Source of the DNA: Thermoproteota archaeon
GTDB taxonomy: Archaea > Asgardarchaeota > Jordiarchaeia > Jordiarchaeales > Freyrarchaeaceae
NCBI GenBank assembly: GCA_029258835.1
Contig: JAPDJY010000036.1
Coordinates: 1 to 58,782, forward strand
Length of the DNA stretch: 58,782 nucleotides
Direction of reading: 5' to 3'
Position numbers and translations under genes: made by a program. Shown here piece after piece: positions 1 through 58,782 of the stretch; within the stretch, counting starts at the first letter, position 1; each line of letters opens with the position of its first letter. The notes beneath the pieces are model-generated. The model was given only the letters and a program-made list of their open reading frames with translations. It searched no databases and was not told the DNA's origin.

Positions 1-433
1 CGGTTTCGGTGAGGGAGAGGCCCGTTTAACGGTTCAAAGGAGAGCTTATGTACTTATTTTAAAAGTGGGCTTTCAAGGTGGAAGGAAGGAGGTAAATTAT
101 TAAGGGCTTCCCCCCCTTCATAGCTTGGGGAATGATGACTACGACGGTCTTCTGAGCTGAAGCTGTGAGGAAGAAGGTAGGTTGCTGACCTTACCAACAT
201 GAAAGGTGGAAGAGTGTGGTTGGGGGTAGGCTCATTCAAATGCCTTTTCACCATTTCCCAGGTCTGTCTCTCTTTTAAATCATCGCCACCCATGAAGAAT
301 GTTGCTAAGAAGCGTTAAAAAGGATTTTCGTTTAGGGGGGTTGGTGGGAAGGCTACGTGCAGGGCGAACCATTTTTAAGGGAGCTTAAGCCCTGATGATA
401 AGGGTTCTGAATTCTGTTGAGGTGGGTTAAGGG

Positions 434-1444
434 TTGACGTGCTACGTTGTCGTTGGGGGATTCTTCGGAGACGAGGGAAAAGGGAAGGTTATTTCGTACC
501 TTGCCCTGAAGGACAAGCCTTCAGTCGTGGCGAGAGGAGGATGCGGCACTAACGCCGGCCACACCGTAGAGTATGGGGGGCGAAGGTTCAAGTTAAGGCA
601 GATTCCAAGCGGGTTCGTTTATGAGGGGGCAAGGGTGCTCATAGGGGCAGGCGTCCTCGTCGACCCAAATGTTTTCCTTAAAGAGGTTGAGGAGGCTGGT
701 GTCAAGGGAAGGGTGGGAGTGGATTATAACTGCGCTATTATAGAGCCAAGACATATCGATCAGGACCGGGGGTCACGCCATCTCTCCGGGAAGATCGGCA
801 GTACGGGAACGGGATGTGGGCCATGTAACGCTGAGAGAGCCATGAGAACTGTTAGGCTTGCTAGGGACGTCGACGAGTTGAAGGAATACTTAACCGACGT
901 CTCCCTCGAGCTAAACGAAGCCGTGGACAGGGGGGAAAACGCTATAATAGAGGGGACACAGGGTACGTTCCTGTCTCTTTACCATGGGACATACCCTTAC
1001 GTTACAAGTAAGGATACTACCGCGTCACAGGCGTGTGCGGACGTTGGCATAGGGCCAACGAAGGTAGACGAGGTTTTAGTTGTTTTTAAGGCTTACGTGA
1101 CGAGGGTTGGAGGAGGCCCTCTTCCAGGGGAGCTAAGTGAGGAGGAGGCGGAGAGGAGGGGGTGGCTCGAGGTTGCGACCGTGACCGGTAGGAGGAGGAG
1201 GGCTGCTCCCTTCAACTTCGAGCTGGCTAGAAGGGCTGTCAGGTTGAATGGAGCAACCCAGGTAGCAATAACTAAGCTTGACGTGGTGTACCCTGAGTGC
1301 CAAGGTGCGACTAGCTTCGAAGAGCTTCCAAGGAAGGCCGTGGAGTTCGTTGAGGAAGTTGAGGCGCAGCTTAGGAGGCCTGTGACGATCATAGGTACGG
1401 GTGCGGACGCAAACTCTGTGATAGATAGAAGAGAAGAGATTTGA
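434..1444 (+). CDS. purA: Adenylosuccinate synthetase (short archaeal form)
   Basis: GGFFGDEGKGK P-loop, NAGHT, IGSTGTGCGP, EGTQG, GTYPYVTS and TVTGRRRR motifs; 336 aa. Confidence 0.96.
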   Translation: MTCYVVVGGFFGDEGKGKVISYLALKDKPSVVARGGCGTNAGHTVEYGGRRFKLRQIPSGFVYEGARVLIGAGVLVDPNVFLKEVEEAGVKGRVGVDYNCAIIEPRHIDQDRGSRHLSGKIGSTGTGCGPCNAERAMRTVRLARDVDELKEYLTDVSLELNEAVDRGENAIIEGTQGTFLSLYHGTYPYVTSKDTTASQACADVGIGPTKVDEVLVVFKAYVTRVGGGPLPGELSEEEAERRGWLEVATVTGRRRRAAPFNFELARRAVRLNGATQVAITKLDVVYPECQGATSFEELPRKAVEFVEEVEAQLRRPVTIIGTGADANSVIDRREEI

Positions 1445-1476
1445 CGTGTGATAGAAGGTTTAGCTGCCGCATCCGT

Positions 1477-2232
1477 TCACGTTATTTGGTGGGGCATAAA
1501 CTCCCTTAGCTCTTTAACCAGGTTCTTTACCCCTTTTATCATGGATAGCGCTAACGGTATTCTCTCAACCTCTGCGATCTTCACCGCGAGAGGGTCTACT
1601 TTCTTCGGCCCATGCAGGATGACTACGGATGGCCTCAAAATCTCTGACAGTCCCAGCTGGCTGGTTTTAATCGCCACCATCGACGCCCTTCCGCTTATAA
1701 CGTTAGCAAATATTGCAGCTCTCTGGGGGGTTGAGCCGTAGAGTAGGATGAGCTGCTCTGATGATAGCTTGAGGATGGCGTTCACCACGTCGACTGCGGT
1801 GTATCCATAGATGGCGTTACCGAGCAGATCTTCATTTGCAAGAACCTCACATTTTAAGTGTTCGCAGAGGGCTTCAGCCTTTACAGGATATGAGAACTCT
1901 CTTATGTCGAGGATCACATCTGACGGTATTTCGCGCCCCATCATTCTTAAGAGACCATTGACTATTGAGCCGCCGCGGCTTTCATCGAGGGCGATAAGGC
2001 ACTTAACAAATTTCTGAATGGTGTCGATTCTAGGGGAAGACCTTCTCCCACTTTCATAGTCGCTTATCACGGAGGGTGAAACACCCAAGGCTTTAGCTAT
2101 GTCTTTCTGTGATATCTGGAACCGTTCACGCCACTTCTTCATGGAGGCGCCTGGATCCTCTGAAAGGGTTATTTCACCCGCTATTATCTGGCAAAGGCTT
2201 TTCTTCGGGTCGCTGACCTCCAAACCGGACAC
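1477..2232 (-). CDS. Archaeal XRE-family HTH transcriptional regulator (COG1709-like)
   Basis: IAGEITLSEDPG..MKKWRERF.ISQKDIAKALGVSPSVISDYESGRR.SP HTH; C-terminal YGYT..D...AI, GRASMVAIK, AVKIAEVERIPL typical of this family. Confidence 0.85.
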   Translation of the reverse strand: MSGLEVSDPKKSLCQIIAGEITLSEDPGASMKKWRERFQISQKDIAKALGVSPSVISDYESGRRSSPRIDTIQKFVKCLIALDESRGGSIVNGLLRMMGREIPSDVILDIREFSYPVKAEALCEHLKCEVLANEDLLGNAIYGYTAVDVVNAILKLSSEQLILLYGSTPQRAAIFANVISGRASMVAIKTSQLGLSEILRPSVVILHGPKKVDPLAVKIAEVERIPLALSMIKGVKNLVKELREFMPHQIT

Positions 2233-2478
2233 CTCTTTGCAGGTTTAGAGTTAGGTCAAAGGGGGATGTAAAAAGCTTTTCGGTGGAGGATTAAATGTGA
2301 TTAGGCATTTACCGAAGAACGGTTCGACACAAAGTGAAGGGAGCGCTGAGGCTTACACGGCAAGCCTCCACTACGCCACAGGCACCATTCGCACCCGTAA
2401 GAGTAGGTGGGCGGTGGGAAAAGTTTAAATATTAATGTAGTTTTTAAGATTAAAGACCCCTACAGGGGTGAATTGGTG

Positions 2479-2550
2479 ATGCAGCGCCAATATCTGCTTC
2501 CGTTAGGTCAAATCCCTGCTGGATGGATGGTGATGTCCCGCCAATTTTAG
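2479..2550 (+). promoter_or_regulatory. Candidate 23-aa upstream ORF / leader peptide (MQRQYLLPLGQIPAGWMVMSRQF) ahead of lysC
   Basis: GGGGTGA SD-like site before in-frame TTG-GTG-ATG; TATA-like AT run at about 2420-2450; TGGTGATG-N3-CGCCAAT occurs twice. Confidence 0.3.
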
Positions 2551-2668
2551 TTAATTTAGAAGAAGAGGGTGCAAACGCTAGTTTTCGACTTCCCCGTCGT
2601 ACCGGCAAAATGGGTGTACATGTCGTATTAAGGCTGTTTCTCCCTCAAAAGCAAGGAGGTGAAGGGCA

Positions 2669-3898
2669 GTGGTTGCCAGCGACGTCATAGTGGTCAAGTT
2701 TGGAGGGTCATGTATAAGTTCTGGTGCAGACCTTAGACGGGCAGCTTTAATGGTCAAGAAGGTGGCTGCTGAGGGTAAGAGGCCGGTGGTGGTTGTTTCA
2801 GCGCTGAAGGGTGTCACGAACCAGCTGATAAAGGTAGCTGATGACGCCACCCGTGGCCGCGTAAGCCCGCAGGAAAAGGATTCCATAGTGTCGCTTGGGG
2901 AGGTTGTTTCCGCGAGGGTTATGGCAGCCGCTTTAAGGTCTATTGGAATCGACGCCGTGGAGGTTGATCCCTACTCTGAGTACTGGCCAGTGTTCACTGA
3001 TGACGTTTTCGGCGACGCTAACCCGGTTTTAGAGTTGACGAGGAAGGCTGTAGATGAAAGGATAAGGCCTTTATTGAGCATGGGCGTCGTACCCGTGGTC
3101 TGCGGATTCCTCGGTTTAACCGTTGACGGTAGGGTGACAACTCTTGGTAGGGGTGGAAGCGACACGACGGCTGTTCTTCTGGGAGCGTGCCTGGGGGCTT
3201 CAGAGGTTGTCCTCGTAAAGGATGTCGGAGGGGTATTAACAGGTGACCCGAGGGTTTTGAAGGGATACAGTAAGCTGGACGTCCTAGATGCCAGAGAGAC
3301 GTTTATACTCGCGTCATCTGGTGCGAAGGTGATCCACGCTAAAGCCCTTCGGTTTAAACCTGAGGAAGTTAACATAAGGATAGTTGGGTTTAATGAGGGG
3401 GACATCCTGGCAGGGGGAACGCTGATAGTTGGAGCATGCCAGCCTGAGGTGGAGGTTTCAGCTTACGAGAAGCCTATTTTAGCGGTGACGGTCATAGGGG
3501 AAAGGGCGGCCAGTCCGGAGGCTTTCTCAAAGCTTATGATGGCTGTAAGGGAGGCTAAGGCCGAGTTGGTGTCCGTTGCACTAGAGCCACTATCAATGAC
3601 GCTTTACGTTTCAGACGGGGAGGCAAACATCTTAGAGGCGCTGCACGGTAAGGTGATGGAGGAGGAGCTCGGGAAGGCTTTGACCTGCTCTAGCAAGCTA
3701 GCCATGATAACCCTTAAAGGCGCCGGGAAAGTGGAGGGGAAGGAGGTTTCAAGGATCCTCTCGGAGGAAGGTGTAGGATTCCACAGCATTTTAACCTTAA
3801 GCTCGGGGGTTAGAATATTTGTGAGTTGGGATGAGAAAGAAAGGGTGCTCCAGAAAATCGAGAGAATAGTCAACCCGGTTAGGAGGTTTGGAAGGTGA
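2669..3898 (+). CDS. lysC: Aspartate kinase
   Basis: VVKFGGS, VVVSALKGVTNQL, TTLGRGGSDTTA, KDVGGVLTGDPR; C-terminal ACT-like region. Confidence 0.93.
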   Translation: MVASDVIVVKFGGSCISSGADLRRAALMVKKVAAEGKRPVVVVSALKGVTNQLIKVADDATRGRVSPQEKDSIVSLGEVVSARVMAAALRSIGIDAVEVDPYSEYWPVFTDDVFGDANPVLELTRKAVDERIRPLLSMGVVPVVCGFLGLTVDGRVTTLGRGGSDTTAVLLGACLGASEVVLVKDVGGVLTGDPRVLKGYSKLDVLDARETFILASSGAKVIHAKALRFKPEEVNIRIVGFNEGDILAGGTLIVGACQPEVEVSAYEKPILAVTVIGERAASPEAFSKLMMAVREAKAELVSVALEPLSMTLYVSDGEANILEALHGKVMEEELGKALTCSSKLAMITLKGAGKVEGKEVSRILSEEGVGFHSILTLSSGVRIFVSWDEKERVLQKIERIVNPVRRFGR

Positions 3899-4962
3899 AG
3901 AAGGTGGATGTTGCCATATTGGGATGTACAGGAACCGTCGGGCAGAGATTGGTGGAACTGCTACACGACCATCCATGGTTTAACATAGTCGCGGTGGCAG
4001 CGTCTGAAAGAAGCGCGGGGAAAAGGTATGGTGAAGTGGCTGGAGCCAAGTGGCATCTCCCCACGAACATACCTGAAGAAGTGGCATCCATGGAAGTTGT
4101 TAACACTTCGGTGAGGGAGGCTGAGGCCCCACTAGTCTTTTCAGCCCTCCCGTCCGACATAGCTAGACGCGTAGAGCCAGAGTTCGCGGATGCGGGATGC
4201 ACCGTTGTAAGCAATGCGAGCGCCTTCAGGATGGAGGAGGACGTGCCTCTGATTATACCAGAGGTGAACCCAGACCACTTAAGGCTCATAGACCTGCAGA
4301 GGGAGAGAAGAGGATGGAGTGGCTGCATAGTGACGGATCCGAACTGCACCACTATAGGGTTAACCATACCTTTGAAGCCCATCTATGACAGGTACGGTTT
4401 GGAGAGGGTTTACGTTGCCACCATGCAGGCGATTTCGGGGGCAGGGCTCCCCGGGGTTCCAGGGCTTCTAATCACGGACAACGTCATACCCTACATTTCA
4501 GGGGAGGAGGAGAAAGTTGTCAATGAAACGCGGAAGATCCTCGGGAGACTTGAGGACAGCAGGGTTTCACCAGCCAACATAAAAATAGATGCTTCGTGTA
4601 ATAGGGTTCCAGTCGTGGATGGGCACACCGAGTCCGTTTTCCTAGTTACGGAGAGCGAGGTCGAAGTAGGAGAGGTTAAAGAGGTACTCCGGGAGTTCAG
4701 GGGGGAACCTCAAAGGCTTAAGCTTCCCTCAGCCCCAGAGCAGCCAATCATAGTTAGGGAGGAGGTTGACAGGCCTCAGCCCAGGCTTGACAGGATGGCT
4801 GGGAGCGTGCCGGGGATGAGCGTGAGCGTAGGCAGAATCAGGAGAGGTTCGGAGCCGAACACGTTAATGCTCACTCTTTTAAGCCATAACACTATTAGAG
4901 GGGCGGCGGGGGCGGTTGTTTTAAACGCAGAGTTGATGTTGGCATACAACCTCGTAAGGTAG
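3895..4962 (+). CDS. asd: Aspartate-semialdehyde dehydrogenase
   Basis: GCTGTVGQ, SNASAFRM, PEVNPDH, PNCTT, QAISGAG, RVPVVDGH, HNTIRGAAG. Confidence 0.96.
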   Translation: MKKVDVAILGCTGTVGQRLVELLHDHPWFNIVAVAASERSAGKRYGEVAGAKWHLPTNIPEEVASMEVVNTSVREAEAPLVFSALPSDIARRVEPEFADAGCTVVSNASAFRMEEDVPLIIPEVNPDHLRLIDLQRERRGWSGCIVTDPNCTTIGLTIPLKPIYDRYGLERVYVATMQAISGAGLPGVPGLLITDNVIPYISGEEEKVVNETRKILGRLEDSRVSPANIKIDASCNRVPVVDGHTESVFLVTESEVEVGEVKEVLREFRGEPQRLKLPSAPEQPIIVREEVDRPQPRLDRMAGSVPGMSVSVGRIRRGSEPNTLMLTLLSHNTIRGAAGAVVLNAELMLAYNLVR

Positions 4963-5757
4963 GTGGTCGAAGTGGATGGGAAGCAGGCTAGACTCTGCCG
5001 CATAACTAGGCGTGAGAGGGCAGTTATAATACCGATGGATCACGGAGTCACCAATGGGCCCATAAAGGGGCTAACCAACATGGATGAAATCGTCGGTAAA
5101 GTGGTTGAGGGTGGAGCTACAGCCGTGCTCCTCCACAAGGGCATCATAAAGCACCTTTGCAGGCCCCCTGAGTGCGGGATTATAATGCATCTTTCAGCCA
5201 GCACCGTGCTAGGCCCCGACCCGAACTGGAAGGTGAGAGTTGCATCCGTCGAGGAAGCCATAAGGCTCGGCGCCGACGCCGTCTCCGTCCACGTCAACGT
5301 CGGAAGCGAAAGGGAGCCTCAAATGCTCGAGAAGCTTGGCTACGTAGCAGACATGTGCGACGAGTGGCGTGTCCCCCTAATAGCGATGATGTATCCTAGA
5401 GGGAAAAACATAGACTCCCTAAGTCCGGACGCGATAGCTCACGCATCAAGGATAGGGGCGGAGCTGGGCGCCGACATAGTTAAAACACCTTACACCGGGA
5501 GCCCTGAAACGTTTAGGAGGGTTGTTGAGGGGTGCCCGGCGCCCATAGTGATAGCTGGCGGCCCAAAGGCTGAAACGGACTTGGACGTGCTCAGGATGGT
5601 GAGAGGTGCAATGGATGCGGGGGCCATAGGGGTCGCTATGGGGAGAAACGCCTTCCAGCACGAGAACCCTGCTGCGATAGTTAAAGCGGTTGCGGAGATC
5701 GTCCTCAACGATGCCGAAGTTGAGGAGGCCGCCGAGAAGGCGGGGGTGAAAATTTGA
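4963..5757 (+). CDS. aroA': 2-amino-3,7-dideoxy-D-threo-hept-6-ulosonate synthase (class I aldolase, MJ0400 type)
   Basis: PMDHGV, HLSAST, GADAVSVHVNVG, AELGADIVKT, AGGPK, GRNAFQH; adjacent to asd and aroB'. Confidence 0.88.
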   Translation: MVEVDGKQARLCRITRRERAVIIPMDHGVTNGPIKGLTNMDEIVGKVVEGGATAVLLHKGIIKHLCRPPECGIIMHLSASTVLGPDPNWKVRVASVEEAIRLGADAVSVHVNVGSEREPQMLEKLGYVADMCDEWRVPLIAMMYPRGKNIDSLSPDAIAHASRIGAELGADIVKTPYTGSPETFRRVVEGCPAPIVIAGGPKAETDLDVLRMVRGAMDAGAIGVAMGRNAFQHENPAAIVKAVAEIVLNDAEVEEAAEKAGVKI

Positions 5758-6803
5758 AGAAGATCATTTTAAAGCTGAGTCAACCGTGGAGTGACGCGAA
5801 AGAGTATGCTGTTGAAGCGTTAACCCACGGCATAAACGCCTTCTACGTCCCTCCGGGAATGGTGGAGAAGGTGCGAAGCTTGGGAAGCGTCGAGGTTTTC
5901 TCTGAGGCCGATGGGGCAGACATGGTCGTGGCGTTGGATGACGGAGGGGAGCCAAGGAAAGGCGTAGCCTACATAGTTAAAGTTGCCAAGAAGGAAGATG
6001 AGGAGAGAGTTTACGGTCTTGCGAGGGCCGGGGCGACCGCTGTGATAGTTAAGACCGAGGACTGGAAGATAATACCGTTAGAGAACATCATAGCAGACCT
6101 TCACAGGATGGACACCGAACTGTACGCTGAAGCTGAAAGCGTTGATGAAGCACGCACCCTGCTCCAGACGCTTGAGCTGGGCGTCGACGGAGTAATATAC
6201 GAGCCGAAAAGCCTAGACGAGGTAGCGGAGCTGGCGAAGCTGGTTCAGACCGAACACACGATTCCACTCACCCCAGCCAAGGTCGTTGACGTAAGGGAGG
6301 TTGGGATGGGAGACAGGGTCTGCGTTGACACCTGCTCGATGCTTAAGGTCGGAGAGGGAATACTCGTCGGATCACAGGCTCAAGGTCTCTTCCTAGTCCA
6401 CAGTGAGACGCTAGAGACGGAGTTCACCTCGCCCCGCCCGTTCAGGGTGAACGCCGGTCCTGTTCACTCCTACACGCTCTCACCCGACGGGAAAACAAGA
6501 TACCTTTCAGAGTTGAAGGCAGGGGAGAAGGTGCTGGCCGTAGACTACAAGGGTAACGCGAGAGAAGCGGTTGTTGGAAGAGTTAAAATAGAGAGGAGGC
6601 CGCTCCTCCTAGTCGAGGCGGAGAAGGACGGTGAAACCTTCAAGGTGCTCCTCCAGAACGCTGAAACAGTCGCCCTAGTCGGCGAGGACGGGAAAGCCGT
6701 CTCCGTGGCGAAACTTAAGAAGGGAGATAAGGTGCTAATCCACATAAGCCAGAAGGGAAGACACTTCGGCAAAAGCGTAGAGGAGACAATAATAGAAAAA
6801 TAG
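5754..6803 (+). CDS. aroB': 3-dehydroquinate synthase II
   Basis: DWKIIPLENIIA, LELGVDGV, GDRVCVDTCS, RPFRVNAG, VGRVKIERRPL, LQNAETV, GRHFG. Confidence 0.95.
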   Translation: MKKIILKLSQPWSDAKEYAVEALTHGINAFYVPPGMVEKVRSLGSVEVFSEADGADMVVALDDGGEPRKGVAYIVKVAKKEDEERVYGLARAGATAVIVKTEDWKIIPLENIIADLHRMDTELYAEAESVDEARTLLQTLELGVDGVIYEPKSLDEVAELAKLVQTEHTIPLTPAKVVDVREVGMGDRVCVDTCSMLKVGEGILVGSQAQGLFLVHSETLETEFTSPRPFRVNAGPVHSYTLSPDGKTRYLSELKAGEKVLAVDYKGNAREAVVGRVKIERRPLLLVEAEKDGETFKVLLQNAETVALVGEDGKAVSVAKLKKGDKVLIHISQKGRHFGKSVEETIIEK

Positions 6804-6822
6804 AAAAGTAGGCTATCAGAGG

Positions 6823-7305
6823 TCACCACGCCTTCTCGGGAAAAGTGATCGTTTCCGGTTCAACACCTATCTTCCTGAAAGCCTCCATAATCATAGAGAA
6901 CGCCTCCTCCAAGTTGTTTCCAAGGAAAAACATGTGGCTTCCGCATCCCTCATCACAGTCACTTGACCCAAAACCCTTAACCCCAACTCCCCCAACAGAC
7001 CTCAAGGCTTTAGCCACCTTATGTTCAAGCCTAACATTACTTAAAGCAAGGAACACCGCAACTATTTTCGCAAACCCCGACGTAGTAACGTAGTCAATAT
7101 GCCAGAAAACGGTTTTTGAACTAGATAAATGCCTACTAACCCGAGCATGAAGGCTGCTTGCACCCCTCCCCATCCCCGAACCCACATAACCGTAATACCC
7201 CCACCTGAAGAAGACATCCCCCAAACTGCCAACCCTGACCACAGCATCCTCAGGGAAACGCAAGAGAAGCACATAGACACCCTTCACAATCGACCTCCAA
7301 ACCAA
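6823..7305 (-). CDS. GIY-YIG (Uri superfamily, DUF123) endonuclease
   Basis: KGVYVLLL, YGYVGSG, RVSRH, WHIDY, GFGSSDC..GC.SH. Confidence 0.88.
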   Translation of the reverse strand: MVWRSIVKGVYVLLLRFPEDAVVRVGSLGDVFFRWGYYGYVGSGMGRGASSLHARVSRHLSSSKTVFWHIDYVTTSGFAKIVAVFLALSNVRLEHKVAKALRSVGGVGVKGFGSSDCDEGCGSHMFFLGNNLEEAFSMIMEAFRKIGVEPETITFPEKAW

Positions 7306-7544
7306 TCACTAAGAGCTAAATCCACACGGCTCGCCACCCTTGCAGCACACATCCCTTCTCTCATCTCTCACATCCATATAAAAACCTGATGAATTAAAAA
7401 TTTTAAAGTATTCCCAGCATTCCTCCATAAAGTCTTTCCCTTTTCGAAGAAAGAAAAAGCCCTATAAGTAAAAAGTAAAACCTTGCTACGAAATCTAGAG
7501 GCAACCTAGAAAAACATCCAACAATATCATCGAAAAAGGAAAAA

Positions 7545-8062
7545 CTAAAACTTAACTTTTCTGGATTCCAACGCTTTCCTCCGCTCCCCTAAGAGAAGAT
7601 GCAGCCTCTGCTTATCCACAGGTAAAACTTGTACGCCACAGTAAACAGAATTAAGCACGCTGTCCACGGCACCACCATCATCAACAGCATAGCAGAAGTT
7701 AAAGCCTGACCAGACCAGTATGCCACCCACCCAAGTCATTATACCAGCAAAACCACAGCTCCCCAGATAAGGTATTCAGAAAAACGCGTAAGGATTCATC
7801 CACTTCATGAAGAAGACGCCGCCGAGAATATCCGCCAGCCATCCAGCCAGCAGCACCCCCACAGCCGAAAACCCACCCTCAAAAGCTGCTCAATCGCAAA
7901 AGCCGTACCCCCTAACCTCAAGCTTAGTCACGTCAGCAACCATCGGCTGAGCCGCAACGGGAGCAGACCAGCTAAAGCCGCACCGGTCAAAAAGCCTAAA
8001 ACGACATACCCCAAAGCATCCAAAGGCACCATCAGAATGAAAGCCGTCAAAGGAACACCCAT
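7545..8062 (-). pseudogene. Frameshifted C-terminal remnant of an MFS transporter
   Basis: Manual translation across frameshifts: MGVPLTAFILMVPLDALGYVVLGFLTG / SWSAPVAAQPMVADVTKLEVRG / TAFAIEQL / FEGGFSAVGVLLAGWLADILG. Confidence 0.65.
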
Positions 8063-8589
8063 GAAAAATCGATATCTAAGCCGTCAAAATCACCCAGCAG
8101 CTCCGACTCGAACTTTAGGGCATACTCTATGATGAGGCGCCTCCTTTCCCATCATACCCGTAGGAAACGTTGACTGGAAAACGAGGGTTCCTTGCGGCGT
8201 CTAGCATATTTTAGGGATTTAAGGGTTTGGGTGTGTTGCGGGCTGATTTTGATGGGGGTGGTGTGGGTGCTTAAATGCTTTCCGGTGGATGGAACTCGGG
8301 TATTAACTGGTTGGATAGGTGTTGCCCCTCAGCGTAACTTTGACTAATCATCCTCGTTTACGAGTCGTTCTTGCCGGATCGCTTCATCGTATAGGCATGC
8401 CCTTAAGATTTGGAGGATGGTGGAGTATAAAATCGTTGCGGGTTCGTCGGGTTGAAGCCTCGGTTTATGTTTGTGCTTCTTGATTGTTGAAGGTGATGAA
8501 AGGCTGTTTTTAGACGTTTATGTCTAAGTTAACTTTAAATACCGGTTTTTGCTTGTTTCCTTCATTTCCGAGTAGGCTGGGCATTAGGC

Positions 8590-9786
8590 GTGAAGTGGTA
8601 CAGGGCTTATTTCCCCTTTAAGATGGCAAGCGCTGCCATGACTCCGCTGATACCGGTTTACGTGAGGGAGCTTGGTGGAGGACTGGTGGAGGCAAGTTTA
8701 GCTGTGGCCCTCTATAACCTGGCGGCGGCCTTGGCGTCGATAATTCTTGGACGGGTTTCTGACGGAACGATGGAGCGGAGAAAGTACGTGCTTGGAGGCT
8801 TCCTCGGCTTCACCGTCGCAAGCGTCATGTTCTATTATGTGGCGAACGTAACGTATGCGCTCCTCGCCAGTGTGATTGCAGGTTTCACCACTGCCCTCTG
8901 CGTGCCGATAGCCGTTTTGCTCATAACTGAAACTTCTAGTGAGGAGGAGTGGGAAAGGGAGATCGGGAGGTTTAACAGGGTTGGGGGCTTAGGCTGGATT
9001 GCAGGGTTAGCCGTAGGGACAATGTGGGTTCGCTTTTCAAGCGACAGGGAACTTTTCGCCTTTTCAGCCGTTCTAGGGGGGATAAGTCTCACCTACGCCT
9101 CCACCCTTATCAGGGATCCCCCATCACGGGAGGAGGTTAGAGTTCGAGGGAAGCTGAGAGGGGAGGGGGAAGGCGGGGGGCTTAAGGGGAAGGCTACGGG
9201 CCCATTCGCCCTTTACCTTGCATCCACGTTTCTAATGTTTACGTCCACGTCTCTTGGATATTCCCTTCTCCCGATCTTTCTTAGGGATATGGCTGCTACG
9301 AACAGTGAGGTGTTCTTAGCCTATTTTTCGAGTTCAGCTGTTTCGGCTGCGACCTATTCAAGAGTTGAGAGGATTTCTAGGGGGAGGAGCCTTTATGTGC
9401 AGCGGGGGGCGTCTGCTGGGAGGGCTGTCATACTTGCCGTTTTCGCGTTGTCATGGCTGATGGCTAGGAGCAAGGATGGCGTCGCCGCGGTGATCGTAGC
9501 TATGATGTTTTCAGGCTTCACGTGGGCGATTTTGAACGTGGCGGGGCCAGCCGCCGCCGTGAGGATTACGCCGCGGGAGAAGAGGGGGGAGGCCATTGGG
9601 ACGTATAACGCCGTAGTCTCCGTCTCAAGCATAGCAGGGTCGGCTTTAAGCGGCGTGGTGGCGCAGAACCTAGGCTATCCTGTCCTCTTCGTTTCAGCAG
9701 CGTCCCTCGCCTTAGCCAGCATCCCTCTGCTTAGGGTTGTCGGGGAAGGCGTTGGGAGGCGGCAGCCCCCTGAAGGTGCCTGTTAG
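8590..9786 (+). CDS. MFS transporter
   Basis: About 12 hydrophobic segments; GRVSDGTMERRK motif-A variant; PREKRGEAIGTYN. Confidence 0.9.
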   Translation: MKWYRAYFPFKMASAAMTPLIPVYVRELGGGLVEASLAVALYNLAAALASIILGRVSDGTMERRKYVLGGFLGFTVASVMFYYVANVTYALLASVIAGFTTALCVPIAVLLITETSSEEEWEREIGRFNRVGGLGWIAGLAVGTMWVRFSSDRELFAFSAVLGGISLTYASTLIRDPPSREEVRVRGKLRGEGEGGGLKGKATGPFALYLASTFLMFTSTSLGYSLLPIFLRDMAATNSEVFLAYFSSSAVSAATYSRVERISRGRSLYVQRGASAGRAVILAVFALSWLMARSKDGVAAVIVAMMFSGFTWAILNVAGPAAAVRITPREKRGEAIGTYNAVVSVSSIAGSALSGVVAQNLGYPVLFVSAASLALASIPLLRVVGEGVGRRQPPEGAC

Positions 9787-10508
9787 CGTGCGGTAAACTT
9801 GAGGTTTAGGATTTCCATCATTTCCCTTCCATTTGGGAGCATGCCCGTGTCGTTGTTGAAGAAGACGTGGATCGAGGTGGGCTGCTGCCTCACGATGTTC
9901 TCAGCCACCTCTTCAAGCTCCTTCCTCGTGTAGAGGTGGGAGTACCACGCTGTCCTACCATGCATTCTAAGGTATACTATTCCTCCAACCGCGAATACTC
10001 TACGTGGAAGGTCGGGTGCGTCCACGGACACTATGGTTACGCCTAGGCTGCGTGCCCATTCAACCCATTCCTCACTAAACCATTTCCTGTTCCTCCACTC
10101 TATGGCGAAGCGGAACCCTAAACCTGTTTCCTCGATGAAGGCTTCCATCTTCTTTACTGTTTTGCTTGTGGGGGTTAGGTTTGGTGGAAGCTGGAAAAGG
10201 TAGAAGTCTATCTTTTCATCTAGGGGGGTGAAGAGGCGTTTAAACTTCCGCCACGTGGAGGCGGCGCGCTCGCTGAACCTGAAAACGTGGGTTATGAACC
10301 GGGATGCTTTAACCGCCCATCTGAACCCCTCAGGAGTCTTCCTAGCCCAAGCCTTAACTTGGTTGGGGAACGGAAACCTGTAGTAGCTAGCGTTGAGCTC
10401 GACGGCGTTAAAGCCGCTTTCCCTAACATACCAGTCAAAGCTCTCCTCAGGATTCCAAAAGTAGGACCAACCACTTGTCCCAACGAAAACATCAACCAAC
10501 ACTACCAC
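9783..10508 (-). CDS. DUF72 (YecE) family protein
   Basis: VGTSGWSY, VELNASYYRFP, KASRFITH, LFQLPP, YLRMHGR, VFFNND. Confidence 0.93.
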   Translation of the reverse strand: MVVLVDVFVGTSGWSYFWNPEESFDWYVRESGFNAVELNASYYRFPFPNQVKAWARKTPEGFRWAVKASRFITHVFRFSERAASTWRKFKRLFTPLDEKIDFYLFQLPPNLTPTSKTVKKMEAFIEETGLGFRFAIEWRNRKWFSEEWVEWARSLGVTIVSVDAPDLPRRVFAVGGIVYLRMHGRTAWYSHLYTRKELEEVAENIVRQQPTSIHVFFNNDTGMLPNGREMMEILNLKFTAR

Positions 10509-10599
10509 CAGTATGACATCGTTTTAACGGCTAAAAAAGGAAAGGATTCATTCCGGATATCCAGAAGCCCTAGAAGTCTTTTCCTGTCTCTCCCCGTAA

Positions 10600-10895
10600 G
10601 GGTCATGCTTAGAAGATGCCCGCCTTGCTCTCACTCCAAAAGCGCATGTCTTCAACGTGCATTGTCAGGGTTAGTTTGCCAGTAAAATGCGCCATAGGCT
10701 ACTAGTACTGGGTCGTGGACTCTGCAGACGATCATGCAGGAGCGACAAACGGCGCCGTGCATTCGCGCGACAGCCGTCCAGCCGCCATAATACCTCCAGT
10801 TTACGGGAGAAAACAGGAGCAACACGTCCATGTTATACTTAAGCTAGAAGCACATGCGCCCTCTTAATTCCCCCTCTACACTCCCTGTATGGCAT
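10600..10895 (-). pseudogene. Remnant of an M24 (Xaa-Pro peptidase/creatinase) N-terminal domain
   Basis: GGAGGT SD then MPYRE..(stop)..LKYNMDVLLLFSPVNWRYYGGW..DPVLV with internal stop and frameshift; left boundary approximate. Confidence 0.55.
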
Positions 10896-11066
10896 TACCT
10901 CCACTTCTTTCTTTTGATTCCTTCAGTTAACGTAACCCCTCCTCTTTTTTCTTTAAACGTGAGAGAACCAAGAGGAACCTAACCATGTTTAAGCTAAAGA
11001 AGATTTCTCAAGGTTCGCAGGGAATTTTCCCTAATTCCCCAGGTAAGTGGGAGACGAGGCAGATAA

Positions 11067-12206
11067 CTATTGAGTTAGTTTTTTCAAGTTTTCTACTAAG
11101 TAGAGTATGTCCTGCTCTGTATTGTAAAGATGTGGTGAGGCTCTTAACATTCCTTTACGGACACTTACCTCTATAGGTTTCTTTAGGTGGCGAAGTCGAT
11201 CTGCCACGTATTTTGCATCCCTTTCAATTTTGAACGTGACTATTGCTCCTCTCTCCTTTTCATCTAGGGGTGTAATTACCTTCACGTTTCTAAGTGCTTC
11301 CAATTCTTCGATAAGCATGCTTGACAGCTTCATGTTATGGCTGTAGATTTTCTCTATGCCAACACGTCTTAGGTATTTTATTGATTCTGCAAACCCCATT
11401 TTCGCGATGTACGCAGTCGTCGAGTATTCAAACTTTCTTGCTGATGACGCATAGCTCAAACTCGCTGGGTTAAAGTTAAATGGCTCCTCGGTTGACCGCC
11501 AGCCCACGAAGGCTGGCTCTGAGTTCTCCCACAGGCTCCTTGAAATGTAGGCTACTGCGGCGGATACTGGTCCGAGCATCCATTTATAGCTTCCAGTAAC
11601 GTACACGTCTACGCCGAGGCTTTCTACGTTTATCGGGATGTATCCTGCGGCCTGTATTCCGTCTACTACCAAGATCGCTCCAACGTCGTGGGCTGCCTTA
11701 GACAAGCTTACGATGTCGGTTCTCTGCCCTGTTAGGTACTCAACATGGCTCACGCAAATAGCTTTCGTCTCTTCGTCTATGGCGTCTAACAGCTTATCAG
11801 CTGGGACGTGCCAGCCTTCAGCTTCAACCAACTTAACTTCGATGTTTGAGCTACGGGCAACTCTAAGCCACGGGTATGTTACGCTTGGAAACTCAAGGCT
11901 AACCGATACCACGTTCCCGCTGGAAAGCTCCAGGCTCCATGCGATCATGTTTAATGCCTCCGAGACGCTGGTGAAAACAGCTACGTTTTTAACATGGGCG
12001 CCAAGCAGCCTGGCACCCTCAACCCTGAGGCCTTCATGCATCCGCTCCTCAACAACGTCGGACAACCCCAGGGTTCCTTTTCCATAAACGCTTTCAACAA
12101 ATTCTTTAACTCGTTCAACCACGCAACGAGGAGCCAAACCTATAGCAGCAGTGTTAAGATAATCTACATGTTTAGTTATGGGAAAATCCTCTAAAACATT
12201 TAGCAA
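11067..12206 (-). CDS. Class V PLP aminotransferase (cysteine desulfurase/lyase-like)
   Basis: YLNTAAIG, EFPSV, SHVEYLTG, VDGIQAAG, SYKWMLGP (PLP Lys), RASPHLYNT. Confidence 0.9.
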   Translation of the reverse strand: MLNVLEDFPITKHVDYLNTAAIGLAPRCVVERVKEFVESVYGKGTLGLSDVVEERMHEGLRVEGARLLGAHVKNVAVFTSVSEALNMIAWSLELSSGNVVSVSLEFPSVTYPWLRVARSSNIEVKLVEAEGWHVPADKLLDAIDEETKAICVSHVEYLTGQRTDIVSLSKAAHDVGAILVVDGIQAAGYIPINVESLGVDVYVTGSYKWMLGPVSAAVAYISRSLWENSEPAFVGWRSTEEPFNFNPASLSYASSARKFEYSTTAYIAKMGFAESIKYLRRVGIEKIYSHNMKLSSMLIEELEALRNVKVITPLDEKERGAIVTFKIERDAKYVADRLRHLKKPIEVSVRKGMLRASPHLYNTEQDILYLVENLKKLTQ

Positions 12207-12344
12207 ATGAATCCCTCCTTAACCATTTAAAGCAAAACACCTACATTAAACACTTAAGATTTCGCGATTGTAAGCGTCCTTCGAACGTATCCGAGCAGTG
12301 ATCTCCCAACATTTTAAGGGATCCGGGAAAGGAAGGGGTTAAGA

Positions 12345-12650
12345 TTAGCCCCTGAATACCTCTTCCAATGCTAGAATTAGGGCGCTATATGATTCCAGCA
12401 AATGGCTTTTTTCGTGTTCAGCCCTCCCTTCTTTCTCCAAGGCTTCACTAAGAGATTTAATGGCTTTAATTCGGAGATTAGCGACCTCACCGGTAAGTTT
12501 ATTGGCTGCACCAAGCGATTCAACCTTTCCGCTTAACTCGGCGAGCACCTCGATTGCCTCTCTTAGGGCTTCTATAAACGCGTTTTCCTCCTTTAAGTAC
12601 TCTTCCAATCTCACCTTTAACTTCTGAACCTCTCTTACCAGTTCAGGCAT
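12345..12650 (-). CDS. Small coiled-coil hypothetical protein
   Basis: 101 aa, E/L/K/A heptad-like pattern, GGAGGG SD upstream. Confidence 0.65.
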   Translation of the reverse strand: MPELVREVQKLKVRLEEYLKEENAFIEALREAIEVLAELSGKVESLGAANKLTGEVANLRIKAIKSLSEALEKEGRAEHEKSHLLESYSALILALEEVFRG

Positions 12651-12806
12651 AATACTCCCTCCAGAAGTTTAAGCTTCCTGCAGGAATTAGAGGTGGTGAA
12701 GGACAGCTTAAATCTTTCCGAGGCGTGGTCTTAATACGAGTAGCTTGCCATGTCGATCAGGACGCTTCGCCACGTTTACCCCCTCCTAATGGTTTAACCA
12801 TCCGCC

Positions 12807-13546
12807 ATGGGAAAGGAAAATAAGGCTTTAAGGCTAATCTTGTTAGATCCGGATGAAGGTGTGGAGGACAAATTTGAGAGAACGTTTAATGAGCCGCTGG
12901 ATAATGCTTTGATGACCATGGTTATCAAGGAGGTTGTAGAGGAGGTTTCTAGGGTTTTTGGCCCGGTGTTTAAGAGGCTTGCCGTCGAGAACGCGTTAAG
13001 ATTTGAGGCTGACATGCTAGGTGAGGAACCCCCCTGAGGGCGTTGAAAGCATGGAGCAACTCGTAGACTACATTCTGAGGAGCATGGACAGGTATCCTAG
13101 AGGTCAGGCTGCACTCGTCTATGGCATGGGGAAAGCTGAGGAGGTAATTCAGGGTGGTGTCGGGGCAGGTCTAAGATCTCGGTTTTAAAATCTACCAAAA
13201 TGTTGCTTGAAAGGTCTGGGATGCTGAGCGGCATAGCTGCTCCATAAACGACCTTTTCGAAGCCCTCGTTAAAGTCGGGGAAATAAACACGAGTATGAAG
13301 CTGATGATCCCGACGACCTTCAAGAGGTTGGAAGGGGGTGAGCTTGGTATTGAAGTGCTGGACTGCCCGTTTGGGGACGCATGCAGACGATCCATAGAAG
13401 AAGGGGTGAAGGCGATTAGAGGGGAGACGTGCGCAGCGCTTAGCTTAGTGTGGTCGGCGGCGGAAATAGTTACTGGGGAAAGGTGCGATTACGTCATAGA
13501 AGAGCTGAGTCCTCCAGTGTGTAAGGGGCGCGTTTACAAACTTTAA
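12807..13546 (+). pseudogene. Frameshifted V4R/MetOD-like sensory-domain protein
   Basis: The 76-aa and 83-aa ORFs are bridged by an intervening frame (EGVESMEQLVDYILRSMDRYPRG); C-terminal DCPF..C...C...C pattern. Confidence 0.55.
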
Positions 13547-13689
13547 AGTAGCTTCTACGCTATGGTGCCCGGGTTGGAGGCGTAGTGGTGCGGCTTCAGG
13601 GATGCGTAAGGCGGAGGCGTGATGGGAAGCTTAAAAGCGGCCTACTGGCATATTATGGTGAAGGATTTCGACGTAGTGAGAGGGGGTAT

Positions 13690-14579
13690 GTGACGGATAA
13701 GGGTGTTCAGCATGTGTTTGTAGAGGTTAACGGCGTGTGGCTTCACCGTGCTGTTAAGGGTGAGGGGAGGCCGGTTATCCTTCTGCATGGCTTCCCAGAG
13801 TTCTGGTATTCTTGGAGGAAGCAGATGCTGGTTCTGTCCAGACGGTTTAAGGTCGTTGCACCGGACATGAAGGGGTTATAACCTGAGTGATAAGCCTGAG
13901 GGGGGTTGAAAGCTACAAGTTAAACGTGCTCGTGGGGATGTTTTGAGGCTGATAAGGGCTTTCGGCGAGAGAGGGGTGTGATCGTTGGCCATACCGGGGA
14001 GGGGTCGTCGCGTGGGCTTTCGCTATGACTCATCCTGAAGCGATCGAAAGGCTTATCGTGATGAACGCGCCTCACCCGGCTGTCTGGCAGGAGAAGGTGA
14101 ATTACCTCCCTGAGCGGTTGAGGAGGGAGCTGGTACATTTTCTTTTTCCAGCTGGAAAGGGTTCCTGAGATGTATTTTAGCAGGAACAACTATCTTGTTT
14201 TAAGGGAGATGCTGCGTGCTGCGTGCTGCGTACGTCCACCGTGAAGGAGGAGGTTTTCAGCGAGGAGGACGTTGAAAGGTACGTGGAGGCTTGGTCGCAG
14301 CCCAGGGCGTTAACGGCGGGAATAAACGATTACAGGGCGAACATAAAGGCCGGAGATTTTCATGAAAGACGTTCACTTGAGTTTTCTAAAGGTGAGGGCG
14401 CCAACTTTGGTTATTTGGGGGAAGGATTTCGCCTTAACCGTGGAGGTGAGTAGGGGACCTGAAAAGTACGTCGATGCGCCATGCGAGATCAAGTACATAC
14501 CGGAGTGCGGGCACTAGTTCAAAACGAGGAGCCAGGCTTGGTAAATGGGTACATTCTAGATTTCTTAAAGGATCTTTAA
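13690..14579 (+). pseudogene. Alpha/beta hydrolase (epoxide hydrolase-like), multiply frameshifted
   Basis: LLHGFPEFWYSWRKQ, VAPDMKG/YNLSDKP, MNAPHP, ALTAGINDYRAN, IWGKD, IPECGH fragments in different frames. Confidence 0.85.
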
Positions 14580-14716
14580 CTGGCTGTGTGGGTGAGGGGT
14601 TGCTGGGTGACGGGGGCTGCTGACGCTGCTTAGCGGCTGATGTGTTTTGAGGCATCCTGAAAATGGTTCTTTAAATAGGGAAATTTTTTAAATTTTTTTC
14701 CCTATATGTTGATCCT

Positions 14717-16039
14717 GTGGTTGCCATGCGGAGGGAGACTTGGGTTGAAGTTATAAGAGATTTCCACGAGCAAGAGCTGCCGGAGCTTGTAGAAAGAGAA
14801 GTTAACGTTCCCATTAGGCTCCCCATAAGAAGGGCGGTGTCCATAGTCGGCCCTAGAAGGGTGGGGAAAACGTTTTACATGTTCCAGCTCGTTAAGAAGA
14901 TCCTTTCCTCAGGTGTCGAGAGGAGCAGGGTGCTCTATGTTAACCTTGAAGACGTTGTCGGCGTCGACGTTAAGGAGCTAACGGTGATGCTCGATGTCTT
15001 CTATGAAATGTACCCTGAGAACAAGAGGAGAGATGTATGGCTGTTTTTAGACGAGGTTCAATGTGTGCCTGGGTGGGAGTCCTTTGTCAGGCGCGTACTC
15101 GACGTGGAGAAGGTACAGGTTTTCATATGTGGTTCGTCGTCTAAGCTACTCTCAATAGAGGTGGCGACAAGCCTTAGAGGTAGAAGCATAACGTATCACG
15201 TCCTCCCGTTCTCGTTCAGAGAGTTCCTAAGGGCTAAGGGGGTTACCGTTGAAAGGTACCTTTCGTCTTATGAGAGGGCGAAGGTGCTAAACGCGCTGTC
15301 CAGCTACCTTGAGTGGGGCGGCTATCCTGAAGTGGTCTTATATCCAGAGGAGAGGTATAGGATGGTTAAGGAGATACTTGACGTAACGGTGTACAGGGAC
15401 GTCGTGGAGAGGTATGGGGTGCGAAACATTAAGCTACTTAAACTCTTGCTGAGGGCTTTGACGTCTTCAACCATGTTCTCGGTTCACCGCTTCCACAACT
15501 TCCTCAAGTCTCAGGGCGTAAAGGCGAGCAAGAACACCATCTACAACTACCTAGAGTACCTGGCGGACACGATGATAATCTACCCGTTAAGAAGGTACTC
15601 GCCATCCTATAGGGAAGCGGAGCAAACCATGCCGAAAATATACTTGATCGACAACGCCCTCCTAAAGGTTGGAGGAGTTGAAAACAGGGGGAAACTACTC
15701 GAAAACCTCATTCTAACCGAGCTGTTAAGGAGGAAGTACTACTGGAATCCGGAGCTTGAAATATACTATTACAGAACTCCAAGTGGAAGAGAAGTGGACT
15801 TTGTGGTTGTTGAGGCGGGGAGGGTTAAGCAGCTCATACAGGCATGCTACAGCCTCGAAGACTTCAACACGAGGGAGAGGGAGTTGAAGGCGATAGTTAA
15901 AGCGGGAAAGGATCTTGGGTGCAGAAACCTCACCATACTAACGTGGGACGAGGAGGAAGAGGAAGAGTACGTGGGAGTGAACGTTAAGGTTGAAGCGGTG
16001 TGGAGGTGGCTGCTGCACCCGAACGCGAAGTCGGATTAA
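14717..16039 (+). CDS. AAA+ ATPase with C-terminal DUF4143/PD-(D/E)xK-like domain (COG1373)
   Basis: GPRRVGKT, FLDEVQ, GSSSKLL, LRGRS, GGYPE, LENLI, EVDFVV..IQACY. Confidence 0.92.
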   Translation: MVAMRRETWVEVIRDFHEQELPELVEREVNVPIRLPIRRAVSIVGPRRVGKTFYMFQLVKKILSSGVERSRVLYVNLEDVVGVDVKELTVMLDVFYEMYPENKRRDVWLFLDEVQCVPGWESFVRRVLDVEKVQVFICGSSSKLLSIEVATSLRGRSITYHVLPFSFREFLRAKGVTVERYLSSYERAKVLNALSSYLEWGGYPEVVLYPEERYRMVKEILDVTVYRDVVERYGVRNIKLLKLLLRALTSSTMFSVHRFHNFLKSQGVKASKNTIYNYLEYLADTMIIYPLRRYSPSYREAEQTMPKIYLIDNALLKVGGVENRGKLLENLILTELLRRKYYWNPELEIYYYRTPSGREVDFVVVEAGRVKQLIQACYSLEDFNTRERELKAIVKAGKDLGCRNLTILTWDEEEEEEYVGVNVKVEAVWRWLLHPNAKSD

Positions 16040-16113
16040 GGACGCACACAAAATAAAAAATAAAAGCGAAGCGTCTGAACGGTTACGGGAAAAACTCCGG
16101 AGAGGGTTTCACC

Positions 16114-16293
16114 CTGAAGAGCATATCAGAGCTTATTTCCCTGAGGGAGAAGCGAAGCCTGATCACGGGGTCTGCATCGGGGATCGGCAAGGCTATGGCG
16201 TTAAGGTTCGCTGAGGCGGGCTCAAACTTGGAGCTCGTCGACATAAACATTGATGGGTTAAACGCGGTGAGGGAGGAGCGGTGTTCCGGGTGA
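16114..16293 (+). pseudogene. Truncated short-chain dehydrogenase N-terminus
   Basis: LKSISELISLREKRSLITGSASGIGKAMALRFAEAG..LVDIN (TGxxxGIG), then stop. Confidence 0.75.
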
Positions 16294-16457
16294 ATGTTAG
16301 TTGATGGGGGGCTAGGAGGGCGGGTGGCGTGTAACGACTTTGGGAGGGTGGAGGATGGAGGGGGTTAGCGCTGGGTTTGGCGTTTGATGGGTGGTGGGTT
16401 ATGTTTTCGAAAGAGTTTTAGGTTGAAAGTTGGTTAAATTAGGAGGGGGTTGATGGG

Positions 16458-17297
16458 TTGAGTAAGTTTATTGATTTAGGTTCTGTGGGGAAAGTTTCTG
16501 AGCCGATGGAGTTTAGCTACACTTGGAAGGATGTTGTGCTTTATGCTTTGGGGATAGGTGCTGGGAACGATGAGCTGGAGTTTGTCTACGAGAAGAAGCT
16601 GAAGGTTTACCCTACGTTCGCAGCGATAGTGGCTCAGCCGGCTCTCGGATGGGCGCTTTTCGAAGCTAAGGTGGACTTCACGAGGCTTCTCCACGCGGGT
16701 CACAAGATCGTGCTTTACAAGGAGATACCAACGGAGGGGAAGCTGACCACGGTCGCCAAGATAACCAACATTTACGATAAGGTTAAGCATGCTTTAATGG
16801 TTGTTGAGGCGGAGACTAGAGATGAAAAGGGGGAGCGTGTCTGCGACAACATAGCCTCGTTCATCGTGAGAGGAGCTGGAGGGTTTGGAGGGGAACGGGG
16901 GCCGAAGGCGGGAAACGAGCCTCCAGAGGGGAGGGAGCCGGACTTCAGGGATGAACTCGTAACCTCGAAGGACCAGAACGTGATTTACAGGCTGTCCGGC
17001 GACGTAAACCCGCTCCACATCGACCCGGAGTTCGCCAAGCTGGCAGGGTTTGAAAGGCCGATCCTGCACGGCTTGTGCACCTACGGGTTCGCATGCAGAT
17101 CCATACTGAGGAAGGTTTGCGACAATGACCCGAGCAGGCTTAAATCGTTTGAGGTGCGCTTCTCCGGCGTAGTATACCCTGGAGACACGATAATCACGGA
17201 AGGATGGAAGGTGGACGAGGGGAAGTACATCATCCGGTCAAAGAATCAGAGAGGTGACGTGGTTCTCTCCAACGCCGCTGCGGAGATCAAACAGTGA
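16458..17297 (+). CDS. MaoC-like double hot-dog (R)-specific enoyl-CoA hydratase
   Basis: YALGIG; YRLSGDVNPLHIDPEFAKLAGFERPILHGLCTYG hydratase-2 motif. Confidence 0.92.
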   Translation: MSKFIDLGSVGKVSEPMEFSYTWKDVVLYALGIGAGNDELEFVYEKKLKVYPTFAAIVAQPALGWALFEAKVDFTRLLHAGHKIVLYKEIPTEGKLTTVAKITNIYDKVKHALMVVEAETRDEKGERVCDNIASFIVRGAGGFGGERGPKAGNEPPEGREPDFRDELVTSKDQNVIYRLSGDVNPLHIDPEFAKLAGFERPILHGLCTYGFACRSILRKVCDNDPSRLKSFEVRFSGVVYPGDTIITEGWKVDEGKYIIRSKNQRGDVVLSNAAAEIKQ

Positions 17298-17648
17298 AAC
17301 CAATTTTTCCCCTTGAGATGGAGGGGTTGGCCGGGTAGCAGGATGTTACAGTTTAGCTTCTAAAGCAGGATGTTAAATGTGCGTGGCTCTGCGCTGGCGG
17401 TTAAGGTTGCTCTACGCCTGCAGACTTGAGGTTTGAGTGCTTCAGCCCTAAGGCCTCTATAGGCATCCGGGTTGATTACGGTCTTCATGTGGCCTACGTT
17501 GTAGTAGGTGCAGGTTAAACCGCTCCTGTTGAGGCGGCATCTACTCTTCTCGCTTTTCTGCTTTCGCTACCAGCACCTCATTGTTCAGAGGGTAGGGTTA
17601 AAAGGAGGGGTTGCTGTATGGTTTCATGGGAAGGGTGAGGGGTGACGG

Positions 17649-18030
17649 ATGCGGCGTTACGTGGACTGGCTGCGGCAGGCTGAGGCTGACCTTAGAGCTG
17701 CTGAGTCGAGCGTGAGCGCTGGCCACTACGAGTGGGCTTGCTTTCAGGCGCAGCAAAGCGCGGAGAAGGCTGCGAAAGCGCTGGCGGAGAAAAAGGGGAG
17801 AAAAATTCTTGGGCATTCTGTATCGTTTATTTTGAGGGATCTTGCTCCTTCAGGGGGGCTGTTAAGGATGGCTAGGGTACTTGACAGGTACTATATATTC
17901 CGACGAGGTATCCTAACAGCTTTGACCGTGGTGCCCCTATAGATTATTTTGGAAGGGAGGAGGCGGAGAGGCGGTGAAGTATGCGAGGAGAATCTTGGAG
18001 TACGTTAAGGAGGAGATCGGCAAGAGCTGA
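17649..18030 (+). pseudogene. HEPN-domain toxin, frameshifted
   Basis: WLRQAEADL, WACFQAQQSAEKAAKA, GHS; LDRYYI continues as PTRYPN in another frame, with a second shift near the end. Confidence 0.8.
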
Positions 18031-18421
18031 ATACATAAAAAGCTATGTTGAGAGGGTTGTGGAAGCTGAGAGGCCGGTTGGCATAGTTGTTTTCGGTTCG
18101 ACTGCGAAGGGGGAGGAGGGCGAGGGAGGCGACATAGATGGCTTGGTGATCTATGATGGGGAAGTCGACTACATGGAGAAGAGCTTGATTCTTAGGGAGC
18201 TCGAGGACTCATGCATGGTGGAGCCGTCCCCCTGCAGCTACGATCAGGTGGGGAAGATGGTTGAGGAGGTAAACCCCTTTGTGTTCGATGCACTGGAGGA
18301 CGGGGTGGTAGTTTACGATCGGGAGGGAAGGGTAAGGGAGTTACTGCGGTTGAAGGAGGAGGTTTCATTGAGGCTTGGCGTCGTAAGGACTGAAAGAGGA
18401 TGGGAGGTGGGGGCTGACTGA
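17981..18421 (+). CDS. Minimal nucleotidyltransferase (MNT) antitoxin
   Basis: VFGSTAKG..GDIDGLVI, ALEDGVVVYD; start uncertain. Confidence 0.85.
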   Translation: MRGESWSTLRRRSARAEYIKSYVERVVEAERPVGIVVFGSTAKGEEGEGGDIDGLVIYDGEVDYMEKSLILRELEDSCMVEPSPCSYDQVGKMVEEVNPFVFDALEDGVVVYDREGRVRELLRLKEEVSLRLGVVRTERGWEVGAD

Positions 18422-18543
18422 GGGAGGAACCCGGTGGCTTCAGGTGGATGAGGGGTGAAGTGGCGGGTAGCGCTTTGTAAATCTTTCCTCACATCTTGTG
18501 AGGGAGGTTTGAAGTCGCTTAGTCTGCCTTGTAGGGCTGCATC

Positions 18544-19614
18544 GTGGAGGAGAGGGTGAGTGGTGTGAGTGTCGAATTCAGAAGAATAGTTAAAAGCTCG
18601 GTGTTCTTGGACCCCAGAAGAGGGTTTGAAAGGGTTTCCCTGCCGATTGAGGTGCGCTTTGACCCTTTAACTGGGCGTGAATGCATGCTGGTGGACTTCA
18701 GGTTTAGACCGCCTGAAAAAGCCGATCTCTCGGATGTAATCGAGGAAACCGCTAAGGGCTGCCCTTTCTGCCCGGGGAACGCGGAGAAGGCTACCCCCAT
18801 GTTCACGGAGGAAATAGCTCCGGAAGGAAGGATAAGGGTGGGGGAGGCGTTGGTTGTCCCGAACATAATGCCCTACGCAGAGTACAGCGCGATAACCATA
18901 ATGACAAGGAGGCACTTCGTTGAAATATCCGGGTTTACGGAGGAGACGCTGGTGGACGCGTTCACTGCTTCGCAAACGTACCTTAAGAGGATTGCGGAGC
19001 ATGACGTAAACCAGAAATACCACTTTATAAACTGGAACTATATGCCTCCCTCGGGTGGAAGCATCATACACCCGCATCTTCAAGTGCTCTCATACGACAC
19101 GCCGCTAGGCTACTATGGGGAAAGGCTGAGGGCGTCCGAAAGGTACTACGAGGAGCATGGCGGCGTGTTCTGGAACGACTTAGTTGAGAGGGAGAGGGAG
19201 CTCGGTGAAAGATACATTGGAGGCGATGGCGGGGTGCACTGGATGACGGCTTTCACGCCGAGAAGCTACTTTTTCGAGGTGACAGCGGTCTTCCACGGCA
19301 AGCCCTCAATCCTATCCCTCTCAAGAGAGGATTTCAAGAGGTTTTCTAGGGGGCTCAGAATGGTGCTACGGTACATGGGCGACCAGAACATCTACAGCTT
19401 CAACCTCTCCATCCAGTCGGGGCCACCCGGAACGGAACACTTCTGGGTTAACGCCTCAATAATACCAAGATTCACCTTCCCACCCGTGAGCACGGCTGAC
19501 GCAGCATCCCTGCGGATGCTGAATGACACACTGTTCTGCTACAGGAAGCCTGAAGAAGTGTGCAGAGAGCTGAAAGAATATTTTAACGATAAAAACAAGC
19601 AGCCTAACGGTTGA
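18544..19614 (+). CDS. Galactose-1-phosphate uridylyltransferase (GalT)-like HIT-fold protein
   Basis: RFDPLTG, CPFCPGN, NWNY...GGSIIHPHLQ (HPHxQ). Confidence 0.85.
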   Translation: MEERVSGVSVEFRRIVKSSVFLDPRRGFERVSLPIEVRFDPLTGRECMLVDFRFRPPEKADLSDVIEETAKGCPFCPGNAEKATPMFTEEIAPEGRIRVGEALVVPNIMPYAEYSAITIMTRRHFVEISGFTEETLVDAFTASQTYLKRIAEHDVNQKYHFINWNYMPPSGGSIIHPHLQVLSYDTPLGYYGERLRASERYYEEHGGVFWNDLVERERELGERYIGGDGGVHWMTAFTPRSYFFEVTAVFHGKPSILSLSREDFKRFSRGLRMVLRYMGDQNIYSFNLSIQSGPPGTEHFWVNASIIPRFTFPPVSTADAASLRMLNDTLFCYRKPEEVCRELKEYFNDKNKQPNG

Positions 19615-19689
19615 AGGGACGGTCAACGTTTAACGTTGGGGGCTCCTGTGCTTGTTCGGTTTATATATGGTTGAAATGGTATTTAAGGT

Positions 19690-20724
19690 ATGAGCGTTGA
19701 AGATGTTTTACCCCGGGCTTTAAACTACTTGAAGAGGAGCGGCTACAGGGTTGACTCCATTAGTGGCGAAGCCGAGAGGCTAGTTGAGCTTTTCAAGAGA
19801 GGGGTGGAAGGGCGCCCAGCGATCAAGCCGTACCACGTTGACCCGCCGAGTCCCGCTCTTTACTCCTACCTGGATGCCGCCAGGCCCGTCGTGTACGCTG
19901 AGCAGAAGCTTGACGGAACCCACATACAGGTTTCAGGCAGCGGACTGTTCAAGCACAACGGGGATCCGGTGGCCAGCGACCAGCTTGGGGGGCTGATATA
20001 CGTGGCAGTCATGGAGCCCGAGAAAGCCAGGAGGATAATGGATGTGGCTGAGGAGGGGTACGTTGTGGAGGTGGAGCTCTTCGGAAGCAGGTATACTCCA
20101 ATGGGGTTCCATAAGGGCTACGAGAAGCCGTTTGACGTTGCAGTTTTCGAGGTGGGGTTAGAGGGCAGGTGGATACCTCCCCCGGAGAAGTACGAGGTGA
20201 TAGACGGGTTCAACCTGCCACGCCCCGGAGCGGTCAGGGTGGAGTATGATAGCGTAGACCAGCTTAGGGAGAGGGTTGAAAGCATAGCTCACAGGCCTGA
20301 CTGGTTTGAAGGGGCGGTGGTTAAAGCACCCTTCACGCCGAAGGAGGGCTTCCAAGTTAAAGAGTACGTTAAAACGGGGAGCTTACTTCTTTTCAAGGTG
20401 AAGAAGAGGGTTGAGTTGAAGCGGAGGAAGCCGAAGAAAAAGAAGAAAAAGGAAAGGGAGGAGCCTAGAGTTTACCTTGACGTGAAGGAGGAGGCTGTGA
20501 ACGAGGTTGCCAAGCTGGTGGTTGAGCTTGGAGAGGAATACGTGATGGACGCCAGAAACACCGGGGTGATAATTGAAAGGATAGTGCGGTACCTTGACGA
20601 GGCACACCCAACCCTAGTGGAGAGGTTTAAGGCTGAAGGCTTAACGGACAGGGATTTACGTAGAGCGGTAGGTGAGGCGGTTATGGACGCTAAAAGACGG
20701 CTGGCGAGGAGGCAAGGATCCTGA
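19690..20724 (+). CDS. ATP-dependent RNA ligase-like nucleotidyltransferase (Rnl2-like)
   Basis: Motif I EQKLDGTH, III EVELFG, IIIa AVFEV, IV FEGAVVK, V LFKVKK; helical C-terminal domain, no obvious OB domain. Confidence 0.8.
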   Translation: MSVEDVLPRALNYLKRSGYRVDSISGEAERLVELFKRGVEGRPAIKPYHVDPPSPALYSYLDAARPVVYAEQKLDGTHIQVSGSGLFKHNGDPVASDQLGGLIYVAVMEPEKARRIMDVAEEGYVVEVELFGSRYTPMGFHKGYEKPFDVAVFEVGLEGRWIPPPEKYEVIDGFNLPRPGAVRVEYDSVDQLRERVESIAHRPDWFEGAVVKAPFTPKEGFQVKEYVKTGSLLLFKVKKRVELKRRKPKKKKKKEREEPRVYLDVKEEAVNEVAKLVVELGEEYVMDARNTGVIIERIVRYLDEAHPTLVERFKAEGLTDRDLRRAVGEAVMDAKRRLARRQGS

Positions 20725-20801
20725 ACGGGACTCTATCCAAGAGGTGGTGGATGGAGGGGTGGAGGGGTGGAGGGCTGGAGAAGCTAAGAGGGCAGGGAGC
20801 A

Positions 20802-22301
20802 TTAAAGTTTAGCGTTAACGTCGAGGATGTGCTTGTATTCGAAGTTGATTAGTGCTAGTCGCTCCTGCCTCCAGTCCCTTGCGTTTTTTCCACCCCATAC
20901 GCCTTTAAGCTTATATGGGGGAATTGATATTTCCCCGAGAACCGTGGAGAGATAGTAGAGGAGGTCTCTCGCATCATCCCATCTCCCGACGTATGATTCC
21001 TGTTGCTGGGGGTGTTCGAGCTTTACGGGGATCACTCCCTGCTTAACGTAGTTCTCCATTGCTATGAAGGCTGCGTCATCCGTGGTGAAAACTATGGTGT
21101 CTCCCTTCTCTGCCGCGAAGCTCTTGTAGTCTAGGGCGATCTTCTCATCCCCGCTCTTGCCCGAGGCGTCCGAGCTGGCTACCTCATAGTTACGCTTGTT
21201 GAGCGTTTGCAGCTCTCCTTGAGCTATCATGAACAGCCTGGCTTTAGGTGTTAACTGGTTGGAGTACTCTCCCAGTTTGGGGTCGAATGGAAGCTTCTGG
21301 TTTACGTTCCTCGACACCTCCCTGAGAACCTCGTCGGAGACTGTGAAGTTTAGGCTTAGCATTTCAGCCTTTCTCTGAGCGTACTCTCGCTCCAAGAGCT
21401 CCATGAGCTTTGATGGGGCTCTGAAGATCAGGGAGTTCGTGTCGAATCCCACGTAGACCGTACGCCCTCCACCTGTAACCCTGTCCAAAACCTCCTTGAA
21501 GGCTTCCTCCTCGTTGGCGAAGCGCGCCATCCCTGAAGCCAGAACAACCTCCCTTATAAGGGAGGAGTCTCCGTGAGCCTCGTCGAAGAACGATCCAAGG
21601 TGGGGCTTAAAGAGTGCCTCGTTCTTTTTGAGTTTAAGGGAGAGGCGGCCGATAACCTGGTTTTTAACCTTCAAATCGTGAACCAGCTTATTGTCAAGGT
21701 AGAGGGAGTTTAAGACGCACATTACGTCCCTCCTGGTTATGAATACCTTCCCGCGTTCCCCCTTGGCGCGTTCTCCTGAGAGGGGTGGCGTGGATTTAAA
21801 CAGGGATTTCAGGTCGATCAGCTTTTGAAGGGAGAAGGGGATGTGGAAAAGGAAATTGTTCATGTAGCTTAGGTCTCTTAGTAGAAGGTAGACTACGTGG
21901 TCGGCGTACGTCATCCCGGCTGCGAGGAGAAGGGAGGACATGAACTTGCGTCCAGGAGTTATGTCTACGACGATACGGCCTTTCTTCTCCGCGTTGAGGC
22001 TTTTCAGAAGCTGCCCCACCTTACTTCTAAACTCCTCTATGTCCTCCTCGTAAACTCTAACGCTCTCGTCAGCCACGACCTCAACACTTTTACCGTAGTA
22101 CCTCGAGAGGGCGTCGACAAGCTCCTTGACGGTTTCAAGCTGTCTGGCAACCCCCTCATTCCAGATCAGATATACTCTGTCGGGTACGAAGCCATACGCC
22201 TCGGCAACATACCATATAACGTTGAAAACCGCCTGAGGAGAAATACTAACAGAAGTAACCCAAACGTCCACGTTGAACCCTCCAGCAACAAGAGCTGCCA
22301 C
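20802..22301 (-). CDS. CARF-PIN fusion (CRISPR ancillary protein)
   Basis: N-terminal VWVTSVSISPQAVFN...IVVDITPGRKFMS (CARF motifs); C-terminal VGFDTNSL, VLREV, GDEKI, FTTDD (PIN acidic residues); true start may be near 22270. Confidence 0.8.
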   Translation of the reverse strand: MAALVAGGFNVDVWVTSVSISPQAVFNVIWYVAEAYGFVPDRVYLIWNEGVARQLETVKELVDALSRYYGKSVEVVADESVRVYEEDIEEFRSKVGQLLKSLNAEKKGRIVVDITPGRKFMSSLLLAAGMTYADHVVYLLLRDLSYMNNFLFHIPFSLQKLIDLKSLFKSTPPLSGERAKGERGKVFITRRDVMCVLNSLYLDNKLVHDLKVKNQVIGRLSLKLKKNEALFKPHLGSFFDEAHGDSSLIREVVLASGMARFANEEEAFKEVLDRVTGGGRTVYVGFDTNSLIFRAPSKLMELLEREYAQRKAEMLSLNFTVSDEVLREVSRNVNQKLPFDPKLGEYSNQLTPKARLFMIAQGELQTLNKRNYEVASSDASGKSGDEKIALDYKSFAAEKGDTIVFTTDDAAFIAMENYVKQGVIPVKLEHPQQQESYVGRWDDARDLLYYLSTVLGEISIPPYKLKGVWGGKNARDWRQERLALINFEYKHILDVNAKL

Positions 22302-22748
22302 GCAGATCCCTTAGGAGAAAGGCTTCCAGGAGACGCCACCCCAATCAGAGCCACAAGCATAAACGTAAGGAGGGGGGAAGGAAGGGTTCAAACACCTAGG
22401 AGCCAAACAACACAAACATTAAACCCATTACCCTTATGCTCGCGAGGAAGGGAAAAAGCTTACGGTTCCACCAGTAGGCGAAAGTAGGATCCACGCGCCT
22501 ATCAGTTAAATCCGAGCTCATCGAGGCGCCGCCAACGGCGACGTCTCCCGGAGTGAAGAACCCACCAAGCTGCCAAGTGAAGGCTGGTGGTAAAGCGGTC
22601 AGAGCATGAGGCGGCGAAAGGTTAAAACCCTTTTAAAGGGCAGCGAGCTGTTAAACGCTTCAAGCGGAGTGAGCTGCTTGTAGGCTTGTAGGCTTGTAGG
22701 AGGGGTGGCGAAGCCGTTTTGGAGTGGGAGCTCCTCCGTTCCGAGGGT

Positions 22749-23636
22749 TTAAGGTCTCAACCTACCTGAGCCCGCTCTCCTTAGCGGTCTATGACCACCT
22801 TGCAGGACGTACTTTTCACCTATCATTTCCAAGACTTTTTTCAATGTTTTCCTGGGACTGTAGCGTTTGACCACCGTGCTGTTGAGCTTCATGCACGCCC
22901 CATCCATCGAAGTAAAATAGTATTCGTCTTCTACGTCAACGCGCCTCTTATACAGGGGCTTCACTTCAACCTTGTAAAGGCTCGTCCTCCTCCTGACTAT
23001 GGCGTACTTCAGGTCCTCCGTTATCCAGCAGAGGTCGCTCTCAACCTCTCGAACCCACCCCTTCCCCTTAACGGTTTGAAACCACTTGACGCCCTTAACG
23101 GGGAAAGCAGCCTCCACCACGCTTTCACCGTCGAGGAGAGCTGATTCGTCACCGTAATCGACCACAACTTTTCTAACCACGCCGTCAGCCACGTTCAGAA
23201 GGTACACCACCCTCCCCGTTGGGAGCTCCGCCACCCTCCTCTCAATCATCCTCTCTATGGCGTCCCTGGCCTCAGCCACCTTCAAGGCTTCAAGGCGAAG
23301 ACGCTCATAGTTTGTGAGGACCATGGGGGGAGAAAGATCGATCTGGAAGTGGCGCCTGTAGCTCGACTCCACCTTGTAAATCGCCCGCGACCCCTTAAGC
23401 ACCCTATCACGAAAAGTAATCCTAGCCCTCCGGTAATTGTTTATCGCTCTGATAATCACCTTTTTAGCAGCCCTGTAACACCTACCCCAAGTATAAACCT
23501 TCCCGATCTCATGCACCCCACCACACATAGCGCACTTAAACGGGATGCCGAGCGCAAGCTTAACAAGCTCCTCCTCAGGGTCATAATGCTCCCCGGCACC
23601 CCTCACCGGGGAAACCCTACTAGTGCAGGAACGCAA
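22749..23636 (-). CDS. Uncharacterised protein with N-terminal CxxC-x3-H..C putative Zn finger (paralog A)
   Basis: YDPEEELVKLALGIPFKCAMCGGVH..WGRCY and VESDLCWITEDLKYAIVRR shared with the neighbouring ORF. Confidence 0.8.
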   Translation of the reverse strand: MRSCTSRVSPVRGAGEHYDPEEELVKLALGIPFKCAMCGGVHEIGKVYTWGRCYRAAKKVIIRAINNYRRARITFRDRVLKGSRAIYKVESSYRRHFQIDLSPPMVLTNYERLRLEALKVAEARDAIERMIERRVAELPTGRVVYLLNVADGVVRKVVVDYGDESALLDGESVVEAAFPVKGVKWFQTVKGKGWVREVESDLCWITEDLKYAIVRRRTSLYKVEVKPLYKRRVDVEDEYYFTSMDGACMKLNSTVVKRYSPRKTLKKVLEMIGEKYVLQGGHRPLRRAGSGRLRP

Positions 23637-23748
23637 CAGGAAACCCTCCCACTACCATAGAAAAAGGCCGGGAACACGCAATGAAGGAAGCGAACACAGG
23701 CTAATAACCAAAACTTTTTGCAACAATCACAGGGCTGGAAGGGGGGAG

Positions 23749-24825
23749 CTAGTTGGTGCAGCGCCCACCATTCTTCAAGGAGCACTCTGCAAGCTGCTCT
23801 AAAGGCGTACTCATAGCCTCCCTAGGAGACAGGTTCAACCTGACGGGGGTTCCACCTCTAGGAACAAGGAAAAACTCTCTCTTGAAGCCGGAAGCCGGCA
23901 GGAACGTCACTCTTTCCACCAGAGCGCAGCTCAGGTCGCTTAAAACACCGCAAAGCTTACTCTCAACCACACGCGTCCCAGCACGACGAGGCATAAAAAG
24001 CTCATTTCCCAAATGTCTTCTTAAATATCTTATGACTGAATAGATGCTGGGAGTGTGGAGGTGAGGGGGGTCATCGATAGGGTTATCGTAATCAACGATG
24101 AATCTAGCGAGGGGGTAGATGTCACTGTAGCGGGGTAAGGGTTTGAAGAAGAACTCCCTATCGACTCTATGCCCGAAAAGGTACATGATCGCCAGGTCGT
24201 AGCGGTAGCGGTTTCCACTAGAAACATACAAGTAGTCTATGTGGCCATCCCAGCCTCTTTTGACGTATTCTAGGTGTACGGGGGGAAGCTTCCTGACGGC
24301 GTCCTCCGCCACCTCAATCTCCGCTCTGGAAACCTCCTCGCACCTCTCAGCAACCTTGAGGCAGTAGTCTAGCATTGTGACCATTTTCTTCGGGTTGGAG
24401 AGGAGGTCGCCTATGACGGGGACTCTTGTTTTTACGTAGCGTTTGAAGACGCGGATAACGGGTGAAATCCCCTTCAGCAAGACGTCGGCGATGCTGAGCC
24501 TGATGGCGGAGAGATACTTCAAGTAAAAGTCGATTGGCGCCACCAGAAAGCTCACCGGAAACTTAGAAACGGAGGAGGCAAACGCGTAGTGGATCTGATG
24601 GAGCTGACGCAGCACCGCGCGACTCTTACAGGAAAAGTGGAAAGCCTTTCTAACCAGCTTATGGGCTTTAGCGTAGCACCTCAGCCAAGCATTCTTGGAA
24701 GGAACATGCCTACGGCCGCAAACAGCACACCTAAACGGTGAACCAAACACCAGGGCAATATACTCTACCTCGGGGTCATAACCCCTCACGCCTTCACCCA
24801 CACCCACCACATCGCCCCCATGCAA
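23749..24825 (-). CDS. Uncharacterised protein with N-terminal CxxC-x3-H..C putative Zn finger (paralog B)
   Basis: YDPEVEYIALVFGSPFRCAVCGRRH..WLRCY and VESKLCGVLSDLSCALVER. Confidence 0.8.
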   Translation of the reverse strand: MHGGDVVGVGEGVRGYDPEVEYIALVFGSPFRCAVCGRRHVPSKNAWLRCYAKAHKLVRKAFHFSCKSRAVLRQLHQIHYAFASSVSKFPVSFLVAPIDFYLKYLSAIRLSIADVLLKGISPVIRVFKRYVKTRVPVIGDLLSNPKKMVTMLDYCLKVAERCEEVSRAEIEVAEDAVRKLPPVHLEYVKRGWDGHIDYLYVSSGNRYRYDLAIMYLFGHRVDREFFFKPLPRYSDIYPLARFIVDYDNPIDDPPHLHTPSIYSVIRYLRRHLGNELFMPRRAGTRVVESKLCGVLSDLSCALVERVTFLPASGFKREFFLVPRGGTPVRLNLSPREAMSTPLEQLAECSLKNGGRCTN

Positions 24826-24998
24826 TTTCTCCAGCCAGCCTGGGTGCGGGCGGGGAAGCGGACGCCGTCAGCCCGGGCAGCTGTAGGGCGGCTGAAGGCG
24901 CGTCCACGAGGCACATGGAAGGGTTTGGAGGCAAGGACGGCGACTCCATCCACCACGTAACCCTCCCTTCGGAGGACGGGTTCAATCCTCAGCTCCAA
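24786..24998 (-). CDS. Possible 70-aa small protein between the vWA gene and paralog B
   Basis: TTG start overlapping the end of the vWA gene; LELRIEPVLRREGYVVDGVAVLASKPFHVPRG...; fills the operon gap. Confidence 0.3.
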   Translation of the reverse strand: MELRIEPVLRREGYVVDGVAVLASKPFHVPRGRAFSRPTAARADGVRFPARTQAGWRNCMGAMWWVWVKA

Positions 24999-26385
24999 TT
25001 TCAATTTTGATTTTCTCAACCCCGGAGACCTCGGGGAACATGCAGGTTGAGCAGTAGATAACCTTGCTAGCCCTCCACTTGACCTTTCTAAGCCACGCCT
25101 CCTGCTCGTCCACGTCCGCAACAGCCCCGTCAGTTAACACCACAACCACATCCCCCTTCCTCACCTTACTATACACCTTCATCAAGGCAGGTGAGATCAC
25201 CGTTCCACCCCCACCCTTCACCCTCGGCACCATTCCAGGCTTAACCCGGCACTCGCGCCTCACCCCATCATCGAAGAACACGGCGAAAACCCTCACAAGC
25301 CTCGCTGCGGCGAACAGCTCCGCGAAGAACTGGTCTATTTCCCTCTGCCCGATGCTGCCACTCACATCCACGACCGCGTAGATGTCAGGCTTCTTAAAGC
25401 GGTAGACCCCAGGGTACGATGGATGCTTACGTGAGGGCTTACGCCAGGTGGAAACCACGCTCAACCCCAGCCCATGCCTAACCATACTCCTCAGCTCAGC
25501 CCTCCAGTTAACCTTAGGCTTAATAGCCTGGGAGAGGACGAGTTCAGCGGTCCCCCTACCCGCCCCAGCCATCTTCAACATGACTATGGCTTTACGGACA
25601 GCATTCGTCAGCCCCACCTCCCCCTCCTCATACATCTCCCGATCCCCCTCCTGAACAACGTAACCGTCCAAGTCTCCGCTCACAACACCCTCAACAAGGT
25701 CCCCCTCCCTGTAAAAGCTACAGACATTGCTATGAGGGCAGATTGGACTGCTCGTGGAGGAGCATGCCGCACCGCCACCATGGTAAACGCTCCTGGGGTC
25801 GCCGCCCCCTTCAACTCCGGTCACGCCGTGAGCATTCTTCGAGAAGGGGTTTATGGGGCAGCTTCCCGGCGAGCACCCCGCAGACTTAAACAGCTTCATG
25901 AGAAGGACGTAAAGCTCCTCAGCCGACATGCTGAGCAGATCACTAGGGTTGATCCACCGGTGAAGGCTCACTCTAAACGAGAGAGGAAGGTCGTGGAGAG
26001 GGGAGGATGAAGCCACGTGGAAGCCTTCAGAGGATAGTATTTCGTTAACTATGCAGTCGCAGGCGAGATTATAGAGAACAGGGCACTCCACTCTTTTAAC
26101 CCTTAAATGATGCTTCAAAGCCACATGCAGAACCTCGTGGAAAATGGTGAAAACCTTCTCGTCTGCACTCATCCCCCGCCATTGGGAAAGGTCAATGTAG
26201 ATTACGCCGCCGCGAACCATCGCTGGGACAGGAAGCCCCTCCCTGGCGACCACCCTAAGCCTCTTAAGGATCAAGGCAAGCCAGGGAGCCCTAGCCATAA
26301 ACGCCGTCTCAATGTGCTTCAAGTCACGGGCAACACCGCTTACAACCCTCTTAACATCGCCACCCAACCTAAACCCCCCAATCAA
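24982..26385 (-). CDS. Zincin-like metallopeptidase + vWA domain protein (DUF2201/COG3864 type)
   Basis: HEVLH..LKH and NLACDCIVN in the N-terminus; VNWRAELR, TWRKPSRK; MIDAS DVSGS, GGGGT, LTDG. Confidence 0.9.
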   Translation of the reverse strand: MIGGFRLGGDVKRVVSGVARDLKHIETAFMARAPWLALILKRLRVVAREGLPVPAMVRGGVIYIDLSQWRGMSADEKVFTIFHEVLHVALKHHLRVKRVECPVLYNLACDCIVNEILSSEGFHVASSSPLHDLPLSFRVSLHRWINPSDLLSMSAEELYVLLMKLFKSAGCSPGSCPINPFSKNAHGVTGVEGGGDPRSVYHGGGAACSSTSSPICPHSNVCSFYREGDLVEGVVSGDLDGYVVQEGDREMYEEGEVGLTNAVRKAIVMLKMAGAGRGTAELVLSQAIKPKVNWRAELRSMVRHGLGLSVVSTWRKPSRKHPSYPGVYRFKKPDIYAVVDVSGSIGQREIDQFFAELFAAARLVRVFAVFFDDGVRRECRVKPGMVPRVKGGGGTVISPALMKVYSKVRKGDVVVVLTDGAVADVDEQEAWLRKVKWRASKVIYCSTCMFPEVSGVEKIKIEIGAED

Positions 26386-27604
26386 CGCTCCTAGCGATCA
26401 GGTTTCCAGCCTCCCGGAAAACTGGGAAGAAGGTCTCCCTGTCAGACTTAACCAGCACTCTGAAGAAGTCTCCCTTAACCTCCTCCCTCAAGGAGGAAAA
26501 CACGAACATGAGCATCTCACGGTGCCGCGTCAGGTGCCTGAGCAAGGGGAGGGCGGCTCGAACCCTCTCACCCACCCTTCTACTAAGCCACTCAGCGAAC
26601 ATCACGGAGAAAATGTACTTCTGGTCGATGCTGAAGCCGTCGAACAGCTCAGGGTTCCTGACGACCTCAGCCACGCTGGGAGTCGGGTTGCCGATGAAAG
26701 TTAGAAACTTATCGGCGACCTCCTCGCCAAGCAACCCCCTGCACAGCGCGGCCACAGCCTCCCCGTCAGCACCACCCCTGCAGCCGTGCTTCCCCCTCCT
26801 CCTTCCTTTCCCGCCATGCGGGTTCAACCCGTCACCCCGGCTGATCGAGGGGAGCATGCATGCAAGCTTCGTCCAGGACCTGGGAGTAGGAAAGTTCTCC
26901 AACGTCTCGGCGGCATCCAGCGGCGGGCGGATAAAGTCGTCCGGGAACCTTCCCAGGTAAGCAGCCACCCTCCTATCCCACTCACCATAAACCGCATTCA
27001 TGTAGCTTATCCACTCGTCAAGCCTTGGCGCGTCAAAGTCGACACGTATCAGCCGGTTCATCAGGGGGGCGGGGAGCAAACGTGAGATGACGCTGTCCTC
27101 GGGGCGGTTCCCCGCCGCAACCACCCACACCCCCGGGTGAAACCTCACCTCCCCAGCCTTCCCGTCGAGCAGCTTGTAGGCGACAGCTATCACGTCTTCC
27201 CTCTGAACGTTCGTCAACTCGTCGAGAAACAGCACGCCGGGGTGCCGGCTGAACAGGACCGCCCACTTCGGAGGCTTATACACCATGTACCCGTTCTCCT
27301 CGCGTGGAACACCGATCAGCTCGCTGGGTTCCACCTCGGTCAGCCGGAGGTCGTAGAAGAGGAACACGTCGCCCTCAACGTCCCTCCCATCATACTCCAC
27401 GAGCTCAAGCCTCATCCCCTCAGCGAGGAGATCCGCCACCCTCCTAACGGTCTCGCTCTTCCCCACCCCCGGCGGACCGAGGAGGAGGACGGGGTGAGGG
27501 TAATACTTAATGATCCACTCCTTCCTGATCCTAACACGGGTGGAACTTTTATTTTTCCTTTCATTTATTAAAACATCAACACGCATTTTAATATCAACCC
27601 CCAT
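26369..27604 (-). CDS. MoxR-like AAA+ ATPase
   Basis: GPPGVGKS Walker A, ELIGVP, LFLDEL Walker B, VAAGN, LPAPLMNR, FPTPRSW. Confidence 0.92.
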   Translation of the reverse strand: MGVDIKMRVDVLINERKNKSSTRVRIRKEWIIKYYPHPVLLLGPPGVGKSETVRRVADLLAEGMRLELVEYDGRDVEGDVFLFYDLRLTEVEPSELIGVPREENGYMVYKPPKWAVLFSRHPGVLFLDELTNVQREDVIAVAYKLLDGKAGEVRFHPGVWVVAAGNRPEDSVISRLLPAPLMNRLIRVDFDAPRLDEWISYMNAVYGEWDRRVAAYLGRFPDDFIRPPLDAAETLENFPTPRSWTKLACMLPSISRGDGLNPHGGKGRRRGKHGCRGGADGEAVAALCRGLLGEEVADKFLTFIGNPTPSVAEVVRNPELFDGFSIDQKYIFSVMFAEWLSRRVGERVRAALPLLRHLTRHREMLMFVFSSLREEVKGDFFRVLVKSDRETFFPVFREAGNLIARSVDWGV

Positions 27605-27635
27605 CTTATTTTTTTAATAAACACTTCTTGAAACG

Positions 27636-27760
27636 TGGGGGGAGCGGGCTGACCATCACGGTTAAAATGCGTCAAAGAAGAGAAGGAGCGATAAGCCTCG
27701 TCGGCGGGATCAGGTATCAGAGGACATGCTGATGAGCGTGCGGCTTACCTGTTCCCCCCA
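27636..27760 (+). other. 125-nt GC-rich element closed by a 13-bp stem (possible ncRNA or MITE relic)
   Basis: TGGGGGGAGCGGG (27636-27648) pairs with CCTGTTCCCCCCA (27748-27760), including two G.U pairs; AT-rich flanks. Confidence 0.35.
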
Positions 27761-27793
27761 TTAAATAATATGTGTTTCATCATTTATATATTT

Positions 27794-27935
27794 TTTCATT
27801 TCTAAGAAATTGTTTTGAAATAAAATAGATTGTTTTAGTTTATTAATACATTGCTTTGTTTTTTCTTTTTTGGGAAAATGTTTTAAACATTTCCAGACAA
27901 TATTATTTTAGAGGTAATGTTTCAACAATATGAAA
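27794..27935. promoter_or_regulatory. Divergent promoter region with several palindromes (candidate Csa3 operators)
   Basis: ATTTCT-A-AGAAAT 27798-27810; AAATGTTT-T-AAACATTT 27876-27892; TTTCA-N6-TGAAA 27920-27935. Confidence 0.4.
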
Positions 27936-28589
27936 TGCAGGTGGCTGGACGTGAACCTCGTAGTCACGCTGGGATTCGAGGAAAAGTACGCCCTCAGAGC
28001 CCTAATGAGGAGCAGCCTAGGGAGGGGAGACCGCTTCATAATAATCCTGCCAGACGACAAACACCCCAGAAGGGAGAAAGCCTACAACTTCATCGTCGAG
28101 GAGATAGTTAAAAAGGTATTCCCCGAGTTGGAAGTGGAGAGAGTGGAGGTTAACGTGAGAGACTTCTACGGGGCGATCCACAGGATAAGAGAGCTCCTGA
28201 AGGGGTTGAAGGGGAAAATAGTGTTGAACGTCAGCGGGGGGCTCAAGATCCTCATCCTCGAAGTGCTGGCGGCAGCATCCAGCCTGGGCTTAGAGGACGC
28301 CGAGGTGGAAATAGAAGACATAGACAGCGAGGACATAGACGTAAGGGAGGCACCCTTCGTGAGAGCACCCTTAAAGGTCATGTACCCCGTAAAGCTAGAT
28401 GACAGCGACCTTGAAATCCTCAGGAAAGCCCGGGAGAAGGGGGAGCTGACGCTCAAGGAGGCAACGGAGGAGTTCGGGGCCCCCAAGGCCACCCTGTGGA
28501 GAAGGCTCAACCGCCTGGTCGAGCACGGACTCCTCGAGAAAGCAGACGACACCTACCACCTAAGCGAGCTGGGGCGCTCCAGAATATAA
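27930..28589 (+). CDS. csa3: Csa3 CARF-wHTH transcriptional regulator
   Basis: VTLGFEEKYALRAL, LNVSGGLKILILE (CARF); C-terminal wHTH PKATLWRRLNRLVEHGLLEK..Y.LSELG. Confidence 0.92.
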   Translation: MKCRWLDVNLVVTLGFEEKYALRALMRSSLGRGDRFIIILPDDKHPRREKAYNFIVEEIVKKVFPELEVERVEVNVRDFYGAIHRIRELLKGLKGKIVLNVSGGLKILILEVLAAASSLGLEDAEVEIEDIDSEDIDVREAPFVRAPLKVMYPVKLDDSDLEILRKAREKGELTLKEATEEFGAPKATLWRRLNRLVEHGLLEKADDTYHLSELGRSRI

Positions 28590-29058
28590 GCACGAGGAAG
28601 CTTCCAGCAGCGTCGACGGCGCAGTAGCCCACCACGCGTGCGTGAACCACGGTAGCTGACGGCTTCCCGACGGCCCCCGGCTCCACCACCATGACCGCTA
28701 AACCCGGACAGGGCGTAGAGTGCCGATCCGAGGCAGCCGCCAGCATCCGGCTCCATCCACATTGAGAGTTCAAGATTTGCCCACGCCACAACTTACCCTT
28801 CCGGCTTCGAGCTGGCACCATGGTGCAGGGTGAGGTTAGACGCTGGAGGAGGAGTTTACTTCGGCGGTTTAACATAAGACGGTGAAGGTATTTAAACGAT
28901 TATAAATGCAACATGCGGCCGGCGGCAACACCGTAGCTTTAGAAGCGGCTGTTTAGGGTTTGCTACCGCGTTGGAGGTGTAGATTGGACGGTGCGCAAGG
29001 CGGGTGATGGTTAGAGGGTTTGGGTGAGAGGGGTTAGGCGGCGTCGCATTCGGGTCTT

Positions 29059-29446
29059 TCAGTAGGTTACACGGGTGGATTTAACGGTTTCCTCCGGGGT
29101 GGGTTTGAGCTTAATGGGGAGGCGCCTCTTGGGGCAAGGTATAATTCTCTCCGTGTCTGTTTTGCACGTTTCACCACTCTCTCCACTAGAGCATAGTCTA
29201 GGTTGTTTGAGACAGTGCAAAGCTTCTTTCGACTTCCACCTCGTCGTGGTTGAAGAAAAACCCCCTTTTGACCCTGTGTCCGAAGAAACATGTGGTTGCC
29301 AGACTGTAGCGGTAACGGTCACAACTTGAGACGTACAAGTAGTCTACGTAACCACCCCACTTCTTTCGGCGTATTTCATGCGTACCGAGGAGCTTCCTGA
29401 CGGCATCCTTCACCACCTCGATCTCCGCCCCCGGCAACCCCCTCAC
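29059..29446 (-). pseudogene. Decayed third copy of the Zn-finger paralog family (closest to paralog B)
   Basis: AEIEVVKDAVRKL..WGGYVDYLYVSSCDRYRY..FGHRVKRGFFF and KLCTVSNNLDYALVERV..LAPRG match 23749..24825 across a frameshift. Confidence 0.85.
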
Positions 29447-29659
29447 ACCCTCAGCAACAAATAAGACACAACCAAGACATAACGCTATTATAAAATATTA
29501 ATTTAACATTATTGATTATTGATATTGTCGTGGTAGCCTGCTTTGCTGTGTCTTGGTTCTGAATTGCACTTGTTCATTTACTGGCTGAATGTTATTTAGG
29601 GTTCTGTTTGGTGGAGGGAACTTCTTTTATCTGGGTGTTTCATTTATGATTTATGGGGG

Positions 29660-30172
29660 TTGCGGAGCTTGGTTAGAGTTGGCTTTGAGAACGTTAAAGA
29701 CGGGTTTTTCAGGAGGCTGCTCCAAGAGCTTGTGAGGCAGCTGTCCGAGGCTTTCGGAGGCAGCCTCGTATCCGTCGTCCTTTTCGGCAGTGTGGCGAGG
29801 GGGGAGGCTGGGGAGGAGAGCGACGTGGACGTGATAGTGGTCTGCGAGGACTTCCCTGAAGGGATATCTGGCAGGGTTGACATGCTTCTCCCGGTGCTGG
29901 ACGAGGTTTACGCGAGAGTGGAGGGGAGAAAGCCGTTCATCCAGTTCCACCCGTTGAGGCCGGATGAGGCTTCGAAGTCCAGGCCAATATATCTTGACGT
30001 CTTGGAGGACGGGGTGATCCTGTATGATAAAGGGGGGTTCATTTTGAGGGTTCTGGGAAGGATGGAGAGGAAGCTCAGGGAGCTCGGGGCGAGGAGGGTT
30101 CACTTGAAGGATGGAAGCTGGATTTGGGTGCTTAAGCCGGGGATGAGGCTGGGAGAGGTTATCAGGCTTTAA
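29660..30172 (+). CDS. MNT antitoxin
   Basis: LFGSVARGEAGEESDVDVIVV, LDVLEDGVILYD, WIWVLKP. Confidence 0.9.
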   Translation: MRSLVRVGFENVKDGFFRRLLQELVRQLSEAFGGSLVSVVLFGSVARGEAGEESDVDVIVVCEDFPEGISGRVDMLLPVLDEVYARVEGRKPFIQFHPLRPDEASKSRPIYLDVLEDGVILYDKGGFILRVLGRMERKLRELGARRVHLKDGSWIWVLKPGMRLGEVIRL

Positions 30173-30183
30173 ACACATACGAG

Positions 30184-30614
30184 ATGGCTAAGGCCTACAT
30201 TGGAGACGCAGGTATCTCCCTCAGAGAGGCAAGGACAGCTTCGAGAACGGCGCCTACCACAGGGCTGTCAGGAGGGCTCAGGAGTGCGTGGAGCTATCGC
30301 TTAAAGGGGTTTTAAGGCTCTTCGGGATCGAATACCCTAAAAGCCACGACGTCTCCAGCGCACTAGATGAGGCTGAAGCACACGTCAACACCCCCAAATG
30401 GTTCAAGGAGGAGAAAGAGGAGTTAAAAAGGGCGAGCAGAAGGCTGGCCCAGGAGAGAGCGCTAGCATTCTATGGAGACGAACGCGCCTTCATCCCCCCA
30501 GAGAAAATCTACTCGGAAAAGGACGCTGAAGAAGCGATAAAAATGGCTGAGAAGTGCCTCCAAGCTGCAAGACGCCTCCTAGCAGAGCACGAGGAAAAAA
30601 TGAAGCAAGGGTAA
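30184..30614 (+). pseudogene. HEPN toxin with an N-terminal frameshift
   Basis: MAKAYIGDA..REARTA shifts frame into FENGAYHRAVRRAQECVELSLKG..KSHDV..ERALAFYGDE. Confidence 0.8.
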
Positions 30615-31026
30615 GACTGTTAAGGAGGGGGTCAGTCAAGTCGGGAACAATCCAAGCACCCAGTTTACCCGGGCATTTCCACCTCTCCAGCCACCACGAC
30701 CACCCATCCAACCAGCCACTACCACTTAGAAGAGCAGACCACGCCGACCAAACCCAATCCTGCAAGCTAAACCCTCAAACCCCGCCCCCTTAAGTGTACT
30801 CTTCCCCCCTAAACTTCAGGTCTGCAAAATAATAATCCTTCTCTCGCAACCACCCGAAAAAAGGGTAAAAGCACGTAACTGAGGGGTTCCTCAACCCTCC
30901 TTTCAAATGAAGGATTACTGAAACGTTTCCATCATTAGCAATGAAGCATTTCACAAAATGTTAGAATTCTTCCAACTAGTACACGAAATGCAATGTTGAG
31001 GAAGCCTTAAAACGTGGTTAAGGCGG

Positions 31027-31352
31027 GTGCACGTGATCCTCATAGCCACTTCGGATTCGGCGAAACGCCTGAGAACTCTCCTGAGAGCCGGCCTCAAAAG
31101 GAAAACGACAAGCTCATAGTCATCCTCCCATCCGAAAGGAGGCTAAGGGGGAAAGCATCCATCAAAAAGCCTGGTTGAAAACCATTCCCAGATTTAGGAG
31201 TGGAGAGGTTTGAAGCCGACGTAAGAGGATTCTACAGAGCAAACGCCAGAATAAGAAAGCTACTAAAAGACGGGAAAGACGGAAAAAATAACCCTAAACA
31301 TAAGCGGAGGATACAAAACTGGCCACAGAGCTCCTGCCGGCTGCGGTCCATG
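31027..31352 (+). pseudogene. csa3: Decayed second csa3 (CARF part)
   Basis: Fragments VILIAT/GFGE, NDKLIVILP, PDLGVERFEADVRGFYRANARIRKLLK and ITLNISGG align with 27930..28589 across frameshifts. Confidence 0.75.
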
Positions 31353-31564
31353 AGGAAAAGGGGGTGATGCTGAAGGCCGCTCGTGGGTGATGGAGGAAAA
31401 TGGGGCTGTGAGTGCTAGGCGCCACCTGTGAGCTGAACGTCCTTGCTTTTTCAATGTTTAATCTAAATCGGTTTGGTTGGCTATGGCTTCTGAGAGAAAA
31501 TTCTTTCGCATTGTTTTTAAGTTTAAGAAAAACGATATATTTGGAATTAGAGTAATTCGTCTCC

Positions 31565-33799
31565 TTGGGTGGTGGCTTGACGGGGGATTCTTCGCTGGGG
31601 GATGCTATCGACTCTGTTGAGGCGGTGCTGGAGCGTAAGCTTGTCGCGACGGTGAAGGACTCCAAGTATTACCTTGCTGATACGAGGATACCTGGGGTTC
31701 TCCTGTATGATCATCTCTCTTTAACCGCCGGGATAACTGTGGCAATGGTTAAGGAGCTACTTAATAGAGGGCTTAACGCTTCAGACATCTGCGGTGTTCA
31801 GGTTGAAATTGATGAGAGAGGGCTTGTTAAACTGGCAAGGATCTTGGGGCTATGCCACGATGTCGGCAAGGTTTTAGGGGAGAAAACCGAGTACCGCCTA
31901 CACGTTGAGAGAGGGGTCGCATACATTAAGGGATTGCTAGACGAGCTTAACCCTCCAGAGAAATTAGTGGATTTAATCGTAGAGGCCTTGAACCGGCATC
32001 ATTTGGATAGGAATCCGAAGAGTGTTCTTGAAAAGGTTTTATGCCTCGCTGACAGCTATGCTTCGGCGGGGGATAGACCGGAGCTATCCAAGGCCATGAC
32101 AAGGGAGGAGTTTGAGAGGGTTATTAGCTCAACGGTTAAGCTTGAAAAAGAGCTTTTCGGCGAGGATAAACCAGTCAGGCTGATTCTAGGGGACGTTGAC
32201 AGGATTAAATCCTACGTGTTCGAAACCAGCAAGATTCCAGAGATAAGAGGAGGAAGCCAGATCCTAGTTGAGCTGGAAAAGGGGATCAGGAGGCTTTTCT
32301 GCAGCGAGCTGTGCGAGGAGGCACTTATCTATTGTGGTGGGGGAAGCTTCCTAGCAGTTGTTCCTGCAAGCGAGGCTGAGCGCTTGGGGAGGATCATAGA
32401 GGAGTCCTACTTGGAGAGGACAGGGGTTGCAACTATAACTGTTGTCTGCTCCGAGCCGCTTGGATATGAGAACTTCGCTCGCGGAGTAGAACCCTACGAT
32501 GATGAAAGCGTGTCCAAGATTGTTAAAGAGGTAAAGGATGGTGTAGCGGGGGATCTCGTCAAAAGCCATTTCTCCGTTTCAGAAGGGAGGAAAGGGTTCG
32601 GCGAGCTCGTTGCATCCCTCTCATCCGAGCTACGCTTGAAGAAGAAGATGAAGGAGCATGCCCCGTTCATACCCTCCATGCCGTTCCATAGACGCTGCGA
32701 CTCGTGCGGTAAAAGGCCGGCTGAAACCACACACGAGGAAAGCTACAGAGGGTTGAAAGAAGTGTTCTGGCTGTGCGGTATATGTAAAGCCAAAAGGAAG
32801 GAAGGGGAGGCGAGGGAGAAGCTGAGGTTCGCGGAGGAATTCACCAAATGGTACAATAGCTATAAGGGGAGGAAGAGCTCTATAAAAGTTCCCTTCACAT
32901 CCTTGGACGAGCTGGCTACACTCGATCCAAAGGGGAGAATCGCCTTCCTGTACGCTGACGGGAATGATATAGGGGATTTGCTTCAGAGAGCCAGAACCCC
33001 CGCCCAGTACCGCCACATATCGCAAACCCTAGAGGAAGCGATGAAAAATGCGTTGTTCAAGGCTATAATTGACGTCATGGGGGAGAAGGTGGAAAAGAAG
33101 GAAGTGCCGTTTGAAGTCATCGCCCTGGGAGGGGACGACGCAAGCGTCATACTTCCTGCACGCTACAGCTGGGATGTAGCAGTTAAACTAATGGAGGAAG
33201 CGGAGGAGCAGATGAGGGCGCTCGGCGAGGAGTTGAATCATCCCTTAACAGTATCTGTAGGGTTGCTCATAGCGGACGTGAAGTACCCCGTTCAGTTGAT
33301 GGAGAAGCTGGCGGAGGACTTGCTGAGGGAAGCTAAGAAGCGTAGTAGGAGCGGGGAGCGGAGGGAGAGCGCAATATGCCACCTCTGGCTGCGAAACCCC
33401 CTGCTAGCCGAGAGCGCTAAGGACATCATAGACAGGACGTACACGGTGAGGGTTCACGGTAAAACAGCGCGTTTAACCGGCAGACCCTACACTCTCAGCG
33501 AAGCCAAGACCCTAACCGAAATAGCCGATAGTTTAAGCGTGCCGGCGACGCAGCTAAGGGTCATGGCCGAGTCCTTAAGTAAGGGAGTTAGGTTTTCAGA
33601 GAACCTTGTCCTGTATCAAATCGCAAGAATGGATGACCTGGCAAATATGGAGAAGGCTCTCAGAAGAATGGGAGGGCTGCTGAGGGAGGAGGCGGCTACG
33701 TTTTGGGTGGTGGATGCAGATGGCGTCTACGGTGAGCGAGGAGGCTACGTCACCCCACTACTCGACGTGATAGAGCTTGTGGAGTTAAGGGGTGGTTGA
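31565..33799 (+). CDS. cas10: Cas10 (type III) with HD nuclease and GGDD palm domain
   Basis: LYDHLSLTA, HDVGK, GDVDRIKSYVF..IRGGS, CDSCG..CGIC Zn finger, YADGNDIG, GGDD. Confidence 0.95.
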   Translation: MGGGLTGDSSLGDAIDSVEAVLERKLVATVKDSKYYLADTRIPGVLLYDHLSLTAGITVAMVKELLNRGLNASDICGVQVEIDERGLVKLARILGLCHDVGKVLGEKTEYRLHVERGVAYIKGLLDELNPPEKLVDLIVEALNRHHLDRNPKSVLEKVLCLADSYASAGDRPELSKAMTREEFERVISSTVKLEKELFGEDKPVRLILGDVDRIKSYVFETSKIPEIRGGSQILVELEKGIRRLFCSELCEEALIYCGGGSFLAVVPASEAERLGRIIEESYLERTGVATITVVCSEPLGYENFARGVEPYDDESVSKIVKEVKDGVAGDLVKSHFSVSEGRKGFGELVASLSSELRLKKKMKEHAPFIPSMPFHRRCDSCGKRPAETTHEESYRGLKEVFWLCGICKAKRKEGEAREKLRFAEEFTKWYNSYKGRKSSIKVPFTSLDELATLDPKGRIAFLYADGNDIGDLLQRARTPAQYRHISQTLEEAMKNALFKAIIDVMGEKVEKKEVPFEVIALGGDDASVILPARYSWDVAVKLMEEAEEQMRALGEELNHPLTVSVGLLIADVKYPVQLMEKLAEDLLREAKKRSRSGERRESAICHLWLRNPLLAESAKDIIDRTYTVRVHGKTARLTGRPYTLSEAKTLTEIADSLSVPATQLRVMAESLSKGVRFSENLVLYQIARMDDLANMEKALRRMGGLLREEAATFWVVDADGVYGERGGYVTPLLDVIELVELRGG

Positions 33800-34421
33800 A
33801 GTGGCCAGGATATACGTGGAGATGGCTTTTGAGTTTAGTTCAGCTTTTCACACGTCCGGGAACCGGGCGGAGCTATGGGTTGACAAGTGCTTAAATCTAG
33901 AAGACGGGGAGTTGGTGATTCCAGCCACGTCCATAAAGGGGTGGATGAGGGAAAACGCTGAGAAAACCCTTAGAGGATTAGGCTGCAAGGTTTGTGATGG
34001 GTCCACTCCCCGCACCCAGTGTGGGGAATGCATAGTATGCAAGGTTTTCGGGTCCTATATGAGAAGGGCTCCTGTTCGCTTTCATGACGCTAGGGTGCGG
34101 GAGGGCTACGTCGTAGAATCCAGAACTGGGGTTTCACTAAGCAGGTTTAGGAGAACGGCTCTCGAGAGAAGGCTCTTCACGCAGGAAGCCGCATGGGTTG
34201 AAGAGGTAAAGTTCACGGTGGACGGCTTCTTCCCGAGCGAGGAGGAAGCTAAGAGCGCCGTAGCCCTCCTATGGCTTTCAGCGAAAGTTGGGGTTGCCAT
34301 GGGAGCCTCTAAGACGAGGGGTTTAGGCTGGCTGTCGCTGAGAGAGTTTAAAGCTAAGGTGGATGGCCGAGAAGTAGGCGAAGAGGAGGTTGCCAGCATA
34401 GTTGAGGGGTGGGTGCAATGA
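33792..34421 (+). CDS. csm3: Cas7-group RAMP (Csm3-like)
   Basis: IPATSIKG, CKVC..CGECIVCKVFG, MGASKTRGLG. Confidence 0.88.
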   Translation: MVEVARIYVEMAFEFSSAFHTSGNRAELWVDKCLNLEDGELVIPATSIKGWMRENAEKTLRGLGCKVCDGSTPRTQCGECIVCKVFGSYMRRAPVRFHDARVREGYVVESRTGVSLSRFRRTALERRLFTQEAAWVEEVKFTVDGFFPSEEEAKSAVALLWLSAKVGVAMGASKTRGLGWLSLREFKAKVDGREVGEEEVASIVEGWVQ

Positions 34422-35583
34422 TCGAAAAATGGTGCTGTGTAAAGCCGGAGAGCGTTGTAAGGGTTGGGGTTGTTAAAACGGCCACCCCGTACTTCGACAC
34501 GTTAAGCTACATACCGGGAAGCGTGTTGAGGGGTGCGGTGGCAGAGTGGCTCTCCATGAACGGCAGGGAAGGAGACATAAAGGCGTTCGTTGAGAACGTA
34601 CGTTTTGGATGCTTCACCCCGTCAAGCTTAAGTCCATATCGCTGCCATTCCCCATGAGCGCGCTTGAATGTAAAAGGCACGGCTACTTTACGAGCGTCCC
34701 AAGCGGTGTTACCCCCGGGCATGGTATAAGAGACCTCCTTCTACTCTCCACAGCCTACTTCGAGCTCAAAAGGCAAGGGGTGAAGCTACCTGTCCCATTA
34801 AACCTTAGATGTTTAAGGGAGGGGTGTGGAGGGAGACTGGAGCAGGCGAGCGGCTTCTACACCCGAACTAAGGATGGGTGGGTCAAGTGCAGCGTGGAAA
34901 AAACCGTTCAGACCAAGGTTGCCCTCAGCAGGCATAGGAGGGGAGCGCAGGAACACGCGCTCTATAGCGTGGTCGGCATTAAACCCAAAGGGTACTTCAC
35001 GGGGAGAATATGGGTTAAAAGTGAAGAATACTTGGAGCTGGTGAGGGTGGCGGTTGAGGAGGTAGGTATAGGATCTCTGACGACTCGAGGGTTCGGCAGG
35101 GTAAAGTTGAGTTTCCCCTCAGAGTTAAGCCTTCCCGGTGTTGAGGAGCGAGTGGCAGCGTTCAACAGCAAGCTGAGGGAGGTTTGGAGTAGCCTAGCTG
35201 AGCTGGCAAGGGTTTCGGGTAGCCGCGCGTCGGAGGAGCCCGAGTACACTTATTTCTCAGTAGACCTCTTATCCCCCGCAATATTCAGGGAAAGGGGGCT
35301 TCCATCGCTTAAGCTCAGCCTAGGCGGCGAGTTTGAACCTGTCCTATGGATGGCTCAGCCGGCATTCGTCGGAGGCTTCTCAACTGCCTGGGGGATCCCT
35401 AAGCCGGCCGAGCTGGGGGCATGCATGGGGAGCGTCTACGTTTTTAGAACCAAGGCTTCGGAGGAGGAGATTTCACCTTTCCTCAGGAGGCTTGAGGAGG
35501 AGGGGGTTGGGGAGAGGGTTGATGAAGGATATGGAGACGTTTTGATTTGTCACCCGTTTCACTGCGAGGTGATGCCAGTTTGA
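34418..35583 (+). CDS. csx10: Csx10 (Cas5-group RAMP), split by one frameshift near 34630
   Basis: YIPGSVLRGA in the first ORF; PFPMSALECK, IGSLTTRGFG, VGGFSTAWGIPKP, GERVDEGYG, HPFH in the second. Confidence 0.8.
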
Positions 35584-35993
35584 TGAGTCAAAAAGTTCAG
35601 ATGAAAATTAACAGTAAAATTGACGAAATAGTGGAGAAAGCGCATAAAATCGTAGAGGAAACCAAGATTTATAGCAAAGAAGGGCTATCCCCGACGCAAG
35701 TAAGGAACTTGCAGAACATGGCTAACGCCACAGACTCCATCGAAGCCTTAAAGAACTACATCTACTACCAGATGGGGCGCTCTAGGGGAAAGGAAGGTCA
35801 AAAGGAATGGCTATTTGGAGGATTCGGGAAGAAACTTCTGAGGGATCTCAACGAACTTGGCAGCCTGCTAGACTTAGATATGCTAAACGTCGGCGAAGAA
35901 GAGAGAAAAATGGCGCACATGCAGGCTATAAGACTCTACCTAGGTTTTCTTGCAAGATATTACACCTATAAGAAAGAAGCGAGCGGAACGTAG
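35583..35993 (+). CDS. Cas11 small subunit (Csm2-like)
   Basis: Helical; TQVRNL, NYIYYQMGR..W, RLYLGFLAR; ATG overlaps the csx10 stop. Confidence 0.75.
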   Translation: MSQKVQMKINSKIDEIVEKAHKIVEETKIYSKEGLSPTQVRNLQNMANATDSIEALKNYIYYQMGRSRGKEGQKEWLFGGFGKKLLRDLNELGSLLDLDMLNVGEEERKMAHMQAIRLYLGFLARYYTYKKEASGT

Positions 35994-36003
35994 AGGTGGT
36001 CAT

Positions 36004-36813
36004 GTGAGCTTCTACACGTTTAAAAACAGGTACTTCATCACCGGGAAGATCGTGGCGGAGACCCCCATCCATGTTGGGGCTCAAACATCGCTGATGCCTA
36101 CGGTCTCGGAGCTACCAGTCCTTAAAACCCATACCGGCTTACCATATATCCCCGGCTCCACCCTTAAAGGAGCCGTAAGGGCCTTTACGGAGAAAATACT
36201 CAGAACATTGAAGAAGATGAACCCTAAACTAGACATGTGGGCCTGCAACCCCCTAAGTGAAGATGGACAGTGTGTAAACGACAGAAAAAAAGAGAAGCTG
36301 GTAATTAAGCACACCGTTAATGGAGTATTCAACGATGAGAAGTTTTCCGAGGAGATTCTAGGTTTAACCTGCACTGCTTGCAGGATCTTTGGTTCAAAGT
36401 GGGTTGCGTCGAGAGTGCTCTTCAAAGACGCCTTGCTTACTAATAGCAGCGAGATGATCCGCTTGGTTGAGGTTCGAGACGGGGTTGCAATAGACAGGGA
36501 TACGGGGACAGCGAAGGCCAGGATGAAGTTTGACTACGAGGCGGTTCCGAGAGGAGCCGAGTTCAGCCTCCAAGTGGTCTTCGAAAACGCTGAGAAATGG
36601 GAGGTCGGACTGCTACTTCTAGCGTTAAAATCGATGGGTGAAGGGTTCCCGATAGGTGGGATCGCGAGGGGAGGGCTAGGATGGGGAGCGGTTAACATTG
36701 AAAAAGTGGAAGTGGTAAGCGGAAGCAACCTGCTAAGCTACCTGAAAACAGGGAAGAGAGAAGCATGCGATCCTGAAGAGCTCATCGACGAGTTTGCCAG
36801 GAGGGTGGGTTAA
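36004..36813 (+). CDS. csm3: Cas7-group RAMP (Csm3/Csx7 type)
   Basis: ETPIHVG, PYIPGSTLKG, CTACRIFGS, RDGVAIDRDTG, IGGIARGGLG. Confidence 0.9.
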   Translation: MSFYTFKNRYFITGKIVAETPIHVGAQTSLMPTVSELPVLKTHTGLPYIPGSTLKGAVRAFTEKILRTLKKMNPKLDMWACNPLSEDGQCVNDRKKEKLVIKHTVNGVFNDEKFSEEILGLTCTACRIFGSKWVASRVLFKDALLTNSSEMIRLVEVRDGVAIDRDTGTAKARMKFDYEAVPRGAEFSLQVVFENAEKWEVGLLLLALKSMGEGFPIGGIARGGLGWGAVNIEKVEVVSGSNLLSYLKTGKREACDPEELIDEFARRVG

Positions 36814-36814
36814 A

Positions 36815-37696
36815 GTGCATAGGCAGCTTTGGAATGTGATGAAGCTTGACTTTAAGATAAAACCAAGATCCCCCTTGCTTGTGAAGTCCGGCACCGAGCC
36901 GCTGGATCCATCCCTCCCAGACATGTACTTCGTCCGGACGGCGACGTCTCAAGGAGAAGCCATCTATATTCCCGGCTCATCGCTTAAAGGGGTCTTCAGA
37001 TCCTTCACCGAGAAGATTTTGAGAACGATTAGTAAGTCGGCGTCATGCGACCCCCTCAGCTCCTCCTGCGGTAAAAGGCTTGAAAAAGAGGAGGACGCCG
37101 TTAAGATATACGGGGAGTCATGTTACGTTTGCAAAATGTACGGGAACACCAAGCTTAAAGGGAGAATAAGGTTTTCCGACGCCTACCCTGAGGGAGGGGT
37201 GAAAACGGAGGTCAGGTACGGGGTCGCCATTTCAAGGCTCACGCAAGGCGTCGCCCAAGGACCATTCGAAATGGAAACAGTCGTCGAAGGAAGCTTCAAA
37301 GGGTCGCTGACGCTGGAAAACTTCGAGGCATGGCAAGTCGGCATGATCGCCTTAGTCATCAGAGCGCTAAACGACGGAGTGCTAAGGGTGGGTTATGGGA
37401 AGAACCGCGGGTTCGGCGAGGTCGAGTTTTCAGTCGGAAACGTCATGTTCCGCCTCGCGAAAAAGGAGAAAATGCCGGAAGACGAGGTATGGGGTGTGGG
37501 GTGCTACGTTGAGGATGACGGCTACAAGGTAACGCTCGGAAAAGACGATAAGATTTCAGGCCTCCCCAAGCCAGACAAGGTAGTAGACGCCGTAGTGTTC
37601 GAAGAACGGCTTTACTCTCCTACATCATGGGAGAACATAGCCGAGAAGAGCATGGAAACCCTAAGGGCTTTCAGTGAAAGAATAACCCGGAAGTAG
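36815..37696 (+). CDS. csm3: Cas7-group RAMP (Csm3-like)
   Basis: PLLVKSG..DP..PDM.FVR, YIPGSSLKG, CYVCKMYG, VGYGKNRGFG. Confidence 0.9.
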   Translation: MHRQLWNVMKLDFKIKPRSPLLVKSGTEPLDPSLPDMYFVRTATSQGEAIYIPGSSLKGVFRSFTEKILRTISKSASCDPLSSSCGKRLEKEEDAVKIYGESCYVCKMYGNTKLKGRIRFSDAYPEGGVKTEVRYGVAISRLTQGVAQGPFEMETVVEGSFKGSLTLENFEAWQVGMIALVIRALNDGVLRVGYGKNRGFGEVEFSVGNVMFRLAKKEKMPEDEVWGVGCYVEDDGYKVTLGKDDKISGLPKPDKVVDAVVFEERLYSPTSWENIAEKSMETLRAFSERITRK

Positions 37697-37708
37697 CGAG
37701 GTGCTACG

Positions 37709-38152
37709 ATGGTCTCCGTCTACCATGGAAAACTCCAAAAAGAGGAGTTAACCGAGATGGTTGAATCGCTCCCAAACACGCTGCACGTCTGCTGGAGTTT
37801 AGAAAAGATAGTTTTCGGGAAAGGTCCCCCAGAAGACGTGCTCGAAGAAGGAAGCGTGTTTAACGAGTCATGCGAGGTCAAGTGGAGAAAGGGAAAGGAC
37901 GGCTACGAAGTACTGGTGGTAAGCGACAAGGAAGCAAGCTTCAAGGAGTTAAGCCCGGTGGAAGGAAAGTGGGATGCCAAGAACATAACAACACACCTCA
38001 TATCCCTAACGGACCGCCGCTTCACCCCAACCCTAAAAGAATACCCTGAAGTCGGGAGCGAGGCATCACTAGAGTGCAGGCTTATCCGCCTCAACGGAAA
38101 CCCCCTGCTCATTAGCCCGAGAAAAATAGCTAAGCCCTCAGGGAAGGGGTGA
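37709..38152 (+). CDS. csx19: Csx19-like subunit
   Basis: EGSVFNESCEVKW motif; position between Cas7-type RAMPs as in type III-D. Confidence 0.65.
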   Translation: MVSVYHGKLQKEELTEMVESLPNTLHVCWSLEKIVFGKGPPEDVLEEGSVFNESCEVKWRKGKDGYEVLVVSDKEASFKELSPVEGKWDAKNITTHLISLTDRRFTPTLKEYPEVGSEASLECRLIRLNGNPLLISPRKIAKPSGKG

Positions 38153-38155
38153 AAA

Positions 38156-39109
38156 ATGTCGTCTAAACCCTTCACGTTCATCCCCATACCACGGGAGCCG
38201 CCCTCGAAATGGAAGATCACACCTCACATCGAATTCCAGCACTTAACAGGAAAGGTTGACCTTGAAGTGGAAGTCTCATCCGAATACCTCTTCGTCGGCT
38301 CAGGAAGCTACGAGTTCAACCCCAGACGCAGGCAGGGAGAAGCCGACGTCTGGCACGTCTTCCACCGCAGCAAAGGCACCATATGCATACCTGGAAGCAG
38401 CATAAAAGGAGCAGTCAGAACCCTAGTCGAAGCAATATCAAACTCGTGCGTTTCAACCCTAAAATCCAAAGAGAGAAAAGCAGTAGGGAAAAAGCACGCC
38501 AGATGCAATCCTGAAGAAGGAGAGCTATGCGTAGGGTGCAACCTTTTCGGAGCCGCAGGGTACAGAGGGCGCATCTCCTTCTCCGACGCCTTCCCCACCG
38601 GCGACGTAAAACTGGTCAAAGTAAAAATAGGGGAACTGTTCACCCCAAAAAGGTTCAAAGGACGCAAAATATATGAAAACAGAAGGTTCCAGCCCCTAGA
38701 CAGCCAGCACCCAGAAGCAAACCACCGCTTCGTCGAGGCAGCACCCAGAAACACCAAATTCAAAACAACACTACACTTCGAAAACGTCTCCGAAGAAGAA
38801 CTAGGAATAGTCTTCCACGCACTAGGCTGGAAAACCGAAGGAGACAAGGTAAACACCGCGTTCAGCATCAAGGTCGGCGGAGCAAAACCAAGATGCTTCG
38901 GAGCAGTCACCATCAAACCAGTAAAAGCCACCACCTGGAACATAAAAAACCTCAAACCATCACTAACAACATACACAGGGAAAAACCTCACACAGTTCAT
39001 CAAAGAATGCCTCTCCAAAGGAAAAAAACTCCTCCACGAAGACGCATACAACAAACTACTGGAAGCCCTAACCCCGAAAAGCCAGCCATGCCCAACGAGG
39101 GAATACTAA
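38156..39109 (+). CDS. Terminal Cas7-group RAMP of the type III-D-like operon
   Basis: KPFTFIP, IPGSSIKGAVR..EAISNSC, LCVGCNLFG, VGGAKPRCFG. Confidence 0.88.
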   Translation: MSSKPFTFIPIPREPPSKWKITPHIEFQHLTGKVDLEVEVSSEYLFVGSGSYEFNPRRRQGEADVWHVFHRSKGTICIPGSSIKGAVRTLVEAISNSCVSTLKSKERKAVGKKHARCNPEEGELCVGCNLFGAAGYRGRISFSDAFPTGDVKLVKVKIGELFTPKRFKGRKIYENRRFQPLDSQHPEANHRFVEAAPRNTKFKTTLHFENVSEEELGIVFHALGWKTEGDKVNTAFSIKVGGAKPRCFGAVTIKPVKATTWNIKNLKPSLTTYTGKNLTQFIKECLSKGKKLLHEDAYNKLLEALTPKSQPCPTREY

Positions 39110-39427
39110 ATGCCCGGGATAAGCGAAGACGAAAAAGTAAAACTTGCAGAAGAAATATCAAAGCAGCTCACCAACGTAGGGCGAACAGAGTGGAAAACAT
39201 GGGCAAACTACGCAGCCAGCAAAGGACTCGAAAAAGCACTAGAGTTCGCCCTCACCCTCTCAAGGTCACCAACCCTAAGACCAAGGCAAAAAAACGCATA
39301 CAAAACAATACACAACACCATGAAAAACTTCAAAAACAAAATAGAAAAACTCCCAGAAAAAAACCAGCAACAAGTACTAGGATACGTAGAAAGATGGATC
39401 ATAGCACGAAGAGCACACCCATTGTGA
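39110..39427 (+). CDS. Small helical protein, probable second Cas11-like subunit
   Basis: 105 aa, helical, starts directly after the upstream stop; QVLGYVERWI ending resembles small subunits. Confidence 0.55.
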   Translation: MPGISEDEKVKLAEEISKQLTNVGRTEWKTWANYAASKGLEKALEFALTLSRSPTLRPRQKNAYKTIHNTMKNFKNKIEKLPEKNQQQVLGYVERWIIARRAHPL

Positions 39428-40191
39428 AAAACAACCAACACCTAACCCAGAAAAACACCAGCTCAAAACCAATAGCAAAACACCAACCTCAGCCACAAAC
39501 CCACTGAACACCCAATAACCCGCTCATGATTTTTTTATAACCATGATTATAATAACAGCTATCATACAAACAGCTATTATACATAAACCTCGCAGAAACC
39601 TAACAGCCAAATAACGCAAATACTAACAAACACGAAAAGAACGAGGAAGACCACTACGATCGCCCAAACCCTCTCCGCCAACCAAACTCAACATAAAGCA
39701 AAAATAATAATAAAAACCTACGGCAAAACCCTCAATAATACAAAAACACTTTTCTGCAAAAAGAATTTCACTAAGTCCACCGAACAATCTCTTAATCACT
39801 TAGAGACCCTTACAACCGAGACAATTGATGAAACATATCATTCCTTTTTATTCGCTTTAACTTCTATGGTCTGATAATTCTCTTTTATATTTATATGTTT
39901 AAAAAATATTCAAAAAAAAAATCAAGACGGGGCAATCCATTTGATGAATTAAATTTTAAGCAAAAACATTCTTCCAAACCGGACCTTCCATCAAAAGAAA
40001 ATATTTCTAAAACAATTCATCCTTTCTCGTTTCCTTCAAACCAGCCTTCACATTCTTACCAACAAATTTTATTTTATTTAATTTTTATTCTTTCTTTAAT
40101 GACTTTTAAGAATCTTTCACTAAAAATCTCTTTTTGATAAAAAGTAGTCATCTCATTATTCAGTAAATGGAAAAATATTACGAGAAAAACC

Positions 40192-41121
40192 CTAAGATTT
40201 GGTTAAAGCCATCGGTTTACTACATCTTATCATGCCCATTCCTGCTGTTCTTCTTATTCCCGTATTAGTATACTCTGCCATCTTTAGAAGAGCAGCTATT
40301 GTTTTTGCGTGATTTTCATCATATACTTCTTCCTTAATGGCAAATCTAACTTTTCCGGTAAAACCCACTATCCACCTGTTCATTAAAGGATCATCATAAA
40401 TTCTATGCGTCTTTATTCCGTCTGGGAAGCCCGTAACGAGAATTGCATTTTCAGCCCATTTAACTGCTCCCCAAACATCTATTATTATATCAGAAAAAGA
40501 TGACCATATTCTTGCAAGATTTCTAAACATTAACGACGGGAGTGGTAAGGGAATTGTTGCACTTTCATGACGTACTATATAACTACATGGTTTATTAATC
40601 GGTTCTTTTTCCGAACTTGTTAAATATGTCTTGTAATAGGGGCAGGTAGGGCAACAGTCATGTATTGTACGTCTAAAAGCTGTTGGTGTTATAAATCTTA
40701 TAGCGAACTTTGTTGGTAGACTCTTTACACTAGAAACTATATCAGAAAACCTCAGTATGTTAATTATAATATTGATAAGTTTTACTTTAATATTACCTAG
40801 TTCCAGCTTAAGATTTGGAGAGAGAACAGCTCTTTTAAAAACCTCTGAGAGTTCCTTGTCCATTATAGTAAATGTTACGTTAACGGTTGAAGGAGCATTA
40901 AGTTTTCTATAAATAACCCCTTTTGAACGCCCCTCAGCTATAAAAGGAGTTGCAGACCATGGTACTATCTTTTTAGAAGAATGTAACTCTTCGGCTAAGT
41001 CATCATCAACAGAACGTACTAAATTGTGAAATAAGTTGAAAGAGGTAAAACCTGAAAAACCCTGAAAGGTAATGTCCTCATCAACCATTAAATTTAACGT
41101 GAATGATGTCATATATTTCAT
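40192..41121 (-). CDS. cas6: Cas6 crRNA-processing endoribonuclease
   Basis: FITPTAF, PLPLPSLMF, GFTG, GIRRTAGMG G-loop. Confidence 0.92.
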   Translation of the reverse strand: MKYMTSFTLNLMVDEDITFQGFSGFTSFNLFHNLVRSVDDDLAEELHSSKKIVPWSATPFIAEGRSKGVIYRKLNAPSTVNVTFTIMDKELSEVFKRAVLSPNLKLELGNIKVKLINIIINILRFSDIVSSVKSLPTKFAIRFITPTAFRRTIHDCCPTCPYYKTYLTSSEKEPINKPCSYIVRHESATIPLPLPSLMFRNLARIWSSFSDIIIDVWGAVKWAENAILVTGFPDGIKTHRIYDDPLMNRWIVGFTGKVRFAIKEEVYDENHAKTIAALLKMAEYTNTGIRRTAGMGMIRCSKPMALTKS

Positions 41122-41275
41122 TTTTTACCCCACACAGACCATAGCTTCTTTATGTAGTAGCTCAAGTTTTGCTTTTATCGTCGATAATAGAATGATTATT
41201 TTAAAACTGAAAAATTTCTCATTTTTATCTGGAAAATAAATTGGTCTAATGACTTGCTTTGGTTTTAACATTTTA

Positions 41276-42472
41276 TTAGAGAAGCATTAAAGCTCTATGA
41301 GCTGCCAGTACTTCATTATCCTTTAATATGTTAATTTCAATTCCTGTAACATCTTTTCTTAATGATTGAAGCTTGGCAAGGGCATTGTTAAGGTAGAATG
41401 GTTCCCTGTTCTTAATGCTTAATGCTAATTCTATGAGAATGTTAAAAACCTGAGACCTATATTGTTCTCTCCGGGCGGTATTAATCAGATCGATTATCAT
41501 CCTCTTAAAACTCCAAAAATGTCTTCCTAATTGCTTATAAAATTCTAAGGTGTCCATCAAACTGAATTCCTCATATCCACGTGGGTTCTTTGGTGCACCC
41601 TTTGTTAAATCGTAATTGATAAGAAGGGTTGAGGGCATAATCCGGTATAACATATAAATTGCTGGAATATCGAGAAGACATAACAAAGAAAGAGGAAGAA
41701 CTACTGCAGGTAATGCTAAACGAAAAATATCCTGCATTTCAAGATTAATAACATTAACTATGCGCTTCACAAGTGCTAACATCTCTATAGCTTCTAAGTG
41801 AGAAAGACGCCTTCCAATCGGTGGAGAGAATACTAGTTGAGTCAATGCATTATTAACTTTCGTGTTTATGGAGTAATTAGCTAATCCAAAATATGCGAAC
41901 GGTAAAATTGGATTAACAACATAGGTTGCCGACTCATCCCATTTTCCCTTATCCCATACTCTTGATCCCTTTGACCAGTAAGGTGAAATACCGAGGTATA
42001 ACGTAGCATAATAGTCCTTTTCTGCTGCCTGTATCTTCTTTGATATGGGTTTAAAATTCCATGGGAAACGGAACTTATTCATGGATTCAAGATATCCAAT
42101 AAATACAGCATACGCCAAAATGTTTGTTTTTCCACATTTTCCACTAAAACCACAATCTCTCTTCCCAGTACAATAGACGCATACAGAATGAGGATTCTTA
42201 ATATACCATGCCTTATTCCCCACGTTTACAAGAAAATTTAGGTTATCAGCTATAGAAAATTTTCTTGAACCCTCGTTTCTTAGCTTGTTAATAATCTCTC
42301 TTCCTAACTGGTTGCTTGACATTTTTGACTTAATACTTAAGAAGATTTCTTCTCCCATTTTTACCTCAAACTTTATATTCGGATCAACCTTTAATCCAAT
42401 GTCCATAATTGCATATGTGAGTAAAGTATCGAGAACTCGGTCCCCTGTAGTTGGAAGATTTATCTGAGTCAC
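41276..42472 (-). CDS. Type I-A large subunit (Cas8a/CsaX-like)
   Basis: Position after cas3'' in the I-A operon; PTTGDRVLD N-terminus; TLYLGISPYWSKG motif. Confidence 0.65.
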   Translation of the reverse strand: MTQINLPTTGDRVLDTLLTYAIMDIGLKVDPNIKFEVKMGEEIFLSIKSKMSSNQLGREIINKLRNEGSRKFSIADNLNFLVNVGNKAWYIKNPHSVCVYCTGKRDCGFSGKCGKTNILAYAVFIGYLESMNKFRFPWNFKPISKKIQAAEKDYYATLYLGISPYWSKGSRVWDKGKWDESATYVVNPILPFAYFGLANYSINTKVNNALTQLVFSPPIGRRLSHLEAIEMLALVKRIVNVINLEMQDIFRLALPAVVLPLSLLCLLDIPAIYMLYRIMPSTLLINYDLTKGAPKNPRGYEEFSLMDTLEFYKQLGRHFWSFKRMIIDLINTARREQYRSQVFNILIELALSIKNREPFYLNNALAKLQSLRKDVTGIEINILKDNEVLAAHRALMLL

Positions 42473-43302
42473 CTTTCCATCACCCCTAAGAACATGCTTA
42501 ACCTGCTAGGTTTTCCTCCCCTTTTCATTGAGGCTAGATTATCTGATATCATTATTGGTTGAAGAATAGATGCTACAGCGAGACGTAGTGAAAGTGGCTC
42601 CAGCCAACCATCTATAATTGTTATAATAGACCCTAGCGTGTTAGCTACATCATATCCACTAATCAAATTCACGTCTTCAAAGTAATTAAGCTCTTTACCG
42701 AATACGAATTTTTCAATCTCAGAGGATACAAACCTCCATTTATTTATCATGCGAAACTCTCTCCCTGCCAGTAGATTTAGCAGGTAGCCATAAGTAGGAG
42801 CTCTCATCTCGTAATACTCATGACTTATCTGAAGACCTTCATGATGAAGATATACTGCTGCTGAAATTATCGATGAAAAAAGCTCAATTTCATGTTCATC
42901 TAGAGAAGACCTATCACTTAACATGCCCTTAACGTAATTATGAATTAGGAACGAGCTCACCATTTCATGCCTATAGAAGTTCCTGCTCCGAGACTGATAG
43001 TTCTCACATAGTTTCCCAACGTCATGGTAAAGAATAGCTATGCTGCAAAGCTCCCATAAAAACTTCAAATCCACGCTTATATGTAAAACACTTTCAAGAA
43101 TCCGACGAATAGAAGGCATATACCTGTTTGATATCCTCTTCCATTCATTCCAACATAACGTTACGTGTCTAACATAACATTCTTTGTTTCCTTCGCCAAC
43201 TGGATGATATGACACTATTACTGGCTCATTACTTCCATCACCACATATGCCCTTAATACCCCGCAGCGGACACTCCTTAAACTCACACGTCCACCTATTC
43301 AT
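42469..43302 (-). CDS. cas3'': Cas3'' HD nuclease
   Basis: H..HDVGK..YQ..RHEMVS..HHEG..SDN. Confidence 0.92.
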   Translation of the reverse strand: MNRWTCEFKECPLRGIKGICGDGSNEPVIVSYHPVGEGNKECYVRHVTLCWNEWKRISNRYMPSIRRILESVLHISVDLKFLWELCSIAILYHDVGKLCENYQSRSRNFYRHEMVSSFLIHNYVKGMLSDRSSLDEHEIELFSSIISAAVYLHHEGLQISHEYYEMRAPTYGYLLNLLAGREFRMINKWRFVSSEIEKFVFGKELNYFEDVNLISGYDVANTLGSIITIIDGWLEPLSLRLAVASILQPIMISDNLASMKRGGKPSRLSMFLGVMER

Positions 43303-45268
43303 CTTTTAACCCAACCATTACATCATAAAACTTTGGATTAACAAGATAATTGCTCTCCTCGACTCTACGTAATGGAACTCTCTCAACAAGGTAGCAACAT
43401 TCACGTTTTAAATGATCCTCTACTATTACTGGTTTTAATTCTATCATTGAAAACTCCTCATTAAAACTATGTTTAAGAAACGATTTAGGTTGCTGCCCAT
43501 CTCTTGAAGTATATGGGTAATTCAAAGTAAATGAGTGAAGCCGCACGAAATCCTCCTTGATCCCTACGCTTTTATTATACTCTATTAACGAGAGCAGCTC
43601 TTGGTAGCTTACCTTTTTTTCTTCGACAATATGGTACAACCTGTACTTACCTTGGTTTCGTAGATCCGCTCCATCCTCCTCCAACTCATATACTGGAATT
43701 TTTTCATCCTCTGAAAATGCTACCAACATAACAAACGCATTTGGACGTGCTGAAATCCGCCTTAAAAGCCGCCAATCAACACTAAACGTCGAGAATCCCA
43801 CTCCCTCAAGATAACCTAAATATAACCTTAATGTACGGAGCTCATCGTCTGAAATTCTCCTCCTAAAAACTTCATAGTTTTTATCGATCACATCCATCGA
43901 GTAATCAAAATCAGTTAATGAAGAAACTCGATGTTCATTATCTCCATCATTCAAGATCTTACATGCTTTCTCAACAAGATCCTTTTGATAGGGTGCATGA
44001 ACCCCATCATAACAGAAGATATCTATCTTACCATCCGTCTCGTATATAAAACGTGCGCACCTTCCTGATCTCTGAACAAGAGCATCAAGAGGAGCTGCAT
44101 CGGTCAATAGCCAGTTTGCAGATACGTCAAGACCGGCTTCAACAACCTGAGTCGCTACTACAATCACAAAATCAAAGCGCTTTGCCCCAGAAGGAGCACA
44201 ATTGTCACAATAAACTGTATACTTTCCACCTTTCTCCTCTGCTACATATACTGGAAACTCTTCGATCTGCTTTCCACATTCTTCACATTCAGGTCTTTTC
44301 ATCAGTTTTACAATCAGACGGGACTTATTCTTCCTATCTTTCTTCACATACCGGGAGTGTAATAAGGCGAGCAGCCCATTAGATTTCCCATTAGCAGAAA
44401 GTGTATCAACAATCACGCTGTATATGTCCTGAGCTCTTCTAACAGTATTACAAACTATAAGAATTCGTTTATTAGCAACTACTTCCGGAGAAAATGTCCT
44501 TCGCACATAATCTATAATATTCTCTTTGTGTAAATGGACTTCCTTAATTTTACCTCTATAAAGCCCTAAAGCTTTTCCCCTAGTTGGATACTCATAATAC
44601 TTTATACCTTCAAATACCACATCTTTAATTGGCTTAGGCATGGTGGCAGTCATAATTATAGTGGGAACACCGGACTTTGATAGCACGCGAAGAACCCTAT
44701 TCATTACTGTATGAGCATACAAGTAGTCATCTTGAATCATGTGTGCCTCATCAAAAACAACATAAGATGTAGAGATGGTTCCCGCGGGGAACTCCAAGTG
44801 ATGACCTGTACGGGACTTCCGCGCATAAGCATAAATAAACGTATCAAAAGTCGATATAACTGCATCAGCATAAAAGTAATATGTATCCGACTCCCCATGG
44901 AAATCATTTACAGATAAGTTTAGATGTGGCTTAAGACTACACACACATTCAACATCCCTTCGAATTCTCTCCGTCTGCTGAGATGTAAGTGAGCGAGTTG
45001 GCAATGTATAAACCATACCTCTCGTAAACCACTTTTCCGTAAAAGCCTCTCCTAAGAAAACTACTTCCCCTATCTGCGTTTTACCATATCCACATGGAAG
45101 ACGTATAAGAATCGGAACAGACAAATCCTGTGCTTCTTCAAAATGCCTTTGGAGATCATCGATTATTTTTTCCTGCAACGGTCTCCTATCAAACTTATAT
45201 CCTTGCCTCTTCGCAATCTCTTTTAAAAGATCATACCAGTTTTCTTCCTTTATCTCGATGTTTCCCAA
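43295..45268 (-). CDS. cas3': Cas3' SF2 helicase
   Basis: LPCGYGKT, DEAH, MTAT, CNTVRRAQ, LHSR, ATQVVEAGLD, QRSGRCAR. Confidence 0.95.
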   Translation of the reverse strand: MGNIEIKEENWYDLLKEIAKRQGYKFDRRPLQEKIIDDLQRHFEEAQDLSVPILIRLPCGYGKTQIGEVVFLGEAFTEKWFTRGMVYTLPTRSLTSQQTERIRRDVECVCSLKPHLNLSVNDFHGESDTYYFYADAVISTFDTFIYAYARKSRTGHHLEFPAGTISTSYVVFDEAHMIQDDYLYAHTVMNRVLRVLSKSGVPTIIMTATMPKPIKDVVFEGIKYYEYPTRGKALGLYRGKIKEVHLHKENIIDYVRRTFSPEVVANKRILIVCNTVRRAQDIYSVIVDTLSANGKSNGLLALLHSRYVKKDRKNKSRLIVKLMKRPECEECGKQIEEFPVYVAEEKGGKYTVYCDNCAPSGAKRFDFVIVVATQVVEAGLDVSANWLLTDAAPLDALVQRSGRCARFIYETDGKIDIFCYDGVHAPYQKDLVEKACKILNDGDNEHRVSSLTDFDYSMDVIDKNYEVFRRRISDDELRTLRLYLGYLEGVGFSTFSVDWRLLRRISARPNAFVMLVAFSEDEKIPVYELEEDGADLRNQGKYRLYHIVEEKKVSYQELLSLIEYNKSVGIKEDFVRLHSFTLNYPYTSRDGQQPKSFLKHSFNEEFSMIELKPVIVEDHLKRECCYLVERVPLRRVEESNYLVNPKFYDVMVGLKDE

Positions 45269-45308
45269 ATGTCCTCACCCGTGAACGTCATTTAATTTAA
45301 GAAATTTG

Positions 45309-46244
45309 TCATCTTATTTTGTCTTTAACCTCTTTTTTATGCAGGACAATCCTTGTTTCTCCATCACCCGCTCCATCAATAGAATACACTTCATAGCTAC
45401 CCTTAGATACTACTGGAACGTTCGTCGGCTCAAATATTTCTCTCCCTTTGCGCTTAGCACTATGTAAAAGAGGAAGTACAAAATTAATTTTAATAGCTCT
45501 ATTCTTCTTAGTAATTTTCGTTTCATGTATTAAACGTAGATTAGGGTATAATGGCTCGATCAGGTATCCTCCAGAATACTGGTTAAGCGCTTCATGCAAC
45601 GTCTCAACCCATACAGCAGGTTCCTCAACTGGCACATAAGTATTAACTGTCGCCCGTTTCCCAACCTTTCTCACATATTTCACATGCTTAACCGATAATA
45701 CTCCGCCTAAAGCCTCTGTAGATCCAATCCTATCAATCATCTTTAAAGCTAAAAGCACATCTCTCCATTTGACCTCTCTACATCCATATTCACTAAGTTT
45801 CTCATTAAGTTCTTCAATACTTACCACATAGACAAGTTCCATCTCGTTAGAGAACACTATGTCATGCTTAAATGCATCGTGAAAGCTTGAAACAGCCTTA
45901 ATGAAGGCTTCACCGGAAAGCCCCATAACGCTGGAAGCATATACTTTATTCTGCTCAATTGCTGGGACAATACGTAAAATCTGTGAGGTCTTAACCAAGG
46001 GAGATAATGGACGTACAAATCCATAAGATGAGAGCTCAACGGCCTCCATTAGAACCTCACGTGCACTTCGCCCTTTAATTAAGGTCTCACCGCTTTCTAT
46101 ACCCAGTATTATCCCTAAACCCTTAGCTAATGCGCCAAGAATTGTACGTGGTGAAGGCAGCCTTGAAGATAACCGAATGCCCCACGATTCCCCATACCTA
46201 ACATAAAAAAGAGGAAGAAAAACTTTCGCACTAAATATCTCCAA
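45309..46244 (-). CDS. cas5: Cas5 (type I-A)
   Basis: LPSPRTILGALA, IDRIGSTE; lies between cas7 and cas3'. Confidence 0.88.
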   Translation of the reverse strand: MEIFSAKVFLPLFYVRYGESWGIRLSSRLPSPRTILGALAKGLGIILGIESGETLIKGRSAREVLMEAVELSSYGFVRPLSPLVKTSQILRIVPAIEQNKVYASSVMGLSGEAFIKAVSSFHDAFKHDIVFSNEMELVYVVSIEELNEKLSEYGCREVKWRDVLLALKMIDRIGSTEALGGVLSVKHVKYVRKVGKRATVNTYVPVEEPAVWVETLHEALNQYSGGYLIEPLYPNLRLIHETKITKKNRAIKINFVLPLLHSAKRKGREIFEPTNVPVVSKGSYEVYSIDGAGDGETRIVLHKKEVKDKIR

Positions 46245-46248
46245 ATTT

Positions 46249-47235
46249 TCAGCTCTCCAGACGCATTATAACCTCGTTGAAACCATCAGCAGGTCTTTCC
46301 ATAACTCTTAACTCGAAATTCTTTTCTTTCCATCCCTTGTATACTTCATCCTTGGACCATACATACATTACTATGTTACTTTGCAGGGCATCTGACACGC
46401 TCTGGTAGAGCTTAGCATTCTCCTTAACATATTCAGGGTAAAGTGGGTGAATTGGAGCAGGTATTGGTTTATCGCTGAGAATCGTTATAACTTCCAGTAC
46501 ATCTGCTACCGGTAACGCCCTTGCCAATGACGCCCCACAAGCCCCAGTTATTAATGGAATATAAGCCTGAACAGCTATTTTTTGCCGCCTTACTCTTTTC
46601 GATTGATCATCTATTGCACGCTGCTCAGTAAACGAGTAGCCTATATGTTTAAGATCGAGTAATGAGGCAAAACCGTAAAGACCGGCAGCATAGGATCTTG
46701 GATACGGCATCTGCCAACCCTTTAACTCATCCTTCTTTACACCCATACGTTTAGCAGCTTCATCTGTTATTTCACGAATGTTCCTCGTATGTTGCATAAC
46801 CCTAAACGGTGTAGGTGAGCCGAAAGCATCAATCACTTCATCATTTAACAATGGTAACATCCATGAAAACTTGATTAATGACTCTCTCCTTAGCATCGGA
46901 TCAGCTCTCAAAAATCCATGAACATCTTCCCCAGCACATTCATTAATTATGTCAAGTTCACTACGAGCCTTACCTTTCTCGCTAGGTATTCGAATAGCCT
47001 CCAAATTTCTACATAATTTGCAGAAATCCTTTTTATCTCCCAGCTCAACCATGTTTACAAAGTGCCACCGTTTAACCATAAGTCCACTAATCGCTACGGC
47101 CTCCTCGAAAACATCCCATTTACCATCTTTCCTGCGGTAAATTATGGGAACACGACGTATCTCCTCAGCCCTCTCATTGTTAAGATCATGCATGTTTAGA
47201 AGAGCCTTAACAGTTACCCCAACATACATTCTCAC
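46249..47235 (-). CDS. cas7: Cas7 (Csa2/DevR family)
   Basis: NMHDLNNE, AISGLMVKRWH, EDVHGFL, RRES..KFSW, GASLARALP. Confidence 0.92.
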   Translation of the reverse strand: MRMYVGVTVKALLNMHDLNNERAEEIRRVPIIYRRKDGKWDVFEEAVAISGLMVKRWHFVNMVELGDKKDFCKLCRNLEAIRIPSEKGKARSELDIINECAGEDVHGFLRADPMLRRESLIKFSWMLPLLNDEVIDAFGSPTPFRVMQHTRNIREITDEAAKRMGVKKDELKGWQMPYPRSYAAGLYGFASLLDLKHIGYSFTEQRAIDDQSKRVRRQKIAVQAYIPLITGACGASLARALPVADVLEVITILSDKPIPAPIHPLYPEYVKENAKLYQSVSDALQSNIVMYVWSKDEVYKGWKEKNFELRVMERPADGFNEVIMRLES

Positions 47236-47621
47236 TCACCAACTTCCTTTCTCCAGCAAAGTGGACAACTAGCAACAACCAGACCTGAAAGAGCTTTAAT
47301 GAAATCAGAACCTAATATATTATAGTACTTCAAAACTTGAGCTTCGTCGTCTTTACTTGGAAGATAAAGCCTACCTATGTCGCTCTTATACCTCTCATCC
47401 CTTTTAAGCGCGTCCAAATTTCTAAGAGCTCTTCCGATAAGTTCAAGAAGCTTAGCTCCACTACGTATAAACTTCAATTCATAGTAATACTGTTTAATCT
47501 CGCAATGAACGACCAAATAATGAAAAATCTCTGCTACTCGTTTTACAGACTGGTCAGTAACAGCTTCAAAGAGCAAATCCTTGGAAGTTCCTTGCACTTG
47601 CTTCTGCGAACTCATATTCAA
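47232..47621 (-). CDS. csa5: Csa5/Cas11 small subunit (type I-A)
   Basis: Small helical ORF leading the csa5-cas7-cas5-cas3'-cas3''-cas8a order. Confidence 0.65.
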   Translation of the reverse strand: MNMSSQKQVQGTSKDLLFEAVTDQSVKRVAEIFHYLVVHCEIKQYYYELKFIRSGAKLLELIGRALRNLDALKRDERYKSDIGRLYLPSKDDEAQVLKYYNILGSDFIKALSGLVVASCPLCWRKEVGE

Positions 47622-47785
47622 TCACTCCTTCTTTACAGAGGACGTTCTCTATTAATTCATTTTCTTTAAAAAATTTTCTTCTTTAAGAATTTTTATCAGA
47701 AATCTAATTCTGATATAAAATCCTGCTATTAAAGTGTCCAGAATACGCTTCAATAAACTTAATAAAAACAAATTATTTCTCATCC

Positions 47786-48340
47786 TTAACACCTCCTACA
47801 GATCCTATAAGCTTCACAGCTATAGCATTTCGCAATGTCTGGGGGAGGAGGTGGAATTTCTTCTTCTAAAACGATTCTTTTAATTTTTGATAAAATATCC
47901 ATAACTTTAAGCTTAGCTCCATTAGTAATTTTTACTACCCTACTAATTTTTTCATCTGGATATTCTATTATTCCTTTTTTTACTTCTACTCCAAAAATAT
48001 CCTCCAGTAAAAGAGCATGAGCTACAAGCTGAAGGTAATGTCCCGAATATAACCTTTTACACCCGCCAAACTTAACCTCAATAGGAATAATCTCCCCATT
48101 TTCATAAGAGAAATAATCCACCACTCCGATAAGCCCAAGTTTCTCAGAAAACAAATGAAGACTAAAATAATTATTCTCCTTTCTCTTCCTCCATTTTTTC
48201 TCAAATTTTATATGCTCTTCCTCTCCTCGTTCCATTTTTACTGTCGGCAGAAATCTAGCCCTCAAAACATACCTGAAGTAAATTTTCCTCTTGCAGTAGG
48301 CGTACTGCCTTACGTCCTCGGCCGTGAAGTAGACGTTCAA
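47786..48340 (-). CDS. cas4: Cas4
   Basis: YAYCKRK, G.EEH, GVVD..IPIEVK, QL..ALL, C..C.....C C-terminus. Confidence 0.93.
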   Translation of the reverse strand: MNVYFTAEDVRQYAYCKRKIYFRYVLRARFLPTVKMERGEEEHIKFEKKWRKRKENNYFSLHLFSEKLGLIGVVDYFSYENGEIIPIEVKFGGCKRLYSGHYLQLVAHALLLEDIFGVEVKKGIIEYPDEKISRVVKITNGAKLKVMDILSKIKRIVLEEEIPPPPPDIAKCYSCEAYRICRRC

Positions 48341-48615
48341 GTGACGATCACCTCCTCAGCCTCCTCCACCTCCTCCAGCTTCGAAACCGTGATCAGCCCC
48401 TCGTAGCACCTCCTGCAGAGCGGGAAGATCCTCACGTCGCACATGCTCCCCTTAACCAGCCTTCCAAGCTCTATAGCAAGCATCTCAGCCACGTTCCTGC
48501 TAACCTCCCCGACGTAGACGCTCTTCTGAAGCCTCCTAAACCCGTACTCCCTCAGCGTCAAGGCAACCCTCCCCCTCAGCCTGTCATCGCTAATATCATA
48601 CGAAACCAGGAACAC
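48337..48615 (-). CDS. cas2: Cas2
   Basis: VSYDISDD, RLQKSVY, LCRRC. Confidence 0.95.
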   Translation of the reverse strand: MFLVSYDISDDRLRGRVALTLREYGFRRLQKSVYVGEVSRNVAEMLAIELGRLVKGSMCDVRIFPLCRRCYEGLITVSKLEEVEEAEEVIVT

Positions 48616-48627
48616 GCCTACACCCTC

Positions 48628-49662
48628 CTAGTGCCAGGTGAAAACGTAAGGCTCATACCTTGGAGCCTTGCCGAGAAGGTAGCGGACGATCATCCTAGCC
48701 TGCCTGAAGATCACGTTCTCAAGCGGGATCATGCTCCCGTCAACCCTAACCTCACCCTTAAACCTGTCGTTCAAAGCCTTCAACAGCCTCTCCCTACCCT
48801 TCCCCTCAAGCACCACCCGTCCACCCTCAAACTTGAAGTCCTCCCTGCCCAGAACCCTCCTGGAGAAAAGCGAGATCACAGCCCTGTCAACGGCAGGCTG
48901 CCTGAACTCCTCCGAAAGGTCAAGTATCAGGGAGGGCTTCCCCGACCTGTCAGCGTGGAGAAAGCCGGCGTAGGGCTCAAGGCCGCACGCCGCAACAGCC
49001 GAAAGACACCTCCCATCAAGCACCGTGTAACCATAGCTCAAAGCAGCGTTAACCGGGTCCCTGGGAGGCCTCCTCTCACGCCTCTCAAACCCAACCCCCT
49101 CAGGGAGGAGGAGCCGCACAGCCTCATAGTAAACCTTCGTCCCCTCAGCCTCCAAGCCCATAACCTCAAACCTCACGTCGTCCACCGTGTCACCCTCCAC
49201 CCCCTCAACGTCACACGCAATCCTGAAAACCTCTGAGGCAGCCTCCTCCAGGACGTCCGCAAGCTCCCTGTCACTCCGACCCCTACTAGCAGCAAAGTAG
49301 CGGAGAAGCTGAGCCTTATTAACAAGCCCACCCCTAACAAACCCCTTAGCAAGGTGAACCCCCCTCCCATCACCGTAAGCAGCCATCTGCTCCCTCCTAG
49401 TCAAAACAGTCCCATGCATGAAAAAGCCGTGAAGCAAAGCCACAGGCCTCCACCCACACATAAAAAGAACAGGAACCCCGTTCTCAGCCAGAAGCTGAAC
49501 AGCATCACTGGAAATAGAAGCCCTACCAGAAACAATAACCTCCGTAAGCTTGGAGGCAGGAACCTCACGCAAAACCTCACCATTACACGTAACCCTAACC
49601 AGCCTACCCTTACGCCCAACCTTACACCCATGACTCGAAACCCAAAGAATCAAACAGCACAC
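48628..49662 (-). CDS. cas1: Cas1
   Basis: GLEAEGTKVYY, RRPPRDPVNAALSYGY, GFLHAD, LDLSEEFRQ..VDR. Confidence 0.96.
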   Translation of the reverse strand: MCCLILWVSSHGCKVGRKGRLVRVTCNGEVLREVPASKLTEVIVSGRASISSDAVQLLAENGVPVLFMCGWRPVALLHGFFMHGTVLTRREQMAAYGDGRGVHLAKGFVRGGLVNKAQLLRYFAASRGRSDRELADVLEEAASEVFRIACDVEGVEGDTVDDVRFEVMGLEAEGTKVYYEAVRLLLPEGVGFERRERRPPRDPVNAALSYGYTVLDGRCLSAVAACGLEPYAGFLHADRSGKPSLILDLSEEFRQPAVDRAVISLFSRRVLGREDFKFEGGRVVLEGKGRERLLKALNDRFKGEVRVDGSMIPLENVIFRQARMIVRYLLGKAPRYEPYVFTWH

Positions 49663-49665
49663 CCC

Positions 49666-50571
49666 CTAAACCTCACACAAAACAGGCAAACCCTGAAGAG
49701 AGTAAAGGTCCAAAGCGTAAACCTCACCCCCACCTCCACCACCCCCGCCAACATCGAAGAAGGCAACGTTACCCCTAGCGTAGACAAGCCTACCCCCGAA
49801 AACACGCGGGCTACGGACAACCCCCGCAAGCTCAAACTCAGGGCAAACACCATAAACACTGGAAAAATCGTAGCAGCCGACAAGCCTAAGCCCAAAGTAG
49901 TCGGCAACCTCTCCCGCAACCCCATTCCAATCACACACCACACCCGAACGGAAAACCTCACACTTCTCCCCAAACCCAACCCGGTCAACAACCCCGAAAA
50001 CACGGCAAACCTCACCCTCAACCCTCTGAGCCTCAGGAAGAGTAAAACCACCAGAAAAAACAGCAGCCCAGTCAGCCCCCTGCTCAACCAGGCGAGAAAC
50101 AAAACCACCCCACCTATCAGCAGCAACAACACCAACCTTCAAAACCCACCCAAACCCGGCAAGATACACGTAATGCTCACCCCCACACCTCACAGCAGCA
50201 CCCCTAAGCCCACAAGCAGGATCATCCAAGTCGCAAAACGAAGAACCAAAAGGAACACCAGCCCCCCTCACACTACACATCCACCTAGCACCCCACACCG
50301 AAAAACCACACCCCTCACAAAGACTAAAACCATCCACCACGGCAGGAGCCAAACAGCCAACACAACGCCGCCCCCCACCAAAAACGAAAAAATGCTCCCC
50401 AAAAAGAGGAAAACCCCCAAACTCCACGCCACCATCAACAAGCGAAACAGTGTCAACATAAGGCAGGTAAAAGTCGAGAAAAGGACGCCAGCTAAAACCC
50501 CTAACAGCAACAAACCCCTCATCAGAAGCAAGCCCAGCGCGAAGACCCACACTAAGCAACCTCACCACCAC
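49666..50571 (-). CDS. DUF2797-like protein (Cys-rich N-terminus, GIY-YIG-like C-terminus)
   Basis: RCVGC..CEGC..C..HYVYLA...LKVG...RLVEQGA..A..EA..E pattern; ends 3 nt before cas1. Confidence 0.75.
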   Translation of the reverse strand: MVVRLLSVGLRAGLASDEGFVAVRGFSWRPFLDFYLPYVDTVSLVDGGVEFGGFPLFGEHFFVFGGGRRCVGCLAPAVVDGFSLCEGCGFSVWGARWMCSVRGAGVPFGSSFCDLDDPACGLRGAAVRCGGEHYVYLAGFGWVLKVGVVAADRWGGFVSRLVEQGADWAAVFSGGFTLPEAQRVEGEVCRVFGVVDRVGFGEKCEVFRSGVVCDWNGVAGEVADYFGLRLVGCYDFSSVYGVCPEFELAGVVRSPRVFGGRLVYARGNVAFFDVGGGGGGGGEVYALDLYSLQGLPVLCEV

Positions 50572-51011
50572 ACCAAAAGATCAAAAAAGAAACTTAAATA
50601 CTTTTCGGAAATATATTTCCAAAACAGAAAAACTTAAAAAACCACACGAAACAAAAACACAAACCACCCAAAAACAAACCACACCCCCACAAAACAAAAA
50701 ACCAGAAAAACACCCAAAAACAAAAAACCAGCAAAAACAAACCCAAAAACAAAAAACAACCACCCCAAACAACTCCCTCCACCAAAAAAACACCACACCC
50801 ACCCCATCCACCAAAAACAGACCACCCAAACCCCCAAAACAAAAAACAAAACAAAAAACAACCCCCAAAACAAAAAACCAGCAAAAACAAAACAAAACCA
50901 ACCCGAAACAACCTTAAAAAACAAAACCCAAAAAACAAAAGTCCCCCAAACCACACACAAAAACAAAAAATAAAAACCATAAAAACAAAAAACAAAACAA
51001 AAACAAATACC
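50572..51011 (+). promoter_or_regulatory. CRISPR leader / divergent promoter region, extremely A/C-rich
   Basis: Non-coding, between the start of the adaptation operon and the first repeat; TATA-like ACCTTAAAAA (50911) and AAAACCATAAAA (about 50973). Confidence 0.7.
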
Positions 51012-54000
51012 CTTGCAAAAAGAGTCCCCAGACATGGGGATTGAAAGCTTTGTTGGTGTACTGTGGGCCGTAGAATGCATGCTCGCTTGCAAAAAGAGTC
51101 CCCAGACATGGGGATTGAAAGCAACTTTAGCACGAAGCGTTGGTTGGCATGATCTGGACTTGCAAAAAGAGTCCCCAGACATGGGGATTGAAAGTCCCAA
51201 AACCGCCGCCCATGCCATACGGTTGCTGCCTCTTGCAAAAAGAGTCCCCAGACATGGGGATTGAAAGGCTCTTGTACGTAACCTCTATCCACCCGTCCAG
51301 CAACCTTGCAAAAAGAGTCCCCAGACATGGGGATTGAAAGTAGTACACTTCTCAATTTATCGATTAACGAAACACCCTTGCAAAAAGAGTCCCCAGACAT
51401 GGGGATTGAAAGCCGTGGTCAGCGGTTATGACTACCCTTTTACCCCTTATGCTTGCAAAAAGAGTCCCCAGACATGGGGATTGAAAGGCGTTATAACAAA
51501 CCCGGTCTGCGACTGAATCAGCAGCTTGCAAAAAGAGTCCCCAGACATGGGGATTGAAAGCCTGTTATCGCCCGGTAGAACTGGAGGGTGGTGTTGAAGT
51601 CTTGCAAAAAGAGTCCCCAGACATGGGGATTGAAAGAGCTATTGATGAAGGGGGAACTTCATCATACAAGTTAGCTTGCAAAAAGAGTCCCCAGACATGG
51701 GGATTGAAAGTCAAATATCACAGTAATGCTTCCTCCACTTGCAGGTATTAACTTGCAAAAAGAGTCCCCAGACATGGGGATTGAAAGAAAAAAAACTGGG
51801 GGAGGCGCTGAGGGGCTACAACCCTGCTTGCAAAAAGAGTCCCCAGACATGGGGATTGAAAGTTAAAGCTGCTTACGATGCTTTCTAGCCCTGAAACGTT
51901 CTCTTGCAAAAAGAGTCCCCAGACATGGGGATTGAAAGTGCAGGGGCTGGAACGTGTCCGCAAGCCAGCTGCTCCACTTGCAAAAAGAGTCCCCAGACAT
52001 GGGGATTGAAAGTCTTCTTCACCTTCCACTTCTCCCTTCTTCCTGGAGACTTGCAAAAAGAGTCCCCAGACATGGGGATTGAAAGCAAACTACTGCAAAA
52101 ACAAGTACAGTTTGCACTATGCACTTGCAAAAAGAGTCCCCAGACATGGGGATTGAAAGCTTGAAGCGTTAACGCCTATCTCGGATGAACACATTGTCTT
52201 GCAAAAAGAGTCCCCAGACATGGGGATTGAAAGTGTAGTCAGTTGCCACAAAACAATTATTTTTACTCCTCTTGCAAAAAGAGTCCCCAGACATGGGGAT
52301 TGAAAGCGGGTAATTTGCTTATTTTTATAAAATCGTAAAATATCCTCTTGCAAAAAGAGTCCCCAGACATGGGGATTGAAAGCCTCTCAAGAACGTCCTC
52401 ACACGGCATGTTCCTTTCCCTTGCAAAAAGAGTCCCCAGACATGGGGATTGAAAGGTTAATTGTTTTTTTGGCGGCGATAATGTTGTTGAGGCTTGCAAA
52501 AAGAGTCCCCAGACATGGGGATTGAAAGCTATAGACTATGCCCGGGATGTCACCGATTGAGAAGTCTTGCAAAAAGAGTCCCCAGACATGGGGATTGAAA
52601 GTTTGCGCTGTCATGTTCTCCGCCTAAAACCCTGATAACAACTTGCAAAAAGAGTCCCCAGACATGGGGATTGAAAGCGTAAACAACCTTCCCGGTCTCC
52701 GGAAGGTAATACGCCTTGCAAAAAGAGTCCCCAGACATGGGGATTGAAAGGTAAACCCTGAAGTTCAGGCTACCCTGAAGTTTTGGTCTTGCAAAAAGAG
52801 TCCCCAGACATGGGGATTGAAAGAAAAAACAGCTGGATTCCAGGCGGCCATGGGAAAACACTTGCAAAAAGAGTCCCCAGACATGGGGATTGAAAGCCCA
52901 TTTCGCTCCAGCCTCCTCCTCAGAAACTTAATAGTCTTGCAAAAAGAGTCCCCAGACATGGGGATTGAAAGCCCAGTTAGCAACCCGTTGCTTGACTTGG
53001 TAGTATTGCCTTGCAAAAAGAGTCCCCAGACATGGGGATTGAAAGGCGGAAAGTGTACAAAATCGGCCGCATCAGCTTCGACGAGACTTGCAAAAAGAGT
53101 CCCCAGACATGGGGATTGAAAGCGTAGACCTCCTTGTAGTCCTCGTAAAGGTAGAGGCACTTGCAAAAAGAGTCCCCAGACATGGGGATTGAAAGACCCA
53201 TCTGTCGTAGAACTCGCCGTGTTTTTCCTTCAGCTTGCAAAAAGAGTCCCCAGACATGGGGATTGAAAGTCCAGTTCTAGGTTTTCCATTAGGTGGGCGG
53301 CGAGCCTCTTGCAAAAAGAGTCCCCAGACATGGGGATTGAAAGTCGTTAAAAGCAGGAAGTACTACTTCGATCTTGACTCCTTGCAAAAAGAGTCCCCAG
53401 ACATGGGGATTGAAAGACTGTGCTGCGCATCGTCTTTACGAGGTCACGGAGGAAGACTTGCAAAAAGAGTCCCCAGACATGGGGATTGAAAGGCACAACC
53501 TACGAGCTGACGGCAACTGGCGTGAGTGCCCTTGCAAAAAGAGTCCCCAGACATGGGGATTGAAAGTTCAAGGCTTACAAGTGAAGCGACGTACATGGTT
53601 ACTGTCTTGCAAAAAGAGTCCCCAGACATGGGGATTGAAAGTCGAACGCTCAAGCCGCACTTAACAGCATGCTAAGCGGCTTGCAAAAAGAGTCCCCAGA
53701 CATGGGGATTGAAAGCGAACCGCAAATCTGACAACGTCACTTGCTGATGGGTAGTACTTGCAAAAAGAGTCCCCAGACATGGGGATTGAAAGTGAAGAAG
53801 AGAGCTTCAACTATGATGAATGCGTGTCACGGCTTGCAAAAAGAGTCCCCAGACATGGGGATTGAAAGGTCTTCGTCTGCGAAGACCACTACGTCTTCCT
53901 GCATGACGCTTGCAAAAAGAGTCCCCAGACATGGGGATTGAAAGTCCCCCTCCGGCAGAGATCAGCGTCCTCCACGTCGTGCCTTGCAAAAAGAGTCCCC

Positions 54001-57000
54001 AGACATGGGGATTGAAAGCTTTGTTACTTGCCTACCATCGTATCATTCAAGACCTGACTTGCAAAAAGAGTCCCCAGACATGGGGATTGAAAGCGTCCTT
54101 TGTGAAGGTCAGCTTGAAGTTCTTGGAGGCTGACTTGCAAAAAGAGTCCCCAGACATGGGGATTGAAAGTAACTATACCCGTCTGACGGCATTATTTCAC
54201 ATCCATACTTGCAAAAAGAGTCCCCAGACATGGGGATTGAAAGATCACTTCTTCACCCGGAGGCTTCTCCTCCGACTCAACTTGCAAAAAGAGTCCCCAG
54301 ACATGGGGATTGAAAGACAATTTCCTCTCCCGGAGGCTTCTCCTCTATTTCCACCTTGCAAAAAGAGTCCCCAGACATGGGGATTGAAAGCCGGTCTCGT
54401 AGTCATACACTTGGTGACAGCCGTCTTCACTTGCAAAAAGAGTCCCCAGACATGGGGATTGAAAGCAGCAAGCACCGCAACACACACCAGCCCGTAAGCA
54501 ACAAGCTTGCAAAAAGAGTCCCCAGACATGGGGATTGAAAGAGGATGTTGTTGAAAGCGTTGAGCTTGTTGGGCCGGGGAACTTGCAAAAAGAGTCCCCA
54601 GACATGGGGATTGAAAGGTGAGGAGGAGGCTATCAGGCGTGCTGAGCTTATTCTTCTTGCAAAAAGAGTCCCCAGACATGGGGATTGAAAGATATGTAAC
54701 ACCAACCTCTCCTTGGGGAGGGTTGGCTTGCAAAAAGAGTCCCCAGACATGGGGATTGAAAGTTGAAAGCCCTGAGGAACGCGCCGAGCTTGCTGTTTGG
54801 CCTTGCAAAAAGAGTCCCCAGACATGGGGATTGAAAGACCTCTTTAAGAACCTCTAGCACTTCTTGCATCATTGCTTGCAAAAAGAGTCCCCAGACATGG
54901 GGATTGAAAGATGTCAATCCAACCCCATTTCCAAATCTTTTCTATGCCCCTTGCAAAAAGAGTCCCCAGACATGGGGATTGAAAGCCTCAAACCACACTA
55001 AAATTTCATGATCATTCTCATCGCTTGCAAAAAGAGTCCCCAGACATGGGGATTGAAAGAGTCCCTGGTGAAAAACTATGCCGCGAAGGAGTTTTTCCTT
55101 GCAAAAAGAGTCCCCAGACATGGGGATTGAAAGAGCATCCTGTTTTCACGGTCTGCGTCGGTAACGTTAGGCTTGCAAAAAGAGTCCCCAGACATGGGGA
55201 TTGAAAGCTCCTCTCTTCATCTTGTCTGTAGCAGCTTTGAGTGATCTTGCAAAAAGAGTCCCCAGACATGGGGATTGAAAGTTTTTTACTGTCACTTACT
55301 GAGTAAGCTGAAGTGTTTAACTTGCAAAAAGAGTCCCCAGACATGGGGATTGAAAGTTAAACCTTTTTCCGACATTCCAAGCCTTTACCCGGACTTGCAA
55401 AAAGAGTCCCCAGACATGGGGATTGAAAGTTGCAGACTGCGAATTTCGAAATGTAGGACTGTGCAATCTTGCAAAAAGAGTCCCCAGACATGGGGATTGA
55501 AAGCCATGCCCCTTGAACGGGCAGACGAAAAACAAATACAGCTTGCAAAAAGAGTCCCCAGACATGGGGATTGAAAGCTCCTAGTGCCTCAGAGCTCTCC
55601 TTCAAGATGGGATGGCTTGCAAAAAGAGTCCCCAGACATGGGGATTGAAAGCTGTCCCACACTAGGGGCTCCAAGTCCACGACTATGGACTTGCAAAAAG
55701 AGTCCCCAGACATGGGGATTGAAAGCTCCAATAAGGCATAATATCCAAGCTTCTAAGAAGTGTCTTGCAAAAAGAGTCCCCAGACATGGGGATTGAAAGC
55801 CCTAAGCTTCGACAGCCAGTCGGACACGCCGTCACACCTTGCAAAAAGAGTCCCCAGACATGGGGATTGAAAGATGAACCTCTGCTTCGCCTCGCTGAAC
55901 GCTACTGGCATACTTGCAAAAAGAGTCCCCAGACATGGGGATTGAAAGAGATCTCCTCCCGGATTTTTTCCTGCATACACTAGCATCTTGCAAAAAGAGT
56001 CCCCAGACATGGGGATTGAAAGATATCAGAATTATAGCCGAAGAACACTCTAACATCCGTCTTGCAAAAAGAGTCCCCAGACATGGGGATTGAAAGCTTG
56101 AAATGTTGCCTAGAAGAACTGCCTCTTGCTCATCCTTGCAAAAAGAGTCCCCAGACATGGGGATTGAAAGGTCACTCGGGTCGATGACGGGAAACCCCGG
56201 ATTTTCGACTTGCAAAAAGAGTCCCCAGACATGGGGATTGAAAGCTGCAGTCTCGCCGCGTTATCCGCATGAGACCCCCCATCTTGCAAAAAGAGTCCCC
56301 AGACATGGGGATTGAAAGCTATTGTGTTAACTCTCTCCCAACTTGCCCCGTTGTGCCTTGCAAAAAGAGTCCCCAGACATGGGGATTGAAAGTCATACTC
56401 GTCAAGCCCAAGCGCAACTTCCAGCTCGGCTTGCAAAAAGAGTCCCCAGACATGGGGATTGAAAGATTGACTGGTTCACCGCCTCAGTAGCCCTCTCCAC
56501 CACTTGCAAAAAGAGTCCCCAGACATGGGGATTGAAAGTTCTTGTGTTAATATATGCCAACCCCCCCTCGTCTATTCTTGCAAAAAGAGTCCCCAGACAT
56601 GGGGATTGAAAGTAGTACATCGTGTCGAGGTTAAAGCTGAAAGCATACGCTTGCAAAAAGAGTCCCCAGACATGGGGATTGAAAGAGCAACGGGTGCCAG
56701 CCCTGGATGAACCGCTCAACCTTCTTGCAAAAAGAGTCCCCAGACATGGGGATTGAAAGTCAAGCCTTGAGGACATAGCAGTCGTGGCGCATTAGCCTTG
56801 CAAAAAGAGTCCCCAGACATGGGGATTGAAAGGAAGACAGATGGAAATCCTCCTCAAACTCGGCCTGATAGCTTGCAAAAAGAGTCCCCAGACATGGGGA
56901 TTGAAAGTCCCATACTTCGGGGTGCTGAATCATGACTCCGACACGCCTTGCAAAAAGAGTCCCCAGACATGGGGATTGAAAGACACGACAGCCATCACCA

Positions 57001-58782
57001 CCAGCCAACTGGCAACTATACTTGCAAAAAGAGTCCCCAGACATGGGGATTGAAAGTCGCTCTTCCATCTGTGGACGTCGAACCACAGCATCCTCTCTTG
57101 CAAAAAGAGTCCCCAGACATGGGGATTGAAAGTCAGCTTGGAGAGGAGCCCCGCCTTCCTCGCGTTCACAACCTTGCAAAAAGAGTCCCCAGACATGGGG
57201 ATTGAAAGGAAAATTTTTTATCATGACGAATACTATATAGACGTTTTACTTGCAAAAAGAGTCCCCAGACATGGGGATTGAAAGCGTATGCGGTTATCAG
57301 GGATGAGACGTAGGTTTTGACTTCTTGCAAAAAGAGTCCCCAGACATGGGGATTGAAAGTAAGCTTACTGCCTTGATGGAGACAGTAATAACTTACAGCT
57401 TGCAAAAAGAGTCCCCAGACATGGGGATTGAAAGAACCACCCGGCGGTAGCACCTGTATTCTTCAACCTTCTTGCAAAAAGAGTCCCCAGACATGGGGAT
57501 TGAAAGCTGTTGAAAACGAGTTGATTGAGGTGGAGGGGGTTATGCTTGCAAAAAGAGTCCCCAGACATGGGGATTGAAAGTCATGCACAGCGAATACAGG
57601 AAAGGACACGACATACTCATGGCTTGCAAAAAGAGTCCCCAGACATGGGGATTGAAAGTCTGGTGTAAGGGGTTGTGGGGGGGGAATCCTCAATGCTTGC
57701 AAAAAGAGTCCCCAGACATGGGGATTGAAAGTCATATCCCGTAACAGTAGTATCAAACGTTTCGAACGCCTTGCAAAAAGAGTCCCCAGACATGGGGATT
57801 GAAAGTAGTAGTCCTTGACCAGCTCCCGCAGCCACCTGCGGCTTGCAAAAAGAGTCCCCAGACATGGGGATTGAAAGATGCTGGTGTAGCCGGCGAACAT
57901 CCCGGCGAACGCGACTTGCAAAAAGAGTCCCCAGACATGGGGATTGAAAGACAATTCTGAGGCACCACATAGTTCAATCCCTCCTTTCTCTTGCAAAAAG
58001 AGTCCCCAGACATGGGGATTGAAAGTCTTGTCCGTAGCACCCTTGAGTCCCTTAACCCAATCCTTGCAAAAAGAGTCCCCAGACATGGGGATTGAAAGCA
58101 ATTAAATATGTGTTCGAGGTTCCCCCACCGGTCATAAACTTGCAAAAAGAGTCCCCAGACATGGGGATTGAAAGTCCCTTACCTCCTCCCGTAGCCCTCG
58201 GGACAATCTTTTGGCTTGCAAAAAGAGTCCCCAGACATGGGGATTGAAAGGACAAGCTGTTTACTTACGTGTCACCTTATGTTCCATTTACTTGCAAAAA
58301 GAGTCCCCAGACATGGGGATTGAAAGCTGATATGGTTTATTACTTTGCTACACGGGTTGAGACTTGCAAAAAGAGTCCCCAGACATGGGGATTGAAAGAA
58401 TGCATTGTCTAGTAACGTCACTAGGGTCGGGTAGTCTACTTGCAAAAAGAGTCCCCAGACATGGGGATTGAAAGAACGCTTCATCCACAATTTTATCAGC
58501 AACTTTTTTAATCTTGCAAAAAGAGTCCCCAGACATGGGGATTGAAAGGAGAGGTGGAGAAAACTTACTCGGGAGATCACCTCCAGCTTGCAAAAAGAGT
58601 CCCCAGACATGGGGATTGAAAGTACGAATAAATGTTGGTGTTACCTCCGCTTGCAACTGCTTGCAAAAAGAGTCCCCAGACATGGGGATTGAAAGCGTCA
58701 TCGGTCATTATGCTTGAGGTTACCATGAGGTCACTTGCAAAAAGAGTCCCCAGACATGGGGATTGAAAGACGTTAGCAGAGA
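51012..58782 (+). CRISPR. CRISPR array; repeat CTTGCAAAAAGAGTCCCCAGACATGGGGATTGAAAG (36 bp), about 105 repeats, spacers about 35-42 nt, continues past the window end
   Basis: Identical repeats from 51012 to 58769 (hand count 105); TCCCCA-GACA-TGGGGA hairpin; 3' ATTGAAAG handle sets + orientation. Confidence 0.99.

Follow-up and report, generated by a model that had tools for sequence, protein, structure and literature searches.

A rare archaeal member of the RNA-ligase superfamily encoded tail to tail with a CARF-PIN effector at the edge of a CRISPR island: island architecture or RNA repair?

No mechanism is known by which cells recover once their RNA has been shredded by type III CRISPR effectors; ring nucleases account for switching off the signal, not for undoing the damage. 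The question is raised anew by a contig of an Asgard archaeon (Jordiarchaeia; Freyrarchaeaceae), JAPDJY010000036.1, whose 58,782 nt are referred to here as the window and in which a ligase gene and a CARF-PIN nuclease gene meet stop to stop. Do these genes form a pair in which the nuclease cuts RNA and the ligase mends it, as the original prediction had it? A ligase truly coupled to CARF RNases would give the type III pathway its first repair component and would offer a testable model of reversible dormancy in Asgard archaea. As detailed below, the identities, motifs and folds of the genes and their contexts are solid, the repair pairing is not; substrates, activation by cOA and any repair are inferred. 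The features concerned are the following.

19660–19667, + strand: TATA-box-like TTTATATA, 23–30 nt 5' of the ligase ATG (sequence reading)
19690–20724, + strand: ligase gene, an open ORF of 344 aa with the stop TGA at 20722–20724
20725–20801, no strand: convergent-stop spacer, 77 bp between the ligase and CARF-PIN stops
20752–20780: G-rich octamer repeat TGGAGGGG, 3.6 copies, inside the 77-bp spacer
20802–22301, − strand: CARF-PIN effector gene, an open ORF of 499 aa with the stop TAA (TTA on the + strand) at 20802–20804
27930: csa3 gene, 7 kb from the ligase, beyond the CARF-PIN gene
31565–33799, + strand: cas10 of a type III module, with an HD motif and an intact GGDD cyclase motif, ∼9 kb away
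up to 39109: Cmr-type RAMP genes
40192–47621: type I module with cas6
from 51451: CRISPR array

The predicted layout was borne out: the ligase ends 77 bp from the stop of the convergent CARF-PIN gene, and csa3, cas10, the Cmr genes, the type I module and the array all lie on one side, placing the pair at the edge of the CRISPR island. Being convergent, the two genes do not constitute one operon. The TATA-like element is a candidate promoter of the ligase itself, which would then have a leaderless or near-leaderless mRNA; together with the convergent orientation, it suggests that the two genes are transcribed separately. Neither an oligo-T run nor a terminator-like hairpin is seen in the 77-bp spacer. 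On its 5' side the ligase has one gene that is GalT-like and one for an MNT-type nucleotidyltransferase, and no end-healing enzyme (kinase, phosphatase or cyclase) sharing an operon with the ligase, of the kind seen in Pnkp/Hen1, T4 Pnkp-Rnl1 and RtcBA, was found among its neighbours in the window; a gene for RtcB lies elsewhere in the same genome. Parts of the window are contained in 19 sequencing runs, recorded as vent, sediment and seawater metagenomes, and a small share of it is contained in one metatranscriptome run.

The product of the ligase gene belongs to a rare clade of archaeal, ATP-dependent nucleotidyltransferases of the ligase type. It passes the Pfam cut-off of 27 bits for RNA_ligase (PF09414) by a narrow margin, with a score of 27.2, and the same family was assigned to it in the genome scan at 28.9 bits. 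Motifs I, III, IIIa, IV and V, all of which had been read from the sequence, are invariant in an alignment of 24 family members: K73-x-D75-G76 in motif I, E129 and G132 in motif III, F153 in motif IIIa, E207-G208 and K212 in motif IV, and K236-x-K238 in motif V. The AF2 model of the protein (pLDDT 93) and the alignment define the following parts.

residues 3–39: N-terminal helical hairpin (helices 3–16 and 27–39; AF2 model)
residues 47–49: invariant P-Y-H before motif I (alignment)
residues 65–240, approximately: nucleotidyltransferase (NTase) domain (AF2 model)
residues 243–255: Lys-rich disordered linker
residues 260–343: C-terminal helical domain of ∼85 residues (AF2 model)

Three residues of the C-terminal domain, E268, K275 and H306, are also invariant across the 24 aligned sequences. 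The enzyme had been labelled 'Rnl2-type', and structure comparison did not bear this label out. The NTase domain matches Rnl5 with a Z score of 13.6, Rnl3 with 12.7, Rnl2 with 12.4–12.6 and Rnl1 with 12.5; a difference of 1 unit counts as a tie, and only the gap between Rnl5 and Rnl2 (1.0–1.2) reaches or exceeds that range, so that the domain is no closer to Rnl2 than to the other RNA-ligase clades. These RNA-ligase alignments span about 175–183 residues at 12–17% identity, with Foldseek E-values of about 1e-6. Pfam searches found no match to T4_Rnl2_C (PF18043, searched to an E-value of 1), Lig_C or DNA_ligase. The helical C-terminal domain follows the order of 2hvr in the alignment, but with an rmsd of 15.4 over 254 residues. 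The layout of Rnl5 enzymes (NgrRnl, DraRnl) is not followed either: the model has no N-terminal OB-like domain and carries the extra 85-residue helical domain at its C-terminus.

The ligase is intact, and the clade that it belongs to within the RNA-ligase (PF09414) superfamily is small and undescribed. The nearest named ESM Atlas clusters among those listed all bear PF09414. The family comprises 26 sequence clusters among 1.8 billion representatives and, in the homologue search, was confined to thermophilic Thermoproteota and Jordarchaeia. Its basic role is most likely the ATP-dependent sealing of broken RNA with 3'-OH and 5'-phosphate ends. The ligase matches no PADLOC model, and the texts of three publications that deal with CRISPR-linked genes, with accessory genes of type III systems and with the classification of CRISPR-Cas never use the word 'ligase'. 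An origin in phage counter-defence was considered and dropped because neither the scan of viral contigs nor PHROGs contained a viral homologue.

On the opposite strand, the CARF-PIN fusion was upheld: the product of 20802–22301 is a catalogued CARF-PIN effector of the CARF_m1 family, matching the PADLOC model CARF_m1--CARF_PIN (PDLC01973) over positions 3–463 of 465 with an E-value of 3.6e-144 and CARF_PIN (PDLC01068) with 5.7e-80. An alignment of 13 homologues shows no variation at the acidic PIN residues D287, E324, D385 and D408 or in the CARF loop DITPGRKFMS. Its AF2 model (pLDDT 87, with residues 1–8 below 50) divides into three parts.

residues 11–175, approximately: CARF domain (structure match 9–175)
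residues 180–260, approximately: beta-rich middle domain
residues 280–436, approximately: PIN domain, followed by a C-terminal extension

Residues 9–175 match CARF proteins with Z scores of 12–15.6 (VC1899, 15.6; Card1, 15.4; Can2, 15.0) and residues 280–436 match PIN domains with Z scores of 8–11 (3i8o, 11.0; Nmd4, 9.8; AF0591, 9.2; Utp24, 9.0). The true start of the protein is probably the GTG at 22271 (codon 11), since this is where the homologues start, a GGAGGG stands ahead of it and pLDDT is low in residues 1–8. PDB sequence searches with either protein as the query returned no usable match; the TAL-effector entries retrieved with CARF-PIN were rejected as spurious, being sums of weak repeat matches with 0 significant stretches. 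CARF-PIN is most likely an unremarkable accessory effector of type III cOA signalling; it would bind cOA at its CARF domain and cut RNA, in a metal-dependent manner, at its PIN domain. The presumed source of the signal is the neighbouring cas10, on the strength of an HD motif and a GGDD cyclase motif that is intact.

Analysis of the relatives of CARF-PIN showed that it occurs independently of the ligase. Thermococcales homologues adjoin cas3 or cmr genes. The orthologue in genome G003 (63% identical) lies beside a I-A/cas6 module on another contig, and in family f2 CARF-PIN-like genes were found in five of the six genomes and the ligase in none of the six. This genome itself carries a second copy of CARF-PIN, a split paralogue on another contig (G000:C48). 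A ligase next to CARF-PIN was found neither at this second copy nor at any of the homologues examined outside this species.

The relatives of the ligase present a mixed picture, drawn from a thin sample, since only 11 genomes of the class were available and the relatives are not independent. In three lineages of the sister genus (L001, L007 and L011) the ligase is also convergent with the gene of a CARF RNase, so the adjacency has outlasted a swap of the effector. The partner there is a Csx1-like CARF-HEPN protein without sequence similarity to CARF-PIN; an in situ swap of the CARF domain was considered and is rejected on this ground, whole genes having been exchanged. The gene order in L007 and L052 is csa3, ligase, convergent CARF-HEPN, and it is the same, with insertions, in L001 and L011. 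The adjacency also outlasted a change of the type III module because the Cas10 of L001 (1139 aa) has no match in the window. It is found on either side of the basal split among the Jordarchaeia ligases (on a quick IQ-TREE tree) and has been kept across about 35% protein divergence and a non-orthologous replacement of the effector, which pure chance does not easily explain. The ligase can decay or move out of the island: that of G001 is a frameshifted pseudogene, and for 8 kb around that of L009 there are no cas genes.

Linkage to CARF/PIN or cas genes had been set in advance as the test of the pairing. The three sister-genus lineages speak for it; the unrelated CARF-HEPN partner and the orthologous CARF-PIN without a ligase speak against it, as do the Thermoproteota. 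Type III cas genes are linked to the ligase in four of the six Jordarchaeia contexts and in 0 Thermoproteota contexts, and the Cas10 palm2 domain was detected in only one of the five ligase-bearing Thermoproteota genomes, so that, over the genomes compared, the family does not regularly go with type III cas genes. Among the 92 neighbours within 6 kb of non-Jordarchaeia ligases, the 25 commonest Pfam families (each with at least two members) include no cas or CARF families; PIN (5), Polbeta/MNT (4 and 3) and HEPN (3) rank first. By a rough estimate that takes the HEPN background as about 1% of genes and does not count the PIN background, PIN/HEPN RNase toxin genes are ∼3-fold over-represented beside these distant ligases, which fits a theme of RNA damage. 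An HEPN-MNT pair adjoins the ligase in L024 and L026; we rejected it as a case of recurrence and counted it as one event because the two loci, with 78% and 84% identity, are closely related. In L040–L042 an unnamed two-gene cassette has been inserted next to the ligase and separates it from a HAD hydrolase, the latter being found 3' of the ligase in one Thermoproteota group only.

These contexts lead us to favour, at about even chances, an interpretation in which a CRISPR-independent RNA ligase sits at a variable slot for defence genes and does not belong to an obligate two-gene system. Its basic job would not depend on CRISPR. Within the family of Jordarchaeia to which this genome belongs, the ligase, with its own promoter, would stand at the border of the CRISPR-cas island, and the slot 3' of it would be filled by a CARF_m1 CARF-PIN here, by an unrelated Csx1-like CARF-HEPN in the sister genus and, in Thermoproteota, by an HEPN-MNT pair, an unnamed two-gene cassette or non-defence genes. 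Given such a variable slot and an ordinary type III effector in it, the tail-to-tail adjacency would mainly reflect island architecture, and the ligase might still reseal PIN-type breaks opportunistically. Three observations run against this interpretation: the adjacency was kept through changes of both effector and module, RNase toxins are enriched near distant ligases, and RtcR-RtcBA provides a precedent. A role in repair is possible but unproven.

The comparative evidence on the claim that the PIN domain cuts and the ligase reseals is mixed; it does not clearly favour the claim and lends a dedicated pair no good support. In its strict form, a cOA-activated PIN nicks tRNA or rRNA, leaving 3'-OH and 5'-phosphate ends, and a dedicated ligase reseals them after the signal decays, ending dormancy. 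We regard this as improbable, despite the direct adjacency across 77 bp, the complete catalytic motifs of both proteins, a cas10 with an intact GGDD motif 9 kb off and the recurrence of ligase/CARF-RNase adjacency in the sister genus. The chemistry would be suitable: metal-dependent PIN nucleases generally leave ends that ATP-dependent ligases can join. HEPN RNases, however, generate 2',3'-cyclic phosphate and 5'-OH ends, which this class of ligase can use only after a kinase/phosphatase has acted, and none adjoins the ligase in the sister genus, where the partner is just such an RNase. The CARF-PIN homologues outside the species, including the G003 orthologue, have no ligase beside them, the ligase family mostly occurs without type III systems, the host already has RtcB, and convergent genes share no operon. 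Moreover, ST0035, which along with Msed_1167 is a CARF_m1 relative, bound cA4 weakly and its RNase was not activated in the one published test found (Shah et al., 2018; PMC6546367). No binding between the ligase and CARF-PIN is required by the cut-and-repair model. A looser version, an archaeal analogue of RtcR-RtcBA in which the ligase, drawn into the signalling neighbourhood, serves as a general RNA-repair arm whatever the effector, induced or used after any CARF-RNase episode together with cellular end-healing enzymes, appears unlikely rather than remote. The csa3–ligase–CARF-HEPN order of the sister genus, retained with insertions in L001 and L011, and an adjacency that outlived both effector and module agree with it, as do the HAD-type phosphatase-fold gene 3' of the ligase in one Thermoproteota group and the bacterial RtcR, whose CARF domain governs RNA-repair genes and binds RtcAB (PMC7790460, PMC9650030). 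In the window, though, csa3 is 7 kb off on the far side of the CARF-PIN gene, the ligase adjoins a GalT-like gene upstream and no kinase or phosphatase, no regulatory site has been identified, and the ligase has been lost or has decayed in related lineages that are otherwise indistinguishable.

Were the substrate something other than broken cellular RNA, the RNA-repair interpretation would be wrong whatever the neighbours. DNA nicks, RNA:DNA-hybrid nicks or another adenylylation acceptor come into question, for example nicks left by Cas10-HD or type I-A; T4 Rnl2-type enzymes seal hybrid nicks too. The context of motif I (E-x-K-Y/F/L-D-G-T-H-x-Q) and motif V (F-K-V-K-K) resemble DNA-ligase motifs as well, and DNA ligases match the model with Z scores of 10.5–11.3, only 2–3 units below RNA ligases. 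We nevertheless consider such a substrate very unlikely: the model lacks the layout of ATP-dependent DNA ligases, with no OB fold carrying motif VI after the NTase domain and only helices in residues 260–343, structure comparison and language-model search alike put RNA ligases or PF09414 clusters, and nothing else, at the top, and the genome has another PF09414 match, a 589-aa ORF on contig C4, which, to go by its length, may be the canonical DNA ligase. A bolder proposal, which we likewise hold to be improbable, is that Jordarchaeia recruited a new clade of ATP-dependent RNA ligases into the cOA neighbourhood as a recovery arm that reseals the breaks of whichever CARF RNase is installed. PIN breaks would be sealed directly and HEPN breaks after end healing, allowing exit from immune dormancy, and archaea would have in this ligase an ATP-dependent equivalent of the link between CARF and RtcB in bacteria. 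Even with no link to CRISPR, the gene defines a rare, uncharacterised clade of thermophile RNA ligases with N- and C-terminal modules of its own, and its thermophilic origin may interest those who work on RNA-ligase enzymes.

Compared with known RNA ligases, this one shares the lysine nucleotidyltransferase fold and five motifs with T4 Rnl2 (2hvq/2hvr), the Rnl5 enzyme NgrRnl of Naegleria (5cot) and the Rnl3 enzymes MthRnl (5d1o) and Pab1020 (2vug). With Rnl2, Rnl1 and Trl1 it also has in common a domain made up of helices only behind the NTase domain, and it has no OB domain; unlike Rnl5, there is no OB-like domain at the N-terminus. The helical hairpin with P-Y-H, the Lys-rich linker and the C-terminal domain with E268, K275 and H306 are the family's own. 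The CARF-PIN model matches SiRe_0806 of Sulfolobus islandicus (PDB 9jxw; 9jxx with cA4, the ligand being known from the PDB title) over its whole length and in its three-part architecture (Z score of 23.9 over 380 aligned residues, Foldseek E-value of 8e-18), although it is only about 15–17% identical and about 85 residues longer. Like its Thermococcales homologues, it neighbours cas genes of types III and I. Repair of PrrC-cut tRNA by T4 Pnkp and Rnl1 follows the same logic of a defence cut and its resealing; that system, however, is a phage-owned counter-defence that needs an end-healing kinase/phosphatase, whereas in this archaeon the two genes belong to the chromosome and have no such enzyme next to them. 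The closest conceptual precedent is the bacterial RtcR-RtcB/RtcA system, in which a CARF sensor is joined to an RNA ligase (PMC4012209, PMC7790460, PMC9650030). RtcB, however, is GTP-dependent, has an unrelated fold and acts on 3'-phosphate or cyclic-phosphate and 5'-OH ends, whereas the ligase described here belongs to the ATP/5'-phosphate class; and RtcR is a sigma-54 activator encoded before the operon that it controls, whereas the CARF protein of this archaeon is a nuclease whose gene converges on that of the ligase.

The convergent arrangement of the two genes is borne out: the ligase ORF ends with a TGA at 20722–20724 and the CARF-PIN ORF facing it with a TAA (TTA on the + strand) at 20802–20804, which leaves exactly 77 bp between the stops. 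A T-run and a terminator-like hairpin were sought in this spacer and neither was found, so the two transcripts might overlap. To the right of the pair lies a large CRISPR-cas island, and the left flank consists of ordinary genes encoding a GalT-like protein, an MNT-type nucleotidyltransferase and a MaoC hydratase. Near-identical proteins in the databases carry names that assign the organism to the Jordarchaeales/Freyarchaeota, within the Asgard archaea.

Features of the gene pair and its surroundings (window positions)
17649–18421, + strand: MNT-type nucleotidyltransferase (146 aa, Pfam NTP_transf_2) and a preceding 97-aa ORF, ∼ 1.3 kb upstream of the ligase
18544–19614, + strand: GalT-like gene, separated by 75 bp from the co-oriented ligase that follows
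19690–20724, + strand: ligase, open frame of 344 aa
20752–20780: G-rich octamer repeat, 3.6 copies of TGGAGGGG, in the middle of the spacer
20802–22301, − strand: CARF-PIN, open frame of 499 aa
right of CARF-PIN: two unknown genes and an AAA/metallopeptidase-vWA pair
27930: csa3
31565–39109: type III module
40192–47621: AT-rich type I module with cas6
between the type I module and the array: adaptation genes
51451 to window end: CRISPR array

The GalT-like protein shows weak relatedness to galactose-1-phosphate uridylyltransferase, of the HIT-like superfamily (E = 1.4e-4 to PDB 6k5z; E = 1.3e-3 to Pfam DUF4931_N). Outside the window, its gene is found beside the ligase in the near-identical contig L031 alone and not in the sister genus. 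The 97-aa ORF had no family match; MNT genes, together with HEPN genes, are found again near ligase homologues in other genomes. The type III Cas10 of the window retains its HD motif, and its GGDD motif is intact.

The ligase just exceeds the threshold of the Pfam RNA_ligase family (PF09414; 27.2 bits against 27, with 28.9 bits when the whole genome was scanned) and matches none of the PADLOC models. Its family is tiny: HMMER, run exhaustively against 1.84 billion cluster representatives, returned only 26 related clusters. In an alignment of 24 sequences the catalytic residues of the five NTase motifs are invariant (K73/D75/G76, E129/G132, F153, E207/G208/K212 and K236/K238), as are Y48 before motif I, followed by H49 in at least 90% of the sequences, and E268, K275 and H306 in the C-terminal domain. 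The AlphaFold model (pLDDT 93) consists of a helical hairpin, the NTase domain, a Lys-rich disordered linker (243–255) and an all-helical C-terminal domain, with no OB fold. Its top Foldseek matches are RNA ligases (Trl1, T4 Rnl2 and archaeal Rnl3, E ∼ 1e-6), and all its language-model neighbours are PF09414 clusters. The original description of an Rnl2-type ligase stands with respect to the superfamily, but the type is not established, since the VIA-align Z-scores tie NgrRnl (Rnl5, 13.6), MthRnl (Rnl3, 12.7), T4 Rnl2 (12.4–12.6) and Rnl1 (12.5). DNA ligases align to the model with Z-scores of 10.5–11.3; a DNA ligase identity is unlikely, and action on a non-RNA substrate is highly improbable. 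We conclude that the gene encodes an intact enzyme of the RNA ligase superfamily and that its clade is undescribed. The position of a TATA-like box 23–30 nt before the ATG suggests that the gene is transcribed from a promoter of its own, as a leaderless mRNA.

The identity of the CARF-PIN fusion is firm. Pfam gives only sub-threshold CARF matches and a faint PIN match; the protein matches the PADLOC profile CARF_m1--CARF_PIN end to end (E = 3.6e-144), and its model (pLDDT 87) aligns over its whole length with Sulfolobus islandicus SiRe_0806 (Z 23.9, 380 residues, Foldseek E = 8e-18), whose structure has been solved both alone and with cA4. The N-domain aligns with CARF proteins at Z 12–15.6 and the C-domain with PIN domains at Z 8–11. 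The CARF loop DITPGRKFMS and the PIN acidic residues D287, E324, D385 and D408 are kept in 13 homologues. The true start is probably the GTG at 22271 (codon 11), where the homologues begin and just upstream of which lies a GGAGGG; residues 1–8 have pLDDT below 50, and the first ten codons (22271–22301) are probably untranslated. The one published test to come up in our search concerned the CARF-PIN protein ST0035, which showed weak cA4 binding and no induction of RNase activity (PMC6546367).

Elsewhere, CARF-PIN genes keep other company. The Thermococcales homologues (41–45% identical) lie directly after cas3 or adjoin a cmr operon, with no ligase within 8 kb. Genomes of the window's class are few, relatives are not independent and MAG incompleteness weakens absences in such context comparisons; among the 11 genomes of the class examined, CARF-PIN-like genes are found in 7 and the ligase in 4, and in the neighbouring family the respective counts are 5/6 and 0/6. 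Genome G003, from the sister genus, encodes both on different contigs, and its ligase faces the CARF-HEPN gene described below. Its CARF-PIN orthologue (63% identical; L059:9522-11075, contig G003:C33) comes after a type I-A module whose last gene is cas6, and a 171-aa ORF on the opposite strand separates the two. This order resembles that of the AT-rich 40–47 kb module of the window, which suggests that CARF-PIN travels with the type I-A/cas6 module rather than with the ligase. The window's own genome, which also encodes RtcB, carries a second, distant paralogue (24% identical; G000:C48:13200-15735, equal to L060:7200-9735) that is split into a 154-aa CARF ORF and a 308-aa PIN ORF; it adjoins a Csx1/APE2256-like gene and no ligase. 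The same split form occurs in 5/6 genomes of the neighbouring family.

The Jordarchaeia ligases form a single clade (SH-aLRT 100, quick ML tree) in which the ligase of the window branches as sister to all others. In all three diverged sister-genus lineages (64–66% identical), csa3 is followed by the ligase and a convergent CARF-HEPN gene (Csx1-like, Pfam Cas_Cas02710), then by an HTH gene, a Csx1/APE2256 gene and a Cmr2-type cas10; these loci carry upstream insertions such as katG. The CARF-HEPN protein has no detectable similarity to the window's CARF-PIN and no match to the Cas10 of these loci was found in the window. Therefore, across two genera, the ligase kept a convergent CARF RNase while effector and type III module alike were exchanged. 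Another Jordarchaeia ligase (61% identical) sits amid transporter genes with no cas genes within 8 kb. The copy in the Jordarchaeia genome G001 (L050:9011-10048, contig G001:C68, equal to L030:10001-11038) is split over four reading-frame fragments and contains one in-frame TGA. It is apparently a pseudogene, and the island proteins that were tested gave no match nearby.

All other ligase homologues found in genome and metagenome contigs belong to Thermoproteota or to unassigned hot-environment contigs. The 92 genes that lie within 6 kb of the ligase at about ten distinct loci belong most often to the Pfam families PIN (5), Polbeta/MNT (4 and 3) and HEPN (3), with no cas or CARF family among the 25 commonest. 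As HEPN already makes up roughly 1% of genes in the ligase-bearing genomes counted, this enrichment in RNase toxins is modest (we estimate ∼ threefold) and is consistent with genes residing together in variable defence/TA regions. Of five ligase-bearing Thermoproteota genomes, just one had a detectable Cas10; these are MAGs, whose incompleteness may explain absences. The gene immediately downstream belongs variously to a HEPN-MNT pair (two loci, counted as one event because they are close kin, 78% and 84% identical), or encodes cytochrome oxidase subunit I, a HAD hydrolase, a peroxiredoxin or a DUF8196 protein, or belongs to an unnamed two-gene cassette. In one group the HAD-superfamily hydrolase gene follows the ligase by 39 bp on the same strand (L028:11030-11803 (+), L043:1208-1978), and in close relatives (L040:10708-11483, L041, L042) the cassette (147 + 114 aa, opposite strand) lies between the two; thus, the post-ligase position accepts small cassettes. 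The DUF8196 gene is convergent with the ligase in one clade (L036:11067-11822 (−), L005 and L037, with remnants in L010). The first 127 residues of its product match PADLOC C3a181 ('Diadenylate cyclase', a type III accessory cluster; E = 4.4e-13), and in L044 and L045 a copy with 34–37% identity is found ∼ 7.9 kb away from the ligase.

Metal-dependent PIN-type nucleases leave 3'-OH/5'-phosphate ends, which suit an ATP-dependent ligase, so the original prediction that the PIN cuts RNA and the ligase reseals it is chemically sensible for this pair. The products of HEPN RNases are cyclic-phosphate/5'-OH ends that this ligase class cannot join unaided, and it is a HEPN RNase that the sister-genus ligase faces. 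With CARF-PIN lacking a ligase everywhere else, the ligase lacking CRISPR in most lineages, and the two genes forming separate, convergent transcription units, the comparison does not favour a dedicated pair, and such a cut-and-repair function is improbable. The persistent adjacency of ligase and CARF RNase would fit a weaker, general link in which the ligase serves as a repair arm for RNA damage of the cOA era, by analogy with RtcR-RtcBA (PMC7790460, PMC9650030); we regard this as possible but doubtful. We put at about even odds that the arrangement reflects island architecture around a CRISPR-independent ligase, which would simply flank a recombination-prone slot at the island border. Such a slot would also account for the differing small cassettes at the post-ligase position in Thermoproteota.

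The word 'ligase' is absent from a survey of type III accessory genes, from a survey of CRISPR-linked genes and from the 2025 CRISPR-Cas classification. CARF-PIN fusions are a catalogued class of predicted effectors (PMC4012209, PMC6546367, PMC12669027). Compared with known systems, the CARF-PIN gene falls within an established family, the ligase represents a variant new to a known superfamily, and the pairing of the two is hypothetical.

Follow-up and report, generated by a model that had tools for sequence, protein, structure and literature searches.

Pairs of a MoxR ATPase and a vWA protein act as ATP-driven remodellers (PMC7159879), and they form the core of ternary conflict systems of the VMAP, beta-propeller and FtsH types (Kaur et al., 2020; PMC7159879), which associate with defence loci including those of type III CRISPR (PMC10910872, PMC7159879). 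CRISPR-linked vWA-MoxR loci have also been reported (Altae-Tran et al., 2023; PMC10910872). A comparable pair is common in phages, where the families phrog_1297 and phrog_1314 (Pfam AAA_5 and DUF2201_N/DUF2201) are found together in N4-like, jumbo and Thermus phages, and it is widespread in phages without a CRISPR connection. To our knowledge, no member of the DUF2201 metallopeptidase-vWA type has been characterised; the eukaryotic protein CLCA1 carries an HExxH protease domain. As for regulators of CRISPR loci, Csa3a and Csa3b of Sulfolobales control the promoters for adaptation and type I-A interference, and the Csa3 protein of S. solfataricus reportedly recognises cA4.

Here, we describe a related locus from a Jordarchaeia (Asgard) archaeon with a 2.72-Mb genome, contained in a stretch of 58,782 nucleotides (the window), in which genes for an AAA+ ATPase, a zincin-vWA fusion and zinc-knuckle proteins form a trio of gene families. 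Like the vWA-MoxR ternary systems, this trio joins a MoxR ATPase to a vWA protein, which in some cases is fused with a peptidase, and to a third component that diversifies rapidly. It differs from them in that this third component gives no Pfam match and is not VMAP, the vWA protein belongs to the DUF2201 zincin type, none of the components carries a fused CARF domain, the host is an Asgard archaeon and the closest relatives are viral. With the phage pair it shares the order of the genes (ATPase, then vWA), their adjacency or overlap and intact HExxH and MIDAS motifs; unlike in phages, its ATPase-vWA pair is chromosomal and sits in a CRISPR-cas locus, its promoter resembles that of csa3, and a zinc-knuckle gene invariably comes after the pair. 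As in the Csa3 operons of Sulfolobales, a csa3 gene encoding a CARF-wHTH protein is divergent from its putative target, with a palindrome between back-to-back promoters, but that target would here be a non-cas ATPase-protease operon. The reading that we favour, at about even chances, is that a virus-derived trio now resides in the Jordarchaeia CRISPR-cas island as an accessory cassette under host regulation, with Csa3 as its most likely regulator. The novelty claimed for this combination in an earlier, sequence-only reading of the window has to be narrowed: our literature search found no description of the MoxR/zincin-vWA/zinc-knuckle trio, whereas CRISPR-linked vWA-MoxR loci as such had already been reported (PMC10910872).

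Organisation of the locus

All five genes named in the sequence-only reading (AAA, vWA-peptidase, two paralogs and csa3) were recovered (Table 1), as was their arrangement, that is, a minus-strand operon divergent from csa3 and flanked by a CARF-PIN gene and by a cas10 gene with an intact GGDD motif (at residue 522 by motif reading, which also found the HD motif). Close by is a decayed second zinc-knuckle/csa3 pair. Its zinc-knuckle member was detected by two tblastn matches (56% identity over 73 aa, E 9e-19; 38% identity, E 2e-9) and by a profile match, and its csa3 member by tblastn (44% identity, E 1.5e-8) and by a translated genome search (E 3.2e-6, one TGA).

Table 1. Features of the cassette and its surroundings, with positions in the window.
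Feature	Position	Strand	Basis
AAA+ ATPase, MoxR/midasin-clade, 411 aa, operon gene 1	26369..27604	-	Pfam, PHROG, motifs
Zincin metallopeptidase (HEVLH) + vWA/MIDAS fusion, 467 aa, proteolysis putative	24982..26385	-	PF13203, PF09967, phrog_1314
Paralog A of the new zinc-knuckle family, 358 aa	23749..24825	-	Family alignment
Zinc-knuckle protein, paralog B, 295 aa	22749..23636	-	Paralogy to A, AlphaFold model
csa3, CARF + wHTH regulator, 219 aa, divergent from operon	27930..28589	+	TIGR01884, Pfam Csa3_N, PADLOC Csa3
GC-rich stretch from operon promoter to AAA start codon, probable 5' leader	27605..27760	-	Sequence reading
Conserved operon promoter: BRE/TATA AAAAATATATA + upstream TTCTTAGAAATG element	27785..27808	-	Cross-lineage line-up
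Palindrome ATTTCT-A-AGAAAT, candidate operator	27798..27810	.	Sequence reading
Imperfect inverted repeat GGAAAATGTTTT/AAACATTTCC	27873..27894	.	Sequence reading only
Zinc-knuckle family pseudogene, paralog-A-like C-terminal half, frameshift + stop	29046..29464	-	tblastn, profile match
MNT (29660-30172) + HEPN (30288-30614) pair, between both pseudogenes	29660..30614	+	Pfam NTP_transf_2, HEPN
csa3 pseudogene fragment, in-frame stop	31107..31317	+	tblastn, translated genome search
CARF-PIN gene, candidate cOA-activated RNase	20802..22301	-	PADLOC CARF_PIN, E 3.6e-144
cas10, HD + GGDD intact, heads type III-B cmr cassette reaching 39109	31565..33799	+	Pfam, NCBIfam, motifs
CRISPR spacer matching virus-like contig L019 38/38	55652..55689	+	blastn-short

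The three module proteins

The product of the first gene is, by its motifs and profile matches, a MoxR/midasin-clade AAA+ ATPase, as had been proposed. It scores above the cut-offs of both Pfam AAA and AAA_5 (PF07728, 30.5 bits against 22), carries Walker A (GPPGVGKS at 43), Walker B (VLFLDE at 124) and sensor-1 (AAGN at 163) motifs that are intact across 8 AAA homologues, and has midasin as its best match among profiles of solved structures (E 1.2e-13). It also matches phrog_1297 (E 2.9e-48), its orthologues give weak bpMoxR matches, and its gene adjoins the vWA gene in every host and viral locus examined.

The second gene, which overlaps the first by 17 nt, does encode the HExxH-peptidase-vWA protein that was expected from the sequence (PF13203 DUF2201_N, 81.4 bits against 23.2; PF09967, 29.9 bits against 26.4; phrog_1314, E 5.5e-46). 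Its predicted zincin domain, with HEVLH at residue 83, is fused to a vWA domain with a complete MIDAS (DVSGS at 340, GGGT at 392, TDG at 418), and proteolysis by it is putative. Across 43 vWA homologues, no variation is seen at H83, H87, D340, S342, S344, T395 and D419, and next to none at E84 and H92; profile comparison weakly matches the zincin part to the minigluzincin MJ1213 (E 0.004), and a lineage-specific Cys/Gly-rich insert occupies about residues 170-240. The predicted structure (pLDDT 78.6) contains a vWA fold, for which Foldseek returned vWA matches with probability 1.00 (CLCA1, MDN1-MIDAS, Ro60 and NorD vWA domains). CLCA1 also combines a zincin with a VWA domain, and that VWA domain ranks among the best structural matches. 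Proximity to midasin/Rea1, NorQ-NorD, RavA-ViaA and CbbQ-CbbO is seen in the AAA profile, which is nearest to midasin, in the presence of all MIDAS residues and in the resemblance of the vWA model to the MDN1-MIDAS and NorD domains, but homology to these systems is limited to domains and their clients are unrelated.

The zinc-knuckle proteins constitute a tiny, new and fast-evolving family with a CCHC knuckle, counting 20 representatives among 1.84 billion proteins. That the two downstream proteins are paralogs, as first suggested, is evident from their N-terminal 60 aa (40% identical, E 2e-11) and from their C-terminal part (E 4e-6), but the "twin" zinc fingers attributed to them do not hold up, since each paralog has a single knuckle (C-x2-C-x3-H-x9/10-C). 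Invariant residues in the family alignment are E, F, C, C, G, H and C. No match was obtained in Pfam at E 0.01 nor in NCBIfam, PADLOC or PHROG, and the family is absent from all 50,697 phage records searched. VMAP could be rejected as the identity of this third component since Pfam, which yielded no match, includes VMAP models. At the level of Pfam there was no SWIM match, and the ligand pattern (CxxC-x3-H-x9/10-C) differs from the SWIM signature (CxCxnCxH); any homology to SWIM fingers would be remote. An AlphaFold model of paralog B (pLDDT 79.7, pTM 0.70) predicts the knuckle, a helical bundle and a beta-rich C-terminal domain, with no significant match to any known fold.

csa3, promoters and candidate control

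The Csa3 protein of the window is a CARF-wHTH CRISPR regulator by curated cut-offs (TIGR01884, 83.5 bits against 60.2; PF22662, 89.9 bits against 27), with HTH_24 also over its cut-off, a PADLOC Csa3 match at E 2e-40 and a CARF domain that matches the solved S. solfataricus Csa3 structures 2wte, 6w11 and 6wxq; binding of cA4 and of promoters by it is putative. Its gene is separated from the operon by 325 bp, in which the promoter and operator elements fall within 27780-27915. The AT-rich divergent promoter of the sequence-only reading is indeed divergent but not uniformly AT-rich, as 27605-27760 is GC-rich. For this probable leader, no significant RNA fold (z 0.18) and no Rfam family were found; long operon leaders are present in lineages G001 and L015 as well.

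The operon promoter is conserved. When the 2.72-Mb genome was scanned for sites differing at up to 5 positions from the 24-mer of the G004 operon promoter or from that of the G001 csa3 promoter, these 24 bp were the sole match (3 and 5 mismatches, respectively), and the genome of the window has no second copy of the motif elsewhere. In the 2.1 Mb of the sister genome G001, the 15-mer TTCTATGAAAYGWAA, which overlaps generic BRE/TATA elements and has two degenerate positions written to fit both sites, occurs only twice, upstream of the AAA operon and of csa3 (0 matches for a reversed control). The palindrome of the window sits between the TATA box of the operon and a possible distal TATA box of csa3 (27816-27829), and an analogous palindrome, TTTCTTTTAAAAGAAA, lies between csa3 and the operon in L018; the short core TTTC-N3-GAAA by itself shows no statistical enrichment, with 113 occurrences in the genome and 5 in the window. 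The imperfect inverted repeat is directly upstream of a csa3-proximal TATA-like box.

Control of the operon by Csa3 is plausible because the promoter is conserved and the G001 15-mer recurs only at the csa3 promoter, and Csa3 is the most likely regulator because in this genome the operon promoter and csa3 point in opposite directions from a palindromic candidate operator. Searches with Pfam and the PADLOC CARF models found no CARF/SAVED or other nucleotide-sensor domain in the AAA, vWA and zinc-knuckle proteins, so any cOA input would have to go via Csa3, and the trio was rejected as a directly cOA-activated type III ancillary effector since it has no CARF or SAVED domain. The operon may, however, respond to cA4 from Cas10 through the CARF domain of Csa3.

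Linkage to CRISPR-cas

Each close homologue of the trio that could be placed lies inside a CRISPR-cas locus, in 6/6 Jordarchaeia-type lineages (a small sample of related lineages, namely the window; G001/L011-14; G004; L015-17; L084; and GCA_029856455.1, with L018 and L025), which bears out the proposed link of the cassette to CRISPR-cas, and within this close clade the linkage is non-random. The vWA proteins linked to CRISPR group in a single clade (support 100/99). Identity ranks AAA > vWA > zinc-knuckle in 15/15 pairs in which both members are CRISPR-linked or both viral, nearest-neighbour relations are congruent among the three genes, and by sequence comparison these have been inherited as a unit. 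Members of the wider families, by contrast, were found outside CRISPR neighbourhoods, being viral, bacterial or in a haem operon.

The tie to csa3 proved narrower than the sequence-only reading had it. In its favour are the divergent csa3 of a second genome (GCA_029856455.1, L018 and L025), which makes two lineages with the window, the decayed pair and the shared 15-mer, but in four lineages (G001/L011-14, G004, L015-17 and L084) the trio is several kb from csa3, beside neither type III genes nor a divergent csa3. It adjoins there the csaX-cas3''-cas3'-cas5-csa2-csa5 genes of type I-A, convergent with csaX at a distance of about 10-70 bp, and in G001 and G004 it lies between the adaptation and the type I-A interference genes. 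The slot beside csaX is variable: G002, a sister species, keeps the type I-A cassette and csa3 but has two other unknown genes in that slot and no trio, which makes the trio dispensable for CRISPR function.

This patchiness (presence in 3/5 family genomes and in no other of 400 Asgard species genomes, with differences between sister species) and the variable slot would suit a stand-alone MoxR-vWA ternary defence or conflict system whose zinc-knuckle protein would detect a viral component and which came to this place by clustering of defence genes, with no control by Csa3 or cOA. The HEPN-MNT toxin-antitoxin-like pairs close by and the fast evolution and frequent duplication of the third component, typical of recognition subunits in ternary systems (PMC7159879), point the same way. 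We nevertheless consider this explanation unlikely, although it survives best among the alternatives, since it leaves aside the repeated divergent pairing with csa3 and the csa3-like promoter, and since all placed lineages have the trio within a few kb of cas genes, not in other defence islands.

Viral relatives, origin and proposed function

Phage families match the AAA and vWA proteins with far better scores than any cellular family does, and the vWA type is present in 818 phage records. In viruses, the AAA-vWA pair lies in replication modules, among genes for DNA replication and repair. Distant homologues of the module sit in virus-like contigs or mobile elements, and the contigs of zinc-knuckle homologues encode an integrase, a tail-fibre-like protein, a primase and a clamp loader. 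The module is therefore of viral type. The array of the window holds a spacer identical to positions 3145-3182 of L019, a virus-like contig with two zinc-knuckle homologues, and the crRNA of this spacer would pair with the coding strand of L019. In the viral contigs L020, L022 and L024, the zinc-knuckle gene is linked to a vWA gene of a distant clade, which argues for functional coupling of the two. The possibility raised at the outset, that the homologues might be proviral cargo, consequently applies to the distant ones, which are viral or mobile, and not to the close, CRISPR-linked clade.

The same evidence, together with a host array that targets a contig bearing zinc-knuckle genes, could mean that the cassette is itself selfish or viral cargo, i.e. 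the remnant of a virus or mobile element that serves the element's replication-linked remodelling or an anti-CRISPR action, in a locus that is an insertion hot spot or under selection to disable immunity. This we hold to be distinctly improbable, since in none of the six host loci is the trio bordered by an integrase, att-like repeats or further viral genes, the CRISPR-cas genes around it are intact, its promoter is conserved, of host type and akin to that of csa3, and the host clade, which is monophyletic, is also old, with vWA proteins 45-56% identical between genera and all catalytic residues kept. Least probable of all the readings considered is a CRISPR maintenance factor, an ATPase-protease that would assemble, recycle or remove Cas complexes, such as Cascade/Cas3 on DNA, Cas1-Cas2 once integration is complete or CARF effectors in their activated state, much as midasin strips assembly factors or as signalling components are recycled. 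The position between adaptation and interference genes and the convergence with csaX would fit it, and the company of the viral pair hints at a role on proteins bound to DNA, but the same I-A cassette occurs in G002 without the trio and the window's trio is 12 kb away from its I-A cassette.

For the favoured reading, a virus-derived cassette that has become resident and host-regulated, we infer Csa3 control, a cOA response, contact among the three proteins and an antiviral role, which could fit together as follows: (i) the cassette would be transcribed from its own conserved promoter, (ii) Csa3 would regulate it at the palindromic candidate operator between the back-to-back promoters, (iii) Cas10, with its intact GGDD motif, would make cA4, which the CARF domain of Csa3 would relay to the cassette, (iv) by analogy with midasin, NorQ/NorD and RavA/ViaA, the ATPase ring would supply mechanical work and the MIDAS site of the vWA domain would grip an acidic residue of a client protein, (v) the fused HExxH domain would cleave this client or itself, and (vi) the zinc-knuckle protein would be the specificity subunit or that client. 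Besides the linkage and promoter results, the perfect spacer against L019 speaks for this reading. Against it speak the lack of a second copy of the promoter motif in this genome, the unenriched palindrome core, the generic sequence within the partly fitted 15-mer, the missing sensor domains, the distance from csa3 in four lineages, the absence of the trio from G002 and the spread of the AAA-vWA pair among phages that have no CRISPR connection.

A bolder version, which we think very unlikely, would make the trio a proteolytic arm of CRISPR immunity, powered by ATP and switched by Csa3/cA4, whose zinc-knuckle subunits pick out viral or Cas clients, while viruses of the same hosts would carry homologous ATPase/vWA/zinc-knuckle sets as a mirror-image counter-measure. 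If true, one machinery would serve both host and virus, as with the ring nucleases AcrIII-1 of viruses and Crn2 of hosts.

Gene content of the locus

The sequence-only reading had described four co-oriented genes, encoding an AAA+ ATPase, a zincin-vWA protein and two unknown proteins, divergent from csa3 and placed between a CARF-PIN gene and a cas10, and every gene of this layout was confirmed by ORF listing and profile searches (see the table). The ATPase and zincin-vWA genes share a 17-nt overlap, the two unknown proteins are paralogs of each other, and the Cas10 has intact HD and GGDD motifs. A decayed zinc-knuckle gene and a csa3 fragment, with an MNT-HEPN pair between them, are a second, dead copy of the divergent operon/csa3 layout. 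The name carried by a homologue assigns the organism to Candidatus Jordarchaeales (also filed as 'Freyarchaeota'), within the Asgard archaea. DNA of the window was also found in hydrothermal-vent and sediment metagenomes, and the public runs listed for it include no RNA dataset.

Table. Features of the window relevant to the cassette and its surroundings
Feature	Position	Strand	Remarks
AAA+ ATPase	26369-27604	minus	411 aa; ORF listing and profile searches
DUF2201_N zincin and DUF2201/vWA protein	24982-26385	minus	467 aa; profile searches
Zinc-knuckle paralog A	23749-24825	minus	358 aa; no family match
Zinc-knuckle paralog B	22749-23636	minus	295 aa; no family match
csa3	27930-28589		divergent from the ATPase operon
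Operon promoter	27785-27808	minus	some 180 nt before the ATPase start codon, with a GC-rich stretch in between
Palindrome ATTTCT-A-AGAAAT	27798-27810		flanked by the operon TATA box and a putative csa3 TATA box
CARF-PIN gene	20802-22301		flanks trio and csa3 on one side
cmr cassette	31565-39109		cas10 first; flanks trio and csa3 on the other side
Type I-A cassette with cas6 and cas4	about 40-48 kb		low GC
CRISPR array	51012-58770		105 repeats
Decayed zinc-knuckle gene	29046-29464		resembles paralog A, not B
csa3 fragment	31107-31317

The type I-A/cas6/cas4 block (39000-48000) has a GC content of 34-42%, compared to ~52% in its flanks, which suggests that this interference module was recently acquired or replaced. 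The last zinc-knuckle gene is separated by 447 bp from the CARF-PIN gene, and this gap contains three perfect tandem copies of GCTTGTAG (22676-22700). The CARF-PIN gene is convergent with an RNA-ligase-family gene (PF09414, 19690-20724), an arrangement also seen at locus L010 (13957-16345), i.e. in both genera. Since the RNase paired with this ligase is CARF-PIN in the window and CARF-HEPN (Csm6) in the related genome G001 (L011), the ligase/CARF-nuclease pairing outlasts a swap of nuclease domain.

Phage affinities of the ATPase and the zincin-vWA protein

Few uncharacterised gene pairs are as common in phages and prokaryotic conflict islands as MoxR-vWA pairs, and we know of no function for the DUF2201 zincin-vWA type. 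The ATPase has intact Walker A, Walker B and sensor 1 motifs, scores above the AAA_5 cut-off and belongs to the MoxR/midasin/dynein clade, the best solved-structure match for a profile of eight orthologues being midasin (E 1.2e-13). Its partner has intact HEVLH and a complete MIDAS motif; in its model (pLDDT 78.6) the vWA domain matches CLCA1, MDN1-MIDAS, Ro60 and NorD, and the zincin part weakly matches the minigluzincin MJ1213. Between the two domains, the window protein has a Cys/Gly/Ser-rich insert of about 60 residues (~170-240) that is found in no orthologue and is modelled with pLDDT < 50.

For both proteins, phage families outscore every cellular model by far (phrog_1297 for the ATPase, E 2.9e-48; phrog_1314 for the zincin-vWA protein, E 5.5e-46), and by profile the module belongs to the phage AAA/DUF2201-vWA pair. 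The vWA protein from a related viral contig matched 818 phage records, N4-like, jumbo and Thermus phages among them, and in the matched phages an AAA gene lies near the vWA gene, inside the replication region.

A new zinc-knuckle family

The third component, present as two paralogs that each have a single CCHC zinc knuckle preceded by a DPExE motif, is a new family, with no more than 20 members recovered when 1.84 billion representatives were searched exhaustively by profile. In its confident model (pLDDT 79.7, pTM 0.70), the knuckle is accompanied by a helical bundle and, at the C-terminus, a beta-rich domain, with no significant fold match in PDB, BFVD or ESM Atlas; a wide VIA-align search gave nothing significant (best Z 5.1, generic helical bundles), and a protein-atlas feature search scored 0.77, below the usable level. 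Among 400 Asgard species genomes, the proteins occur only in the window's own family (three of five genomes). Scans of IMG/VR with zinc-knuckle alignments gave pattern matches of which none was confirmed, a viral vWA query of the same resource led to one distant locus, no zinc-knuckle homologue was found in the 'phages' collection, and when metagenomes were scanned with the zinc-knuckle alignment, the only matches were the virus-like contig L020 and a nearly identical copy of the window.

Linkage of the trio to CRISPR-cas

ATPase, vWA and zinc-knuckle genes are found in the same order in six distinct lineages, with a CRISPR-cas locus in all six, and the CRISPR-linked vWA proteins form one clade in a maximum-likelihood tree (support 100/99). 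In four lineages (G001/L011-14, G004, L015-17 and L084), the trio is convergent with csaX-cas3''-cas3'-cas5-csa2-csa5, tens of bases away, and is preceded by cas1/cas4, csa1 or other genes. In the window and in GCA_029856455.1, where contigs L018 and L025 appear from their contents to adjoin each other, the operon is divergent from csa3. The sequence-only interpretation is partly supported: the divergent csa3 arrangement is seen in these two lineages and the other four adjoin csaX, and the gene-neighbourhood survey was split between the six close lineages, all in CRISPR-cas loci, and distant relatives in virus-like contigs. The cassette is optional, since the related genome G002 keeps a type I-A cassette and csa3 but lacks the trio.

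The G002 slot beside csaX (L082 6893-9395, between ABC/cobW/FeS genes and csaX) contains two other genes (331 and 487 aa, neither with a Pfam match); this variable slot may thus hold a different accessory cassette in G002. In one species, the gene immediately upstream of the trio is of the AF_1499 family (PF27259; L011-L014 6409-7209). Such a gene is also present in genome G003 (L083 8238-9017), some 2.3 kb past csa3 and across the I-A cassette, and may therefore be linked to the island as well.

Csa3 as the candidate regulator

The operon promoter is homologous across lineages. The window promoter, which has three mismatches to the G004 operon promoter, is the sole site in the 2.72-Mb genome within five mismatches of either that promoter or the G001 csa3 promoter. 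The 2.1 Mb of G001 contain just two copies of the 15-mer TTCTATGAAAYGWAA, one upstream of the ATPase operon and the other upstream of csa3, and a reversed-control 15-mer has no match. As a regulatory link this is suggestive, because two degenerate positions were written to fit both sites, the motif is partly generic BRE/TATA and the chance of the pattern (about 0.003) is a rough post-hoc estimate. A perfect palindrome, TTTCTTTTAAAAGAAA, is found in L018 at the position corresponding to that of the window palindrome. Together, promoter homology, common 15-mer and palindromes make Csa3 the most likely regulator of the trio operon. Profile searches found no cyclic-nucleotide sensor domain in the ATPase, zincin-vWA or zinc-knuckle proteins, and any type III signalling input would therefore come via Csa3.

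Three further candidates were set aside: the short palindrome core TTTC-N3-GAAA, which at 113 genomic sites is not enriched and so was dropped as a regulon marker in favour of the longer promoter similarity, an apparent inverted counterpart of the G001 promoter (27623-27650), which alignment did not bear out, and an RNA structure or ncRNA in the GC-rich leader (fold z-scores 0.18 and 0.13, no credible Rfam match).

Viral relatives and a matching spacer

Distant zinc-knuckle genes are found on five contigs of one-directional small unknown genes (L019, L020, L022, L023 and L024), which also carry integrase, tail-fibre-like protein, primase-helicase, clamp loader and intein. Three of these virus-like contigs have a vWA gene close to the zinc-knuckle gene, two of the three an ATPase gene as well, and two contigs have two zinc-knuckle paralogs each. 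Since the viral vWA proteins form a clade far from the host clade, the zinc-knuckle/vWA association is ancient or arose twice, which speaks for a functional coupling of the two proteins. Conservation is highest for the ATPase and lowest for the zinc-knuckle protein in all 15 pairs whose members are both CRISPR-linked or both viral (65/55/42% identity for ATPase/vWA/zinc-knuckle between G001 and G004, 51/45/27% between the window and G001).

A spacer of the window array (55652-55689) is identical over 38/38 nt to L019:3145-3182, on a 5.4-kb virus-like contig (GCA_964635355.1, CAZWOS010000045.1) with two zinc-knuckle homologues. The host thus targets a mobile element bearing homologues of its own CRISPR-island genes. 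The match ends 16 nt upstream of one zinc-knuckle gene of L019, whose coding strand the crRNA would base-pair with. On the spacer-sense strand, the protospacer is preceded by TCC.

Possible function

Judging from the characterised MoxR-MIDAS machines midasin, NorQ/NorD and RavA/ViaA (PMC7159879), (i) the ATPase ring would exert pull on a client protein, (ii) the vWA MIDAS site would hold this client by an acidic residue, and (iii) the fused zincin domain would cut the client or process the complex. The zinc-knuckle protein would be specificity subunit or client, because of its fast evolution and frequent duplication, and its invariant Glu ahead of the knuckle is a candidate MIDAS ligand. By analogy, the module may work like MoxR-vWA ternary conflict systems; it is not of the VMAP type, because its third component has no VMAP match.

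We give an even chance to the reading that the trio is an accessory module of viral origin under host regulation, probably by Csa3. That it is specifically a defence arm responsive to cyclic oligoadenylate, as first interpreted, is distinctly less probable. The novelty first assumed for the combination is narrower, since CRISPR-linked vWA-MoxR loci have already been reported (PMC10910872), whereas the trio, the zinc-knuckle family and the Asgard setting were not found described in the literature, nor was DUF2201 with CRISPR, or vWA/MoxR among archaeal type III accessory families. The searched text of the supplements of Altae-Tran et al. (PMC10910872) has no DUF2201/PF13203 entry.

The locus offers several handles on MoxR-vWA function, i.e. 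a pair fixed in a CRISPR-cas island, a candidate regulator (Csa3) and operator, a fast-evolving third partner, and host spacers against a mobile element with homologues of that partner. Were control by Csa3 and cA4 true, type III signalling would extend beyond nucleases and membrane effectors to an ATP-dependent remodeller-protease, and the cassette would be an Asgard example of viral genes recruited to immunity; were it false, this would still be a documented case of viral genes settled in a variable CRISPR-island slot.

Distant vWA homologues

When genome contigs were scanned with the vWA alignment, the matches outside Jordarchaeia were limited to distant DUF2201 genes of bacteria and a single Hadesarchaea locus, which ends at a contig edge. 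A haem/sirohaem biosynthesis operon (GlutR, ALAD, HemL, PBG deaminase) at L085 (GCA_964596255.1, 4758-7678) includes a vWA-zincin homologue, 39% identical over half of its length and following genes of 376 and 133 aa, which hints that some family members may serve cofactor insertion, like chelatase-type MoxR-vWA pairs. The 81-kb contig L086 is probably from a large virus or plasmid of archaea; its vWA homologue (5529-8095, 31% identity), which has an ATPase-like gene upstream, shares a one-directional gene array with PCNA, DNA ligase, Ku and Orc1/Cdc6.
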